NCBI GenBank assembly: GCA_002269645.1 | Contig: NIVC01000023.1 | Span: 1-64,000, forward strand | Length of the DNA stretch: 64,000 nt | Origin: Macrostomum lignano | Lineage: Eukaryota | Direction of reading: 5' to 3' | In this document: piece by piece, positions 1 through 64,000 of the stretch | Numbering within the stretch: position 1 is the stretch's first letter | How the letters are laid out: every line of letters begins with the position of its first letter | Notes under the pieces: generated by a model | Seen by the model: the letters and a program-made list of their open reading frames with translations, nothing else | Databases searched by the model: none | Told to the model about the DNA's origin: nothing | Translations under genes and position numbers: made by a program

Positions 1-429
1 TTACTCAACATCTGACTTTACGTTGGTTGAACCGGTCGCGTTCCCATTTATCTGCTTCAGATACCGACATTCTCGTGCTATTTTTAATAGCACCGAAAAT
101 GAATTCCCCGCTCTCTTGGGATTTGTCCCGAGCTCAATAGGTATTGTATTGGAGTGATTCTTTCTTTTTTCTCCCATTTAAATCCTATTTTCCAAAACTC
201 TTGAAGTATAATATGATTTTTTAATAACTTAATTAATTCTTGAAGCTTCTTATTATCCTGAACATTTACAGTACTAAATAAAATTTGGTATGAGATTTGA
301 ATGTTTTTATATTTGATTCTTGTTTAGGAATAGGAATAATAACATTATTTTGCCGCATCGATGGGGATTCTACTAAAAAGCCATTTTATATAGAAATATT
401 TTTATATATAAATATATAAATATTTTTAT

Positions 430-2468
430 TTGAGTAGGAGGTTTTTCCAAATAAGCAGTAGAGGGAAAAACATAACCAAACGACGTACTACCACATACAA
501 CTGCACCACGAATAAAATGTGCAGCATCCGCTCCACCAGTTCGAGCACCAAAAACCCAATAAGGGTCCAGATTTATCTAAAGTTCCCCAAGTTCCACTAT
601 CATATGTGAAAACGTTCTGTCAATGAGGGTAAAGAATCACCAGCAACATTGTATGACTGTAATCGGTACCAAACCCTTTGATTTAAAATATTAATTCAAA
701 TAAATGCCAATCGCCGTTATCAATATTAGCATAGGCTACAGTTTGATCCGCATCACTACTAACATCGTTACGAACCGTAGATCCGTCTGATTTTTTATTA
801 CTCCAAAACAACTCCAAACCTATCATGCCACTCACTGCAAAAACTATCAATCCGGCGTCGGTTGTTAATCCAGTCCCACCTTCCATGTTGGACGTTCGTG
901 ACAATATGCATAAAACCAAACCGCATCTGCACCAGTTCCTGTAGAATTAGCAACTCGGAAAAAGAAAGACGCAGATATATTTTGAAAATGTGTGAAATTG
1001 AATTGTAAAGCACCACTGACCCCACCAGTTTCACGAGTAATTCTAGCTCCGTTTTGATAATCGATATAAGAAGCGTCCCAATTAAAGAACCGACTGGATA
1101 TATATCTCCGGCGGTTGTTGGATTTTGATATCCAGACCAATTGCAAATTACTGGTTCGAACAAGGCCGCATCAATAGCAGGTATTCCATCCAATTTATTT
1201 TTATCGCTTCCAGACATTCTACCATTTGATGTTGGAGTAGCTAGCTGATCTACGTACGCTCGCGGAACTGCAGAAAGTATTTGAGTTGGCCAATTAAGAT
1301 CTTGAATTTCAACACGGTGTTCAAATAATTGTATTTGACGAACCTCGATAGGTTGTGTACCGGTACCACCAGTTGGGAAGAATACGCTATAATATTTCCA
1401 AAAATTAGTCGTTAAATTAGATAGAGCAAATGATGTTGCTTGAACTGGTGATCCCGACGTAGTTAATGTCGTCCATGAATCGGTAGCAACATTTTTTGCG
1501 CGAACCGACCACCCCGAGGGTATCTCAATTGTTTCACTGCCTGTAATTCTTAATTCAAATATTCTTCTATTATAACCTAAAAATTCAAATTGAATTTCCA
1601 TATTGGTTGTGGTTCCGGTATTTGGTGACCATTGTGTCGCAAGGCTTCCATCTCCAACTCGAAAAGCTGTGTTGCCATTTTCAGATGCTGTAAGAACAAC
1701 ATCAGGATTTGAAGTATTTGATGTAAGCGGCGTGGTAAAAATATCGGCGTCGGTTGCATTAGCTCGCTCGTTTACTTGGCCTAGAGTTATCGAGTCTGCG
1801 TTCTCTGTTCCAAATAATAAATTTGTTAATTTAAAATTATTCATATTAATATTTACCACTACGAGTGGCAACTTGATTATCGACATAGTTCTTATCAACC
1901 ACTGAATCACTAGTTGTAATTGAAACATTTATAATTCGGTTGTTGCTCATATCTAGGTTTCCGGTTGCGGTGGTTTGAACATAACGTGAATCAGAATCAG
2001 TTCGAGAATAAGAATCAGTTACATCTCTTTTTAAATTTAATCCATTATCAACTTCGGTTTTGGTATAAGAATCGGCTACGTTCCGTTTCAAATTTAATGA
2101 ATTATCAACTTCGGTTTTGGTATAAGAATCGGCCACGTTCCGTTTCAAATTTAATGAATTATCAACTCTGTTTTGGTATAAGAATCGGCTGTATTGCGTT
2201 TTAAATTTAATGAATTATCAACTTCGGTTTTGGTATAGGAATCGGCTACGTTCCGTTTCAGATTTAGTGAATCATCTATTTGAGTTTTGGTATAGGAATC
2301 TGCAACATTTCTTTTTAAATTTAGTTTAGTATCAACTTCACTTTTTTTATAACCTTCATCTTCATTAATATATCGATTATCTCCAAATGTAACACTTATT
2401 CCACCAGATGTGCCACCACCACCACTACTTGTTGTTCCGTTCCATGAGGGTGTTCCAGAAAATAACAT
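430..2468 (-). pseudogene. Fibre/adhesin-like protein (20-aa stalk repeats, discoidin-like domain, phage tail-fibre motif, L-type lectin-like domain), frameshifted
   Basis: Fragments 2151-2468, 1846-2148, 798-1928, 865-1146, 683-919 and ~430-600 join into one protein. Motifs: LNLKRNVADSYTKTEVDNS repeats; NLDMSNNRIINV..VDKNYVD; AFRVGDGSLATQW..IEVRQIQLFE; NGRMSGSDKNKLDGI; FFFRVANSTGTGADAVWF and, after a 1-nt correction, LLGFGARTGGADAAHFIR. At least five frameshifts. The 3' end is approximate. Confidence 0.7.
2030..2340. repeat. 60-bp coding tandem repeat (~5 copies) in the fibre gene
   Basis: Unit tttaaatttaatgaattatcaacttcggttttggtataagaatcggctacgttccgtttc. One copy lacks a base, causing the frameshift at ~2150. 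Confidence 0.9.
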
Positions 2469-2478
2469 TTTTTACTGT

Positions 2479-2919
2479 CTATTTTATAGAGTCTAAAATA
2501 TTCTTAAATACTTCGGGGTTTACACGAGCTTCATTCGAAAGTCGATATAAAAAATACAACGCCGCTTGCCCGCAATAACTTTTATCAAATGTTTGAAATT
2601 GTTCGTGATGATCTCCACATAAACGATTTTTAGTATGATTAAATTTGTCTTTTATTTCCTGTAACGGAGGAAGCGCGTATGAATCAAAAAAATAAACAAG
2701 TTTAGGTTTGGAATAACTTGCCGACCAATGAACACCATTTTCTTTTGTTGTTTCAATATTAACAATGAAAGATCCATATTGTGGTAAGTCTTTGATCTCA
2801 TCTCGCATAACACATCTGAATGGTTTTATTTTTAACTGCCTCGCCCAATTTGTTAATTCGATATTGCTTGTTGTGTCCGTTCCATATCTTTGTTTAAAAT
2901 CATCCCACGTCATGGTCAT
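2479..2919 (-). CDS. Adenain-like cysteine protease (Polinton PRO)
   Basis: Intact 146-aa ORF with catalytic H-D-Q-C order: GVHWSA, YFFDSY, QFQTFDKSYCG. Confidence 0.9.
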   Translation of the reverse strand: MTMTWDDFKQRYGTDTTSNIELTNWARQLKIKPFRCVMRDEIKDLPQYGSFIVNIETTKENGVHWSASYSKPKLVYFFDSYALPPLQEIKDKFNHTKNRLCGDHHEQFQTFDKSYCGQAALYFLYRLSNEARVNPEVFKNILDSIK

Positions 2920-2920
2920 T

Positions 2921-3124
2921 TTATGTTCCTGAAAAACTCTTGGTTTTAGTTAGTTTCGTAGGTGTGGGTTTTAACAATTCCTTTCTTATTTTATCAGCTT
3001 GTAACTGCCTTAATTTTGCTAGTTCTAGTTCGTAATTATCTTCAGCTTTTTTAACTTTTTCTGATTGTTTTTTTATTAAATTATTATTATCGTGCTTTGG
3101 CGAACATGTTGTTCGATTACCCAT
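2921..3124 (-). CDS. Small basic coiled-coil hypothetical protein (67 aa)
   Basis: TAAAAATG start, abuts the protease gene, heptad-like EDNYELELAKLRQLQADKIRKEL. Confidence 0.55.
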   Translation of the reverse strand: MGNRTTCSPKHDNNNLIKKQSEKVKKAEDNYELELAKLRQLQADKIRKELLKPTPTKLTKTKSFSGT

Positions 3125-3134
3125 TTTTACAGTA

Positions 3135-3920
3135 CTAAACCTGTTTTATACGTAAAATCACTGTTATTGACTGCCCACCAAAACTTATTAATCTATCGCT
3201 TTCATCTACAATCCTAATATAAATTGATTGAACATTATATTGATTTAATGGGTAATATATTGGGGTTTGAGGTGAAACAATCATTTTCTCTCCAATTGGA
3301 ACAGCAAGAAATGGGATTGAATAAATAATTCCACGTTGAACCAAAACTCCATTATTATCTGTTATATAACCACCGTTTGAAATGTCGGTTGTTATATTAA
3401 TTGTATTAACTCCACCCTCAATATTTCCCACTGTATCTCCGGTGCTTGATGTGGTAACTATTCGGGAATTAAATCCAAGTATGGTTCTGAGTGAATTTGC
3501 AATTGTGAAATCAACCTGATATCCGGATCCTAGTGATAGTGTGAATCTGCCAGACGGTAAATCAACACCTATAACAATTGCTCCTGTTACCCAATCACCA
3601 TTAGTTGTTAATTCTCCTTCTATATAAGCATTCAAATCAGTATAGCTATACGCTCCTGGGTTAATGCTAAATGTTGTCCAATTGGCTCCGGAATCTTTAG
3701 AATATCTAAATTGATTATTTGTTGCATTAATTAATTGAGGCATGTTGAAAACCGAAAATAGTATTAAACCTATTTGATAACTTAGGCTTTGATCAAGTTG
3801 TAATGGATCGCGCAATTGAATCCGTTGCTCGCTGGTTGTCATTATAAACTGTAATGTTGTACTAAATTTTGAATTAGTTCGATCTACCAATTGTTTTATA
3901 GTATCTAAATTTGTAGCCAT
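3135..3920 (-). CDS. Minor capsid protein (penton, single jelly roll)
   Basis: Beta-rich ORF (YQIGLILFSVFN, FSINPGAYSYTDLN, SLRTILGF, NTINITTDI, PIYYPL..IYIRIVDESDRLISFGG) resembling Polinton mCP. True start is the TAAAAATG at 3920, not 3968. Confidence 0.8.
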   Translation of the reverse strand: MATNLDTIKQLVDRTNSKFSTTLQFIMTTSEQRIQLRDPLQLDQSLSYQIGLILFSVFNMPQLINATNNQFRYSKDSGANWTTFSINPGAYSYTDLNAYIEGELTTNGDWVTGAIVIGVDLPSGRFTLSLGSGYQVDFTIANSLRTILGFNSRIVTTSSTGDTVGNIEGGVNTINITTDISNGGYITDNNGVLVQRGIIYSIPFLAVPIGEKMIVSPQTPIYYPLNQYNVQSIYIRIVDESDRLISFGGQSITVILRIKQV

Positions 3921-3964
3921 TTTTATAGTGGAAGAATCGGACGAAGTCCGCGTGCTATGCACGA

Positions 3965-4754
3965 TCATTCTTCTTCCTCATTATCTTCTTTTATCAAATT
4001 TGTTAAAATTCTATGTTTCCTTTCTAACCTCGGATTGATATAAATATGTTTGTATTGGCTATCATCCCAAATTTTTTTACACATACTTTTAAATGGTTTT
4101 GCATCCAACCCGGGATTAAATCTAGCGTGTATATTTTGTAAATCATAATTATCTAAATCAAACATTACACAACAACTTGCATTCTTTTTTATAATCGATT
4201 CTAATTCTCTAAAGGACTGTGTTAGATAAAAAGCTCCAATTCCATCTCCTCTACCACTAACAAAAATTTCCTTTTGCAATTCTTGATCGCCGTCATTAAT
4301 ACAATCATCAAATATAATTAGTGTTTTATCATTTTTTGGAATTTTGTCATAGTAATCGGTTTGATATTGTAATTGTTGGGGCTCGATCGGACGAAGTCCG
4401 CGACCCTTCGGGGCGATCGGTGATGTTTTCTGGCTGTTGTGCCATTGTTTTACATAAATCCTCAATGTCTGCTAGATTAAATCGCGGTTCGTCATCATCC
4501 TCATATTGCTCATATGCTCTTAACATTCTAAACAAGACATCTTTTTTTAATTTGTTTTTTAATCCATGTTTAAGAAATTCATAATATTTTATTCTAGGTT
4601 TATTAGTATAAATTATTAAATTATTATAGTCTAACATTCCATCTGTTGTTAATAAATCGTAAACAAAGTGTGTTTTTCCTTTACCTGATCCTCCGATTAC
4701 TAAACAAAGAAAAGGATCGTTTGGAAATATCTTATCGTGTTTTGCCTTTACCAT
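3965..4754 (-). pseudogene. A32/FtsK-like DNA packaging ATPase, one frameshift
   Basis: Walker A GGSGKGKT in 4347-4754; Walker B LIIFDD, YLTQS and IKKNA in 3965-4465. The frame switch lies near 4350. Confidence 0.88.
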
Positions 4755-4803
4755 TTTTAAAGAAATAATTTAAATAGGTGCGACGGTCGGAGACCTGCGC
4801 CGC

Positions 4804-6274
4804 TTACAGCGGGGCGTCCCGAACAATCGTGCCATCAGCTTTAGCAATTGACATATATTCCTCTAGAAACAATACGTGGGCGTCAAGTGCCTGATTACCA
4901 GTTTTATTAATCTCTAACATATAATTAAGTCCAATATTGGCTACGTTTTCTTTCTGTGCCGTTAGATCATAAACAACCACTGGATGAATGTTTAGAAACT
5001 CTGTGGGTGTGTACTGAGGGACGGCATACGCTTCATTTTTAGCATAATCTTGATAATATTTTATAAAATCATTAACATCATTATTTGCAATATTTAGATT
5101 AAGAGGATCTTTAACCGGATAATATTGATCATCAACCTGCAGGCGGATATTCTGAACATTAAACTCGTTAATAGCTGCAGCCGCATTGTCTGTTGCGGTG
5201 GCTGCTTGTTCTGCTATGGCACCCGATTGAAGCCAATATAAATCCCCATTTGCTCTTTTACTCCTTCTGTTTGTTATTTAAACCAAACAAAAATATATCT
5301 CACCCGACGTTTTGATGTCAGTATTTGCCACTGGAATGAATCCTGATTGTTATTAATGGTTCGCATAAAGTGTCTACGATTCAAATAAAATATTTCCTGA
5401 TCATGCGTTAACTGATTATCATGTGTTTTAAAAGTGGGGCTGTTACCTCAATAGTTGGTACGACTAATTGAATTGAATCTATACGAACTGCTATATCGGT
5501 TGAAATTGAGGTTCCATAAAGTATCCTAGGCTGATATCCACCAGATATTTGCAACTGTATCCCAAATTTTAATCCTTTCCATACCCGATTTGGTGAGAAA
5601 AACCCAAATAGTGGAAAGATTGAAAAGTCCTGCTCATATGCTGTTGCTGTGGTTAAAACCGCGACTGGGAATTTATTCTGACGATCTATAAAACCAGTAT
5701 TAATATCTTTTGTATTAGTCATAGTGGTTACAACTGGAACTATGTTTGTATTAAGGTAAACAATTAGCGCTGCAGTATCTGCACCGGCTGCGTTTTGTAC
5801 ATTAGGGAAAACTACTGCTTGACCGTTACCTTTATCCGGCATCCACCCAACATTATCACCAACTTGTTTTGATAAATAAGTATAATTTAAATGTTTCAAA
5901 ACTCCATTAATCTCTGCGGGGTTTGATGATGTCTCAACCTCAGCACCATTAACAGTTAGTTGAGCTTGGGAAAAACATTTATAAAACCAATCATTTTCTA
6001 TTATTATTCCGGATCGATCTGCGATATCTCCGGCTGCAAGAGCAGTTCCATCATTTCTAGTATACAACCATCTAACGCGGAAAAACGCATTTTTCATATC
6101 CAATATAGTGTTGGTTGCGCCGATGTCAAAAGTTACCGTTCCAGTAGTAAAGTTATTTGAATTATCACTTGTTGGTAGGGTATAATTTAAATCTCTTGCT
6201 CTGACCTCATTAATATACTGTCGGTGCTTTTTGAAATGAAATTTATCACTCCACATAGTTTTTGTTTCAGCCAT
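4804..6274 (-). pseudogene. Major capsid protein (double jelly roll), frameshift plus nonsense codon
   Basis: ORF 5408-6274 continues after a 1-nt loss in an A-run (~5427) as QLTHDQEIFYLNRRHF..QWQI..RYIFVWFK*..VQNIRLQVDDQYYP..PVVVYDLT, ending at TAA 4804-4806. Internal TAA at 5274-5276. The reconstructed protein is ~490 aa. Confidence 0.8.
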
Positions 6275-6308
6275 TTTTTTGAGTTAAAAAAGTTTTTTAT
6301 GTTAAAAA

Positions 6309-6983
6309 ATGAGTCAATTTATGGACGTTGATGGAGAGTTAGCGATTTATAAAGAGAAGCAAAGATATTCTGATTTTGTTAGAAATTTACAAAAAAGAAA
6401 GTTAGGAATACAATTAGCGGGTGAAAGATTTGCTGCTCCTTTTGTTAATCCTATTACTGGGAAAATTAGTGAACTAGAAAAAACAGATAAAGATCTTCTG
6501 GAAAAAATTGCTAAAAATACGGAGCCAAAAGAGGATGAAATTTTGGATGAGCCGCCAGCTTATGATGTTGATCAAGCTCAATTGAGAGTTGCAGAGATTA
6601 GACGTGCAGAGCGGGGCGATCGGGAACAATATCCAAGAGTACCAGCTAGTATTGCTGCGACAGATTTAGGTAATAATAATTATCGAATTGGTGGAGTTGA
6701 TAAAAATCGAAATGAACTATATAGAGAATTGGGTGGAGCATTTAATATTATTACGAACCCTAGGGTAAAATTTAACCCTGATTTATATACTAGAGATGAA
6801 TTAGTAAGTGCTAAAATTTTTTACGATGAGTTAGGAGGTGGGGGTGTTAAAAATACCAGCTTGTATAAAAGGATTGTTAATTCTATAAATAACAAACCGG
6901 CTGTTGGAGAAGGATTTAAAACTCCTAGAAAACTTGTTTTAGCTGCCGCGAAAGCTGCTGGACATACAGGAATCGCCCCGTAG
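6309..6983 (+). CDS. Hypothetical Polinton protein (possible core/structural protein), 224 aa
   Basis: Intact ORF divergent from MCP with an A-run ATG. No domain recognised. Confidence 0.7.
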   Translation: MSQFMDVDGELAIYKEKQRYSDFVRNLQKRKLGIQLAGERFAAPFVNPITGKISELEKTDKDLLEKIAKNTEPKEDEILDEPPAYDVDQAQLRVAEIRRAERGDREQYPRVPASIAATDLGNNNYRIGGVDKNRNELYRELGGAFNIITNPRVKFNPDLYTRDELVSAKIFYDELGGGGVKNTSLYKRIVNSINNKPAVGEGFKTPRKLVLAAAKAAGHTGIAP

Positions 6984-7035
6984 GGTCGCGAACCAAAGGT
7001 TCGATTAATTAATTGTTAAATTTATTTTTTATAAA

Positions 7036-7605
7036 ATGGAAACTAATAAGATTTGTACTAAGTGTAAACAAGAAAAACCGATGACGAAAGAATTTTATTT
7101 TTGGAGAAATGATTCAAAAAAAATTAGAAATGATTGTCGATCTTGTCATAATACCTCATCTGCTATTTGGATAAAAAACAATAAAGCTAAATGGAATGAA
7201 TATAGAAAAAATAAGTATCACACTGATGATAATTACAAACATATTGTTTTAATTAGAAATAGAATAAATTGGGCGTTGAAAAATTTTAATGACAAGGACT
7301 ATATCTCATATCTTGGTTGCACAAAAGAATTCTTTTTTGATTGGTTAAATTTCACAAGAAATTATTATGTATCAAAAGATTATACTGGAAAGTTAGATAT
7401 TGATCATTTCATCCCCGCTTCTTCATTTAGTTACAAAGATGATGATCAGATGATAAGGTCTGAAAATTGGAGAAATAAAAGATACTTAACTAGCGTAGAT
7501 AATCGCTATAAAAAAGTTCAACAACCAACCATTGAAGAGTTTGCAAAACAATTGGCGCTATCATGTATTTTTATGGCTATTAAAAATGACCCAAATAGTA
7601 TTTGA
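7036..7605 (+). CDS. HNH-family endonuclease with N-terminal Zn finger
   Basis: CTKC..CRSC zinc finger, then IDHFIP..ENWRNKRYLTSVDNRYK, an HNH-type pattern seen in viral homing-type nucleases. Confidence 0.7.
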   Translation: METNKICTKCKQEKPMTKEFYFWRNDSKKIRNDCRSCHNTSSAIWIKNNKAKWNEYRKNKYHTDDNYKHIVLIRNRINWALKNFNDKDYISYLGCTKEFFFDWLNFTRNYYVSKDYTGKLDIDHFIPASSFSYKDDDQMIRSENWRNKRYLTSVDNRYKKVQQPTIEEFAKQLALSCIFMAIKNDPNSI

Positions 7606-9162
7606 AGGAGGATTTTTAGACTTACAAAAAGGATTAACAAGCTTACCACCAATCTTTACTACTGGTAAATATACAGGGGAACTACACCTACCATCAATGA
7701 ACTTCACAGGTTAACCCGTGGCCTGAGTGAGGAAGGCAATGTCCTTGCTAGTCACTATTTGTGGCGACATCTCCAAATTGCGTGAAACCCGTCATACAGC
7801 TTCAAGTACCACTTCAATTGAGAAATCTTTTGAAGGAACAGAGGTAACTCCTCTTCCCAAAGGTAACAAGCTTGAAGACACGGTGGCAATGCGCAGCCAA
7901 GCTCCTAAGTATTTTAAATATAAGGAGAAGGTTCAGAGAGCAGACGGAGATGGGCGGTAATTTAACCGCTTAAGGTGTGCTCCAGCCTCTTTCGAAAGAT
8001 TGAGGGTAAACTACCCGGCACTCGCTTAGATTTGAGATTAAATCCTGATGACACCCCAAAATCTGATTCAATTCCAATAAATGGGATTGATTGGTTAGCA
8101 TACTATCACGACTTAGCATATAGAGATGCTGACAAGAACCCGCCCGAGGAAGCATTAAGATTAAAACATGAAGCCGATCAAAAAATGATTCAAGGATTAG
8201 ATAACTTGCAGGGATTATCGGTAGGTCAAAAATTAACTAGGTGGATGGTTAAAAAGATCTTGCAGTCTAAAGTTAAATTTGGTTTAGGAATTAATTACAA
8301 CCAACATGGTAATAATTGTGTCGAATGTTTGTTATTAAGTGGTAGTGGGCTAAGTTATGATAAGGCTAAGGTTCTTCATAAAGAATATCGAAAACCTAAA
8401 TTTTATAGAAAAATCATGAACTTCAAAAAGAATGAAATTTGGTATGCTGATTTAATGTCGATGCCGAACGAAAGAGGATATAAATATATCTTAACCATAT
8501 TAGATGGTTTTACTCGATACGCGTGGGCTGTTCCTTTGAAATCCAAAAAAGGAGAGGATGTTGCTGCTGCTTTTAGAAGTCTTGGAGAAAAAAGCGAACG
8601 TTTGTGTGTTGACGAAGGAAAAGAATTTTACAATCCTCATATGTATAAATTATATCATTTTGAAAAAGGACAAGAAAGGAAAAAAGACGCGAATGGGGAG
8701 TATATTAATAAAATTTATTCTATTTATGGAGAGAGTAAAAACGCATTAATAGAAAGATTTAATAGAACTTTAGGTAAGAAATTATGGTTTCAGTTTAGTC
8801 TTAATGGTAACCAAAAATGGGTAAAAATATTACCAGACGTAGTGAAAGATTATAACAATTCATATCATTCGGCGATAAAGATGACTCCTCAACAAGCTTA
8901 TAACAATCCTGAAAACGTTAAAGTTACTTTTGGAAAATTTGAAAAAAATAAAAAGAAATCTTTTAAGGTTGGTGATTCTGTTTATATCTATAAATGGAAA
9001 GATAAGTTTGAAAAAGGAAGAAAAGGATATTGGAAGATAAGTGAGAAATTTACTATCAGTAAAGTTTTAAATACCAATCCTACAACCTATATAATTGCTG
9101 ATAAGGACGGTGAAGAAATATTGGGTTCGTTTTATGAGAACCAACTAATATCAGCGAACTAA
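7586..9162 (+). CDS. PLA2-like domain fused to rve (DDE) integrase; two exons 7586-7711 and 8014-9162 (424 aa)
   Basis: Splicing restores ELHLPSMNFTG|PGTRLDLRL..INGIDWLAYYHDLAY (parvovirus-VP1-type PLA2 motif). Integrase triad WYADL / LCVDEGKEF / LIERFNRTL and Polinton-type C-terminus YIIADKDGEEILGSFYENQL. Confidence 0.9.
7712..8013 (+). ncRNA. Group I self-splicing intron, subgroup IC1
   Basis: P1 CAGGU/GCCUG with U.G at the 5' splice site; P2.1 GUCAC/GUGGC; P3 CAUCUCC(7768-74)/GGAGAUG(7946-52); P4 UUGCGU/GCGCAG; P5a CUUCAAG/CUUGAAG; L5b GAAA; P6a with CCUAAG..UAAGG receptor; P7 G-A-GAGCA/UGCUCC; P8 GCGGU/ACCGC; P9 CCUC..GAAA..GAGG; P9.0 AG/CU. P/Q/R/S elements AAAUUGCGUGAAA, AAUGCGCAGC, GUUCAGAGAGCA, AAGGUGUGCUCC. 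Confidence 0.95.
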
Positions 9163-9172
9163 GTTCGAACAA

Positions 9173-9427
9173 TTACTTGAGACAACATGGTAGTAAATTT
9201 TTTATAACAAACAAAAACAATATTATTACTATAATTGTTACTAATATTATTATTGACATTTGTTCAACTGTTATCAAACTTAAATTTTCATTAAGTTCAT
9301 TAATCGGCACATTTCCGATGTAGGAATAATCGTGCAAAGCACGCGAACCATGGGTTCGATTTACCTTCATTTTTTTATATATATTTTTCACAATAAATGT
9401 CGTTTCTGTTATAGAATAATAGTTCAT
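9173..9427 (-). CDS. Small single-pass membrane protein (84 aa)
   Basis: C-terminal hydrophobic helix IIILVTIIVIILFLFVI followed by KNLLPCCLK; A-run ATG start. Confidence 0.6.
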   Translation of the reverse strand: MNYYSITETTFIVKNIYKKMKVNRTHGSRALHDYSYIGNVPINELNENLSLITVEQMSIIILVTIIVIILFLFVIKNLLPCCLK

Positions 9428-9443
9428 TTTTTAAATATTTTTT

Positions 9444-9758
9444 TCACATAAAAATTTCACTTTCATTCTCTGAATCACTGGTTTCATATGAACTATTTGT
9501 TGATTCGGAATCTGTTGATCTAACCTCCCAATCATCCGAATTTAAATAATCTCCAAGTTGAAATATTAACTCACCCTCTTGTTCTAAATCATACATCTCA
9601 TCTAGCTCTAATGGATAAAGTTTTAGGTCGTGCTTGTCGTCATATTTTAAATAAACTTCATCAATTATTCCATTCAAAATATGTTGTTTTATTATCTCTG
9701 CATTTTTAGCAACAGTCTCAAAAGTATCACTAACAGAAAAGGTGTAAACTCGGGTCAT
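9444..9758 (-). CDS. Acidic hypothetical protein (104 aa)
   Basis: Intact ORF, TAAAAATG start, D/E/S-rich tail. Confidence 0.6.
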   Translation of the reverse strand: MTRVYTFSVSDTFETVAKNAEIIKQHILNGIIDEVYLKYDDKHDLKLYPLELDEMYDLEQEGELIFQLGDYLNSDDWEVRSTDSESTNSSYETSDSENESEIFM

Positions 9759-9820
9759 TTTTAGTAACAGAAAAAGACCCTTCGCGCCTGCGGCGCGGGC
9801 TAGGGGTTATAGAGTAGTAG

Positions 9821-10076
9821 TATAGAAAAAGACGCTTCTAGATCAGACCTTATTTTAATGACCGTTTTTATGGTCTTAAGAGGGGGGACGCGAGGGGGGT
9901 GTTGGGGAGTGTTTGGAAGTGTTGGGAAGTGATTTTTATTGTTAGGGGTGATTATGGGTGATTAGATGTGTTAAGGGTGTTTAGATGTGTTTTTTTATTT
10001 ACCCCCCGTGTCCCCCCTCTAGACCCTTAAAACGGTCATTAAAAAAGTGCTCTGGGTCTAGAAGCGTCTTTTTATA
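9821..10076. repeat. Imperfect inverted repeat (fold-back) at the element boundary
   Basis: Arm 9821-9900 is approximately the reverse complement of 10001-10076, around a 100-nt loop. AGTAGTAG lies immediately upstream (9813-9820). Confidence 0.9.
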
Positions 10077-10162
10077 TGGGGGCGATTTTGTCAGGGGGCG
10101 ATTCTGTCAGGGGGTGATTCTGTCAGGAAGCGATTCTGTCAGGGAGTGATTCTGTCAGGGGC
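10077..10162. repeat. 16-bp minisatellite (cagggggcgattctgt), ~5 copies
   Basis: Direct tandem copies sharing the ggggcgattct core with the 24722-25820 array. Confidence 0.85.
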
Positions 10163-10251
10163 AATATCTATATACATTTCCGAAAAGACAGATAGATCCA
10201 TCATTTAGCATTTAATTAATGCACAACAAGTTGTTATTCAATATCGCTCAG

Positions 10252-12561
10252 ACAAGACCAGATTCACTGTGAAGAACTCCGAATCAGCAATACTGCACGT
10301 ATTCTCAATGGAGAGAAATCGAATCAACCAAGCGGACAGTCCCTGCTCCAGCCGGCCGCTCGGGACCATAGACTACGTGACCAACTTCGGAATTGGACCG
10401 GACAATCAAAAGCGAAGAGATTTCACAGAGAGCGTGGAAGATGTACTGAATGACCGGATACAAGATCTGATTTATCAGCGATGCGGCTGTTACTCCCATC
10501 GGATGCCATTTCGAGTGGGAAAAAGCCTGCTATGCTATTATGCACCGCTGCAGTACCGGAAGCAACCCAGTAGTGAATTGCTGACTCAGATCTACTGTCA
10601 CGATTATTGGCATCAGAAGTTCATTGGAATTTCTGAGTTAGACGATGTTAGCACCGTTGTTAGACCGTGTCACGAAACGTATCGTGAGGTTCGGTATAAG
10701 AGTACTAGGTGAGTTGCTTTGGTGCTAGTTCTCTAGACTGGTAGATATTAGCATAGTAGACTGGTAGATATTAGCATAGTAGACTGGTAGATATTGGCAT
10801 AGTAGACTGGTAGTTATTGCAATGGTAGACTGGTAGATATTAGCATAGTAGACTGGTAGTTATTGCAATGGTAGACTGGTAGATATTAGCAAAGTAGACT
10901 GGTAGATATTGCAATAGTAGACTGGTAGTTATTGCAATGGTAGACTGGTAGTTATTGCAATGGTAGACTGGTAGATATTGCAATGGTAGACAGGTAGATA
11001 TTAGCATAGTAGACAGGTAGATATTAGCATAGTAGACTGGTAGTTATTGCAATGGTAGACTGGTAGATATTAGCATAGTAGACTGGTAGATATTAGCATA
11101 GTAGACAGGTAGATATTAGCATAGTAGACAGGTAGATATTAGCATAGTAGACTGGTAGTTATTGCAATGGTAGACTGGTAGATATTAGCATAGTAGACAG
11201 GTAGATATTAGCATAGTAGACTGGTAGTTATTGCAATGGTAGACTGGTAGATATTAGCATAGTAGACTGGTAGATATTAGCATAGTAGACAGGTGGATAT
11301 TAGCATAGTAGACTGGTAGTTATTGCAATGGTAGACTGGTAGATATTAGCATAGTAGACAGGTGGATATTAGCATAGTAGACTGGTAGTTATTGCAATGG
11401 TAGACTGGTAGATATTAGCATAGTAGACAGGTGGATATTAGCATAGTAGACTGGTAGTTATTGCAATGGTAGACTGGTAGATATTAGCATAGTAGACAGG
11501 TAGATATTAGCATAGTAGACTGGTAGTTATTGCAATGGTAGACTGGTAGTTATTGCAATGGTAGACTGGTAGATATTGGCATAGTAGACTGGTAGTTATT
11601 AGCATAGTAGACAGGTAGATATTAGCATAGTAGACTGGTAGTTATTGCAATGGTAGACTGGTAGATATTGCAATGGTAGACAGGTAGATATTAGCATAGT
11701 AGACAGGTAGATATTAGCATAGTAGACTGGTAGTTATTGCAATGGTAGACTGGTAGATATTAGCATAGTAGACTGGTAGATATTGGCATAGTAGACTGGT
11801 AGATATTGGCATAGTAGACTGGTAGTTATTGCAATGGTAGACTGGTAGATATTAGCATAGTAGACAGGTAGATATTAGCATAGTAGACTGGTAGTTATTG
11901 CAATGGTAGACTGGTAGATATTAGCATAGTAGACAGGTAGATATTAGCATAGTAGACTGGTAGTTATTGCAATGGTAGACTGGTAGATATTAGCATAGTA
12001 GACAGGACAGCTAGATATATACACACAGACGGCAGACAACGCACATTTAAAAGTGCACATGCATCTGCAGATGGCCCACTGACGAAGACCTGGTATCGGT
12101 GACCATTTTGTACTTTCTACACCGGTTGGCAAACGGCACGGAATTGTCAGGACCGAACGACCCCCATGATCATCGAATATTTAATTTCTCCGATGCGGAA
12201 GTTGTAGCGGCTGCCACTAAAAATGGCACCATAAAGTTGAGCAGCCGTGAGAACGTCGCCATCAGATCCCTGCTGCTGCCCCGTTGCGCTGGCATTCATG
12301 AATTTCACGAAGGCAACATCGCTGAGACGGCGGCCTGTTTGAACAAGGACATTGTCAGGAGAAATCTATTAAGAATCAATGTGCGACTTGCATCACCTGC
12401 TGCCACCGTGTATAACGAGTCATATTCGTATACGGGAATTGAGTTCCTGTCCGAGGTAGGTAGTTTTAGCTCGAATTGCATGCGGTTTGTTTGTTTGCTG
12501 CCTAGTTATTTGGTACATGTTAGTTAGTTAGTTAGTTAGGTAGTTAGTTAGGTAGTCAGTC

Positions 12562-12619
<58 letters not shown>

Positions 12620-12641
12620 GTAGTTAGTTAGGTAGTCAGTC

Positions 12642-12687
<46 letters not shown>

Positions 12688-12752
12688 GTAGTTAGTTAGG
12701 TAGGTAGTTAGTTAGTTAGTTAGTTAGTTAGGTAGTTAGTTAGTTAGTTAGG

Positions 12753-12807
<55 letters not shown>

Positions 12808-12832
12808 GTAGTTAGTTAGTTAGTTAGTTAGG

Positions 12833-12867
<35 letters not shown>

Positions 12868-12912
12868 GTAGTCAGTTAGTTAGTTAGTTAGTTAGTTAGT
12901 TAGGTAGTTAAG

Positions 12913-12955
<43 letters not shown>

Positions 12956-12996
12956 GTAGTCAGTCAGTTAGTTAGTTAGTTAGTTAGTTAGTTAGG

Positions 12997-13027
<31 letters not shown>

Positions 13028-13092
13028 GTAGTTAGTTAGGTAGTCAGTCAGTTAGTTAGTTAGTTAGTTAGGTAGTTAGTTAGTTAGTTAGG

Positions 13093-13151
<59 letters not shown>

Positions 13152-13176
13152 GTAGTTAGTTAGTTAGTTAGTTAGG

Positions 13177-13211
<35 letters not shown>

Positions 13212-13256
13212 GTAGTCAGTTAGTTAGTTAGTTAGTTAGTTAGTTAGGTAGTTAAG

Positions 13257-13299
<43 letters not shown>

Positions 13300-13309
13300 G
13301 TAGTCAGTC

Positions 13310-13367
<58 letters not shown>

Positions 13368-13373
13368 GTAGTC

Positions 13374-13427
<54 letters not shown>

Positions 13428-13465
13428 GTAGTCAGTTAGTTAGTTAGTTAGTTAGTTAGGTAGTC

Positions 13466-13559
<94 letters not shown>

Positions 13560-13569
13560 GTAGTCAGTC

Positions 13570-13623
<54 letters not shown>

Positions 13624-13683
13624 GTAGTCAGTCAGTTAGTTAGTTAGTTAGTTAGTTAGTTAGGTAGTCAGTCAGTTAGTTAC

Positions 13684-13727
<44 letters not shown>

Positions 13728-14265
13728 GTAGTTAGTTAGTTAGTTAGTTATTTAGGTAGTTAGTTAGTCAGCGCCAAATACATGGACTCTTGCGCCACGA
13801 CCCCTGGTTCGAGTCTCCAGTCCCCATTACTTTGGCCAGTGGGTGTCGTGTGATTCACAGCCATGAAGACCGACCCTTTATTCGCACAGACTGTACATGC
13901 CTGACGATTAGAAAGTCAGGGCCGCTGTGCACCCAGTGTGAGCGTGCGTGCCTGCGTACAGTATTGGCGGGCTTGCATGTGCTCAGGAGTCAGCGGGTTG
14001 GCCAGAATGGCGCTGGTTGCCGTACGGATGTCGCTGAAGACCCGGAGACCTCCTAAATATGAATCATTCGTTAGATTTTTGTATTTCATGGAATTGAATG
14101 GGTTTCAATAGATTTGAAAAATGGTGTCTGTTAATTTTTTCCTCTTTTCAGATTGGCGGCGTTTTGGGCCTCTGGTTTGGCGTCAGCTTGCTTACTATAT
14201 TCGAATTTTTCGAACTTATTTATGTTATAATGAGGTCCAAGCAGCGTATCGACAAAAAATTTTAA
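10252..14265 (+). CDS. DEG/ENaC (amiloride-sensitive/ASIC-like) channel subunit, last three exons: 10252-10708, 12071-12455, 14152-14265
   Basis: GT-AG joins in frame give CGC..PCHETYREVRYKSTR|WPTDEDL and ..IEFLSE|IGGVLGLWFGVSLLTIFE (TM2 signature with GxS filter). 5' exons are absent from the window. Confidence 0.9.
10733..12005. repeat. 23-bp intronic minisatellite
   Basis: Two interleaved variants: agactggtagatattagcatagt and agactggtagttattgcaatggt. Confidence 0.95.
12519..13769. repeat. (TTAG)n microsatellite with TAGG/TCAG variants
   Basis: About 1.25 kb of gtta repeats in the ENaC intron. Confidence 0.97.
13770..14056 (+). mobile_element. Possible tRNA-derived SINE remnant
   Basis: GC-rich ~290-bp island in an AT-rich intron with a B-box-like GGTTCGAGTC at 13806-13815. 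No clear A box, cloverleaf or TSD. Confidence 0.3.
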
Positions 14266-14737
14266 CTATTATATAAAAAACTTTCTGTATAATTTAAATG
14301 TTAAACAACGAAACAAAACAGACAGAAATATTGTAGCTAATTAATAGTTTTAAAAAGATCAAAATGCTTTATTTTATTTAAAAAATTGACAAATATAATT
14401 GATTATGCTTTTTAAACATAGACTGGCAATGATTTTCAGAAAATGTTTAGGAAAATTTTAATATTGCACCGCAAAAAACAAACAAACGCAACAAAAGAGA
14501 CAATGTAATAACACATGTAAAATTGGTAATAGCTACACATAAAATACGAGCTTTTTAATAGTTCCTAATACCGATTTAAATCTTAGCTATTAGTAGATAT
14601 TTACTGTTTTCTAACTGCTGGTGAATATACATTTTAATTTTACTCCTTTTTAATTTGTTTAAATAATATTAATAAAATTTCAACTATTTCATGCACTAAG
14701 ATCTGCCAATTTTTAAAACTGACCCAATATCTACCAA

Positions 14738-15518
14738 TAAGTCACTATAAATAACTGCATGACTCAAAATCTAGCAATGAGTCACTATAGATAACTGCAT
14801 GACTCAAAATCTAGCAATGAGTCACTATAAATAACTGCATGACTCAAAATCTAGCAATGAGTCACTAGATAACTGCATGACTCAAAATCTAGCAATGAGT
14901 CACTAGATAACTGCATGACTCAAAATCTAGCAATGAGTCACTATAAATAACTGCATGACTCAAAATCTAGCAATGAGTCACTAGATAACTGCATGACTCA
15001 AAATCTAGCAATGAGTCACTAGATAACTGCATGACTCAAAATGTAGCAATGAGTCACTAGATAACTGCATGACTAAAAATCTAGCAATGAGTCACTAGAT
15101 AACTGCATGACTCAAAATCTAGCAATGAGTCACTATAAATAACTGCATGACTCAAAATCTAGCAATGAGTCACTAGATAACTGCATGACTCAAAATCTAG
15201 CAATGAGTCACTATAAATAACTGCATGACTCAAAATCTAGCAATGAGTCACTAGATAACTGCATGACTAAAAATCTAGCAATGAGTCACTAGATAACTGC
15301 ATGACTAAAAATCTAGCAATGAGTCACTAGATAACTGCATGACTAAAAATCTAGCAATGAGTCACTAGATAACTGCATGACTCAAAATCTAGCAATGAGT
15401 CACTAGATAACTGCATGACTAAAAATCTAGCAATGAGTCACTAGATAACTGCATGACTCAAAATCTAGCAATGAGTCACTAGATAACTGCATGACTCAAA
15501 ATCTAGCAATGAGTCACT
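14738..15518. repeat. 38/40-bp minisatellite
   Basis: Unit gagtcactagataactgcatgactcaaaatctagcaat, ~20 copies, between the convergent ENaC and DHFR 3' ends. Confidence 0.95.
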
Positions 15519-15558
15519 ACACCCACAGTGCATACAATCCTTCATTCCTTCAAGTTCT

Positions 15559-18523
15559 TTACTCCTTCCTGCTGTAAACCTCAAACCGAAATGGGATTCC
15601 ATGCTCGCGCATCTCCCCAGACACCGATTCCAGTTTAAACAGTTCGTCTAACGAATCCATTGGGAAAAAACGATCTGCAGGCAAATCACATAGCACCCTA
15701 GTCAGGTGAACTCGTTGACAAGTTGCCATGGTTACGGCGCTTCGATAAATCTCTTGGCCACCCATAATCCAGACAGTTGGAGATGCCAAGCGATGATTAG
15801 CCAACCATTTCGCGTAATCCAATGCCGATTTTAGACTAGGCAGCATCGTAAACGAATTAGCGCTTATCTTCTTAGCAACGGTTGCCATGCGAGAACCGAT
15901 CACCAGGTGAATTCGGCGCGAATCTAACGCTAAATTAATTGGCATAGTTTCGAATGAAACTCGACCGGAGATGTTGACAACTGGCAACGGTTCGAGTTCG
16001 TCCATCTCGTGATCGTTTCGAGTGTTTCGAGTGAAATATTCAACATCCAGCATCAGATTTGGCCACGGAAGCTGCGTACTGTTTGCGAAACCGCCGTTTG
16101 AGTCTAGGGCGGCTACTGAGACCGCTAAGGTGAGTTCATTGAGCTTATCCGCGCCAATGTGACGCCACATGCGCAGACGAACCAAAGGGTTTTGGGGTGG
16201 ATTGACGCCCAGCAATGAAGGCGCCTCTTCCTGCCAATGGCTGGAAATTATAGCGAGTTAAATGGTCTGAGTCACGGGTGATGATTCAGGGGATGTAAGG
16301 AGACGTTATGATGATGATTAAGGGAGTGTAAGCCTCAGTCTGGTGATGATTCAGGAGGATCAAGCCTCAGTCTGGTGATGATTCAGGAGGATCAAGCCTC
16401 AGTCTGGTGATGATTCAGGAGGATCAAGCCTCAGTTTGGTGATGATTCAGGGGGATCAAGCCTCAGTTTGGTGATGATTCAGGAGGATAAAGCCTCAGTT
16501 TGGTGATGATTCAGGAGGATAAAGCCTCAGTTTGGTGATGATTCAGGAGGATAAAGCCTCAGTTTGGTGATGATTCAGGAGGTTCAAGCCTCAGTTTGGT
16601 GATGATTCAGGGGGATCAAGCCTCAGTTTGGTGATGATTCAGGAGGATCAAGACTCAGTTTGGTGATGATTCAGGGGGATCAAGCCTCAGTTTGGTGATG
16701 ATTCAGGAGGATAAAGCCTCAGTTTGGTGATGATTCAGGAGGATAAAGCCTCAGTTTGGTGATGATTCAGGAGGATAAAGCCTCAGTTTGGTGATGATTC
16801 AGGAGGTTCAAGCCTCAGTTTGGTGATGATTCAGGGGGATCAAGCCTCAGTTTGGTGATGATTCAGGAGGATCAAGCCTCAGTTTGGTGATGATTCAGGG
16901 GGATCAAGCCTCAGTTTGGTGATGATTCAGGAGGTTCAGTATTCCTCAGTTTGATGATTCAGGGGGATCAAGCCTCAGTTTGGTGATGATTCAGGAGGTT
17001 CAGTATGCCTCAGTTTGATGATTCAGGGGGATCAAGCCTCAGTTTGGTGATGATTCAGGGGGATCAAGCCTCAGTTTGGGGATGATTCAGGAGGACCAAG
17101 CCTCAGTTTGGTGATGATTCAGGGGGATCAAGCCTCAGTTTGGTGATGATTCAGGAGGATCAAGCCTCAGTTTGGTGATGATTCAGGAGGATCAAGCCTC
17201 AGTTTGGTGATGATTCAGGAGGATCAAGCCTCAGTTTGGTGATGATTTAGGAGGATCAAGCCTCAGTTTGGTGATGATTCAGGAGGATCAAGACTCAGTT
17301 TGGTGATGATTTAGGAGGATCAAGCCTCAGTTTGGTGATGATTCAGGAGGACCAAGCCTCAGTTTGGTGATGATTCAGGAGGTTCAGTATTCCTCAGTTT
17401 GATGATTCAGGGGGATCAAGCCTCAGTTTGGTGATGATTCAGGAGGTTCAGTATTCCTCAGTTTGATGATTCAGGGGGATCAAGCCTCAGTTTGGTGATG
17501 ATTCAGGAGGTTCAGTATTCCTCAGTTTGATGATTCAGGAGGTTCAAGCCTCAGTTTGGTGACTATTCAGGAGGTTCAAGCCTCAGTTTGGTGATGATTC
17601 AGGGGGATCAAGCCTCAGTTTGGTGATGATTCAGGGGGATCAAGCCTCAGTTTGGTGATGATTCAGGGGGATCAAGCCTCAGTTTGGTGATGATTCAAGG
17701 GGGATCAAGCCTCAGTTTGGTGATGATTCAGGAGGACCAAGCCTCAGTTTGGTGATGATTCAGGAGGTTCAGTATTCCTCAGTTTGATGATTCAGGGGGA
17801 CCAAGCCTCAGTTTGGTGATGATTCAGGAGGTTTAGTATTCCTCAGTTTGATGATTCAGGGGGATCAAGCCTCAATTTGGTGATGATTCAGGAGGTTCAG
17901 TATTCCTCAGTTTGATGATTCAGGGGGTTTAAGCCTCAGTTTAGAATTTACCTTTTATCGCTAATTCTCTGCATCCAGATATCCTTAATTGGGCATTCCA
18001 GACGGTCTCCGTTGCCACACTCGGGCGACATTATCTGCAGCGCTGCGAACCTGGTCAACAGGCAACTGCGGCCACTCAGACTCGGTACAAAGAGGGGTAC
18101 CGCCTGCAGCGGCGAGTCAGCTTCTCGACTATTGACAAACGAATATTTAGCAACCATTGAGCACGACTCAGCCACAGCGGAATAGATCTGAGGCCGATCC
18201 TCGTTAATATCAATTTGCATCTCGATGTTACCAGCAGATAAATAAGTCGCTTTTAATTTGTTTGAATTGCAAGATTCCAGGAAAGCAGATGTTAATGTGA
18301 AATTCGATGATTTGCAACCACTAGTGCACTCGTCTGCGGACAGTGGAACAAGATTCACCTGTTCAGGCATTGGCGTCCGCGTTGCTATGGCAACGGCAGA
18401 AGAGATGACGTCATTCGCTAACCGATGGTTGACAGTTACTAAATCGATTGGGCAACCATCTGGTCCGTAGGTGCCAATGACTGTTAGCTGATAGGCTCGC
18501 GGAGTGCAAAAGGAATCTGTCAT
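15559..18523 (-). CDS. DHFR: Divergent dihydrofolate reductase with long N-terminal extension; exons 17952-18523 and 15559-16240 (417 aa)
   Basis: DHFR motifs QLPWPNLMLDVEYF, SGRVSFETMP, VWIMGGQEIY, VHLTRV..ADRFFP, FRFEVY. A phase-2 GT-AG intron (16241-17951) joins the exons in frame. An acceptor at 18545 allows a further upstream exon or a trans-spliced leader. Confidence 0.8.
16278..17941. repeat. 32-bp intronic minisatellite
   Basis: Unit ggtgatgattcaggaggatcaagcctcagttt fills almost the whole DHFR intron. Confidence 0.95.
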
Positions 18524-18584
18524 CGTTGAACACATGCAGAGGTGCTGGAATAAACGAAAAATAGACTCTAGATACACAGTAGTT

Positions 18585-20127
18585 TGGGGGCGCCTAATCT
18601 TAGAGAGGGGCGCCTAACCTTAAAGAGGGGCGCCTAATCTTAACGAGCGGCGCCTGATCGTAGAGAGGGGCGCCTAACCTTAAAGAAGGCGCCTAATCTT
18701 AACGAGCGGCGCCTGATATTATAGAGGGGCGCCTAATCTACGGGAGGAGCGCCTAAAAAGGGGCGCCTAATCTTAGAGAGAGGGCTCCTAATCTAAAGGA
18801 GGGGCGCCTAATCTTATAGAGTGGCGCCTAATCTCAGAAAGGGGACCCCTAATCTAAAGGAGGGGCGCCTAATCTCAGAAAGGGGCCCCTAATCTAAAGG
18901 AGGGGCGCCTAATCTCAGAAAGGGGCCCCTAATCTAAAGGAGGGGCGCCTAATCTCAGAAAGGGGCCCCTAATCTAAAGGAAGGGCGCCTAATTTCAGAA
19001 AGGGGCCCCTAATCTCAGAAAGGGGCCTCTAATCTAAAGGAGGGGCGCCTAATCTCAGAAAGGGGCCCCTAATCTCAGAAAGGGGGCCCCTAATCTAAAG
19101 GAGGGGCGCCTAATCTTATAGAGTTGCGCCTAATCTCAGAAAGGGGGCCCCTAATCTAAAGGAGGGGCGCCTAATCTCAGAAAGGGGGCCCCTAATCTAA
19201 AGGAGAAGCGTCTAATCTCAGAAAGGGGGCCCTTAATCTAAAGGAGGGGCGCCTAATCTCAGAAAGGGGGCCCCTAATCTAAAGGAGGGGCCCCTAATCT
19301 CAGAAAGGGGGCCCCTAATCTAAAGGAGGGGCGCCTAATCTCAGAAAGGGGCCCCTAATCTAAAGGAGGGGCGCCTAATCTCAGAAAGGGGCCCCTAATC
19401 TAAAGGAGGGGCGCCTAATCTCAGAAAGGGGGCCCCTAATTTAAAGTAGGGACGCCTAATCTTATAGAGTGGCACCTAATCTCAGAAAGGGGGCCCCTAA
19501 TCTAAAGGAGTGGCGCCTAATCTCAGAAAGGGGGCCCCTAATCTAAAGGAGGGGCGCCTAATCTCAGAAAGGGGCCCCTAATCTAAAGGAGGGGCGCCTA
19601 ATCTCAGAAAGGGGCCCCTAATCTAAAGGAGGGGCGCCTAATCTCAGAAAGGGGGCCCCTAATTTAAAGTAGGGACGCCTAATCTTATAGAGTGGCACCT
19701 AATCTCAGAAAGGGGGCCCCTAATCTAAAGGAGTGGCGCCTAATCTCAGAAAGGGGGCCCCTAATCTAAAGGAGGGGCGCCTAATCTCAGAAAGGGGCCC
19801 CTAATCTAAAGGAGGGGCGCCTAATCTCAGAAAGGGGGCCCCTAATCTAAAGGAGGGGCGCCTAATCTTATAGAGTTGCGCCTAATCTCAGAAAGGGGGC
19901 CCCTAATCTAAAGGAGGGGCGCCTAATCTCAGAAAGGGGGCCCCTAATCTAAAGGAGGGGCGCCTAATCTCAGAAAGGGGGCCCCTAATTTAAAGTAGGG
20001 ACGCCTAATCTTATAGAGTGGCGCCTAATCTCAGAAAGGGGGCCCCTAATCTAAAGTAGGGACGCCTAATTTTAGAGAGGGGCGCCTAATTTTAGAGAGG
20101 GGCGCCTAATTTTAGAGAGGGGCGCCT
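18585..20127. repeat. ~20-bp subunit / ~40-bp dimer minisatellite
   Basis: Unit ggggcgcctaatctcagaaaggggcccctaatctaaagga. Confidence 0.95.
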
Positions 20128-20894
20128 AGTAGCCGGCAGAATTCGAATGAGGCCCCCCTAAAGTAAGTCAGTAAGTAAATTGATTTTGTAGTCGTTCTTA
20201 ATTTAGAAAGAGATATAGCTAGTTACAAAAAATTGAAATATTTATAATAAATATATTTACTTTTTTCAGAGGAAAATTAAACTAGACAAAAAATTCAACG
20301 ATATTAAAGGACGGAATCAAAATTCGAATTTTTATTGTAAATATTATATAATTAATTATAAGAAAAAAGAGAAAAAAGATTATAACAAAACAGAATTCAA
20401 TATAATAAACAAATACAGAAAGAAAAAAAATCATTTAATAGTTAGAAATATTCACTAATAAATTTACATAATATTAAAAAAACTTTTAATCAAATCTAGG
20501 CATTAGGAAAAAAGAGGCAGTTAAAAATTGTTTTTAACATCAACAGCTCAGCTGTGTTTCCGACAATTCGCCTCGCTTCTCAGTGTTTCGTTCTTGGAAT
20601 AAAAATTTGTTGCTTAATTAACAGGGTGTGCTCAGCACAAAGTCATGGCATTGGACCAATTTCAGATTTGAAAACTAATATTAACAATGAACACCTTTTA
20701 ACACGGAAGACATATTGAAGGGAGTTATTATAATAGCTTTAATTAATTAATTTTTAAAGATCCGGTACAGTTTTTGAAATATTCATGACTTAATCACAGA
20801 CAGAAAAAACAACACAAATTGTTGGAATGTACTTTAAAAATGAAATTCAAAGAAAATTGTTTGTTTTAATTTAAAACAATTTTTGAGCCGTCTT

Positions 20895-23800
20895 TTAGGC
20901 AGCCTGATAGCACATAATTAGCTTTTTGAAGGCCACGAATACACCTTTGCGAGGCTTGCTGAAATTCAGGTGAAAATAGTAATAGTGACTTTGGGGCGTA
21001 TGTCAAAAATAGATAACAGGTAATTGGCGGCTCATTAAACTACCTAGACGACAGGTATTTGGGTAATTGCCGGCTCATTAAACTACCTAGATAACAGGTA
21101 ATTGACGGTCATTCAAGTACCTTGATAGGAGGCAGGTAATTAGCCGCTCATTAAACTACCTAGATAACAGGTAATTAATGGCTCATTAAAGTACCTAGAT
21201 AACAGGTAATTGACGGCTCATTAAACTACCTAGATAACAGGTAATTGACGGTCATTCAAGTACCTTGATAGGAGGCAGGTAATTAGCCGCTCATTAAAGT
21301 ACCTAGATAACAGGTAATTAATGGCTCATTAAAGTATCTAGATAACAGGTAATTGACGGCTCATTAAACTACCTAGATAACAGGTAATTGACGGTCATTC
21401 AAGTACCTTGATAGGAGGCAGGTAATTAGCCGCTCATTAAACTACCTAGATAACAGGCAATTGGCGGCTCATTAAAGTACCTAGATGACAGGTATTTGGG
21501 TAATTGGCGGCTCATTAAACTACCTAAATAACAGGTAATTGGTGGCTCATTAAAGTACCTAGATAACAGGTAATTGACGGTTATTTAGGTACCTAAATGA
21601 CAGGTAATTGGGTAACTAGTGGCTCATTAAACTACCTAGATAACAGGTAATTAATGGCTCATTAAAGTACCTAGATAACAGGTAATTAATGGCTCATTAA
21701 AGTATCTAGATAACAGGTAATTGACGGCTCATTAAACTACCTAGATAACAGGTAATTGACGGTCATTCAAGTACCTTGATAGGAGGCAGGTAATTAGCCG
21801 CTCATTAAACTACCTAGATAACAGGCAATTGGCGGCTCATTAAAGTACCTAGATGACAGGTATTTGGGTAATTGGCGGCTCATTAAACTACCTAAATAAC
21901 AGGTAATTGGTGGCTCATTAAAGTACCTAGATAACAGGTAATTGACGGTTATTTAGGTACCTAAATGACAGGTAATTGGGTAACTAGTGGCTCATTGAAG
22001 TACCTAGATAACAGGTAATTGGCGGCTCATTAAACTACCTAGATAGCAGGTGATTGGCGGCTCATTAAACTACCTAGATCATAGGCAATTGGCGGCTCAT
22101 TGAAGTACCTAGATAACAGGTAATCGGCGGCTCATTAAAGTAGATCAAAGATAATTAGGGGCTAGTCAAAGGGCATAATATGACAGGCAGCTGCCTCACC
22201 ACTGAAAATAGCGCCTGCCATCGTACACCCCGTCGTGCTTGCCCTCCTCCTGGTCCAGCTCAACGCCGACATAATAATCTGTCCGGCCAGGCAGGCGGCC
22301 GACAAAGTGCACCAGGCCCTTCGAGATCCGACCGCCGTAGCGAGTGAATTTGACGAGGTCGCCAGACCGGATGTCGGCCGCCTGCTTTGGAGCGAACGGC
22401 AGCCGACCAGCGGTGGCGAACGGCTGCTGCTGAACGGGCGGCTCCATCGCACGCTGGCCAGAGGTGTCCCGTTGGCGGCTGCGCTGATGCTGAGTAGCTG
22501 AGCTGGGCCGCTGCTGCCTGCCTGATGTTGCCGTTGCTGCTGCTAGGAGAAGAAAAGAAATGAGAATACAAACTCCCGTCAAGTATGATACCTTTTGGGT
22601 TAAAAACACCACCCAAAACCTCAGGATCAATCATCCCAAACCTCAGGATCAATCATCCCAAACCTCAGGATCAATCATCCGAAACCTCAGGATCAATCAT
22701 CCCAAACCTCAGGATCAATCATCCCAAACCTCAGGATCAATCATCCGAAACCTCAGGATCAATCATCCGAAACCTCAGGATCATCAATCATTCCAAACCT
22801 CAGGATCATCAATCATCCCAAACCTCAGGATCAATCATCCTAAACCTCAGGATCAATCATCCCAAACCTCAGGATCAAACATCCCAAACCTCAGGATCAA
22901 TCATTCCAAACCTCAGGATCATCAATCATCCTAAACCTCAGGATCAATCATTCCAAACCTCAGGATCATCAATCATCCGAAACCCCAGGATCAATCATCC
23001 GAAACCTCAGGATCAATCATCCGAAACCTCAGGATCAATCATCCGAAACCTCAGGATCAATCATCAAAAACCCCAGGATCAATCATCCCAAACCTCAGGA
23101 TCAATCATCCTAAACCTCAGGATAATCAATCATCCGAAACCCCAGGCTCAATCATCCCAATCCTCAGGATCATCAATCATCCTAAACCTCAGGATCATCA
23201 ATCATCCGAAACCTCAGGATCAATCATCCCAAACCTCAGGATCAATCATTCCAAACCTCAGGATCAATCATCCCAAAGCCCAGGATCAATCATCCGAAAC
23301 CTCAGGATCAATCATCAAAAACCCCAGGATCAATCATCCGAAACCTCAGGATCAATCATCAAAAACCCCAGGATCAATCATCCGAAACCTCAGGATCAAT
23401 CATCAAAAACCCCAGGATCAATCATCCGAAACCTCAGGATCAATCATCCGAAACCTCAGGATCAATCATCCGAAACCTCAGGATCAATCATCCGAAACCT
23501 CAGGATCAATCATCCGAAACCTCAGGATCAATCATCCTAAACCTCAGGATCAATCATTCCAAACCTCAGGATCATCAATCATCCGAAACCTCAGGATCAA
23601 TCATCCCAAATCTCAGGATCAATCATCCCAAACCTCAGGATCAATCATCCCAAACCCCAGGATCAATCATCAAAAACCCCAGGATCAATCATCCCAAACC
23701 TCAGGATCAATCATCAAAAACCCCAGGATCAATCATCCGAAACCTCAGGATCAATCATCAAAAACCCCAGGATCAATCATCCGAAACCTCAGGATCAATC

Positions 23801-26629
23801 ATCAAAAACCCCAGGATCAATCATCCGAAACCTCAGGATCAATCATCCGAAACCTCAGGATCAATCATCAAAAACCTCAGGATCAATCATCCGAAACCTC
23901 AGGATCATCAAAATCATCCGAAACCTCAGGATCAATCATCCGAAACCTCAGAATCAATCATCAAAAACCTCAGGCTTAATTATCCCAAACCTCAGGATCA
24001 ATCATCCGAAACCTCAGAATCAATCATCAAAAACCTCAGGCTTAATTATCCCAAACCTCAGGATCAATCATCAAAAACCTCAGGATCAATCATCCGAAAC
24101 CTCAGCATCAATCATCCCAAACCTCAGGCTCAATCCTCCGAAACCTTAGAAAAAGCCGTCAGCAGTTTTCACTCACAGTTTCTATCAACAAAATAGCCTG
24201 CCCCAGCAGTATCTTGATGCTGACCCGGCCGTCTAGCTGGAGCCGCCGTGGCCGCCGCCTTCCCATCAGCTCCGTAGAGAAGCAGATCGTTAGTCCGATC
24301 GTCCTCGTCAGAATCGCTTGTCCCGCCGTTGCTAGTGTAAGAAGCTGATCGACCGTTTCGCCAAGCCGCAGGCGGCTGCTGATGGCTGCCATAGACTATG
24401 GAACGTTCTGCTTGGCGTCCGTGATTGGCCGGCCTCCTGCTGTTCCGCTGCTGCTGCTGCCGCTGCTGCCGCTGCTCTGAGTCCAAGGAGTGGCGCATCT
24501 TATCGCCAATTCTCGACTGGCGTTGCTGCCGATGATGAGGCTGATGAGGCTGGGGCGACCGGCCTAGGGAGCCGTAGTAAGGACGAGTCTCCGGTTCGAA
24601 TTCATGCTGCCGATCGTCATTGTATAAAAACTGATTTGAGCTGCCTGTTGTTGGTATCGATGCTAGCGCAGGGTTATTGGCATCTGTGTGGTTTGGCAAA
24701 TTGTGATTTCTTCTTTTATTGAGATTCTCTCGGGGGCGATTCTCTTGGGAGGCGATTCTCTCGGGGGCGATTCTCTCGGGGGCGATTCTCTTGGGAGGCG
24801 ATTCTCTTGGGGCGATTTTCTCGGGGGCAATTTTCTTGGGGGCGATTCTCTCGGGGGCGATTCTCTTGGGGGCGATTCTCTTGGGGGCGATTTTCTTGGG
24901 GGCGATTCTCTCGGGGGCGATTCTCTTGGGGCGATTTTCTCGGGGGCGATTCTCTTGGGGGCGTTTCTCTTTGGGGCGATTCTCTTGGGAGCGATTCACT
25001 CGGGGGTGATTCTCTTGGGGCGATTCTCTTGGGAGGCGATTCTCTTGGGAGGCGATTCACTCGGGGGTGATTCTCTTGGGGCGATTCTCTCGGGGGCGAT
25101 TCTCTTGGGAGGCGATTCTCTTGGGGGCGATTCTCTTGGGAGGCGATTCTCTTGGGAGGCGATTCTCTTGGGGGCGATTCTCTCGGGGGCGATTCTCTTG
25201 GGAGGCGATTCTCTCGGGGGCGATTCTCTTGGGAGGCGATTCACTCGGGGGTGATTCTCTTGGGGCGATTCTCTCGGGGGCGATTCTCTTGGGAGGCGAT
25301 TCTCTTGGGGGCGATTCTCTCGGGGGCGATTCTCTTGGGAGGCGATTCTCTTGGGGCGATTTTCTCGGGGCAATTTTCTTGGGGGCTATTCTCTTGGGGG
25401 CGATTCTCTCGGGGTGATTCTCTCGGGGCGATTCTCTTGGGGCGATTTTCTTGGGGGCGATTCTATTGGGAGCGATTCTCTTGGGGGCGATTCTCTCGGG
25501 GGGCGATTCTCTCGGGGTTGATTCTCTTGGGGCGATTCTCTCGGGGGTGATTCTCTCGAGGGCGATTCTCTCAGGGGCGATTCTCTCGGGGGCGATTCTC
25601 TCGGGGGCGATTCTCTTGGGGGCGATTTTCTCGGGGCGATTCTCTTGGGGGCGATTCTCTCGGGGGCGATTCTTTTGGGGGCGATTCTCTTGGGGGCGTT
25701 TCTCTTGGGGGCGATTCTCTTGGGGCGTTGGGGGCGATTCTCTCGGGGGTGATTCTCTTGGGGCGATTCTCTCGGGGGTGATTCTCTTGGGGCGATTCTC
25801 TCGGGGGTGATTCTCTCGAGAAAAAGTGAAAAGCTGCACAATGCATTTAATCAAGCTTGAAAAATGAAAGCAAATAAATGCAAAGAAATAAACTTTCAAG
25901 AAAGAGTTGTGCGCGTAATTTAGGTGCTGAAGGTTCGTTTAAACAAAATGTAAAATTGTGCAAATATCAAGTTCAAAGAAAGATTTACAAAAATACTAGT
26001 AATATTTTAACAAGAATGTCGATGCAAGTAATATACCAGGGATACCAGGGGGGCACCAGGGATCCCAGGGACAGCAGGGATGTCAAGGACACCAGGGATG
26101 CCAAGGACGCCAGGAACACCAAGGACGCCAGGGATTCCAGGGACTCCAGGGATACCAGAGACAACAAGGACGCCAGGGATGCCAGAGATTCCAGGGACTC
26201 CAGGGACGCCAGGGGCTCCAGGGATACCAGAGAAGCCAGACACCAGGGACTCCAGGGATACCAGAGAAGCCAGACACCAGGGACTCCAGGGATACCAGAG
26301 AAGCCAAACACCAGGGACTCCAGGGATACCAGAGACGCCAGGGACACCAAGGACGCCAGGGATGCCAGGGATGCCAGGGACGCCAGGGACAGTAAGTAGC
26401 AACAGCAAGAGTTCAATAATAAGTGCCAAAGACCCAAGTTAAAGTTACATAGCAGCGCACAAATACAACACCAATATTTAAAGGTTGAGAAAAAAAAGCG
26501 CCATGAAAAAACAACAGCTCACAAACTGCTGTATCGGCCATAAATCGATCAATCATTCGATCGTATCGATCAACGTCTGATCTGTGCTGAAGGAACTGTT
26601 GCTGATGTTCAACAGACTGCTGCTGCTGC

Positions 26630-26660
<31 letters not shown>

Positions 26661-29600
26661 TAAAAATGTCTCTGACTCTTGGCTGTGCGCCTGACCGTTC
26701 AACTAACAGTCTGTATGGATTGTCTGACGAAAATCCACCTGATTGCGGGTGCACGGATCCGCAAAAATGCCATTTTTATCAGGCGAGGGATTGTTTTCGT
26801 GTGTCACAATTGTTGTCATGTGTCATAATTATCATGTGTCACAATTGTTGTCATGTGTCAATATTGTTGTCATGTGTCACAATTGTTGTCATGTGTCAAT
26901 ATTGTTGTCATGTGTCATAATTATCATGTGTCACAATTGTTGTCATGTGTCAATATTGTTGTCATGTGTCAATATTGTTGTCATGTGTCACAATTGTTGT
27001 CATGTGTCACAATTGTTGTCATGTGTCAATATTGTTGTCATGTGTCACAATTGTTGTCATGTGTCAATATTGTTGTCATGTGTCATAATTATCATGTGTC
27101 ACAGTTGTTGTCATGTGTCAATATTGTTGTCATGTGTCAATATTGTTGTCATGTGTCACAATTGTTGTCATGTGTCAATATTGTTGTCATGTGTCACAAT
27201 TGTTGTCATGTGTCAATATTGTTGTCATGTGTCATAATTATCATGTGTCACAGTTGTTGTCATGTGTCAATATTGTTGTCATGTGTCAATATTGTTGTCG
27301 TGTGTCATAATTATCATGTGTCACAATTGTTATCATGTGTCAATATTGTTGTCGTGTGTCATAAATATCATGTGTCACAATTGTTGTCATGTGTCAATAT
27401 TGTTGTCGTGTGCCACAATTGTTGTCATGTGTCACAATTGTTGTCATGTGTCACAATTGTTGTCATGTGTCAATATTGTTGTCATGTGTCACAATTGTTG
27501 TCATGTGTCAATATTGTTGTCGTGTGTCACAATTGTTGTCATGTGTCACAATAGTTGTCATGTGTCACAATTGTTGTCATGTGTCACAATAGTTGTCATG
27601 TGTCACAATTGTTGTCATGTGTCACAATTGTTGTCATGTGTCACAATTGTTGTCATGTGTCACAATTGTTGTCATGTGTCACAATTGTTGTCATGTGTCA
27701 CAATTGTTGTCATGTGTCACAATTGTTGTCATGTGTCACAATTGTTGTCATGTGTCACAATTGTTGTCATGTGTCACAATTGTTGTCATGTGTCACAATT
27801 GTTGTCATGTGTCACAATTGTTGTCATGTGTCACAATTGTTGTCATGTGTCACAATTGTTGTCATGTGTACCACAATGTTAGCTTCATGCACATGTACAA
27901 AAATTAGGCAATCTCAGTATGTGTTAAATCCATCTAATACCTTGCTAGGTTTAATGAATGTCAAAAAAACTAAAAAAAGCTTGAATTTAGCTCAAAACCC
28001 TACTTATAGTAGACAGAAAAGAATATTGAAGCAAAATACATATTATAAAACCAAAAAACTAGAATTTACCGGCAAGTCCGTAGGGATCGGCTGCAAAGAA
28101 CGGACTTCCGGTCTCCAATAGGCGTCGATTCTCTCGTTCCAACTGGTAGTTCCGGTCGCGAAGCACGTCTAACTCGGCTCGGAGACTGTCAAGTTCGGCT
28201 CGGATAAATTCCATGTCCGGCTGCTCTCGTTGCTGACGCAGTCGGTTTAACTTGAATAGAAGATTTCAAATTAGTAGTTTATTTATTTGCTATAATTATA
28301 ACTGTAATTATAGGAAACCAACAAATCATTTAGGTAAATCCTAAAGCAAACTTTTTTGAGTAGACGGCGAGAGTAACTATACCTTATGCAAAACAGTTAA
28401 ATGCTTCGTCATCTAATTAGTTTCAAAAGATTATTTAAAGGGCTTATACTCGTACTTTTAGATCATTTGAAAGGGCGATTCTTTGTTAACGCACCTCATT
28501 TTTCAAGGCTTCGTTTTCAACCGTGACCTGGTCCAGTCTGGCGCGCAGTCGGTTCTCGGCCACGGTTGGCGCCACTCTGGCGCCGCCACTGGCGCCGCTG
28601 TCAACTGGAGAGGAGGCCAACTTGAGAGTCTCGTTGGCTTCTTGCAGATCCAAGATTTGCTGCTCCAAGTCCACTGGACACAAAAATTAAGGTGAGTGAA
28701 TCTTATCATAGGATCGATTGTAAGCTAATATGTACGACCAGAATCGATTGTGAGATAATCTCTATGACCAGAATCGATTGCAGCCAATGCTAGACAGTTC
28801 ACACAATGAAACTAAAACTCATAGTGACACAAGTTGCTCATAAACGAATAATAGCTAATAATTAATGTACAATAATTAATAAATAAATACTGCAACATCT
28901 TTACTTACCAATACGTCTCTTCAAAGCAGACGGACTCTCGGGATCATACTCTGGCAGTGTAGCGTACTGCTGCTGCTGCTGCCGCTCCAGGGCTCTTCCA
29001 GAGGGAAATTGTCCTCCTACAGGCCTCTGTTGCTGCTGCTGCTGACGAAGCTGGTTTAGCTCCGTTGCCATGGTTTCTTTTTCAAGCAGCAGTCGGTCTA
29101 ACAGGCGTTGAGAGTCTTCACTGCTGAGGCGCGGACCCTGGCTCTGTGACACATTGTGTTGTAAGAATGAGAGTAGGGATTTGAATTGCCTGCACTAGGA
29201 ATTGCATCTCTAATCCCATATTTGGGGATCAGGATTAAGACACTGGGAATTGCATCTCTAATCCCACATCTGGGGATCAGGATTCAGACACTGGGAATTG
29301 CATCTCGAATCCCATATTTAGGTATAATGAATAAGGATTAAAGTAAGTCGCTGAGATCCGAATCAAATCTACTCACCTGAGCAGTTGCAACAGTCGCGGC
29401 AGAATCTCTTCCACTAGAAGCAAATTGCCGATCGCTTTCAACAATTTTAACAACTGTTTGTCGCTTCTGCTCACTTCTGGGAGTTAAAGCTGTAGCAGAC
29501 TGATCCTCTGTGCTGCTCAGAACTGGTGCATCTCTGGCATCTCGATAATCCTCAGATTTGCTCACTACGGTGGCTTCGTCGGCAGATTTGGACTTTTGCT

Positions 29601-31357
29601 ACAATTAATTTTGAGCTTGAGTTGCACATGCCTGACTGTCGTGAGCGCACAGTCCAGGCCCAGACAAACAGGGTTTGAGGAGACAAAGAGAGGACAGATA
29701 GACTGAATTTTTAGACTATGCACCCTGCTTGCTGCGGTAGGCAACGCAAATTGGAACAATTTTTGGTAATGCGTTCCTCAAACAGCTACACCTACAGACA
29801 TTGCATGAGTCATCTCTCTTGTCAGCCAGAATTTAACGACTGGGCATGGTGTGTAAAAAATGTTAACGCAGTATATACTCGTAATTCTCCCTCAGCCCTA
29901 ACCCTAACAGAGATATGAAGTGTCGGAGATATGAAGTGTCGGAGATATGAAGTGTCGGAAGATATGAATTGTCGGAAGATATGAAGTGTCGGAGATATGA
30001 AGTGTCGGAGATATGAAGTGCCGGAGATATGAAGTGTCGGAGATATGAAGTGTCGGAGATATGAAGTGTCGGAGATATGAAGTGCCGGAGATATGAAGTG
30101 CCGGAAGATATGAAGTGTCGGAAGATATGAAGTGTCGGAGATGTGAAGTGTCGGAGATATGAAGTGTCGGAAGATATGAAGTGTCGGAGATGTGAAGTGT
30201 CGGAGATATGAAGTGTCGGAAGATATGAAGTGTCGGAAGATATGAAGTGTCGGAGATATGAAGTGTCGGAGATATGAAGTGCCGGAGATATGAAGTGTCG
30301 GAGATATGAAGTGTCGGAGATATGAAGTGTCGGAGATATGAAGTGCCGGAGATATGAAGTGTCGGAGATATGAAGTGTGTGTCGGAGATATGAAGTGTGT
30401 GTCGGAGATATGAAGTGTGTGTCGGAGATATGAAGTGTCGGAGATATGAAGTGTCGGAGATATGAAGTGTCGGAGATATGAAGTGTGTGTCGGAGATATG
30501 AAGTGTGTGTCGGAGATATGAAGTGTGTGTCGGAGATATGAAGTGTGTGTCGGAGATATGAAGTGCGTGTCGCAGATATGAAGTGTGTGTCGGAGATATG
30601 AAGTGTGTGTCGGAGATATGAAGTGTGTGTCGGAGATATGAAGCGTGGGAGATATGAAGTGTCGGAGATATGAAGGAGACATGAAGTGTCAGAGGCGTCA
30701 ACTCACAAATCAAAGCGACAGTCATGCATCCGCAGGCTCTGACTTTCCATTGTACACTCCCTGCGCCGAGGGGATAGGAGATGGGGCAAATGAAATGACT
30801 GAAGCACTGAAGGCCAGACTCACCCCGCCGGAGCTACTGCTGTAATAGTGCATCGGCGGAGGCGTTTGAAGCCGCTGATGTCGGGCCACGGTCTGCGAAG
30901 CGGCTGCCAGAGCCTGCTGGTGCTCTTTTGTGGTTGAATCGTCAGTTCCGACAACGACCGTGGCTCGATCGGCGCTGTAGGACCGCCGGCCGCGGATCTG
31001 CCTGTCCCGCTCGATGTCGGCATCGAGGTCGCGCAGCAGCTGCTCAGCCCGCGACTGACGAGGACGAGCTGGTGCTGTTGGCGGGGGTTTCGACGACGAT
31101 GTCGAGGTTGCTGACGCTGCTGCTGCTGATGAAGCTGACTGAGGAGCAGCAGCTGGGGGTGGCTTTGATGTCGCGGTATCACTGGCACTGGCACTGGCAC
31201 TGGCAATTCCAGTGGTGGTTCCGCTAGTAACACCGGACGAATTAGTCAGGATATGATCGGGGATTTTCACTCTGAAGCCAGGCCTGGCCTGAGCATCGTT
31301 GCCAGCCTCTGCGGCGCCAATAGATGAGTCAATCTGACCCCTGGGGCTTTTGCTCAT
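20895..31357 (-). CDS. Coiled-coil protein with C-terminal CAP-Gly domain, 9 exons (826 aa)
   Basis: Exons 30824-31357, 29377-29598, 28909-29143, 28495-28673, 28070-28250, 26523-26738, 24177-24683, 22200-22542 and 20895-20958 join with consistent phases at GT-AG sites. CAP-Gly: GLVHFVGRLPGRTDYYVGVELDQEEGKHDGVYDGRRYFQ|CKPRKGVFV. Confidence 0.85.
21015..22142. repeat. 35-bp intronic minisatellite
   Basis: Unit aggtaattggcggctcattaaactacctagataac with higher-order duplications. Confidence 0.93.
22605..24148. repeat. 22-bp intronic minisatellite
   Basis: Unit atcaatcatcccaaacctcagg. Confidence 0.95.
24722..25820. repeat. 14-15-bp intronic minisatellite
   Basis: Unit ggggcgattctct(c/t)g. Confidence 0.95.
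26033..26389. repeat. 9-bp-based intronic minisatellite
   Basis: ccagggact / ccagggatg / ccaaggacg variants. Confidence 0.85.
26800..27868. repeat. 19-bp intronic minisatellite
   Basis: Unit tgtcacaattgttgtcatg, homogenised towards the right end. Confidence 0.95.
29178..29325. repeat. ~48-bp tandem repeat, ~3 copies
   Basis: ctgggaattgcatctctaatccca..ggggatcaggatt.agaca. Confidence 0.75.
29906..30690. repeat. 16-bp intronic minisatellite (17/20-bp variants)
   Basis: Unit gagatatgaagtgtcg. Confidence 0.95.
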
Positions 31358-34300
31358 ACTTGAGATACTAGAAGTAGCTCTGTCTCTTTGACTTTAAAGT
31401 TTGTAATTATTATAATTTTTGGGGCAGCACAAATGTAAGTTCTGAAAGGGTTTATTGATATAAGTAGCCTGTAATGTATTTCATAACAGTAATAAAAAGC
31501 AAAAAAATAATTGTCAACATACACACATGGCCTAATGTTTAGCTTGGAGTTAAAAATTACATTTTATATCCATTCTATGCTATTTTTAGGTATGGTTAAA
31601 ATGCAGCTAGATTTTAAATATAGAAATGCATGTAGAAATGAGCAAAATATGCTAAATGAAATAAAATAAAATGTATTTAAGAAATAAATAAACATTTATT
31701 TAATATTTTAAAAAATCATAAAGTTAAACTTGCCAGATGGGACCTTTAAAAACTCCTAGTTAAACTGGTAAAAAATGCTGTACAGTACAAGCATAGTGTT
31801 CAAGTGTTGTAGTGTTTAGCTGATAGCATAGGCTGTTGTACAAAAAAAGCTGAAAATGTAATACCTTTTTTAAACATATCGCCTTTTAAAACAGCTTAGA
31901 TAAAAAAACAGTTCCTGATTCAAAGCAAAAATATAGAAAAAAACAATTATTAAAAGTTTTAAAATTTAAAAAATTATGAAATATTTTAATTGAAATTTTA
32001 ATTTAAAATTTACATTTTTAAAAATGGTAATGACACAATGACACAGTCACTGAATCAGAATTACCAAAAACCTAAAAAATGCACTGCACAGCATAGAGTT
32101 TCAATGCTTAGACATACACATGGAACTTACACTTAAAATGGAGGCTGAACTCCCTGGCTTACTCACATCAATTTATTTACTATAGGCTTAATAAAAAGCA
32201 AAACCGAATCCTGACGAATCGATAACTTTCAGAATGATCAGGACATATAACAATTAAAATAGGTCAACACTCTTCATAGACCCTACAAAGACATCTTTAT
32301 ACTGACTTAAAGAGAATAAATACTCACAATTTTTTAGCTAAATTAGTAATATCTTTTTGAACTTTAATGTTAAGTACTAACATTTGTTTTAACGGAAAGC
32401 GTTTAGAACAAAGTGTGAAATATTTTTTGATTTGTAGAAAATCGTTGGATTTCGAAAAGTCTTTTACGCCGTTATTTCTGAACTGGAATATTTTATTCAT
32501 TTTGTGCCTAGTTTCAGTTTCAGATTTCTTGCAATTTTGCGCTATAATCACATAATTAAAGTTCCATTTTATTTATTTCTACAGACTATGTATAAACCAT
32601 AATCCTTATGTTATGTGGTGTGAGTGTGAACTGTAAACAGTAAAATTTTCAATTTTTGCGAAGGCCTTGTTTCACTTCCTTAGGCTAGGCCTACGATATA
32701 GGGAATATAGGCATTGCCTATAGTTTAGACTAGGCCTAGGCTTTAAGTAAACCTAGTATGGCCAGTTTATTTTAAACTCTATGTGTTTTATTGAATCTGC
32801 GTAGGCCTGGCTTACTGGCTAGGCTAGGCCCTACATAAAGTATTAGATATGAAAGTATGATGTAAATCTTTTATGATGTTTAAATTCTTCTTTAGAGTTA
32901 AGACCCTAATAAAGGCCTAAAGCCATAGGATATCCTGCAGAAATTCAGAATTGTTTGTTAAATTATTTTCTTATTGTTTAAATAATTTGGCCTATTAGTA
33001 TTTGAAAAATCCAAAAAATGCTTATCATTAGGCCTAAATAGGCCTATGCATTTGCCATTAGACCCAAAGCAGAAGAACATTGAAACTTGTTTTTAGGTGC
33101 ACAGTCATTTTGTCTGCCGCCTTTTTGCCTGCTGGCAAACAAAACTTCTTAAAAAGAAAAAGTAATAATATAGCTAGGCCTACATAGTCATAACTTGTTA
33201 AGTCTTTTTTATAATGAAATACTGACACTATGAGTCCTGCAGAGTTTTGTGAGATGTCTTTTTGTATGTGTAATTTTGTTTATTGCAACATTTCAAAGAT
33301 ATATTATATTTAATTTAAACATCCATTAAACAAGTTTTTGTGACAGTCTGATAAATCAAAAGGCAAAATTCTAGTTGAATACAATTATGACCTAACTAGC
33401 TGATTGTTGCAAACATTATTATTATCCTTAGCCCTACTCCCATCCAATGATGATAATGCATTTGCTGTCCTGTTGCAAAGCCCTATTGGAATAAGTTGAC
33501 AAAACAGGAACAACTATATATCGCATCTTTAGATTCTCTTGGTGTTGCATCGCACGACAGTGTGTCGAGTGGTATGTCGCGTCGCGTGACACTGGAAACC
33601 TGATGTTGTCAAGTGTTGGATGCGCCGTCATGCCCTATGGTTTTGGTGTCGGGAGTGAACGGCAGAATAGGAATTGTCAATTGCAACGTGGCTGCTATGG
33701 TATCCTCCCTCCCCCTGCTCATTCGGTTAATCAACATCGGTGTTGCATCGCATGTCGCTGCCCCTTAGTCAACAAAATTTGGTGTTGCCTTGCGCTTTTG
33801 AGGGCACAATTTTGGCACCCGTGTCACGCATCTATGGGTTTTAAAACTTATTCTAATAGAATTGCAAAGTTCATTCATAATAAACAAAAAGTTAGTAGGC
33901 TTATAGTCAAATCAACATTTGGTTGGGTCTTTTAGGTAATAATATTTTGAGATACACTTGTACCTTTGAAAAAATGATTTCATTATCTTTATTTTTAAGT
34001 ATTTTTAAGATATACAGTATAGTCCATATATTTATTTTTAATATTATATATACATGAATATTGATGTCATATTTAATATATTTTGTTGGTAGACACAGCA
34101 ATTGTATCATATTTTTGCAGACAAAAGAGTAGCAAACTAGCAGCACACAACAACCGTCAACCTGTTTTTCTAACTAAGCAACATGTGATTGACTAAAGCA
34201 TTTTATATTGTATATGTACTAGGCCAATTTATTCAACTGCTTCTTTTTAATTTACATAGGCCCTAGTTACCTAATATAAATATAAGCATAAAAAGTGACT

Positions 34301-34730
34301 TTTTAAAAGAAAAAATAAAATCATTAATAAACTTATAGTTATAGGGCTAATTTTCTATAATAAGATATTTTTTGTATATGTAATTTCATTTATCATAGTA
34401 TTTTAAAGAAACAAAATTTGAGCATCCATTAAAATTTTAGACAAATTCAATGAGACTAGAGAGAATTGATATAATATATATTAAAGGCTAAATTCATAGT
34501 TCTTAAGTTGAATAAAATTGACTTATTATTATTAGCATTAATATAAACCATAGTCCCATCTAATGATAAATGTATTGATCTCCTTGTTGCAAAGTTTATT
34601 CATTATAAACCAAAAAGTTAAACTATAATATAGCTATATAATTTTGAAAACTTTACATTTGGGTTGTTTGGGAAATGTTCTTTCTTTAGAGTTACTCATA
34701 CTTCTAATAAAATAAGTTTACTATCTTTAT

Positions 34731-34972
34731 TATTTTAAGTTTCTGTAATTTTAAGATATACAGAATCCAGATAATTCCTTTTAATATTATTATGAACATT
34801 AATACTGATATTATATTCAATATATTTTTCAGCAGACCAAATGACTGCATTATTTTAAGATTCTGTAATTTTAAGATATACAGAATCCAGATAATTCCTT
34901 TTAATATTATTATGAACATTAATACTGATATTATATTCAATATATTTTTCAGCAGACCAAATGACTGCATTA
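34731..34972. repeat. 120-bp tandem duplication (2 copies)
   Basis: 34741-34852 is repeated exactly at 34861-34972. Confidence 0.9.
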
Positions 34973-37224
34973 TATTTTTCTAGATCAAAGAATGGCAGAC
35001 AAACTAGCAGTAGATAAATTGACTATCAACCAATATAAAAATATATGCCATTATAATTTACTTTGAATTGCAAATACTTTGTAATTATATACATAGTTTA
35101 TAACTTCATATAAACTATTCAATTTTCTAATAGACTTATCTATAGGCTTAGTGGTCATATGATCATGAAACAATAACTTATTATAATATACATAGTACAT
35201 ATAGGCCTAAATTCTATTATATTGTCTATAGTAAAGGTAAAGATTAGGCCTATCATTTTTTAGGCTTCATGGCAAAATTTAGCTAGAAAACTTTTCAGGT
35301 TTGGTTATGTAGATTCTATTTCAAAGTTTAAAAGTACAAATCAGTTCAAAATTTAGCCTAGCAATGTTTAGTTAGAATTTTGAATTCTATTACACGTTTA
35401 AGTCAACTACTTTGATTATTTGACTCAAAAGACTATTTTGAAATGAAAAAATCCTAGCTTTCTATTCTAATGATATAGTATAGAAAGCCTGTGAATTACT
35501 AACTATAAAAGCAACAATTTATCATTGCTTTGTTGCTTTAAAAACAAAGTTGCTCTATTCTTCTATTCTAGACCTAATGTTTTAATGTTTGTTTAGTAAG
35601 TTTTTTTGGACTCCTTAAATGCTAAGAATTATATAAAGTTATAAAAAATCAGAAAATAATTTAACAAATAATTCTGTAGGATAGCTAGCCTATGTCTATA
35701 ATCTATTTTCCCATATTGTAGATCATGTTAATATGCTCAAAATTTTTGATATACTTAATTTCTTTTTAAAAAAAACTTTGGCTTATAGTGAGACTACACA
35801 ATGATTACTTTAAAATTTGCTTATTAGGTCTATTGTCAATTATATATGCAGCATAGGACTAGTATAGAAATATGCTGCAAACTGCAAATATAACCATATT
35901 ATATATGGTTATATATATTGTAGCATATGACTTGGGTGCACTGGGTGACATCCACCCTAATTGCACTGCTATAGCATGCGCTGCTATAGCATGATAATCA
36001 ATGGATAGTTTGAGGGGGGGAGCACTTTGCCTTTTTTAGCCTCCCATTACCTCCCACTGTTTTGTCATGGTGCATTGTACCTCCCAATATTTCATTATGC
36101 CACATTGCCCCATGCTACAAAGTGCTGCATTATGCCAGGCTGATTTGTGCTAGATGCTATCTACCAAAATGCTTATGTGCTGCAGTTGAATTATATGTTA
36201 TAGCATATATACTTTGTCACTAAATACTATTAGACAAAGTCCCTTTCTTTAGTCTACTCTGTTGTTGTATCTAATAGAAATGTCTAATAGTAACTAAAAA
36301 AGCAGTAAAACAATTTTTGATATGTCTAAACAGCAACATTTTTCTAATAATAGGTAACTATTTTTTATTCTTATTTGATTGATTATATTAAGCCTTTTTA
36401 TTTTATTACTATTTTTATAAATGTATTTTTTATAATTAGGATATATATGGATAGTCAGTAAGGGATACAAGTTGTTTTGGTGATAGTCATTTAGTGATAT
36501 TTGTTCACAAGTTATTTCTGTAATAAACACACTTTATTTGTGCTTTAATGAAAAATGAAAGATTCATAGATTGATCTATGACTATATATTATTTAAGAAA
36601 AAATCAAACTGATATACATATTATTTTTATGCAGATTGTTTTTTGAATTCATTGCAAAATATTTAGACACTTGAATATTGAGGATGCTTATCATGAAATC
36701 AAAAGTGCATATCAGTTCAAGTCTATAGTATTATGACTATAGACAAGAAAACTAGTCTCTAAAAGTGTATTTAACCACAGATATTCATACTTCAAAAAAA
36801 AGAAGTAAGCTCAACTTATTATAAGCTATTTATAATTTGCCATTTAGGTGCAATAATAATAAGTAGATTTTCTATTTTAAATGGGTTTTTAATGAGTGGA
36901 TAAGATCAATAGTTGGACAAAATATAAGATTTTCTAGCAAATTTCAGTTTGCCAGATTCAATGACTATTAAAGCAACTTAGAGCATAGAAATACGAAAAC
37001 ACTTCTTATATACTGGTAACATAATAATAACTTTATTATATATTGAAATTAAATAAATGATAGAAAACTTTTTAAACTTATTTAATTGCTCCTAATAATT
37101 ATTTTCTGCAGCTCAACTAGTCACTAAGCTGTCAAAGTGTGTAGTTAGCAACAATCATAAAAATTATATAAAGGAAGGTGACTACTGACTCTGCTGTTGC
37201 CATTGCAAGCTCAAAGCTAGAGAA

Positions 37225-40200
37225 ATGTCAATGAGTAAGTGTATTTAATTTTAATATTTATCAAATACTTCATCTACTGATAATAGTATTGCTATAAAAT
37301 TAAATTTAGGAAACGGCGAAAATTCATCTTCGCCGTCCTCTTCGTCGCCAACATCGTCAATGGCTACTTCGATAGCTGCGGCGACAGGCAATAGCAGCGG
37401 ATTGCCAATGCCTTCAACAGCTGGGCCAGCGGTATCTGCGGCTGAGTTATGGAATTCGCCAGGTAATAATAATGCTACTAATAGTAGCGCTACCAACAAT
37501 AATAAAGGAAATGGCGCCTCAGCTTGGAGCAGCGCGCATTCAGCTGATCCCGCTAGCGCGATGAATCATCACCATGGCAACAGCGGCGGTGACAATCATC
37601 ATCATCATAACAAAGTAGCCGGGCCCGAATCCGCTAGCGACGCTGCCGCGACAGCTTCGGCGGCGGCTACGGCGGCCGCCGCTGCCGCCTGGAGTCTCGG
37701 CGGATTCAACGAAGCTTCTCCAGCCGGGGTGTGGGGTGCCGCCGGCGGTAGCGGCGCATCGGCGACACCCGGTTCGATCGCTGCCGCCTCATCGTCCAGC
37801 GTTCCAGCATCCGCAATTTGGGCGGCATCGGCGGCGCCACTGTCGTCAGCATCCTGGTCGTCAAAGCCGCCACCGTCGGTTGCTTCAACAGCATCAGTCG
37901 ATGGCGCCTGGGGCGGTGGCGGCGGCGGTGGACCTGGGAGCATCGCCGAGTCCGTTGCTCATTCTCAATCTGCTGCAGGCCATCAGCAGCAGCAGCAGCT
38001 TGGCCAGGCCCCGCAGCCGACCCCGGCACCGCTAACTAAAGAACAAGAGCTCATCGAGAGCATCGTCAATAGCAACGACGGCTGGGGCTGTAAGCCTATA
38101 AATCAAACTACACCCTGGGACGTTGGCGAGAGTCCTCGTAAGCCGACGCAGGAAAGTCTAGTATGGAATCACGAGCCGAACAATGGCACAAGTATTTGGG
38201 AATCGTTCTACGAGAATCGAGGCGAACGACCTGGCAAATGGGATCGAGGCCAGATTGATCCTAATCATTGGGCTGGCGCCGGAACTGGATGGGGAGCCGG
38301 CAGCAGCGCCGGCGGATTCGACATGGGCATGCCGCCACCGTCGCAGCCTCCGCCAATGGGCGGCGGTGGCAACCCAGAGCCTTGGCGACGTCCAAGCAGC
38401 AGCAGCGGCGGACCAGGCAGCATCTCCGACTGGAGCGCCCCTGTCACACCTGGAACACCTGGCGTCGGCGGCGCCGGTCCAGTCGAAGAATCCTGGAAGT
38501 GGGACTGGCGCGGCCCGCCCCCGACTTCTTCAATTGCAGGCGGCGGCGGCGGCGGTCGTGGGCCTGGAGGCGGCGGCTCAATGGGAAGTCACAAGCCGGA
38601 GATGCGAGCTAATTTGATTAGACACCTGGTGAGCTGGTTATGTTATACCTTATTTCTGTGATTTTGTTTATCTTCAAATATTATAAGCACCTTAGGTCCA
38701 TTATTTAAATTTGACAATTGATTTGAAGTCTTGCAATTGTAAATGCTTCAATTAAATGGTCTATGAATTACAGAAAAAATGAAACTTCGGAATCGGAAAT
38801 TAAATTGCGTTCAGACATACTAAGCAGATGCTAAGATAAAAAAGACACTAAAACACATTTAAGACGTACTAAAGACACATTAAGATTTACTAATAGACAC
38901 ATTAAGACGTAAGACACATAAAGACATACTAGAAGACACATTGAGACATACTAAAGGACACATTGACATGTGGTAAAGTACACATTCAGACATGCTAAAA
39001 GACACATTAAGATATACTATAAAATATACATTAAGACACTAAAATGCACATTGAGACATACTAAAGGACACATTAATAAAACGTCCTAAAAGACACATTG
39101 AGACATACTGAAAGACACATTAAGATATACTGAAAGACACTAAAAGACACATTGAGACATACTAAAGGACACATTAAGATGTAGTAAAGTACACATTCAG
39201 ACATGCTAAAAGACAGTGAGACATACTAAAGGACACATTAAGATGTAGTAAAGTACACATTCAGACATGCTAAAAGACAGTGAGACATACTAAAGGACAC
39301 ATTAAGATGTAATAAAGTACACATTCAGACATGCTAAAAGACACATTCAGACATACTAAAAGACACATTCAGACATACTAAAAGACACATTAAGATGTAG
39401 TAAAGTACACATTCAGACATACTAAAAGACACATTAAGATGTAATAAAGTACACATTCAGACATGCTAAAAGACACATTCAGACATGCTAAAAGACACAT
39501 TCAGACATACTAAAAGACACATTAAGATGTAGTAAAGTACACATTCAGACATGCTAAAAGACACATTGAGACATACTAAAAGACACATTAAGATGTAGTA
39601 AAGTACACATTCAGACATGCTAAAAGACACATTCAGACATGCTAAAAGACACATTCAGACATGCTAAAAGACACATTAAGATATACTATAAAATATACAT
39701 TAAGACACTAAAATGCACATTGAGACATACTAAAGGACACATTAATAAAACGTCCTAAAAGACACATTGAGACATACTTAAAAGACACATTAAGATATAC
39801 TATAAAATATACATTAAGACACTAAAATACACATTGAGACATACTAAAGGACACATTAATAAAACGTCCTAAAAGACACATTGAGACATACTGAAAGACA
39901 CATTAAGATATACTGAAAGACACTAAAAGACACATTGAGACATACTAAAGGACACATTAAGATGTAGTAAAGTACACATTCAGACATGCTAAAAGACAGT
40001 GAGACATACTAAAGGACACATTAAGATGTAATAAAGTACACATTCAGACATGCTAAAAGACACATTCAGACATACTAAAAGACACATTAAGATGTAGTAA
40101 AGTACACATTCAGACATGCTAAAAGACACATTCAGACATGCTAAAAGACACATTCAGACATGCTAAAAGACACATTAAGATATACTATAAAATATACATT

Positions 40201-42462
40201 AAGACACTAAAATGCACATTGAGACATACTAAAGGACACATTAATAAAACGTCCTAAAAGACACATTGAGACATACTTAAAAGACACATTAAGATATACT
40301 ATAAAATATACATTAAGACACTAAAATACACATTGAGACATACTAAAGGACACATTAATAAAACGTCCTAAAAGACACATTGAGACATACTGAAAGACAC
40401 ATTAAGATATACTGAAAGACACTAAAAGACACATTGAGACATACTAAAGGACACATTAAGATGTAGTAAAGTACACATTCAGACATGCTAAAAGACAGTG
40501 AGACATACTAAAGGACACATTAAGATGTAGTAAAGTACACATTCAGACATGCTAAAAGACACATTGAGACATACTAAAGGACACATTAAGATGTAGTAAA
40601 GTACACATTCAGACATGCTAAAAGACAGTGAGACATACTAAAGGACACATTAAGATGTAGTAAAGTACACATTCAGACATGCTAAAAGACACATTGAGAC
40701 ATACTAAAGGACACATTAAGATGTAGTAAAGTACACATTCAGACATGCTAAAAGACACATTGAGACATACTAAAGGACACATTAAGATGTAGTAAAGTAC
40801 ACATTCAGACATGCTAAAAGACAGTGAGACATACTAAAGGACACATTAAGATGTAGTAAAGTACACATTCAGACATGCTAAAAGACACATTAAGATGTAG
40901 TAAAGTACACATTCAGACATGCTAAAAGACACAGTGAGACATACTAAAGGACACATTAATCAAACGTACTAAAAGACACATTGAGAGATGCTGAGACAGG
41001 CACAAAGACCAGTTAAACAAAGACTATCCCTTATCACAAACCCGCCAGGTTGAAATGGGCTTCACCAAAGAGGACGCCACAGCGGCCCTGATTAGCTGCA
41101 ACATGAATGTGGATCTAGCTCTGAACGAATTGCGAGCCAGAGTTGGTGGCGTCAGCGCTAATATGGCGCACCAGATGGGCCAGCCGCCGCCACAGCTGCA
41201 GCCGCCACCTCTCGGACACCCGATGCAGCACCCGCCACCGCTTGGTGGACCGCCTCCGTCGATGTCTTCGCATCAGCAGCAGCAGCAGCAGCAGAGGCCG
41301 ATATTTCCTGGAGGCGGCGGTCAAGCAGTGCGCTCTGGAGTGCCGCAGCAGCAGCAGCAGCCAGGACAGGCCAATCCCGCTAGGGATCTCATGCGGGATC
41401 AGATCATCCAGCAGCTTAGACTGGCCGTACAGAATCGCATAATCTCGCCTAACACGCTGATGCCAAACCAAAATATGAGTCAGGCAGATCTGAAATTGGT
41501 TCACCAATTGATTTTCCATCAGAATCAATTGCACGCGTTGACTGCTCAACAGCAGAAGATTGCTAATAGTATGCGCTCTATGCCGCCAGCTGGTCCGTTC
41601 AGCGGCGGCAGCGGCCCGCAGCAGCAGGCCAGCGTACAACTGCAGGAAGTCAATCAAAAGATTCTGCAGTTGAAGACTACTATTCAACAGTTGAGTCAGC
41701 AGCTGCAGGCCCGATCTGGTCCGAATCAGCCAGCCGGTCTGCCGCCTACGCATCAGCCGCCGCCGATGCAGCAGCAACAGCATCAGCTAGTCGATCAATT
41801 GAAAAGTCTGGACGTTGGCGAGTCTGCAAGTGTTGGAGTTAGAAGCCGCTATGATGCTTGGAATAGGTTTGTTAACTTCTTGCGCTAAATAGGGAATTAA
41901 GGCTTGGGCTGGGACCTGGATTGGGACTTTTACTGTGGGACCTGGAGTGGGACTTTTAATGTGGGACCTGGATTGGGACTTTTACTGTGGGACCTGGATT
42001 GGGACTTTTACTGTGGGACCTAGATCCCGTCAATTTATGAATAACATTATTGAATTGTTATTAATTCCGTCCAGGTCGCCAGATGTACCCGAAGCGGCTT
42101 CCATGTTTGGCAAGCCGCCTCTGCATTCCAGCGTGTCCAATCCTAGCCTTCAGCAGCAGCAGCAGCTCCAGTCGTTCCAACGTTCCTTTTCGGAAATGCC
42201 TCCAGGAAGCGGCGGCGGAGGCGGCGGCCTAATCTCTGGCGAAGTGATGGATAAAATCCCAGAATTTGTGCCTGGCCAACCCTGGGCTGGCGGCTACAAA
42301 GACGGTTTATTCTCTGTCACCCACGAGACTCTCGAGCAGCATTTGAATTCTGGCTTGTCAACAGCTGGCGAAGCTGTTTCTTCTAGTAGCGGCAGCAGCA
42401 ACAGGGCTGTGAACCGGCCTCCGCCGCAGCAGCAGCCAGTCGGCGCCGGGACTCGCTGGCAG

Positions 42463-42514
<52 letters not shown>

Positions 42515-42882
42515 GTTGCCTACTAATTCGTCAGTTAAATCCGCAGATTAACCGTGAAGTATTAAGCATGATTTGCAATCAGCAGGGCCGGGTGCTGGCC
42601 CTACAAGTTGGCCCAGTTAACCAGTGGGCCATGGTGAAATTCGCCACTAAAGAAGAGGCCGACAAAGCGCATAAGAATATTAGCAGCCTGGCTCAGCATA
42701 TTGTGCTGATTGGCGATGCTGAGGCCGAGGCCAGCGTTGCCGCTCTGCTAGCTGGCGCCGCTCCGCCGCCGATGCCGCCGCCGCCGTCTCTTCCACCGAC
42801 TGTGCCGCCGTCAGCTTCGGCTTTGACAGCCGGTTGGCCAACAGGCGGCTGGGGTGACCAGGGTGGCATTGAGCCGATGTGA
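37225..42882 (+). CDS. TNRC6: GW182/TNRC6 (gawky) miRNA-silencing scaffold; exons 37225-37234, 37310-38628, 41049-41866, 42075-42882 (984 aa)
   Basis: GW/WG-rich N-terminus, LIESIVNSNDGWGCKPINQTTPWDV, UBA (NLIRHL|VEMGFTKEDATAALISCNMNVDLALNEL), Q-rich region, PAM2-like IPEFVPGQPWAG, C-terminal RRM. Exon phases are consistent; the first micro-exon is less certain. Confidence 0.92.
38815..41000. repeat. Complex intronic satellite
   Basis: aaagacacatt(c/g)agacatactaa-type subunits with higher-order repeats filling the TNRC6 intron. Confidence 0.92.
41905..42021. repeat. 26-bp minisatellite, ~4 copies
   Basis: Unit gggacctggattgggacttttactgt in the last TNRC6 intron. Confidence 0.88.
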
Positions 42883-43164
42883 GGTGGATTCGAATTTTGG
42901 AACAAAGATTGATCGACTAAATTAACTATCGCTTAGTCTTTTAGTTGGTGTGTTAAAAATTAATATTAATAATCGAACAATAATTCCCCTAGCAGCTAGA
43001 ACGTGCATTCTTGTTAATTTTATATAGTAGTTTGTATTGTTTTTGTGTAGTAACTAGTCTTATGCCTTATCCGGATTAGTGGGAATACTATAGATTAATA
43101 AATTATCTACGGATTATTAATAAACTGTCAGTGGTGGATTTTTAGTTATATTATCGATACGTCG

Positions 43165-43730
43165 ATTGACGGATTATCGTTAACATTATCGAGAGATTAT
43201 CGATAGATTATTTATGGTTTATCGATAGATTATCCAGGGATTATCGATAGATTATCTGAGGATTATCGATAAATTATCTAAGGATTATCGATAGATTATC
43301 TGAGGATTATCGATAAATTATCTAAGGATTATCGATAGATTATCTAAGGATTATCGATAAATTATCTAAGGATTATCGATAGATTGTCTAAGGATTATCG
43401 ATAAATTATCGAGGGATAATCGATAGATTATCTAAGGATTATCGACAGATTATCTAAGGATTATCGATAGATTATCTGAGGATTATGGATAGATTATCTG
43501 AGGATTATCGATAGATTATCTGAGGATTATCAATAGATTGTCTAAGGATTATCGATAGATTATCTAAGGATTATCGATAAATTATGTAAGGATTATCGAT
43601 AGATTATCTAAGGATTATCGATAAATTATCGAGGGATAATCGATAGATTATCTAGAGATTTTCGGCAGATTATCGAGAGATAATCGATAGATCATCTAGG
43701 GATTATAGTAGTTTATCGGTGGTTTATCGA
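43165..43730. repeat. 22-bp minisatellite
   Basis: Unit gattatcgatagattatctaag. Confidence 0.9.
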
Positions 43731-44994
43731 AAAGTTAATGATCGAAAGACTAATCGAAAGACTATCGATCTGAATTGTAGACAAGTTAATTTCTCTTGCT
43801 GATAAGCCACTCAATCGATGCGTAAGCCTGTCTAGAAAATCTACTTTCAACATTCATATTTAGGGTTTTTAAGCTTGTTCGGCATTTTCATGCTGCTTAT
43901 AAATGATAAGAGAATTAGTATTTCATACAGCAAAACTCGTTTGCCAACTTCCAAAGCTTCAATTCTCATACTGTCCTATCCTTGTATTAATGTGCTTTTT
44001 TAAATTATAATTTAATTTCTTTTCTCCGTTCAAATCGCACAACACGTGTTGTCTTTCACCAAACCAAGCTGCTCTCGAAATTTAATTATTATTATTAATC
44101 TACTAATTACTTGCAGGATTTTGGCTCTATAATTTAATAGCTCTGTAAAGTTTCAGCCATCGAAATTGCCACAGTCAAGCGCTGCTCAGGGCTCTCAAAA
44201 TTTGCAGTGCTCTCCTTTCTCTATCCGTTTGTTGCATTCGTTTTTTAATGAAAAAAGAGATTAAACTCTTACTTTTCTACTCGGCTAAGTAGTGCAGTGA
44301 AGATTCTTTATGAAGTTTTTTCCTGCTCCTCTCTGGCTAAGCCAATGCTGTTAGTTTATACACTGCACTGCAATATCTGTTATCTTCATTTCTATTAAAG
44401 ATTTGGGATCAAATCTGTTGTGGTTAATCCGTGCTAATAGGATTATACTTTTTGTATATGAATTAATTAATTAATTATTCTCCTGTGTATCTCCAGTCTT
44501 ATTAATTATTTGATATTTCCATTGATTTGTTGTGTGCTTTTTGTTTCTCTAATAAACTTTTAAAATGTGCTCAACAGGTCCTGTGCGTTTTGGTTTGGTG
44601 AAAATTTGAACAGATGAGCATGTCCTCAACCTTATAATATAATGCTGTACTTATTCATACATAAATTCCTCACGAAACTGTTTCCTTAACTGCTACTATA
44701 AGTAGTAGTATTGTAAGATATATGTGCGCGTTGTTTATCTGCCTTCTCTATTGTGTTATACTATTATTATTTGTTATTATTATCAATCAAATTCCAGTGT
44801 GCTGTCTGTCTGTGCATTAATTACGGAATTAATTTAATCTGTTTTAATTTGCTTTTCCAATTTCAGTCTTATTATCAGAGAGTTTAGCTGGTTGACTAGT
44901 AGCATATTATATATGCTAGTATAAAGATAACCTAGGCGTCTTTATATAGTAGTCCTCTGGTGTGCTTTGATATCTAATAAGTTGTCTACATTCT

Positions 44995-45548
44995 CAGATG
45001 TCTAAATATCCAGTTGTATAGCTACCCAGTTGTCTAGATACCCAGTTGTCTAGATACCCAGTTGACTAGATACCCAGTTGTCTAGATACCCAGTTGACTA
45101 GATACCCAGTTGACTAGATACCCAGTTGCTTGGATACCTAATTGCCTAGATACCCATCTGCCTAAATACCCATCTGCCTAGATACCCATCTGTCTAAATA
45201 CTCATCTGCCTAGATACCCAGCTATCTAGATACCTATCTGCCTAGATACCCAGCTATCTAGATACCTATCTGCCTAGGTACCCAGCTATCTAGATACCTA
45301 TCTGCCTAGATACCCAGCTATCTAGATACCTATCTGCCTAGATACCCAGCTATCTAGATACCTATCTGCCTAGATACCCAGCTATCTAGATACCTATCTG
45401 CCTAGATACCCAGTAATCTAGATACCTATCTGCCTAGATACCCAGCTATCTAGATACCTATCTGCCTAGATACCCAGTAATCTAGATACCCATCTGCCTA
45501 GATACCCAGCTATCTAGATACCCATCTACTTAGATACCCAGCTATCTA
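44995..45548. repeat. 16-bp / 32-bp dimer minisatellite
   Basis: ctagatacccagttgt grading into ctagatacccagctatctagatacctatctgc. Confidence 0.9.
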
Positions 45549-46636
45549 CCCAAGTCTGAACTGTGTCAATGCTAAAGCAAAGTGTCTGGACACTATAGAA
45601 CAAATTTAAAGTGAAGGTGCAGTGTAGATCAGTTTACACAAAATAATTTGTTAGAAAGCGAACCAGTTTTAGTCATAGTCAAAGTCTCTGCCTTGCTATT
45701 TAATTTTTTATCTAATCTTTGTTTGAATTTTTTTTATTTTGGAGTGTAGAATTAATTAATAATTACTGACAATTTTAATTGATCTTTATTAGTTGTTAGC
45801 AGCTGCTTATAAAGTGCGATTTGCTTTCAATAATTATGAGATACTCTTGTACCACCATCGCCTCTGGGGTGTCTGCATGCATTAATAATTATGTAATAAT
45901 GTGCTTTTCACATCTTTTTTTAGTTGTCTTTTACTCAAATGCTTTGCTCTGAGGTTTTATTTATTCTCTTTGAACCTGTCCTTTGATCTGCTTTATTTAA
46001 GTTTTTTGTTTTTATTAAATTTGTTGCTATATAAGGTATTTATTTTGGTTAATTTTAAATTGCTGCAATTTGTTTGTTTACCAGCATTATGCACCAACAA
46101 GCCACCAGAAATATGTCTCTTAATTAGCTTATAATTCCTTTTTCACTGATAACCACTGTGTTGCTCCAGATGTTTTTGTTAATAATAATGATATACGGCT
46201 ACTTGTAGTAGTATTTAGTAGCTGAAATCATATTTGCCGCAGTTTTCTTTGTTGTTGTTGTTGTTGTTGAAAAACTATTTTATATTGTTCACAATCGCGC
46301 TCTCCTTTTGCATATATATTTCCGTAATATATCAGTCAGTTTATTATTTACTAATATTAGTAGTAGTATTTGTATAGAGGTTGAAAACAAGCCATTTAAA
46401 ATGCACAATAACAAGAGCTGCTATCAATTTCTATAAATAATTGTGATATCTAGCCAACAATGTAAATCTGTGTCCCGGTTTTCACTGCATATTGTTTGCT
46501 TGCTTTTATATGCATTAGAAATTGTGCGCTGAATATTACATTTTTCTGCTTTTTTGTACTATTTCCAACAAACTAATTAGAAAAATATATAAAATTCTTT
46601 GTAAAGCGCATTGGCGATTTCTGGAGTGAGGCGTGG

Positions 46637-47447
46637 TTAGCGATTGTCCACTAGAGGGGATTAGCGATTGTCCACCTGAGGTGATTAGCGACTGTCCACT
46701 AGAGGGGATTAGCGATTGCCCACTAGAGGGGATTAGCGATTGTCCACTAGAGGGGATTAGCGATTGTCCACCTGAGGTGATTAGCGACTGCCCACTAGAG
46801 GGGATTAGCGACTGCCCACTAGAGGGGGTTAGCGATTGTCCACCTGAGGTGATTAGCGACTGCCCACTAGAGGGGATTAGCCATTGTCCACCTGAGGGGA
46901 TTAGCAACTGCCCACTAGAGGGGATTAGCGATTGTCCACCTGAGGTGATTAGCGACTGCCCACTAGAGGGGATTAGCGACTGCCCACTAGAGGGGATTAG
47001 CGATTGTCCACCTGAGGTGATTAGCGACTGCCCACTAGAGGGGATTAGCGATTGTCCACCTGAGGTGATTAGCGACTGCCCACTAGAGGGGATTAGCGAT
47101 TGTCCACCTGAGGTGATTAGCGACTGTCCACTAGAGGGGATTAGCGACTGCCCACTAGAGGGGATTAGCGATTGTCCACCTGAGGTGATTAGCGACTGCC
47201 CACTAGAGGGGATTAGCGATTGTCCACCTGAGGTGATTAGCGACTGTCCACTAGAGGGGATTAGCGACTGCCCACTAGAGGGGATTAGCGATTGTCCACC
47301 TGAGGTGATTAGCGACTGTCCACTAGAGGGGATTAGCGACTGCCCACTAGAGGGGATTAGCGATTGTCCACCTGAGGTGATTAGCGACTGCCCACTAGAG
47401 GGGAATAGCGATTTTCAACCTGAGGGGATTAGCGACTGTCCACCTGA
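46637..47447. repeat. 24-bp minisatellite
   Basis: Unit gattagcgactgcccactagaggg / gattagcgattgtccacctgaggt. Confidence 0.95.
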
Positions 47448-49794
47448 CAGGCTGAGAATTTGATCTTGCACAAAAGGCAAAAGCATCCCTCATCTCCAGA
47501 ATCCAGCTTAAATATCCAGCTCTGACAGTGCTTCATCACTTGTTTTTGTATTTTGAATTTGTACTCTTCAGCACTACGATCTGTGATAAATCGATAATCC
47601 TAATAATTTCACATTTTTCTTATGTAATTATTATGTAATAACCGACACCAGGCACAGTGTGCTACTGTAATTAGTGTGCTTGATCTGATGGCTGTCAATT
47701 GTTTCTTGTCAGAGAAATAGCATCGCTACTTATTTTAATAAGCTTACTGAGTTTTTCTACTATTTAGTAGTATCGCATGGTTTCCAAGGCAATTTAAAAT
47801 TGGCTTAATTTGTTTGTTTTGTTTAAATCCATTGAATTGCAATTTGTGTAGTGTTTACGTAGTGTAAATGATTAAAACAAATCTTACTGACCGTAATTAT
47901 CAATACGTATGTATGTACCGGTATTACTATAATAACAAATTGGTTGCGCAAGTAGACTCATATCTTAGTACTAGCAGTAGTGTGTACCGCAATCATCTGC
48001 CGCCAGTTTCTACTTACAAATCCTTTGCTTATTTTAACAGACAGGCAGTTCGTCTGTCTGCCCTCTGTTTGTTTTTTGAAAAAATGTGTTTTTTTGATTT
48101 CGCAAGAACTTATTTTGTCCATTTAATTATTTGTTTAGCTGCTAGACAGAGCCAATCGATGCCTCCCTAAAAGTTGTCTTCTGCTATTTTGTGTTTCTTT
48201 AATATTTGCTTTTTTCTTTCTTTTCGAAGTTTAATTTATTGTAATCCGCTTTTTCAAGTCCGCCGCCTCCGCAGAAGTTGATTTCCTATAATTTTGTTTC
48301 TACTATTAGTAGTGTAAAATGATGCTATTATAAAATGCTGCACGAAAAGTATTTCAAACTTATCAAACAGACGCTGACAGCTGGTTAGTGAACAATCTGC
48401 TTAATTGATTAATTAGTTTCAGCATTAATTATAGCGGCTGTTAAAATAAGTTACTCACACTTGCACCAATGCGAAAAAATGCCCCTCTTGTTTTTTTGGT
48501 CATTTCTGCTTTTTCATTTTCCTGTCCCTCTGTCTGATTGATTAGTGAATATGCATAAATATATTAATTGTGTTTCAAGCTGCTACTTATGCATATTATA
48601 CAAAATATGAAAACAGATCTGACAGCAAACATCCGTGCAAAAAACTTCAAAAAATTAAATTTTTATTGAACATTTTGACTCAATGTATTTATTTATTTTT
48701 ACCTGCGTTTATTCAAATAACAAGAAATAGGTTTTTAAAAAGGCAAATCTCAATAATAATGAGTTGAATAAATAAGCTCGATATTGCATAAGTTACTTAA
48801 AAATAGTAATTTTTATATAAAGAGAATTCGATCAAAGAGATAATCGTATTTTACGTACGAAGTTGAAACAATTTAATACATGTAAGTCATAAGTCTGATA
48901 ATCTTAAATAGATAAATGGTTATCGTAATATAACAGTGTAATAACCAGTGTATACCTGTAACAGTATACAGTACAACAGTATACAGTAACAGTATAACAG
49001 TGTATACGTGTATTTATATCAGAAAATCTTTTCAAAATGCTTTTAAAATTTTTACTTCAAATAAGCATGTTCGTTCGTAGAAGTAAAAACATCGCGTATT
49101 ATCCTACTGATAATTCTAGTTAAGTAGTGTAGTACGTTTAGTTAGTTAGAAATAATTGATTTTTTATCAAACGCAAGAGAAAGTGCAACTGCTGCATGTA
49201 CGCCTCGGCACAGCTGAGTACGTGTGAGTGCAGTGGTAGCCTGTGTAGATCAGGGCTAATTTCCGGTGATAATTAAGATAAATGACTTGAGGAAAATATA
49301 ACGCAAAAAAACAGCGATAAATTTAGGTTAGCCATGTGTTAATAATTCGATTTTTATAACCATAAATTTATCATTTATGGAATGAAGAAGAGCGGTTTGA
49401 AAATTCAGAGGTTGGGCGTCGCGGGTTTTCGTTTATCATGCACACGCCTTTTAATTTTACGTTAAACCCGGACACTCGCTTCCGTGGCCCTTGTGATACA
49501 CACCGATCATGACTCGATGATAGCCGTAGCAACCAAATTAGCGCGCCCTTAGAAACCAAGCAATAAGAATTTCAAACATTAAGCAGCAAAGCAAACAACC
49601 AAAGTTTTAGCAACCAAGCCATAAGTACATGTACAAGTATGAAATGCATAGATGTACATTTACATTTAGCAACCTATATAGCGTCCACAGCAACCAAATT
49701 TTCAGTCCATTAGCAAACACAGGGACGCCCATATTAAAAACTGCGCCCATAGCAACCAATTTGCGTTCCCAGCAACTTAGATAGCAGCAATAGC

Positions 49795-49950
49795 AACTAA
49801 ATTAGCGACCAAAGCAACCACATTAGCGGCTTAGCGCCCATAGCAACCAAATTATAGCGCCCATAGCAACCAAATTATAGCACCCATAGCAACCAAATTA
49901 TAGCGGCCATAGCAACCAAATTATAGCGCCCATAGCAACCAAATTATAGC
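49795..49950. repeat. 23-bp minisatellite with degenerate flank
   Basis: Unit atagcaaccaaattatagcgccc. Confidence 0.8.
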
Positions 49951-50004
49951 TTCCATTGCAGCCGATACATAAGCAAAGAGTGTTATCCCCAGTATTACTA
50001 TAAT

Positions 50005-50682
50005 TCATCCCAGAAACAGCCGTTCAATCTCTTCAACAGGCGACCGGCACAGGGGGCACAGTACGGTCCGGGTTCGAGCCCCAGAGAACATGCGATGCGC
50101 GCAGGTCACGCAGATCGGCACGTGCCGGCAGGGCGACAGTTTCACGCAGCGCTCCCTGCACAGACAGACCGAGCAGCTGTTTGCCGGCGTTTGGCCAGCT
50201 GCAGTTGTTGTCGAAGAATTGTCGGCGGCGACGGCAGAATCGACACCGTCAAGAGTGGACAGGTCGTAGTGCTTCGGCGTGCTGGGACAGGAGCTGTTCT
50301 GCCTGTTGCCGCCGTCGCCTGGCCCGTGTTCGATCAGCTCGACGTGGAAATTCTCGCACGATCGACGCCCCTGACTGTCGATTCGAACCCGGGTCCTGTT
50401 GCAGATGTTAACCGATACGTTTGGCGACCTCGGCGGCTGCGGCTGCTGCTGATCCACAATGCTATTGTTTGTTCCAACTACATTGTTGTTCAGCCCTTTA
50501 ACAATGTTGTCATTGCCAACCACCGTGTTGCAGTTGCCGCACACTTCGTTGCCATTGCCTGTGACCGAGTTTCTGTGGCCCCAGATTCGATTATTGTTGC
50601 CGACAATGCTGGCGTTGCAGATGAAGTAGTCTCCATTGCTGCCGATCTTCATCTGCTCCTGCATGGCCCGCGCCTGCGGCAT
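50005..50682 (-). CDS. C3HC4 RING-finger protein with N-terminal GxxNxVx heptad repeats (225 aa, intronless CDS)
   Basis: RING CSVC..PCRH..CVTC..CPLC at the C-terminus; seven 7-aa repeats at the N-terminus. Likely start MPQARAM at 50682; the ORF-track start lies inside a satellite. Confidence 0.82.
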   Translation of the reverse strand: MPQARAMQEQMKIGSNGDYFICNASIVGNNNRIWGHRNSVTGNGNEVCGNCNTVVGNDNIVKGLNNNVVGTNNSIVDQQQPQPPRSPNVSVNICNRTRVRIDSQGRRSCENFHVELIEHGPGDGGNRQNSSCPSTPKHYDLSTLDGVDSAVAADNSSTTTAAGQTPANSCSVCLCRERCVKLSPCRHVPICVTCAHRMFSGARTRTVLCPLCRSPVEEIERLFLG

Positions 50683-50751
50683 GGGTCGGTTGGAGTTTCT
50701 TGGCCTCAAACTGACCGATGTGTGCTCTGTGCAGAGTGGGGATCTTATAGA

Positions 50752-51155
50752 GGCTGGCCCAGCAACTGAGGATCTGGGAGGCTGGCCAAGCAACTCAGGA
50801 TCTGGGAGGCTGGCCCAGCAGCTGAGGATCTGGGAGGCTGGCCCAGCAGCTGAGGATCTGGGAGGCTGGCGAAGCAGCTGAGGATCTGGGAGGCTGTTTA
50901 CCCAGCAACTGAGAATCTGGGAGGCTGACCCAGCAACTGAGGATGGAGCTGAGAGGCTGGCCCAGCAGCTGAGGATCTGGGAGGCTAGTTACCCAGCAAC
51001 TAAGGATCTGCGAGCCTGGCCCAGCAATTGGGGATCTGGGAGGCTGGCTCAGCAACTGAGAATCTGGGAGGCTGACCCAGCAACTGAGAATCTGGGAAGC
51101 TGACCCAGCAACTGAGGATGGAGCTGAGAGGCTGGCCCAGCAACTGAGGGTCTGG
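50752..51155. repeat. 28-bp minisatellite, block 1
   Basis: Unit gggaggctggcccagcaactgaggatct. Confidence 0.92.
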
Positions 51156-51828
51156 AATCCCAGAGTGATATGTGAAAGCATGCAGAATATTACAGCCATA
51201 TTGCAATTCACGCGGGCGGCTTGCAGCCAGCAGCAATAAAACGGAGACAAAATTTGAAGCGAGCCCAAGCCAGCCTAAGTAATGGTCGGGATTAAAGGAC
51301 AGTCGCAGTGGGCAGCAGCCTAATTCAGATTTATGTCCATTTAGTAAGCAGACTGTATAGGTTCCCTAGGGAGCTGCAGTCCCATTGCAAGATGGCTAGT
51401 ACCCCCTGTCCCCTTCTAAAAGAAATTAGTAAATTAAAGGGCAGTGAAAGGTCCAGTCTAGACAAGAAACGGTTGATAAATTAAGGGCAGGAATCTGGTG
51501 CACACGCAAGTTGATCAAAGCTGTTTATTTCCTAAAATGGAAAATTTCGGGTCAAATTTCTGCTGTTACTGTTTCTGTAGTGTCTGAACTTGTCTATGGC
51601 GCAACCCGATCAGAAAAGTGCACATAGAAAACAAAAATTCGTATTTTAAGTGTTTAGACTCCTCAATAATGCTTATTTTTAAAAACAGCTGCACGAAGTT
51701 GCCGGTAAAATCCGCGGGATAATAAAGTACACTCTGTACTTTCGTAACACTTTTACAAGCTAACCATTTTTTATTTTGTTTATGAAATATTTTCCAGTAA
51801 AAGCAATGTTGAGAAAGTGAACAACCAT

Positions 51829-52346
51829 GAGCATCTAGGAGGCTGGCCCAGCAACTGAGGATCTGGAAGGCTGGCCCAGCAACTGAAGATCTGAGAGGCT
51901 GGCCCAGCAACTGAGCATCTAGGAGGCTGGCCCAGCAACTGAGGATCTGGAAGGCTGGCCCAGCAACTGAAGATCTGAGAGGCTGGCCCAGCAACTGAGG
52001 ATCTGGGAGGCTGGCCCAGCAACTGAGGATCTGGGAGGCTGGCCCAGCAACTGAGGACCTAGGAGGCTGGCCCAGCAACTGAGGATCTGGGAGGCTGGGC
52101 CAGCAACTGAGGACCTGGGAGGCTGGCCCAGCAACTGAGGATCTGGGAGGCTGGCCCAGCAACTGAGGACCTGGGAGGCTGGCCCAGCAACTGAGGATCT
52201 GGGAGGCTGGCCCAGCAACTGAGGACCTGGGAGGCTGGCCCAGCAACTGAGGATCTGGGAGGCTGGCCCAGCAACTGGGGATCTGAGAAGCTGGCCCAGC
52301 AACTGAGGATCTGAGAAGCTGGCCCAGCAACTGGGGATCTGGGAGG
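51829..52346. repeat. 28-bp minisatellite, block 2
   Basis: Same unit as 50752-51155. Confidence 0.92.
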
Positions 52347-53136
52347 GCTATGAAGTCGCCACAGCTGAGATTGTGTAATTACGGCAATGAACAAAACCCC
52401 AATGCTAAGAAATTACCTTTGTTTCCGGTGTAGATGCAGGAATAAAGTGGTGGCTGGAACTGCTCGGGCCCCAAATGCAGATGCAGATATCTATATGCAG
52501 TTTAGATGTATATATATCGTATATATATATTAATAGCCAGTCCTATTGAGCCTGTGCTTGCGATGAGAACGCAAAACAAACTCAAATGTGCGGCTTCAAA
52601 AATAACGGGATTGATGGTGAGGGATAATTTAGCTACCCGAACGGATCGAAGTAGGAAAATGCAATTAGTTTGAGAACGGCAGCGCAATAGCTGGGGCAAA
52701 GATACAATTCTGAGGGTTTTTTTGGCCAAAGCGGAGGCTGCAGTTCCAGGCAGTGCAAATATTAATTAGCTAGCTTAGGTATATGGGGAGATGGAGTCGC
52801 TATGCAGGTCTTTATAAACTTTCAATTTCTTTCTGCACACAGTATTCGCGTTTTATATATATATATATAGGAAGCGCGGAGGAGAGACAGTGTAGAAATA
52901 GGAGAATGCGCACAATTCTTAGTGGCTGGGAAGCGCCATCAATAAAAACGTGAAGCCGACGGGGGCTGGTGATCCCGATGCAGAACCCTCACTGTGCATG
53001 CAGCATAGTTGCTATGGCTGAGATATTGCTATGCCGAAAGTTAAATCTTTTCAGCTATACATTTAAAAAATGCCTCATCACGATTACTGGATTTCTTAAT
53101 TCTGACTGACCACTCGGTTGAATTATTCAACCCGCG

Positions 53137-54800
53137 ATGTCAGTTTTGGCGCCTAGATGTCCAATTTATCGATCCAATGTCAATTTTGGCGCCTGGCTGT
53201 CCGATTTATCGATCTGATGTCAGTTTTGGTGCCTAGATGTCAGATTTATCGATCTGATGTCAGTTTTGGCGCCTAGATGTCAGGTTTATCGATCTGATGT
53301 CAGTTTTGGTGCCTAGATGTCAGATTTATCGATCTGATGTCAGTTTTGGCGCCTAGATGTCAGATTTATCGATCTGATGTCAGTTTTGGTGCCTAGATGT
53401 CAGATTTATCGATCTGATGTCAGTTTTGGCGCCTAGATGTCAGATTTATCGATCTGATGTCAGTTTTGGCGCCTAGATTTCAGATTTATCGATCTGATGT
53501 CAGTTTTGGCGCCTAGATCTCAGATTTATTGATCCAATGTCAATTTTGGCGCCTAGATGTCCAATTTATCGATCCAATTTCAGTTTTGGCGCCTAAATGT
53601 CCAATTTATCGATCCAATGTCGGTTTTGGTGCCTAGCTGTCCAATTTATCGATCCAATGTCAGTTTTGGCGCCTAGATCTCAGATTTATTGATCCAATGT
53701 CAATTTTGGCGCCTAGCTGTCCGATTTATCGATCCAATGTCGGTTTTGGTGCCTAGCTGTCCAATTTATTGATCCAATGTCAGTTTTGGCGCCTAGATGT
53801 CCAATTTATTGATCCAATGTCAATTTTGGCGCCTAGATGTCCGATTTATCGATGCAATGTCAGTTTTGGCGCCTAGATGTCCTATTTATCGATCCAATGT
53901 CAGTTTTGGCGCCTAGATCTCAGATTTATTGATCCAATGTCAGTTTTGGCGCCTAGATGCCCGATTTATCGATCTGATGTCAGTTTTGGCGCCTAGATGT
54001 CAGATTTATTGATATGTCAGATTTATCGATCTGATGTCAGTTTTGGCGCCTAGATGCCCGATTTCTCGATCTGATGTCAGTTTTGGCGCCTAGATGTCAG
54101 ATTTATCGATTCGATGTCAGTTTTGGCGCCTAGATGTCCAATTTATCGATCCAATGTCAGTTTTGGCGCCTAGATGTCCAATTTATCGATCCAATGTCAA
54201 TTTTGGCGCCTAGCTGTCCAATTTATCGATCCAATGTCAGTTTTGGCGCCTAGATGCCCGATTTCTCGATCTGATGTCAGTTTTGGTGCCTAGATGTCAG
54301 ATTTATCGATTCGATGTCAGTTTTGGCGCCTAGATGTCAGATTTATCGATCTGATGTCAGTTTTGGTGCCTAGATGCCCGATTTATCGATCTGATGTCAG
54401 TTTTGGCGCCTAGATGTCAGATTTATCGATCTGATGTCAGTTTTGGTGCCTAGATGTCAGATTTATCGATCCAATGTCAGTTTTGGCGCCTAGATGTCAG
54501 ATTTATCGATCCAATGTCAGTTTTGGCGCCTAGATGTCAGATTTATCGATCCGATGTCAGTTTTGGTGCCTAGATGTCCGATTTATCGATCTGATGTCAG
54601 TTTTGGTGCCTAGATGTCCGATTTATCGATCTGATGTCAGTTTTGGTGCCTAGATGTCCGATTTATCGATCTGATGTCAGTTTTGGCGCCTAGATGTCAG
54701 ATTTATCGATCTGATGTCAGTTTTGGTGCCTAGATGTCAGATTTATCGATCCAATGTCAGTTTTGGCGCCTAGATGTCAGATTTATCGATCCGATGTCAG
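53137..54800. repeat. 40-bp minisatellite
   Basis: Unit gatgtcagttttggcgcctagatgtcagatttatcgatct. Confidence 0.95.
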
Positions 54801-55564
54801 TGTGTTTGCGGATCGGAGCAACCAATTTGAGATTTTTGCAAGCCTTTGGACCATAGACAATAACAGATTTCATCAGAGAAACATCAAACGGGGATAAGCC
54901 AGACGAAAGGCATTAAAGAAAGTTGCTTCACAGCTCGCAGATCAGAATCCCTATAGCGAGATAAGCAACAAAAAGTACGACCGGATCGGGTGGAAAACGG
55001 AAGTACGTAAGGACACGATTCTGTCATTCTCCGATCCCTTTTTCTCCACTGTCTCCTCGATTTTTCTTGCTCTCTACAAGGAGTATCTTATCAATTTTGT
55101 AGGCCCCAAACTGCATGGCCTCTTTTCCTGTGTGTACCCTGGCGGTTTAGCTATCCGGCTATAAGAGAGCAATATACAAGCAAGGAAGGACTTTAATGTA
55201 TAGAGAACATGCGAAAGCTGCAAGACAGATCATCGATACACCCAAGCTATACTGTATAGGAAAGCCAACAAAGTTAGTAGGACTATATAGTGCATACTGC
55301 GGACAGCACTGGATATACTAGGACTGCATGGTGTTGTGTGTGCCTGAAAGGGAAGGTCAAACCGAGTGCAAAGCGCTGTTTGAAAGAAAAAAACAATTTA
55401 AATATTCTATACAGAGCCCAGCAACTATAATAGTCGCTGACTTCAGTGCAAGATGGGCCGACACGAACTTCCCCGCTAAAATAGTTCGAAAATTCATAAG
55501 CTCGACAACCAATATCTTATAGATTAGCTAATCACAAGTTGTAATCTTCATTTTATGGAAGGGT

Positions 55565-56200
55565 CATTGTTGGTCAGTCACAATGATAAACTTCATATCA
55601 CGGAAGAGACATTGTTGGTCACTGTCACAAGCTCGAATCTTCATATCATGAAAGAGCCATTGTTGGTCACTGTCACAAGCTCGAATCTTCATATCATGAA
55701 AGAGCCATTGTTGGTCACTGTCACAAGCTCGAATCTTCATATCATGAAAGAGCCATTGTTGGTCACTGTCACAAGCTCGAATCTTCATATCATGAAAGAG
55801 CCATTGTTGGTCACTGTCACAAGCTCGAATCTTCATATCATGAAAGAGCCACTGTTGGTCACTGTCACAAGCTCGAAACTTCATATCATGGAAGAGGCAT
55901 TGTTGGTCACTGCCACAATGGCTAATCTTCATATCATGGAAGAGGCATTGTTGGTCACTGCCACAATGGCTAATCTTCATATCATGGAAGAGGCATTGTT
56001 GGTCACTGCCACAATGGCTAATCTTCATATCATGGAAGAGGCATTGTTGGTCACTGTCACAAAGGCTAATATTTATATCATGAAAGAGCCATTGTTGGTC
56101 ATTGTCACAAAGGCTAATATTTATATCATGAAAGAGCCATTGTTGGTCACTGTCACAATGGCTAATATTTATATCACGGAAGAGACATTGCTGGTCACAG
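55565..56200. repeat. 48-bp minisatellite
   Basis: Unit ttggtcactgtcacaagctcgaatcttcatatcatgaaagagccattg, three successive variant blocks. Confidence 0.93.
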
Positions 56201-56954
56201 TCAAACTGTCAATATTTAATCGAAAATAAAGCATTGAAAGACAAATTTTAGTAATATTTTTTTTGAATAATTCCAAAGATTTGTGAGACGTATGTAGGTT
56301 GAAAATTGCAAGGCTATAATTCAAATGCTGCAACTAAGAAAACAAACAATATAAGAGCTATTCATAGTGAAACCTACATTTTTTACCTGGTGAAACACAA
56401 CACCGAAAAGTGTATGGGAATCTAAAAGCAAAAGTGCAAAGCTGTCAGCTATTATCCATAGACAACAGCTGTTGGTTCAGCAATGATGCGCAAACGGGGA
56501 CTGTCATCAATCCAAGAGGAAGGAAGCAAGTAAAAAACCACAACGTTCATTTCTTACACGCGGATGTCCTCTGACAAGGGCCCAAGCCCAACCTGGCATC
56601 AATCTTAAATTCCTTTGATGTTTTTCCTGCAAGCCGCCTTTACATTGTTGTTCCTTATACCCTTAGCGCTACGTATTATAATACTTTGCTTATACTAACA
56701 GTAGCCCCATTAGGGCATCCTTTTATAATAATTGCAAGACGAAAAAATAGCTTGTCGTGGGATAACCCCCCCCCCAGGGCACAGAGATTGTACATGTCCA
56801 ACTGTTACATGTCCAACATGTCCAAGTCTCGAGTCATTGGCGCGATTGTATGTGCTTTGAGATCATAGATAAGAGATGAGGCTCGTACTCTTTACCACCC
56901 TGCACACAAACCCAAAATGAATGTTTTGGACAGATAAGATAAGGCAAGTTGACA

Positions 56955-57108
56955 AGGCTTACTGGGGGAATTGCTGAGAGGTCAAGGCTTACTGGGGGAA
57001 TTGCTGAGAGGTCAAGGCTTACTGGGGGAATTGCTGAGAGGTCAAGGCTTACTGGGGAATTGCTAAGATGTCAAATTTTACTGGGGGAATTGCTGAGAGG
57101 TCAAGGAT
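56955..57108. repeat. 30-bp minisatellite, ~5 copies
   Basis: Unit caaggcttactgggggaattgctgagaggt. Confidence 0.9.
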
Positions 57109-57854
57109 GAGGTCAAAAGCTACATGTACTTTATGGAAAATTTGTAATCCATTCTTTGTAAGCTCCCCAACGGGGGGCGCTGACTGCTAGTGGTTTTCTA
57201 AAACAAAAGTTTTTTGTTTGTTTTTTTCTTAACGCTTTCATTATCACACTTAGATATTTGATCATTTCAATGTGTCTGAAAGAAAACCATCAACCAAGAA
57301 GTCACGTCGAGCACCAATAAAATTTTAATAAGACGTCACCGGCGATAAAAAATATGAATTTTATCTTACCGCCTTGAGTAGAGGATCTTTATGACTTTTA
57401 ATAAGACTGAAAATAATGCAAACCAGGCGATATGTATCGTAAACAACTTTAAAAGACTTGAATTATTTTTCTAAAGCTATTTTTGTTACCCAATAAGTAG
57501 TAAGTTTGAATACTACAACTTCAGAAAGCATTAGCTGATTTTATTAATAAGTTGCAACTTTGTATTAACTAATTTATTTGATTACAATTGATGCACTGAA
57601 ACAACAAAGAGTGTCGTTTAGAAGCATCAATTTTCAAGTAATTTTTTAAAATAATCTTTGTTGCAGCTCAAGTGCTTGGGTATACAGTCACGTATAACAT
57701 TTACAAAATGAGTAGCAAAAAATAGCCTTGGAGAACAAAGACTGGAGTACGTCGATTAGAAAATAAGCCGAATTTTTAAGAGTCAATCAGACAATATGGA
57801 AATTTAGGGAGCATAACAAAGACCCTGATAGCTAGCTAATTTGTGTCAAAATAT

Positions 57855-58100
57855 GTGAACAAAGACCACAAGAGAGATGTACCACAAGACAATGTCGAAC
57901 AAAGACCATAGGCAGAATTTGCAAGACCGTGTGAACAAAGACCATAGAAGTTTTAAGACCGCGTGAACAGACCATAGAAGTTGCAAGACCGCGTGAACAA
58001 AGACCATAGAAGTTGCAAGACCGCGTGAACTAAGACCATAGAAGTTGCAAGACCGCGTGAACAAAGACCATAAAAGTTGCAAGACCGCGTGAACAAAGAC
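57855..58100. repeat. 32-bp minisatellite downstream of the NAE1 stop
   Basis: Unit aagaccatagaagttgcaagaccgcgtgaaca. Confidence 0.85.
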
Positions 58101-58278
58101 CAGTCGAGAACAATTCTATGTGAACAAAAGACCATGATGGCTGACGACCATCCATTAATACAAAGACCATAGAAACAGAAAATCAATTGCAAACAAAGAC
58201 CACGGAAAGACTCGCAAAGAACAGGAAACAGATTATATGTAGACACAATTCAGCAAACAAAGAACAAAGACCGGCAGC

Positions 58279-60466
58279 TTAAAACACCGGCAGAAAGGTT
58301 TGCGACACGGCATCGTACAGCATAGTCCGAGTCTCCGGCACGAACTGCCCAGTGATCAGCTTGATGCCTTCCTGAGACAGAACTCCGCCCATCCAGGCTG
58401 CCACAGAGTGCACCTCTGCTCGACCGAATCTGCACAGCTCGTGCAGCAGATCCTCTGGCGCCGAAGTTGGACCAGCCGCCGATGTAGTGGCTAGAGAGGC
58501 CAGCCAATCCTGAGCTAGCTGTTGGCATTTCAGCTTCAACTGGCCAGCGTCGGCCAGAAAATTCACATCGTCTGTGTCGCCTGGGAAGCGACCGAATTCG
58601 GTGTGGAACCGGTCGCAGGCGTGGAACAGCAGGTACCACCAGAACGGCGATGGCCCGGCCTCCGCCGTCTCCTCCAGGCACCGAGCGACCGTCTGCGGCA
58701 GTGGCCGGCTTAGCTAAATAGGGGAGATTTGGGGATTTCTCAGCTTGAATTGGGGATATTCTTAGACCGCAGATCTTTGATAGGGATATTATAAGATCTC
58801 AAAGCTTCAATGGGGATATTATATTGTAAGATCCAAACGCATCGATGGGGATATTATATTGTAAGATCCCCAAGCTTTTACCTTGGGGTTGCGATAGGGG
58901 CCTCGCGGCCTATTCGCGGCGCCTGCGCCCCCCGTCAGTAGTAAGTAAGTAAGTAAGCTTCAATGGGGATATTATATTTTAAGATCCAAAGCTTCAATGG
59001 GGATATTATATGATCCCAAAGCTTTAATTGGGATATTATAAGTTCCCAACGCTTTAATTGGGATATTATATTGTAAGATCCCCAAGCTTCAATAGGGATA
59101 TTATATTGTAAGATCCCCAAGCTTCAATAGGGATATTATATTGTAAGATCCCCAAGCTTCAATAGGGATATTATATTGTAAGATCCCCAAGCTTCAATGG
59201 GGATATTATATTTTAAGATCCAAAGCTTCAATGGGGATATTATATGATCCCAAAGCTTTAATTGGGATATTATAAGTTCCCAACGCTTTAACTGGGATAT
59301 TATATTGTAAGATCCCCAAGCTTCAATAGGGATATTATATTGTAAGATCCCCAAGCTTCAATAGGGATATTATATTGTAAGATCCCCAAGCTTCAATAGG
59401 GATATTATATTGTAAGATCCCCAAGCTTCAATGGGAATATTCTGAGACCTCCCAGCCTAAATGGGGATATTCTGAGATCTCAAATCTTCTATGGGGAAAT
59501 TCTGAGATCCCCAACATAAATGGGGATATTTTGAGATTCCAGCTTCAATGGGAATACTCTAAGATATCCCAAACTCAATCGGGATATTCTGAGATCTCCC
59601 TAACTCAATCGGGATACTCCGAGATCTCCCAACATAAATGGGGATATTTTGAGATCCCAGCTTCAATCGACATACTCTGAGATCTCCCAACATAAATGGG
59701 GATATTTTGAGATCCCAGCTTCAATCGACATACTCTGAGATCCCCCAACCTAAATGGGAATGCTCTGAGTTCTGCAGGCTTCTATATTCAGCTTCAGACA
59801 AAGTAATAATCGCCGTCTTACCTCTCGATAAGAAGCAGTTTTAACCAACCGCAGATGCCTGGCATTCTTACAGAACAGAGCAATCTGACTAGCTGGCACG
59901 CTGTCAGCGCTCAGACCAATGTCTAAACAGACTACTCTTAGTAGGCGACTAAATTCGACCAGATCAGCATCGGCCGCCCGCCTGTAGATATTCAGCAGGG
60001 CTACGTAGCGATCGGAATCGCTGACCATATCCGGCAGGGTTCCGCACAGCGGCAGGCAGCCTCGTTGGCGATAGAACTCGGCCAGAGTGCGGCATAGCAA
60101 CAGCCAGTTGCTAGGCGGGACCGCCGCTTGTCTGTCTTCGCTAGGCGCGCTCGAATCCGACAATTGTTGACGGCGTAGCCAAAACTGATCGGCTAATTTA
60201 AACAATTCATTCACGTTGCTAGGCAGCTTGCTAGGCAACAGAGCGGTGGTAACCGCCGATTGAGCCTGTCGCCAGTTCTCCTCGTCGCCATGGAGATCCG
60301 ACTCGCCCCGCTCGCCAGACCGGATCAGCTGGCGAACCGCCTGTCGCTCAGCGTAGTTCGACGGGAATTTGCCGGCGTTGGCCTGGCGCCATTTGCTCAG
60401 GAATTTGTACAGGATCACCAGCCAGGGAGTGTGGCTGTGCCGCTGGCTGTCCATGGCTGACAAGTC
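58279..60466 (-). CDS. NAE1: NEDD8-activating enzyme E1 regulatory subunit, last two exons 59822-60466 and 58279-58713
   Basis: HSHTPWLVIL, LPLCGTLPDMVSDSDRYVALLNIY, DRFHTEFGRFPG, GRAEVHSVAAWMGGVLSQEGIKLITGQFVP. Phase-0 GT-AG junction. Upstream exons lie beyond the retrotransposon. Confidence 0.92.
58735..59750. repeat. 35-bp intronic minisatellite
   Basis: Unit gggatattatattgtaagatccccaagcttcaata, degenerating to the right. Confidence 0.9.
58878..58954 (+). mobile_element. 77-bp 5'-truncated retroposon end with (TAAG)n tail
   Basis: GC-rich insert interrupting the 35-bp array, flanked by AAGCTT at 58872-58877 and 58955-58960 (putative TSD) and ending in gtaagtaagtaagt. Confidence 0.55.
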
Positions 60467-60604
60467 CTTGAGGAGTATTGTTGCGAAGGGGGGATGGAGA
60501 GTGCTGGTGTGGAAACTTGAGTAACAGGGATTTTGCTACAACTGAGTTTTTCTCCTAGAAATTTCGTAACTAGGATTCCACCTGTTTGAACAAGGATGCC
60601 AATA

Positions 60605-60811
60605 TTAAGACAGGGATTCCCCATTAGAAAAAGGGATTTCCCATTAGGAAAAGGGATTTCCCTTTAGGAAAAGGGATTTCCCTTTAGGAAGAGATTTTCC
60701 TATATAAACATGGACTCCCTATATGAACAGGGAATCCCCTATATGAACAGGGATTCCCCTATATGAACAAGGAATCACCTATATGAACAGGCAATACCCT
60801 ATATTAACAGG
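60605..60811. repeat. 20-bp intronic minisatellite
   Basis: Unit aacagggattcccctatatg, truncated by the LTR. Confidence 0.85.
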
Positions 60812-63800
60812 TGTCGCGTTCTTTGGTGCATGCATGCTAGTGGAGTGGTTAACTCTATTATCGATTTTTATTATTAGCCTATAACCACCCTCTCCGTCAG
60901 TCTTTTCCTATGTACGCACTTGTGAGGGCGGCTACGTACTTGTAGACTGCCCAGCTAGACAGCAAATATAAATCAGTCAGGAGGCCACTGGCCCGAGCAC
61001 CTTGCTCTTTCTTAATTGTTATTTTTACAACATGGCGCCCGAATGAAAAAATATTTTATTTTACCTTAGCGGCTTTCTAACAAGCGACTTCAGTTAAGGC
61101 TACGACTGCAAGAATCGCTTTACTCTAACGCTGCAAGCCACGGCTGGTTCGCATTCTGGAGCAGTAGCATCTGCCTGTCCTGACGATGAGCAGCGGCCGC
61201 GGCTGGATATTACTAGATCAGCGTGCTTCCTTCACTCACTATTGAGAATTTCGCTAAGTTCAATTAAAGTTAATTTCTGTTTGTTCTGTTATTACGGTTG
61301 CTTATTTTTCGGTTTCTCTGATTCCGTGTTGATTGCCTCTGTTTTTCATGCTTCCTGCCTTTAATTAGTTGTAATATTTCGTGTTTCTTCTTTGTTTCTG
61401 GTTTGAGCTGGTCGACTCGCTCTGCTCATTGGCGCCGGGGTTTTCTTGCATTCTTTGCTCCTTCCGGTCGTCCGTCATGGTTCTCAGTGGAGATGAGCTG
61501 GCTGCAGCTGTTCGGAAACGGGCAGGAATCCGTTCGGCGATTACAAAAGCTATGGCTAAGGCTGAGGAAACTCTGCTAGGTGGTCCAGGAAGAGTGTTCA
61601 ACCGGATAGAAGCTGCTACGTATATCGACATCCTTAGTCCTAAGCTGGAAGCTTTGCATCAATTGGATGAGGTTATTGAGGAGTCTGTTGAGGAAGACCA
61701 GCTGGACAGGGAACAGGAAGAGAATCAGACTTACTCATTGAGATGCATTAGTTGCATCAAGAAGTTGACTGAAGCCGTTCAACGGCATGAAAACTTTGCC
61801 GCTGCGGCGAATTCGGCTACAGGTACACCTGGCCTTGTCTCTACGCAGGTAAAGCTTCCAAAGAGACAGCTCCCGATTTTCACGGGGAGATTGCAACGTG
61901 GCAGTCTTTCTGGGATCAGTTTGAGTCATCGGTCCATAAGAGCTCCACGCTTGCAGATATCGACAAGTTCAATTATCTCCTAAGTGCTCTATCAGACTCT
62001 GTCAAATCATGCATTAGGGGGCTTTCTGTAACGTCTTTAAATTATGGTATAGCTGTTGAAATTCTAACAGAGCGTTATGGCAAGTCTGAAGTTATTGTCA
62101 GAGATTTAATGCACCGGATCTCTGAGCTGCGCTTGCAGGACACCTCATTGAGGTGCCTGCAGCAGTTTCACGATGATATCTCGGCTAACATGCGGAGTCT
62201 AGAATCCCAGGGGGTCTATGCTAGCTCCTATCAATCTCTTCTAGTTCCAACATTACTGGGGAGATGCCCGGCGAGTTTTCGCCTCGATCTGCTTCGAGCG
62301 GCTCAGCTTCAGGGTGGAAGCATTTCCACGCTCGGTAGTTTTTTGCAGCAGCTGAAAAGCGAAATAGAAGTGCGTGAGAGTGCTGGAAATCATTGGAGTG
62401 CAAAATCAAGTTCTCAACACGGTTCGAACACTGACTCAAAGTCGACGCCAAAGACTCCAATGTCGATGGCATCCACCCTGGTGGTGGTGCCACCGAAGGC
62501 TGCCGAGTCCGATTCGAAACACTCTTGCCCCTATTGCAAAGAGTCGCACTCGCCAGAGAGCTGCAATCGGGTTTCGACAGTCAAGGAAAGACGTGAATGC
62601 TTAGCCAGCGAGCAGCGTTGTTTTCGATGCTTGCGGCAAGGGCATAGGGTCCCGAAGTGTCGCGATCCCTTAAGGTGCCACATCTGCTCAGGTAGGCATC
62701 ACGTCAGTCTCTGCTTTCAGAGTAACTCGCACAGCCAGCCAACAGGCAAAGCTAACAAGGCCAAGGCAGAGCCTACACAGCCACGCCAGAAACAAGTCAC
62801 GATTCCACGCAATCAATGTCTTACCGCAGTGGCTCCTGATGTTCCGCAGCTTCAGGACGGCACGGAATCGAGGATCGCGGAGGCAAACTCACCGCAAGAG
62901 TTGGCCAGAATGGACAGTGACGGTTCGGTTGTCATGTCCATGTTTATATCGGGAAATCCATCAGTGGCGCTGCCAGTGGCCAAGGCTATCCTTATCAGTT
63001 CAGATGGCCGCAAAGAAATGATGGTGCGCCTTCTCCTCGACACTGCCAGTAACCGAAGCTACATCCGGCAGGATGTGTGTGAGGCTATGGGTCTCGGAGC
63101 TGCTTCCACAGAGACGTTATGCGTGTCCACTTTCGCGGGATTGAACACAACAATACAGTCTGGGAGTGTTGGGTTCTCAATTCGGAAAGTTGATTCATTT
63201 GAGGTCATTGATCTGAAAGCCAATGTGGTGAAAACCATTTGCCAACCTCAGCGTTCAGTCAGGATGAATGAGTTTGAGCACCTGCGCTCTCTTGATCTTG
63301 CAGATCCGTTTGATCCGCGCGATGGGAGCACTCCGATTTCAATCTTGATTGGCTCGGACTTTTACTATCAGATAGTTGGTGATGAGATTATTCGTGGACT
63401 TCACGGCCCGGTCGCTATCTCTTCGAAGCTAGGCTATCTTCTGTGTGGGCCGCTGACAGTAAATACTCGGAGTCGCGTCGATGGCTTGGATGAGGGTCAG
63501 TCGGTCAGCGAAGGAGCCTGCACCAGCACGCCGGTGGTGTGCTGCTTTGCCAGTGGCGGCTCGGATTTGGTGGTTGCCGACAGCCAGGATTTCACGGCAC
63601 TGTGGAGGCTGGATTCGATAGGAATTCTTGACGATCCGCGACCTGCTGCGGCGGAAGATTTTCCATGCAATGCGCAGCTTCGCGAGGGTCGCTATTCGGT
63701 GCAGTTGCCGTGGGCCTATGCCAAAGAGGCGATTGAATTACGGGATCACTTTGATCTGGCAGCACATCGGTTAAGGTCCAGTATGCGCCATTTAGAGCGC

Positions 63801-64000
63801 AATCCAGCTAAGTTGGCTCAGTGTGATGGAATCCTCGCCGAGCAGGAAAATCTGGGTATTATAGAGAAGGTCCCAACCACTGAAAGCGCCCAGCCAGCTG
63901 CAATCATTCATTACCTACCGCACAGTTGCGTCTCAAAGTCAGATAGCGAGCATACAAAGCTTCGCATGGTTTTCGACGGATCCGCAAAGGCAAACAGTAC
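60812..64000 (+). mobile_element. Pao/BEL LTR retrotransposon, 5' part
   Basis: Putative 5' LTR TG..CA 60812-61032, followed by PBS TGGCGCCCGAA (61033-61043, tRNA-Lys-like) and a gag-pol ORF. The 3' LTR is not in the window, so LTR limits are inferred. Confidence 0.9.
61478..64000 (+). CDS. Pao/BEL gag-pol polyprotein (partial; 1-nt frameshift at ~61885)
   Basis: DUF1759-type gag LPKRQLPIFTG(E)IATWQSFWDQF..DKFNYL; three Cys-His knuckles (CPYCKESHSPESC, CFRCLRQGHRVPKC, CHICSGRHHVSLC); protease LLDTASNRSYI; RT start GRYSVQLPW..HYLPH..KLRMVFDGSAK. Open to the window end. Confidence 0.9.

Follow-up and report, generated by a model that had tools for sequence, protein, structure and literature searches.

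Double-hairpin elements (DHEs) occur in the mitochondrial genomes of several fungi, namely, Allomyces, other chytrids, Schizosaccharomyces octosporus and S. osmophilus (PMC10085805, PMC2800124, PMC3787672). The GC clusters of yeast mitochondrial DNA, GC42 and others, are palindromic, have direct repeats of 2-3 bp (AG or ACT) at their flanks and are polymorphic in populations; their units merge and shuffle, recombination spreads them, and intron endonucleases have been proposed as their movers (PMC4478555). How DHEs and GC clusters move is a long-standing question (PMC4478555, PMC3787672). Here we describe a known kind of element, DHE- or GC-cluster-like, in a new setting, an animal Maverick, located in a 64,000-nucleotide stretch of Macrostomum lignano DNA (contig NIVC01000023.1, positions 1 to 64,000; hereafter, the window). 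The units are non-coding mobile double-hairpin elements that are parasitic on this Maverick family; their mobility is well supported, and the enzyme that would move them is one that we infer. In the papers searched, supplements aside, we found no description of double-hairpin elements in Mavericks.

The host Maverick and its hairpins

The family to which the host element belongs has protein-primed polB, a retroviral-type integrase, a packaging ATPase, terminal repeats and many copies, the features by which Mavericks/Polintons are recognized. The right half of the element encompasses a fibre-like gene, a protease-like ORF, minor capsid, ATPase, major capsid (MCP), an HNH-like ORF, a PLA2-integrase and the terminal repeat, where the names capsid, protease, fibre and PLA2 are presumed from gene order and known motifs. 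A protein domain search matched rve on the integrase and, weakly, Pox_A32; the ATPase and MCP reading frames are broken in the copy in the window. Searches with the polymerase gave no phage match, IMG/VR yielded no contigs of related Mavericks, and word searches, which are weak tests, detected no homologues of the MCP or the HNH-like protein. The features are listed below, with no strand assigned unless one is given.

1..10170, endogenous Maverick/Polinton, right half, truncated where the contig begins; the right end is approximate
2498..2499, AT target within the protease-like ORF, empty here; other copies have from one to three units at this point
3091..3115, double-hairpin element, slightly decayed, in frame at the N-terminus of a small minus-strand ORF, with AT on both sides
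3938..3963, double-hairpin element (13+13 nt) located where the ATPase gene stops and the minor capsid gene starts
4388..4415, double-hairpin element (13+15 nt) that adds 10 codons in frame to a variable linker of the ATPase
4777..4820, array of hairpins across the MCP stop, related to the units but of another construction, with a length that differs widely between copies
6974..7003, double-hairpin element (15+15 nt) that covers the final codons of ORF6309 and provides its stop
7036..7605, + strand, free-standing HNH/endonuclease VII-like ORF (phrog_1035 endonuclease VII, E 2.9e-8)
7589..7596, + strand, empty site just past the PLA2-integrase start codon, filled in 12/27 copies (one or two units)
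7712..8013, + strand, group I intron (RF00028, 63.3 bits, E 1.7e-14) within the PLA2-like portion of the gene for the PLA2-integrase
7860..7861, + strand, empty site within the group I intron; a unit is present there in 10/30 copies and also in a second family of Mavericks
9142..9167, old double-hairpin element spanning the integrase stop
9331..9358, double-hairpin element (13+15 nt) that keeps the frame of a small minus-strand ORF, which encodes 75 aa when empty and 85 aa when filled
9783..9797, invariant terminal-repeat hairpin, not one of the mobile units

The boundaries of the intron were deduced by comparison with an intron-less copy, L126; in some Maverick copies, the intron contains a double-hairpin unit. 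The HNH-like ORF has no Pfam match, and its predicted structure has a pLDDT of 40; an endonuclease VII domain is present also within one of the two Maverick polymerase types.

Positions 1-9850 of the window contain 12 CG-bounded triloop hairpins, nine of them perfect, and four abutting doubles, far above the 0.67 +/- 0.77 triloop hairpins (maximum 3) and zero doubles obtained in 300 dinucleotide shuffles, the control that the initial annotation had suggested; positions 10200-64000 contain no double hairpin. The four complete pairs that it reported are indeed present at 3938-3963, 4388-4415, 6974-7003 and 9331-9358, the mismatch shared by both examples of its stem module C is a genuine A.G as read in the sequence, and both translated peptides, DRPEGSRTSSDR and NRTHGSRALHD, are found within ORFs. 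The three stop codons that it placed at hairpins are there as well, the integrase TAA in the loop at 9155, the TAG of ORF6309 in the 6974 unit and the MCP stop at 4804-4806; stops within loops originate where a unit came down on the last codons of a gene. Other assignments fared less well. The supposed decayed pair at 3091-3115 is, slight decay aside, a full unit, just 3 nt shorter than in 12/20 sister alleles; the hairpins at 4785-4812 are related but belong to a length-variable array of other construction; and the hairpin at 9155-9167, although real, is not single but the second arm of an older double hairpin. The proposed fused hairpin at 6603-6618 is no hairpin and varies like codons. The hairpin at 9783-9797, taken for a family member, is a different thing, given its location in the terminal repeat and its stem, identical in 30/30 alleles; it is found also at 7/7 left ends checked.

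A unit consists of 26-30 nt plus a 2-nt flank and has a GC content of 61-75%, against 34% for the element. The units share only their ends, CG (or CA/TG), and the interior and the arms vary freely, with 73 distinct double units and 49 stem-family pairings. All four free pairs are complementary in 78/83 matches (27/30 distinct ones) to a pattern that does not require pairing at these positions, so the stems covary, as the initial annotation had required of real structures. Thus, the structure of the double hairpin is kept despite sequence change, as is the case for the fungal mitochondrial DHEs. The loop is closed by C-G in 57/62 distinct arms, is GNA in 24/62 and purine-N-A in 45/62, figures that rest on related sequences because the arms were partly chosen for being hairpins. 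As DNA, GNA mini-hairpins are extra-stable and nuclease-resistant (PMC13037366); the loops of the units are of this DNA-stable GNA/ANA type, and triloops suit DNA better than RNA. A reading of the hairpins as RNA UUCG tetraloops was rejected since the register does not fit the sequence.

Insertion polymorphism and confinement to Mavericks

Among the options of the initial annotation was a mobile palindrome, likened to mitochondrial GC clusters, and it is this option that the orthologous sites of sister Mavericks bear out, with filled and empty alleles and an apparent 2-bp flank duplication. We recorded 27 insertion points in 117 loci, and five more records include some with further sites; 18 of the 27 are inside reading frames, two are in an intron and seven at gene ends, and the genes hit include both polymerases, the ATPase and the integrase. 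The net gain per insertion is the unit plus a copy of the 2-bp flank (mostly AT, also GT), usually 30 nt in all, and therefore the reading frame is kept inside genes. Lengths not divisible by three were seen at 4/7 gene-end sites, whereas at internal sites they are the usual allele in 0/18 cases (Fisher p = 0.003); within genes, the inserts that persist are only those that preserve the frame. Units are inserted in either orientation at many unrelated sites, stack in tandem at their own AT flank and swap arms at a given site. Compared with the suggested ATCGAT-like sequence, the target is a looser one, mostly a purine-pyrimidine dinucleotide (AT, GT, AC).

Sites within the window exemplify this polymorphism. 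At 9331, 12/30 alleles are filled and 18 empty, with both states present in contigs of independent runs, and at 6974, 4/28 are filled and 24 empty, the empty allele having a single AT. At 3091, 12/20 alleles are full and six empty, those of the window and L004 being decayed, and the filled allele lengthens the small ORF by 10 residues. The 3938 site shows 11 distinct arrays among 20 records, with many arm combinations in sister copies. The 4388 site is filled in 19/19 close alleles; the unit is missing from divergent copies, two of which hold other units in the same ATPase linker, and none of 150 ATPase relatives contains any 7-residue peptide encodable by the units. At the old site over the integrase stop, the first arm (9142-9154) is decayed in the window and intact in L133, whereas the second is intact here and broken in many copies.

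Some empty alleles retain a perfect single dinucleotide, and there are GT..GT cases with 78-80/80 flank bases identical. When flanks were classified against the closest empty allele (n=40), 17 were clean duplications, seven one-sided and 16 neither, these classes not being independent events and 47/87 having no close empty allele. One-sided matches are expected if one flank copy can derive from the donor; by contrast, the 16 cases with neither match count against clean duplication, which does not predict them. On the integrase tree, from which 9/50 loci lacking an extracted integrase stretch were left out, the filled and the empty state are intermingled, even between identical rows, and many unit losses are imprecise. 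An assembly artefact was rejected, given the same alleles in many contigs and independent runs. Helitron-like elements insert between A and T without duplication; an insertion of this type was rejected in view of the GT..GT inserts at single-GT empty sites (L063, L066, L069, L122). Taken as a whole, the units are very probably mobile and selfish.

Two pattern searches of the source genome yielded 191 and 221 matches (reversed controls, 0), and 47 of the 48 examined, out of about 200, are in Maverick DNA; the Maverick copies that carry units are nuclear. Within a group I intron, one unit has also reached a second family of Mavericks, and no unit was found outside the intron in five stretches of that family. 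The second family has many copies that are 99-100% identical, an endonuclease VII domain in its polymerase and an integrase, and the copy read has no free-standing HNH ORF adjoining the integrase. Outside the source genome, IMG/VR gave 13 single-arm matches lacking a second hairpin, further searches gave 0 and 1 unpaired, and metagenomes gave two matches in GC-rich contigs, neither a double hairpin; the patterns catch only this sequence family.

Possible routes of movement

We give about even chances to a nuclease-assisted single-stranded-DNA route. As the protein-primed polymerase replicates the element by strand displacement, the strand set free would fold into two stacked arms, and an element-encoded junction-cutting nuclease would cut at the base of the folded unit. 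This nuclease could be the HNH/endonuclease VII-like protein of the free-standing ORF, or else the endonuclease VII domain that one of the polymerase types contains. The cut would release either the unit itself or a 3' end that carries it, in both cases with a tail of 2 nt. Where another genome has a nick or a staggered break, this tail could pair with a purine-pyrimidine dinucleotide, and polymerase fill-in and ligation would fix the insertion. New alleles would then pass between copies via recombination and be stored in the host chromosome once the Maverick integrates. The HNH/endonuclease VII-like ORF is, from its sequence, a candidate mobiliser; it is not sufficient because L126 has the ORF but no unit in 10 kb. 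The second family, with its polymerase endonuclease VII domain and integrase but no spread, counts against those two, unless the family is too young. In its full form, the proposal is that the unit is a 30-nt single-stranded-DNA transposon defined by its structure: a dumbbell of two arms that resists nucleases, carries a 2-nt tail and has a frame-keeping size, and that a Maverick junction nuclease cuts out and the viral polymerase joins in. We hold this full form to be less likely than not.

Conceivably, no nuclease is involved: the polymerase could stall at the fold, pair 2-4 nt of flank elsewhere, copy arms and flank and switch back. Such template switching requires just the genes already on the element and would explain the gain of unit plus two, the mixed flanks, loops in both orientations at one site, arms replaced in place and changes one base beyond the flank towards a G-AT-C junction, as at site S15 (G in three filled alleles versus A in the 17 empty alleles listed) and at S26. 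However, two switches on 2-nt homology predict ragged lengths, whereas most sites with a close empty allele gained unit plus two, and the second family has a polymerase and one unit yet no spread, so we consider this route rather doubtful. It is quite improbable that the units are minimal class II (MITE-like) elements mobilized by the integrase of the Maverick or by a transposase of the host, even though the apparent 2-bp duplication, the loose target and an rve integrase on the element would suit them: the terminal inverted repeat is merely CG..CG with everything between varying freely, no copy was seen in host DNA among the 48 matches, and a host transposase would not respect Maverick limits. 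In addition, Maverick integrases duplicate 5-6 bp of target, and end synapsis would need a duplex longer than 28 bp.

RNA-mediated copying, through host reverse transcription of transcript fragments or group I intron-linked reverse splicing, has been proposed for Allomyces DHEs and yeast GC42 (PMC2800124, PMC4478555), and the element does carry a group I intron; but the scanned Maverick proteins include no reverse transcriptase, the units are confined to Maverick DNA, the insertions have no poly(A) tails and the loops are of the DNA type, which makes this route very unlikely. A different question is whether the units are viral cis-signals for transcript 3' ends, replication or packaging, comparable to the mimivirus hairpin rule. 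In favor of such signals, gene ends are enriched in insertions (7/27 sites versus about 4.6% of the length, binomial p = 0.0002), the 3938 and 4388 units are present in all close copies read, and GNA mini-hairpins function in phage origins and N4 promoters (PMC13037366). Nevertheless, most sites lie inside genes, the 6974 unit is absent in 24/28 alleles, the 9155 arm decays without compensation, 7/20 divergent 10-kb stretches carry no unit, triloops are better fitted to DNA than to RNA, and the one truly invariant hairpin is that of the terminal repeat, so we regard cis-signals as distinctly improbable. The function of marking gene ends, which the initial annotation had put foremost, is not upheld by these internal sites or by units absent from most copies at 6974 and 9331, and a check of positional conservation found the gene-end units polymorphic. 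The hairpins are not conserved gene-end signals, and single sites may later have been domesticated.

Significance and comparison with known systems

The animal Maverick behaves as a recombining virus population that includes two exchangeable polymerase types and has its own parasites, namely, hairpin units, a group I intron and a free-standing endonuclease. Insertions are filtered for protein function, and the units add 10-residue peptides to viral proteins. The replicon is under 20 kb and has few enzymes; more than 100 natural copies exist, alleles with and without a unit occur together, and the second family can serve for control. Such a small replicon with a short enzyme list and many copies makes the question of movement testable with oligonucleotides and single purified proteins. 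If true, the single-stranded-DNA transposon reading would make the unit roughly the smallest of known mobile elements and a hyperparasite that lives on an animal Maverick, and would provide the missing mechanism for mitochondrial DHEs and GC clusters.

Several systems resemble the units in part. In the T-shaped terminal hairpins of parvoviruses, single-stranded DNA forms a pair of short, adjacent triloop arms, and bacterial REP doublets move as a unit; by contrast, the Maverick units are internal and dispersed, their flanks do not generally pair, and no HUH nuclease was found among the scanned Maverick proteins. MITEs are several times longer than the double-hairpin units, end in true terminal inverted repeats and have a transposase that matches them, whereas the units have only CG ends and are defined by their fold. 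The MITEs of giant viruses (Pandoravirus, Pithovirus) are likewise small and non-autonomous and parasitize a DNA virus of eukaryotes (PMC13359090). In mimivirus, palindromes are likewise located at gene 3' ends (PMC4402537); the transcripts terminate within these hairpins, which a viral enzyme cuts, whereas the Maverick units are mostly gene-internal and polymorphic; a conserved hairpin at most gene 3' ends was not found, gene ends accounting for 7/27 sites, and the sites being polymorphic.

The closest counterparts are mitochondrial. GC clusters share with the units the short flanking direct repeat and the merger and shuffling of units, and differ in replicon, flank (AT/GT/AC here), size and fold, which in the Maverick is two abutting triloop arms. 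DHEs, similarly, are short, GC-rich (above 75% in fission yeast), made of two adjacent hairpins and patchy among close relatives, and they occupy intergenic regions and some genes in genomes with group I introns and homing endonucleases, as is the case here (PMC10085805, PMC2800124, PMC3787672). DHEs are organellar, whereas the Maverick units reside in a nuclear endogenous dsDNA virus; the Allomyces DHEs are reported to be without flanking duplication (PMC2800124), whereas the Maverick units have a 2-bp one. Unlike DHEs, the units have a fixed 13+15 geometry, free arm shuffling and frequent in-frame inserts in essential viral genes. The Maverick units thus appear to work like mitochondrial DHEs and GC clusters, a likeness of build and behaviour.

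The host Maverick

The Maverick part of the window has a GC content of 34% and includes a predicted intron:

Window 1 to about 10170, at the start of the contig (G000:C23, contig NIVC01000023.1 of the M. lignano assembly G000): right half of a Maverick/Polinton, which encodes an rve integrase and gives a weak A32 ATPase match
Window 7712-8013: group I intron (RF00028), predicted from sequence, in the PLA2-like part of the integrase gene of this nuclear animal Maverick

With a fragment of the major capsid protein (MCP) as the query, we obtained 140 matches among 135 scored candidates, most of them at 86-100% identity; the capsid, protease, fibre and PLA2 gene names are our presumptive assignments, from gene order and known motifs. 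The left halves of the sister copies carry two alternative polymerase types, of which one has an endonuclease VII domain and the other matches DNA_pol_B_2; these very different types occupy the same position in one Maverick family (loci L053 and L064 versus L055 and L067), and units are found in both. An ORF adjoining the polymerase at L064:1735-2721 shows a weak, below-cut-off match to adenovirus protein X / mu core protein (PF05829, E 1e-4). The copies also differ in a free-standing HNH-like ORF (window 7036-7605), of which divergent versions are swapped between copies otherwise 95% identical; in the number of 57-bp tandem repeats in the fibre-like gene (2008-2351); and, at L057, in an internal tandem duplication of several kb, with the fibre-like and neighbouring ORFs present twice. 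The host side of the window contains a long satellite with units of about 21 bp (10735-12000 and beyond), a DHFR gene (15559-16170) and a repeat-made ORF (22560-23979).

The terminal region (9783-10170) harbors a hairpin at 9783, an internal inverted repeat with its halves at about 9820-9900 and 10002-10077, and 15-bp short tandem repeats near its end, all likely to be origin or promoter features. The hairpin, which has a GCA loop, is invariant and part of the terminal repeat, and is a better candidate for a true cis-signal than the mobile units. Over the MCP stop (4777-4820) lies a hairpin array of different build, with its own arm set that includes arms related to the mobile units, spanning about 28 to 86 nt between anchors across copies.

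Structure and mobility of the double hairpins

The four hairpin pairs described in the initial annotation (3938-3963, 4388-4415, 6974-7003 and 9331-9358) are present in the sequence, and its picture of combinatorial modules holds, with 62 distinct arms, 73 distinct units and 49 stem-family pairings. The comparison with shuffled sequence that it had proposed was made: in window 1-9850, CG-bounded triloop hairpins number 12 and abutting doubles 4, whereas 300 shuffles gave 0.67 +/- 0.77 and 0. No double hairpin lies in the host part. The usual unit consists of a 13-nt arm and a 15-nt arm without a spacer (171/194 pairs), the arms starting with CG or CA and finishing with CG or TG. The stems covary: with four pairs left free in the search pattern, 78 of 83 matches (27 of the 30 distinct ones) were fully complementary, with varied pair types, and that pattern had 221 matches in G000 and none in the reversed control. 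Single-strand DNA folding predicts a two-arm shape on both strands for the units at 3938 and 9331 (z -3.6 to -4.2), with a weaker score for the 6974 unit (z -2.1) and no significance for the 4388 unit (z -0.7).

Orthologous sites of sister copies, another comparison proposed at the outset, are polymorphic. Units fill 12 of 30 alleles at 9331 (18 empty) and 4 of 28 at 6974, and the 20 alleles at 3091 comprise 12 full, 6 empty and 2 decayed; sites 2498, 7591 (12/27) and 7860 (10/30) are empty in the window yet filled in other copies. At 4388, every one of the 19 close alleles carries the unit; divergent copies lack it, and two of these have other units in the same ATPase linker. Contigs from independent sequencing runs contain filled and empty alleles at 9331, empty ones at 6974 and inserts at 3130 and 7589, so the polymorphism is not an artefact of one assembly. 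On an integrase tree built from 41 of the 50 loci, filled alleles are interspersed with empty ones, and even identical rows differ (L023, L025), as expected of turnover and recombination. The units are mobile.

The gain over a close empty allele, for sites that have one, equals the unit plus 2 nt. Among 87 flank classes, 40 have such an allele, and in 17 of these a single dinucleotide of the empty allele is found at either side of the unit; it is mostly AT, with GT at the L063, L066, L069 and L122 sites. The target is a loose purine-pyrimidine step, and the GT cases exclude A^T insertion without duplication. Seven of the 40 match the empty allele on one side only, suggesting that one copy of the flank can be donor-derived, and the 16 unexplained classes that match on neither side may reflect an empty allele differing from the one hit, or conversion. 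Units are stacked in tandem with AT between them, up to three deep (L122). Arms are shuffled: at single sites, one arm is kept while its partner is replaced, and both loop orientations are seen.

The 167 arrays from 117 loci formed 41 clusters, which hand merging reduced to 27 insertion points, an approximate number given that loci partly overlap and three nearby ATPase positions were lumped. Eighteen points are in reading frames (both polymerases, ATPase, protease-like ORF, integrase and small ORFs), 7 at stops or between genes and 2 in the intron. Insertion is filtered by frame: inserts inside genes usually measure 30, 60 or 90 nt and read through, with two deviant records (one 28-nt allele and one partly detected array), whereas at 4 of 7 gene-end sites other lengths prevail (Fisher p = 0.003); of the 28-nt units, 53/60 lack stops in five or more of the six frames. 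The unit at 6974 lies on the last codons of its ORF, and that at 9142-9167, since decayed in many copies, supplied the integrase stop. The proposal that hairpins mark gene ends is not supported as a function: gene ends are enriched (7/27, p = 0.0002), but 18 of 27 points are in reading frames. The enrichment is best read as tolerance.

Range of the units and the group I intron

Among the matches examined, the units are confined to Mavericks. A one-arm pattern had 191 matches in G000 and none in the reversed control; every one of the first 30, of which 2 come from the window, is in Maverick DNA, as are 17 of 18 further matches chosen mostly from contigs without an MCP match, the other being a lone arm. 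Of these 47 matches, 8 come from a second Maverick family with an ATPase about 31% identical and an endonuclease VII domain in its polymerase; in one copy, L157, no free-standing HNH lies beside the integrase. The group I intron is shared by this family and holds the same unit in an identical position, the unit having hitch-hiked with the intron; five stretches read contained no other units. Seven of 20 divergent 10-kb stretches of the window's family lack any unit, among them L126 although an HNH-like ORF is present. Searches outside G000, which see only this sequence family, found nothing.

The intron is absent from L126 and L157. Judged against copies without an intron, its final base is A in most copies, the window included; L036-L038, L040, L119, L137 and the second family have G there. 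In the second family it encodes an ORF with an Eco47II-like restriction endonuclease domain (L158:4987-5673; L154); in the window's family this ORF is missing, and the free-standing HNH-like gene lies just upstream. Collaborative homing is a possible interpretation. Our literature search found no report of group I introns in animal Mavericks.

Mechanism and known systems

Protein-primed replication with a displaced strand is established for this polymerase class. A unit would fold on that strand and be cut by the element's HNH/endonuclease VII-like protein or by the endonuclease VII domain of the polymerase, after which its 2-nt tail would pair at a break and be filled in. We put the chance that this route of folding, cleavage, tail pairing and fill-in is the mechanism at about even; the stronger proposition, in which the Maverick's own junction nuclease moves a 30-nt single-stranded DNA transposon defined by its structure, is possible but doubtful. 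Pure template switching is a less probable alternative to the favored route, and movement by an integrase or transposase is improbable, as is, by a shade more, a role of the units as a functional signal.

The loops bear on the form in which the units act. C-G closes the loop in 57 of 62 arms, and the loop is GNA in 24 and purine-N-A in 45, although these arms are interrelated, which makes the p-values for these counts optimistic. As DNA, GNA mini-hairpins are reported to be exceptionally stable and to resist nucleases, and a related mini-hairpin to be far less stable in its RNA form (PMC13037366). From these DNA-stable loop types we infer that single-stranded DNA is the active form; an RNA route is the least probable of the alternatives.

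The units are real, mobile and new in their setting: no description of double-hairpin units in Mavericks was found in the main text of the openly accessible literature. A nematode Polinton study describes nuclease domains in polymerases and, in its accessible text, leaves hairpins and palindromes unmentioned (PMC10748475); the accessible part of a 2026 mosaicism preprint discusses homing endonucleases and mentions a palindromic repeat in one legend (10.64898/2026.10.13.758929). Giant viruses are reported to carry MITEs (PMC13359090), from which the units differ in having no real terminal repeats. Judging by the accessible reports, the units work like the double-hairpin elements (DHEs) of fungal mitochondria (PMC10085805, PMC2800124, PMC3787672, PMC2665238) and the GC clusters of yeast (PMC4478555); however, their location in Maverick DNA places them outside both classes, and the flank duplication further separates them from the Allomyces DHEs.

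Follow-up and report, generated by a model that had tools for sequence, protein, structure and literature searches.

A flatworm Maverick whose PLA2-integrase gene is interrupted by a group I intron of IC1 architecture, with a candidate restriction-type nuclease partner

What is the 302-nt insert that interrupts a viral gene at positions 7712-8013 (+ strand) of the window, by which we mean the whole 64,000-nt stretch of DNA analysed here, and how is it maintained at this site? Two reviews, in their available text, place nuclear group I introns exclusively in microbial eukaryotes, and there in genes for rRNA (PMC3679873, PMC8395846). The preliminary description of this locus had claimed a group I intron with IC1 architecture and had proposed a covariance-model comparison as a check. 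A local Rfam scan matched RF00028 over 7702-8004 with 63.3 bits (E 1.6e-15; all 253 model positions), above the gathering score of 50, and covariation was strong, both of which support the claim. The whole-window Rfam scan with gathering and fast filters returned 0 matches, the intron being lost to the filter.

The interrupted gene encodes a PLA2-integrase. Exon 1 (7586-7711, + strand) consists of 42 whole codons ending in NFTG, and exon 2 (8014-9162, + strand) is a 382-codon frame that starts with PGT and encodes the rest of the PLA2-like domain (PF08398, 19 bits, below the cut-off) and a retroviral-type integrase (PF00665, 32.8 bits). The intron lies between the Gly and Pro codons of the PLA2 Ca-loop, and its excision exactly restores the conserved gene, of which many full-length intron-less database relatives contain both families in a single protein and have the motif uninterrupted. 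Intron-less alleles are present in the same genome, with a gap of zero between exon 1 and exon 2 in 8 of 150 exon-2 matches; one such junction was read in sequence L179. Since these alleles join the two exons directly, the intron boundaries are exact, and the claim that removing 7712-8013 restores NFTG|PGT agrees with them to the base. We regard it as virtually certain that 7712-8013 is a real group I intron; the best explanation is a functional or recently functional intron of IC1 architecture, which we refer to as type A without an ORF and which ends in A.

All of the core helices named in the preliminary description were found on the + strand. P1 (7707-7725) includes the U of the Gly codon GGT that ends exon 1, and this U forms the U.G pair U7711.G7721, which was kept in 15/15 rows covering it. 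P2 and P2.1 occupy 7727-7765, with both sides changed in 4 of the 7 P2 pairs. P3 has 7 bp and forms a pseudoknot with P7, which contains a G-C guanosine site (G7938-C7982) and a bulged base; P7 itself is formed by 7936-7942 and 7978-7983 and lies with the P3 3' strand and P8 in 7936-7983. The P4-P6 domain (7779-7932) contains P5abc (7800-7877). The features used for IC1, taken in part from PMC8395846, were all found: P5abc with an A-rich bulge, an L5b GAAA (7822-7825) docking in the P6 receptor CCUAAG/UAAGG (7904-7909, 7921-7925), and P2/P2.1. P9.0, P9 and the terminal A8013 make up 7984-8013, and P9.1/P9.2 were not seen in the window intron.

Covariation was counted over 19 hand-picked, related introns from the same site, using the structure of the window copy and excluding P4 and P6b. 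In this set 96.8% of 1428 cells paired and 35 of 79 pairs were changed on both sides; none of 500 shuffles did as well, and slid partners paired in only 36-49% of cases. P4, counted separately with two rows shifted by one column, had 5 of 6 pairs changed on both sides, and P2, P3 and P5c still covary within type A. The G-C pair of P7 and the A-U pair below it were invariant in 19/19 introns, and the remaining four pairs covary. The preliminary account of the P7 variant needs correction in one respect: the variant is no peculiarity of the window intron, as it recurs in giant-virus introns. Covariation over related rows lends support to the fold and is not to be read as a probability. Plain minimum-energy folding gave a z of -1.8, which is weak evidence alone; the proposed nested structure, extended under constraint, reached -90.0 versus -92.6 kcal/mol, and P10 is weak (-3.3 kcal/mol).

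The last intron base, A8013, departs from the family rule of a terminal G (omega G), a point on which the preliminary description was silent. Type A loci ended in A in 39/51 cases and in G in 12/51, and type B loci (see below) ended in G in 26/26. The window copy was classed as a variant because it lacks the terminal G; its terminal-G sisters follow the rule. The terminal A is common to the divergent copies L185-L187, and a natural intron ending in A reportedly self-splices in Coxiella. A tie between the P7 variant and the terminal A was considered and rejected, as the variant also occurs in 12 type A copies that have a terminal G and the giant-virus introns L189 and L191 appear by eye to end in G.

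The carrier of the intron had been described as a Maverick in an animal nuclear genome; this was confirmed, and the element is integrated at many places there. The first 10 kb of the window contain the capsid, ATPase and integrase genes by which Mavericks/Polintons are recognized. A double jelly-roll major capsid gene lies at 4804-6274 (- strand) in two broken frames, with a PF21738 match on 4804-5277 (E 2.6e-4), 5408-6274 being inferred to be a capsid part from its position. An A32-type packaging ATPase gene, also in two broken frames, lies at 3965-4754 (- strand) with weak PF04665 matches in both pieces; the capsid and ATPase matches are below curated cut-offs. A probable maturation cysteine protease at 2479-2919 (- strand) had no match in library profile searches and is presumed to be one from motif resemblance. 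The right terminal region (9822-10077) is an imperfect 256-nt hairpin with inverted arms, and the element ends at 10077. The contig starts inside the element, and only the right end lies in the window; this end is sharp and shared, matching having stopped at 10077 in 36 of 39 other scored copies and at 10073 in 3. A protein-primed DNA polymerase B was located ~10 kb upstream of exon 1 in sister copies such as C2140, C2506, C3109, C4889, C3469 and C506.

The intron region gave 198 candidates in the 764-Mb genome, the 40 that were scored being 94-100% identical, and copies sit inside contigs of 0.27-1.24 Mb. Because the copies end at the same base, continue in other DNA and lie within large contigs, they represent independent insertions; the flatworm genome holds well over a hundred integrated copies of this Maverick (polintovirus). 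An ORF in the flank, 5.5 kb from the element end, is 98% identical to a Macrostomum lignano UniRef protein over 30% of its length, and the stretch was present in 20 runs of 7 studies (2015-2024) under one organism label, none of the runs being listed as RNA. The host is most likely M. lignano, the assignment resting on that one flank match. The interrupted gene is viral and does not belong to the host, which qualifies the earlier statement on a nuclear protein gene of a bilaterian.

We paired 150 exon-2 matches (of 488 candidates) with 150 exon-1 matches (of 241). The gap between exons was zero in 8 pairings, 297-338 nt in 132 and longer in 2, and 8 were unpaired; the two longer gaps measured 1.2 kb (C249:319471-320639) and 7 kb (C986:361191-368232). 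The empty junction of L179 has an open frame. Intron-less, ORF-less-intron and ORF-bearing-intron alleles coexist in one genome, and three different ribozymes (types A, B and C) use the one insertion site. The preliminary description had noted neither the intron-less alleles and the two further ribozyme types nor the nuclease and the GGNCC target treated below. Type A loci were selected for their resemblance to the window. Type B (28 RF00028 matches, 73-91 bits; 836-895 nt) is inserted at this site too, but in a Maverick lineage that is more distant, and has a canonical P7 and an ORF in the P2.1 loop (L035). In type C, which accounts for 23 of 150 copies by its spacing of 324-328, P3, P4, P6 and P7 are rewritten with compensatory changes, with a P5abc common to types A and B, and RF00028 scored only 32 bits (L180:29-354, L181; C904, C87). 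Its 3' junction was common to 5/5 copies read, without a clear reading frame across it, and type C is possibly a chimera.

An optional 30-nt insert at the P5c-P5a junction produces a 333-nt class (L065, L081, L187, L035); its occurrence in both types A and B is a sign of recombination among the introns. A related intron with an ORF was found at the same site in an unrelated JGI metagenome contig (L089; 80.6 bits, terminal G), indicating that the system is not confined to the flatworm genome.

We then asked whether the intron is spliced. Among stop-free sequences, pN/pS was 0.125 for exon 1 (13 distinct terminal-A sequences) and 0.065 for codons 1-50 of exon 2, which precede an internal ATG (11 terminal-A sequences); the type B values were 0.21 and 0.61, the second of which draws on a small number of copies, some of them damaged. 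These ratios indicate that the exons are under purifying selection, and since exon 1 reaches the catalytic part of PLA2 only via splicing, its selection counts in favor of splicing. The exon-1 Gly codon was GGT in 79/79 parsed intron copies (L010, L050, L056 and L089 excluded) and GGC in the single intron-less allele read (L179). No 7711-8014 joint was found in contigs of four runs (three guessed to be RNA, one of unknown type) over 6300-9200, where the intron was covered; contigs lose rare forms and break at copy variants, and the missing joint is no evidence either way. Junction reads need care because intron-less alleles mimic spliced RNA. Splicing in at least some copies is quite probable.

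Three alternatives bear on this reading. The terminal-A, ORF-less intron of the window could be dead for splicing, its copies spreading in defective form or making only the integrase from an in-frame ATG at 8185, which opens 325 codons containing that domain. The terminal A beside an unchanged G-site and the broken capsid and ATPase genes of the window copy would fit such a loss, and the four contig sets without a junction, neutral as they are, would be compatible with it. We nevertheless consider it unlikely, as purifying selection acts in terminal-A copies on exon 1 and on the PLA2 portion of exon 2, both of which precede 8185, helices P2, P3 and P5c of type A go on covarying, divergent copies share the terminal A, and the Coxiella intron is said to self-splice with this base. 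Spliceosomal removal from the GT at 7710, with the ribozyme fold left as a relic, is very improbable: AG|GTTAAC at 7708-7715 is donor-like and an animal host has the machinery, but 7966-8059 offers a single in-frame AG acceptor, which would make 8030 the first exon base and cost the invariant PGT-L residues and which is missing from other copies, and spliceosomal removal would not preserve the covariation of the catalytic core. There is likewise very little to be said for a protist or algal contaminant or an assembly chimera. Polinton-like viruses of protists are known to carry group I introns, and the host label depends on the single UniRef match of the flank ORF; against this stand the location of copies inside contigs of up to 1.24 Mb, the 39 other copies that share the end and then run into other DNA, the decay of many copies, and the consistent label across the runs and studies.

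The ORF of type B (L035:1092-1775) encodes a nuclease (L035:1092-1580) that matched PF09553 (Eco47II) with 31 bits against a cut-off of 25.9. Its predicted structure was confident over residues 1-166, with pLDDT >90 over 138 residues; the closest folds were those of EcoO109I (E 7e-5, Z 9.9, rmsd 4.4, 177 aligned, against 7.6 in the next row) and AvaII (E 5e-4). A PDB sequence search with the nuclease gave no match, and an NCBIfam search was blank. The PD-(D/E)xK fold and the family match place the protein with type II restriction endonucleases of the GGNCC group: EcoO109I is described as cutting RGGNCCY and AvaII as cutting GGWCC (PMC7337904), and Eco47II-type enzymes are assigned GGNCC (PMC10305163). 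The ORF continues through P3, P4 and P5abc until its stop codon in P6. Ribozyme-derived tails of this kind are present on at least 9 database proteins, indicating that gene callers recorded these introns unnoticed.

A free-standing form of the nuclease (L066:2180-2683), 64-68% identical to the type B ORF, misses the Pfam threshold. Of 137 close copies, 36 have it in the slot that precedes exon 1; the remaining 101, including the window, have an HNH gene there (this count leaves out 13 exon-1 matches that lacked a partner or belonged to the distant lineage). In the window the slot holds a free-standing HNH/endonuclease VII-like gene at 7036-7605 (+ strand; phrog_1035, E 2.9e-8). This gene is highly variable (54-100% identity), and its protein falls into unnamed viral clusters in the Atlas. 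All 36 free-standing nuclease copies adjoin an intron, and 3/3 close intron-less copies have HNH in the slot (by chance about 0.4; the copies are closely related); a link of the nuclease with the intron rests on these three intron-less copies only, too few to prove it. In a midpoint-rooted tree the intronic and free-standing flatworm nucleases group together (93/83, not starred), which gives no direction of movement.

Distant relatives of the nuclease (27-39% identity) were adjoined by a C5 methylase in 14/14 loci tested, of 89 fetched, and four loci were labelled as giant-virus MAGs. No C5 methylase was found on the nuclease-bearing contigs, the 12 C5 matches of the genome lying on 9 other contigs, and N4/N6 methylases had no match in the genome. 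The flatworm nuclease was not classed as a restriction-modification system because no cognate methylase was found.

The PLA2 Ca-loop is forced to contain GGNCC, because Gly-Pro codons (GGN CCN) always do, and the intron splits this GGNCC after its third base. Within the element part of the window (1-10077) GGNCC occurred 1 time versus simulated means of 13.4 and 10.6, and 0 of 300 simulations were as low; in the host flank it occurred 165 times versus 115 expected. Around the intron it was absent in 48/48 type A loci and occurred 3 times in 26 type B loci (two damaged copies), counts in which the copies share ancestry and are not independent. It was equally absent from copies with HNH and with the nuclease in the slot. 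Avoidance of GGNCC is not unique, because two other 5-mers are also depleted in 1-10077: CCNGG (4 versus 14) and CCNTA (12 versus 33, stronger by z-score). A second nuclease pressure on the element is possible. GCNGC was enriched in the same interval (23 versus 9). PLA2-integrase relatives were not found in IMG/VR, hence there was no control Maverick without the nuclease lineage. GGNCC counts in loci of the distant nuclease relatives were mixed (378 versus 525 pooled). Depletion of Gly-Pro was tried as a further indicator of avoidance among 120 related proteins and proved uninformative (top 60: 5 outside the Ca-loop and 35 in it versus 49 expected).

Homing endonuclease sites are typically long (14-40 bp). 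Avoidance of a 5-mer points to a short site, and since an enzyme cutting at 5 bp would do great damage to host DNA, the nuclease must either stay silent while the element is integrated or recognize a longer sequence. From its family, its fold and the distribution of GGNCC, the nuclease is probably aimed at the GGNCC junction.

The main competitor to this assignment keeps the intron as real and lets the neighboring HNH/endonuclease VII gene drive its homing in collaborative fashion, with the restriction-type nuclease an unrelated gene that degrades host DNA or acts against competitors and with the GGNCC match incidental. The HNH gene is the one present in most slots, the window included, and its wide range of identity resembles that of selfish nucleases; collaborative homing by free-standing enzymes is moreover established in the cited part of PMC3984707. 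The three close intron-less alleles nevertheless all carry HNH beside an uninterrupted site that such an enzyme would cut, and it is the restriction-type ORF, not HNH, that is intronic in type B, in L089 and in the database proteins with ribozyme tails. We judge homing by HNH to be rather improbable.

The best explanation of the locus as a whole, and in our assessment a fairly likely one, is that a captured restriction enzyme has one target which the element cannot avoid, and that a mobile intron masks it. The RNA would fold and be spliced out by the two-step guanosine pathway, terminal-A copies perhaps slowly or with help from the host. The nuclease would cut GGNCC, and an intron that splits the forced Ca-loop site would make intron-bearing genomes immune; co-infecting or resident copies without the intron would be cut at nearly their only site and either be destroyed or be repaired from an intron-bearing copy, which would amount to homing. 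The window copy, with HNH in the slot and no nuclease in cis, would be a passive, protected passenger.

The intron and the nuclease may have come from the giant-virus gene pool, acquired in a free virus stage and carried into the germ line with the element. This origin is inferred because the P7 variant recurs in that pool and because of the relatives of the nuclease there: the variant with a matching 3' strand was found in 3/4 IMG/VR pattern matches, beside RPB1 or NCLDV capsid genes. The P1/P2 pattern had no match in IMG/VR, and INPHARED phages gave only 48-nt core matches. Giant-virus contigs L188 (14-305; 2751-3091), L189 and L191 have group I introns in capsid and RPB1 genes, and an antisense HNH/NUMOD ORF overlaps the 5' part of the second L188 intron.

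A stronger version, 'restriction without modification', falls somewhat short of an even chance in our view. In it the five-base enzyme would serve both as a weapon and as a homing enzyme, with its site purged from the genome, the forced one hidden by a ribozyme, and no methylation; the immunity intron would splice in animal nuclei despite its terminal A. The genome would then keep the whole series, from the empty allele through the ORF-less intron with an adjacent nuclease and the intronic nuclease to a third ribozyme with a rewritten core.

Comparison with known systems delimits what is new. Like nuclear rDNA introns of the IC1 class (Tetrahymena LSU type), the flatworm intron has the P1 U.G pair, P2/P2.1, P3-P9, P5abc with the GAAA loop and receptor, and a G-C guanosine site with a bulged A; it differs from them in lying in a viral protein gene of an animal host, in the terminal A of most type A copies, in the P7 variant and in a short P9 region. 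Group I introns have been described in polinton-like viruses within protist nuclear genomes (cryptophyte, Paulinella, Desmodesmus; PMC12220804). They resemble the present case as RF00028 introns of ~300-380 nt in small integrating nuclear dsDNA viruses. The available text of that paper restricts them to a few protist groups, locates them in a short gene ahead of the one for the capsid and identifies no nuclease, whereas the flatworm case concerns an integrase-bearing Maverick of a bilaterian, a PLA2 gene, and a candidate nuclease with its target.

Introns in essential genes of giant viruses have been proposed to mask a nuclease target and to harm competitors (Bodo saltans virus, in the cited portion of PMC5871332). 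Giant-virus introns share the P7 variant and P5abc with the flatworm intron, but their enzymes are HNH or GIY-YIG, whereas the flatworm enzyme has a type II restriction fold and an apparent 5-bp site that is rare through genome-wide avoidance. Collaborative homing and six homing-enzyme families are reviewed in PMC3984707. The flatworm system resembles phage collaborative homing in having a nuclease beside an ORF-less intron, or within the intron, apparently aimed at the insertion site; unlike it, both states and the empty allele occur in one eukaryotic genome, and the enzyme derives from a restriction-modification pair minus its methylase. With Eco47II, EcoO109I, AvaII and the restriction-modification pairs of giant viruses the nuclease shares the Pfam family, the fold, a D...ELK motif and relatives next to C5 methylases; it differs from them in having no methylase and in lying inside or beside an intron, its specificity being predicted.

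PLA2 genes are described in the adintovirus paper, whose available text contains nothing on such an intron (PMC8502044); group I introns come up only in passing in two further Polinton papers, and an invertebrate iridovirus paper reports none. Our search of the main texts of open literature found no report of a group I intron from animal Mavericks or chromosomes; supplementary tables S11-S12 of PMC12220804 could list animal-hosted elements. The earlier claim of a new setting is overstated in part, since such introns in polinton-like viruses of protist nuclear genomes were already published. New, within the reach of this search, are the host realm, the type of partner enzyme, and the terminal-A and core-rewritten sisters.

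With more than 100 copies in a protein gene of bilaterian chromosomes, ribozyme splicing from an animal nuclear mRNA becomes testable. As a restriction enzyme with a short site that owes its specificity to site avoidance, the nuclease would represent a new type of homing enzyme. The copies show proposed stages in the birth of a mobile intron side by side, and the terminal-A, terminal-G and core-rewritten sisters offer natural comparisons for ribozyme chemistry.

Several minor features of the window were also recorded. Hairpin-like inserts at 6960-7010, at 4385-4420 and near 7589, with an inverted match between 4396-4417 and 6972-6993, are intergenic, similar in sequence and variable among copies, and may be terminators or mobile mini-elements. 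A fibre-like gene contains a 57-nt coding repeat (19 residues, ~6 copies) at 2008-2339 (- strand). The flank at 10734-59758 contains >20 different tandem arrays with periods of 4-66, of which most long ORFs are by-products; between tandem arrays lies a dihydrofolate reductase ORF (15559-16170, - strand; PF00186, E 4e-13), part of which matches a flatworm UniRef entry, and UBA and RRM matches were found at 41055-42882.
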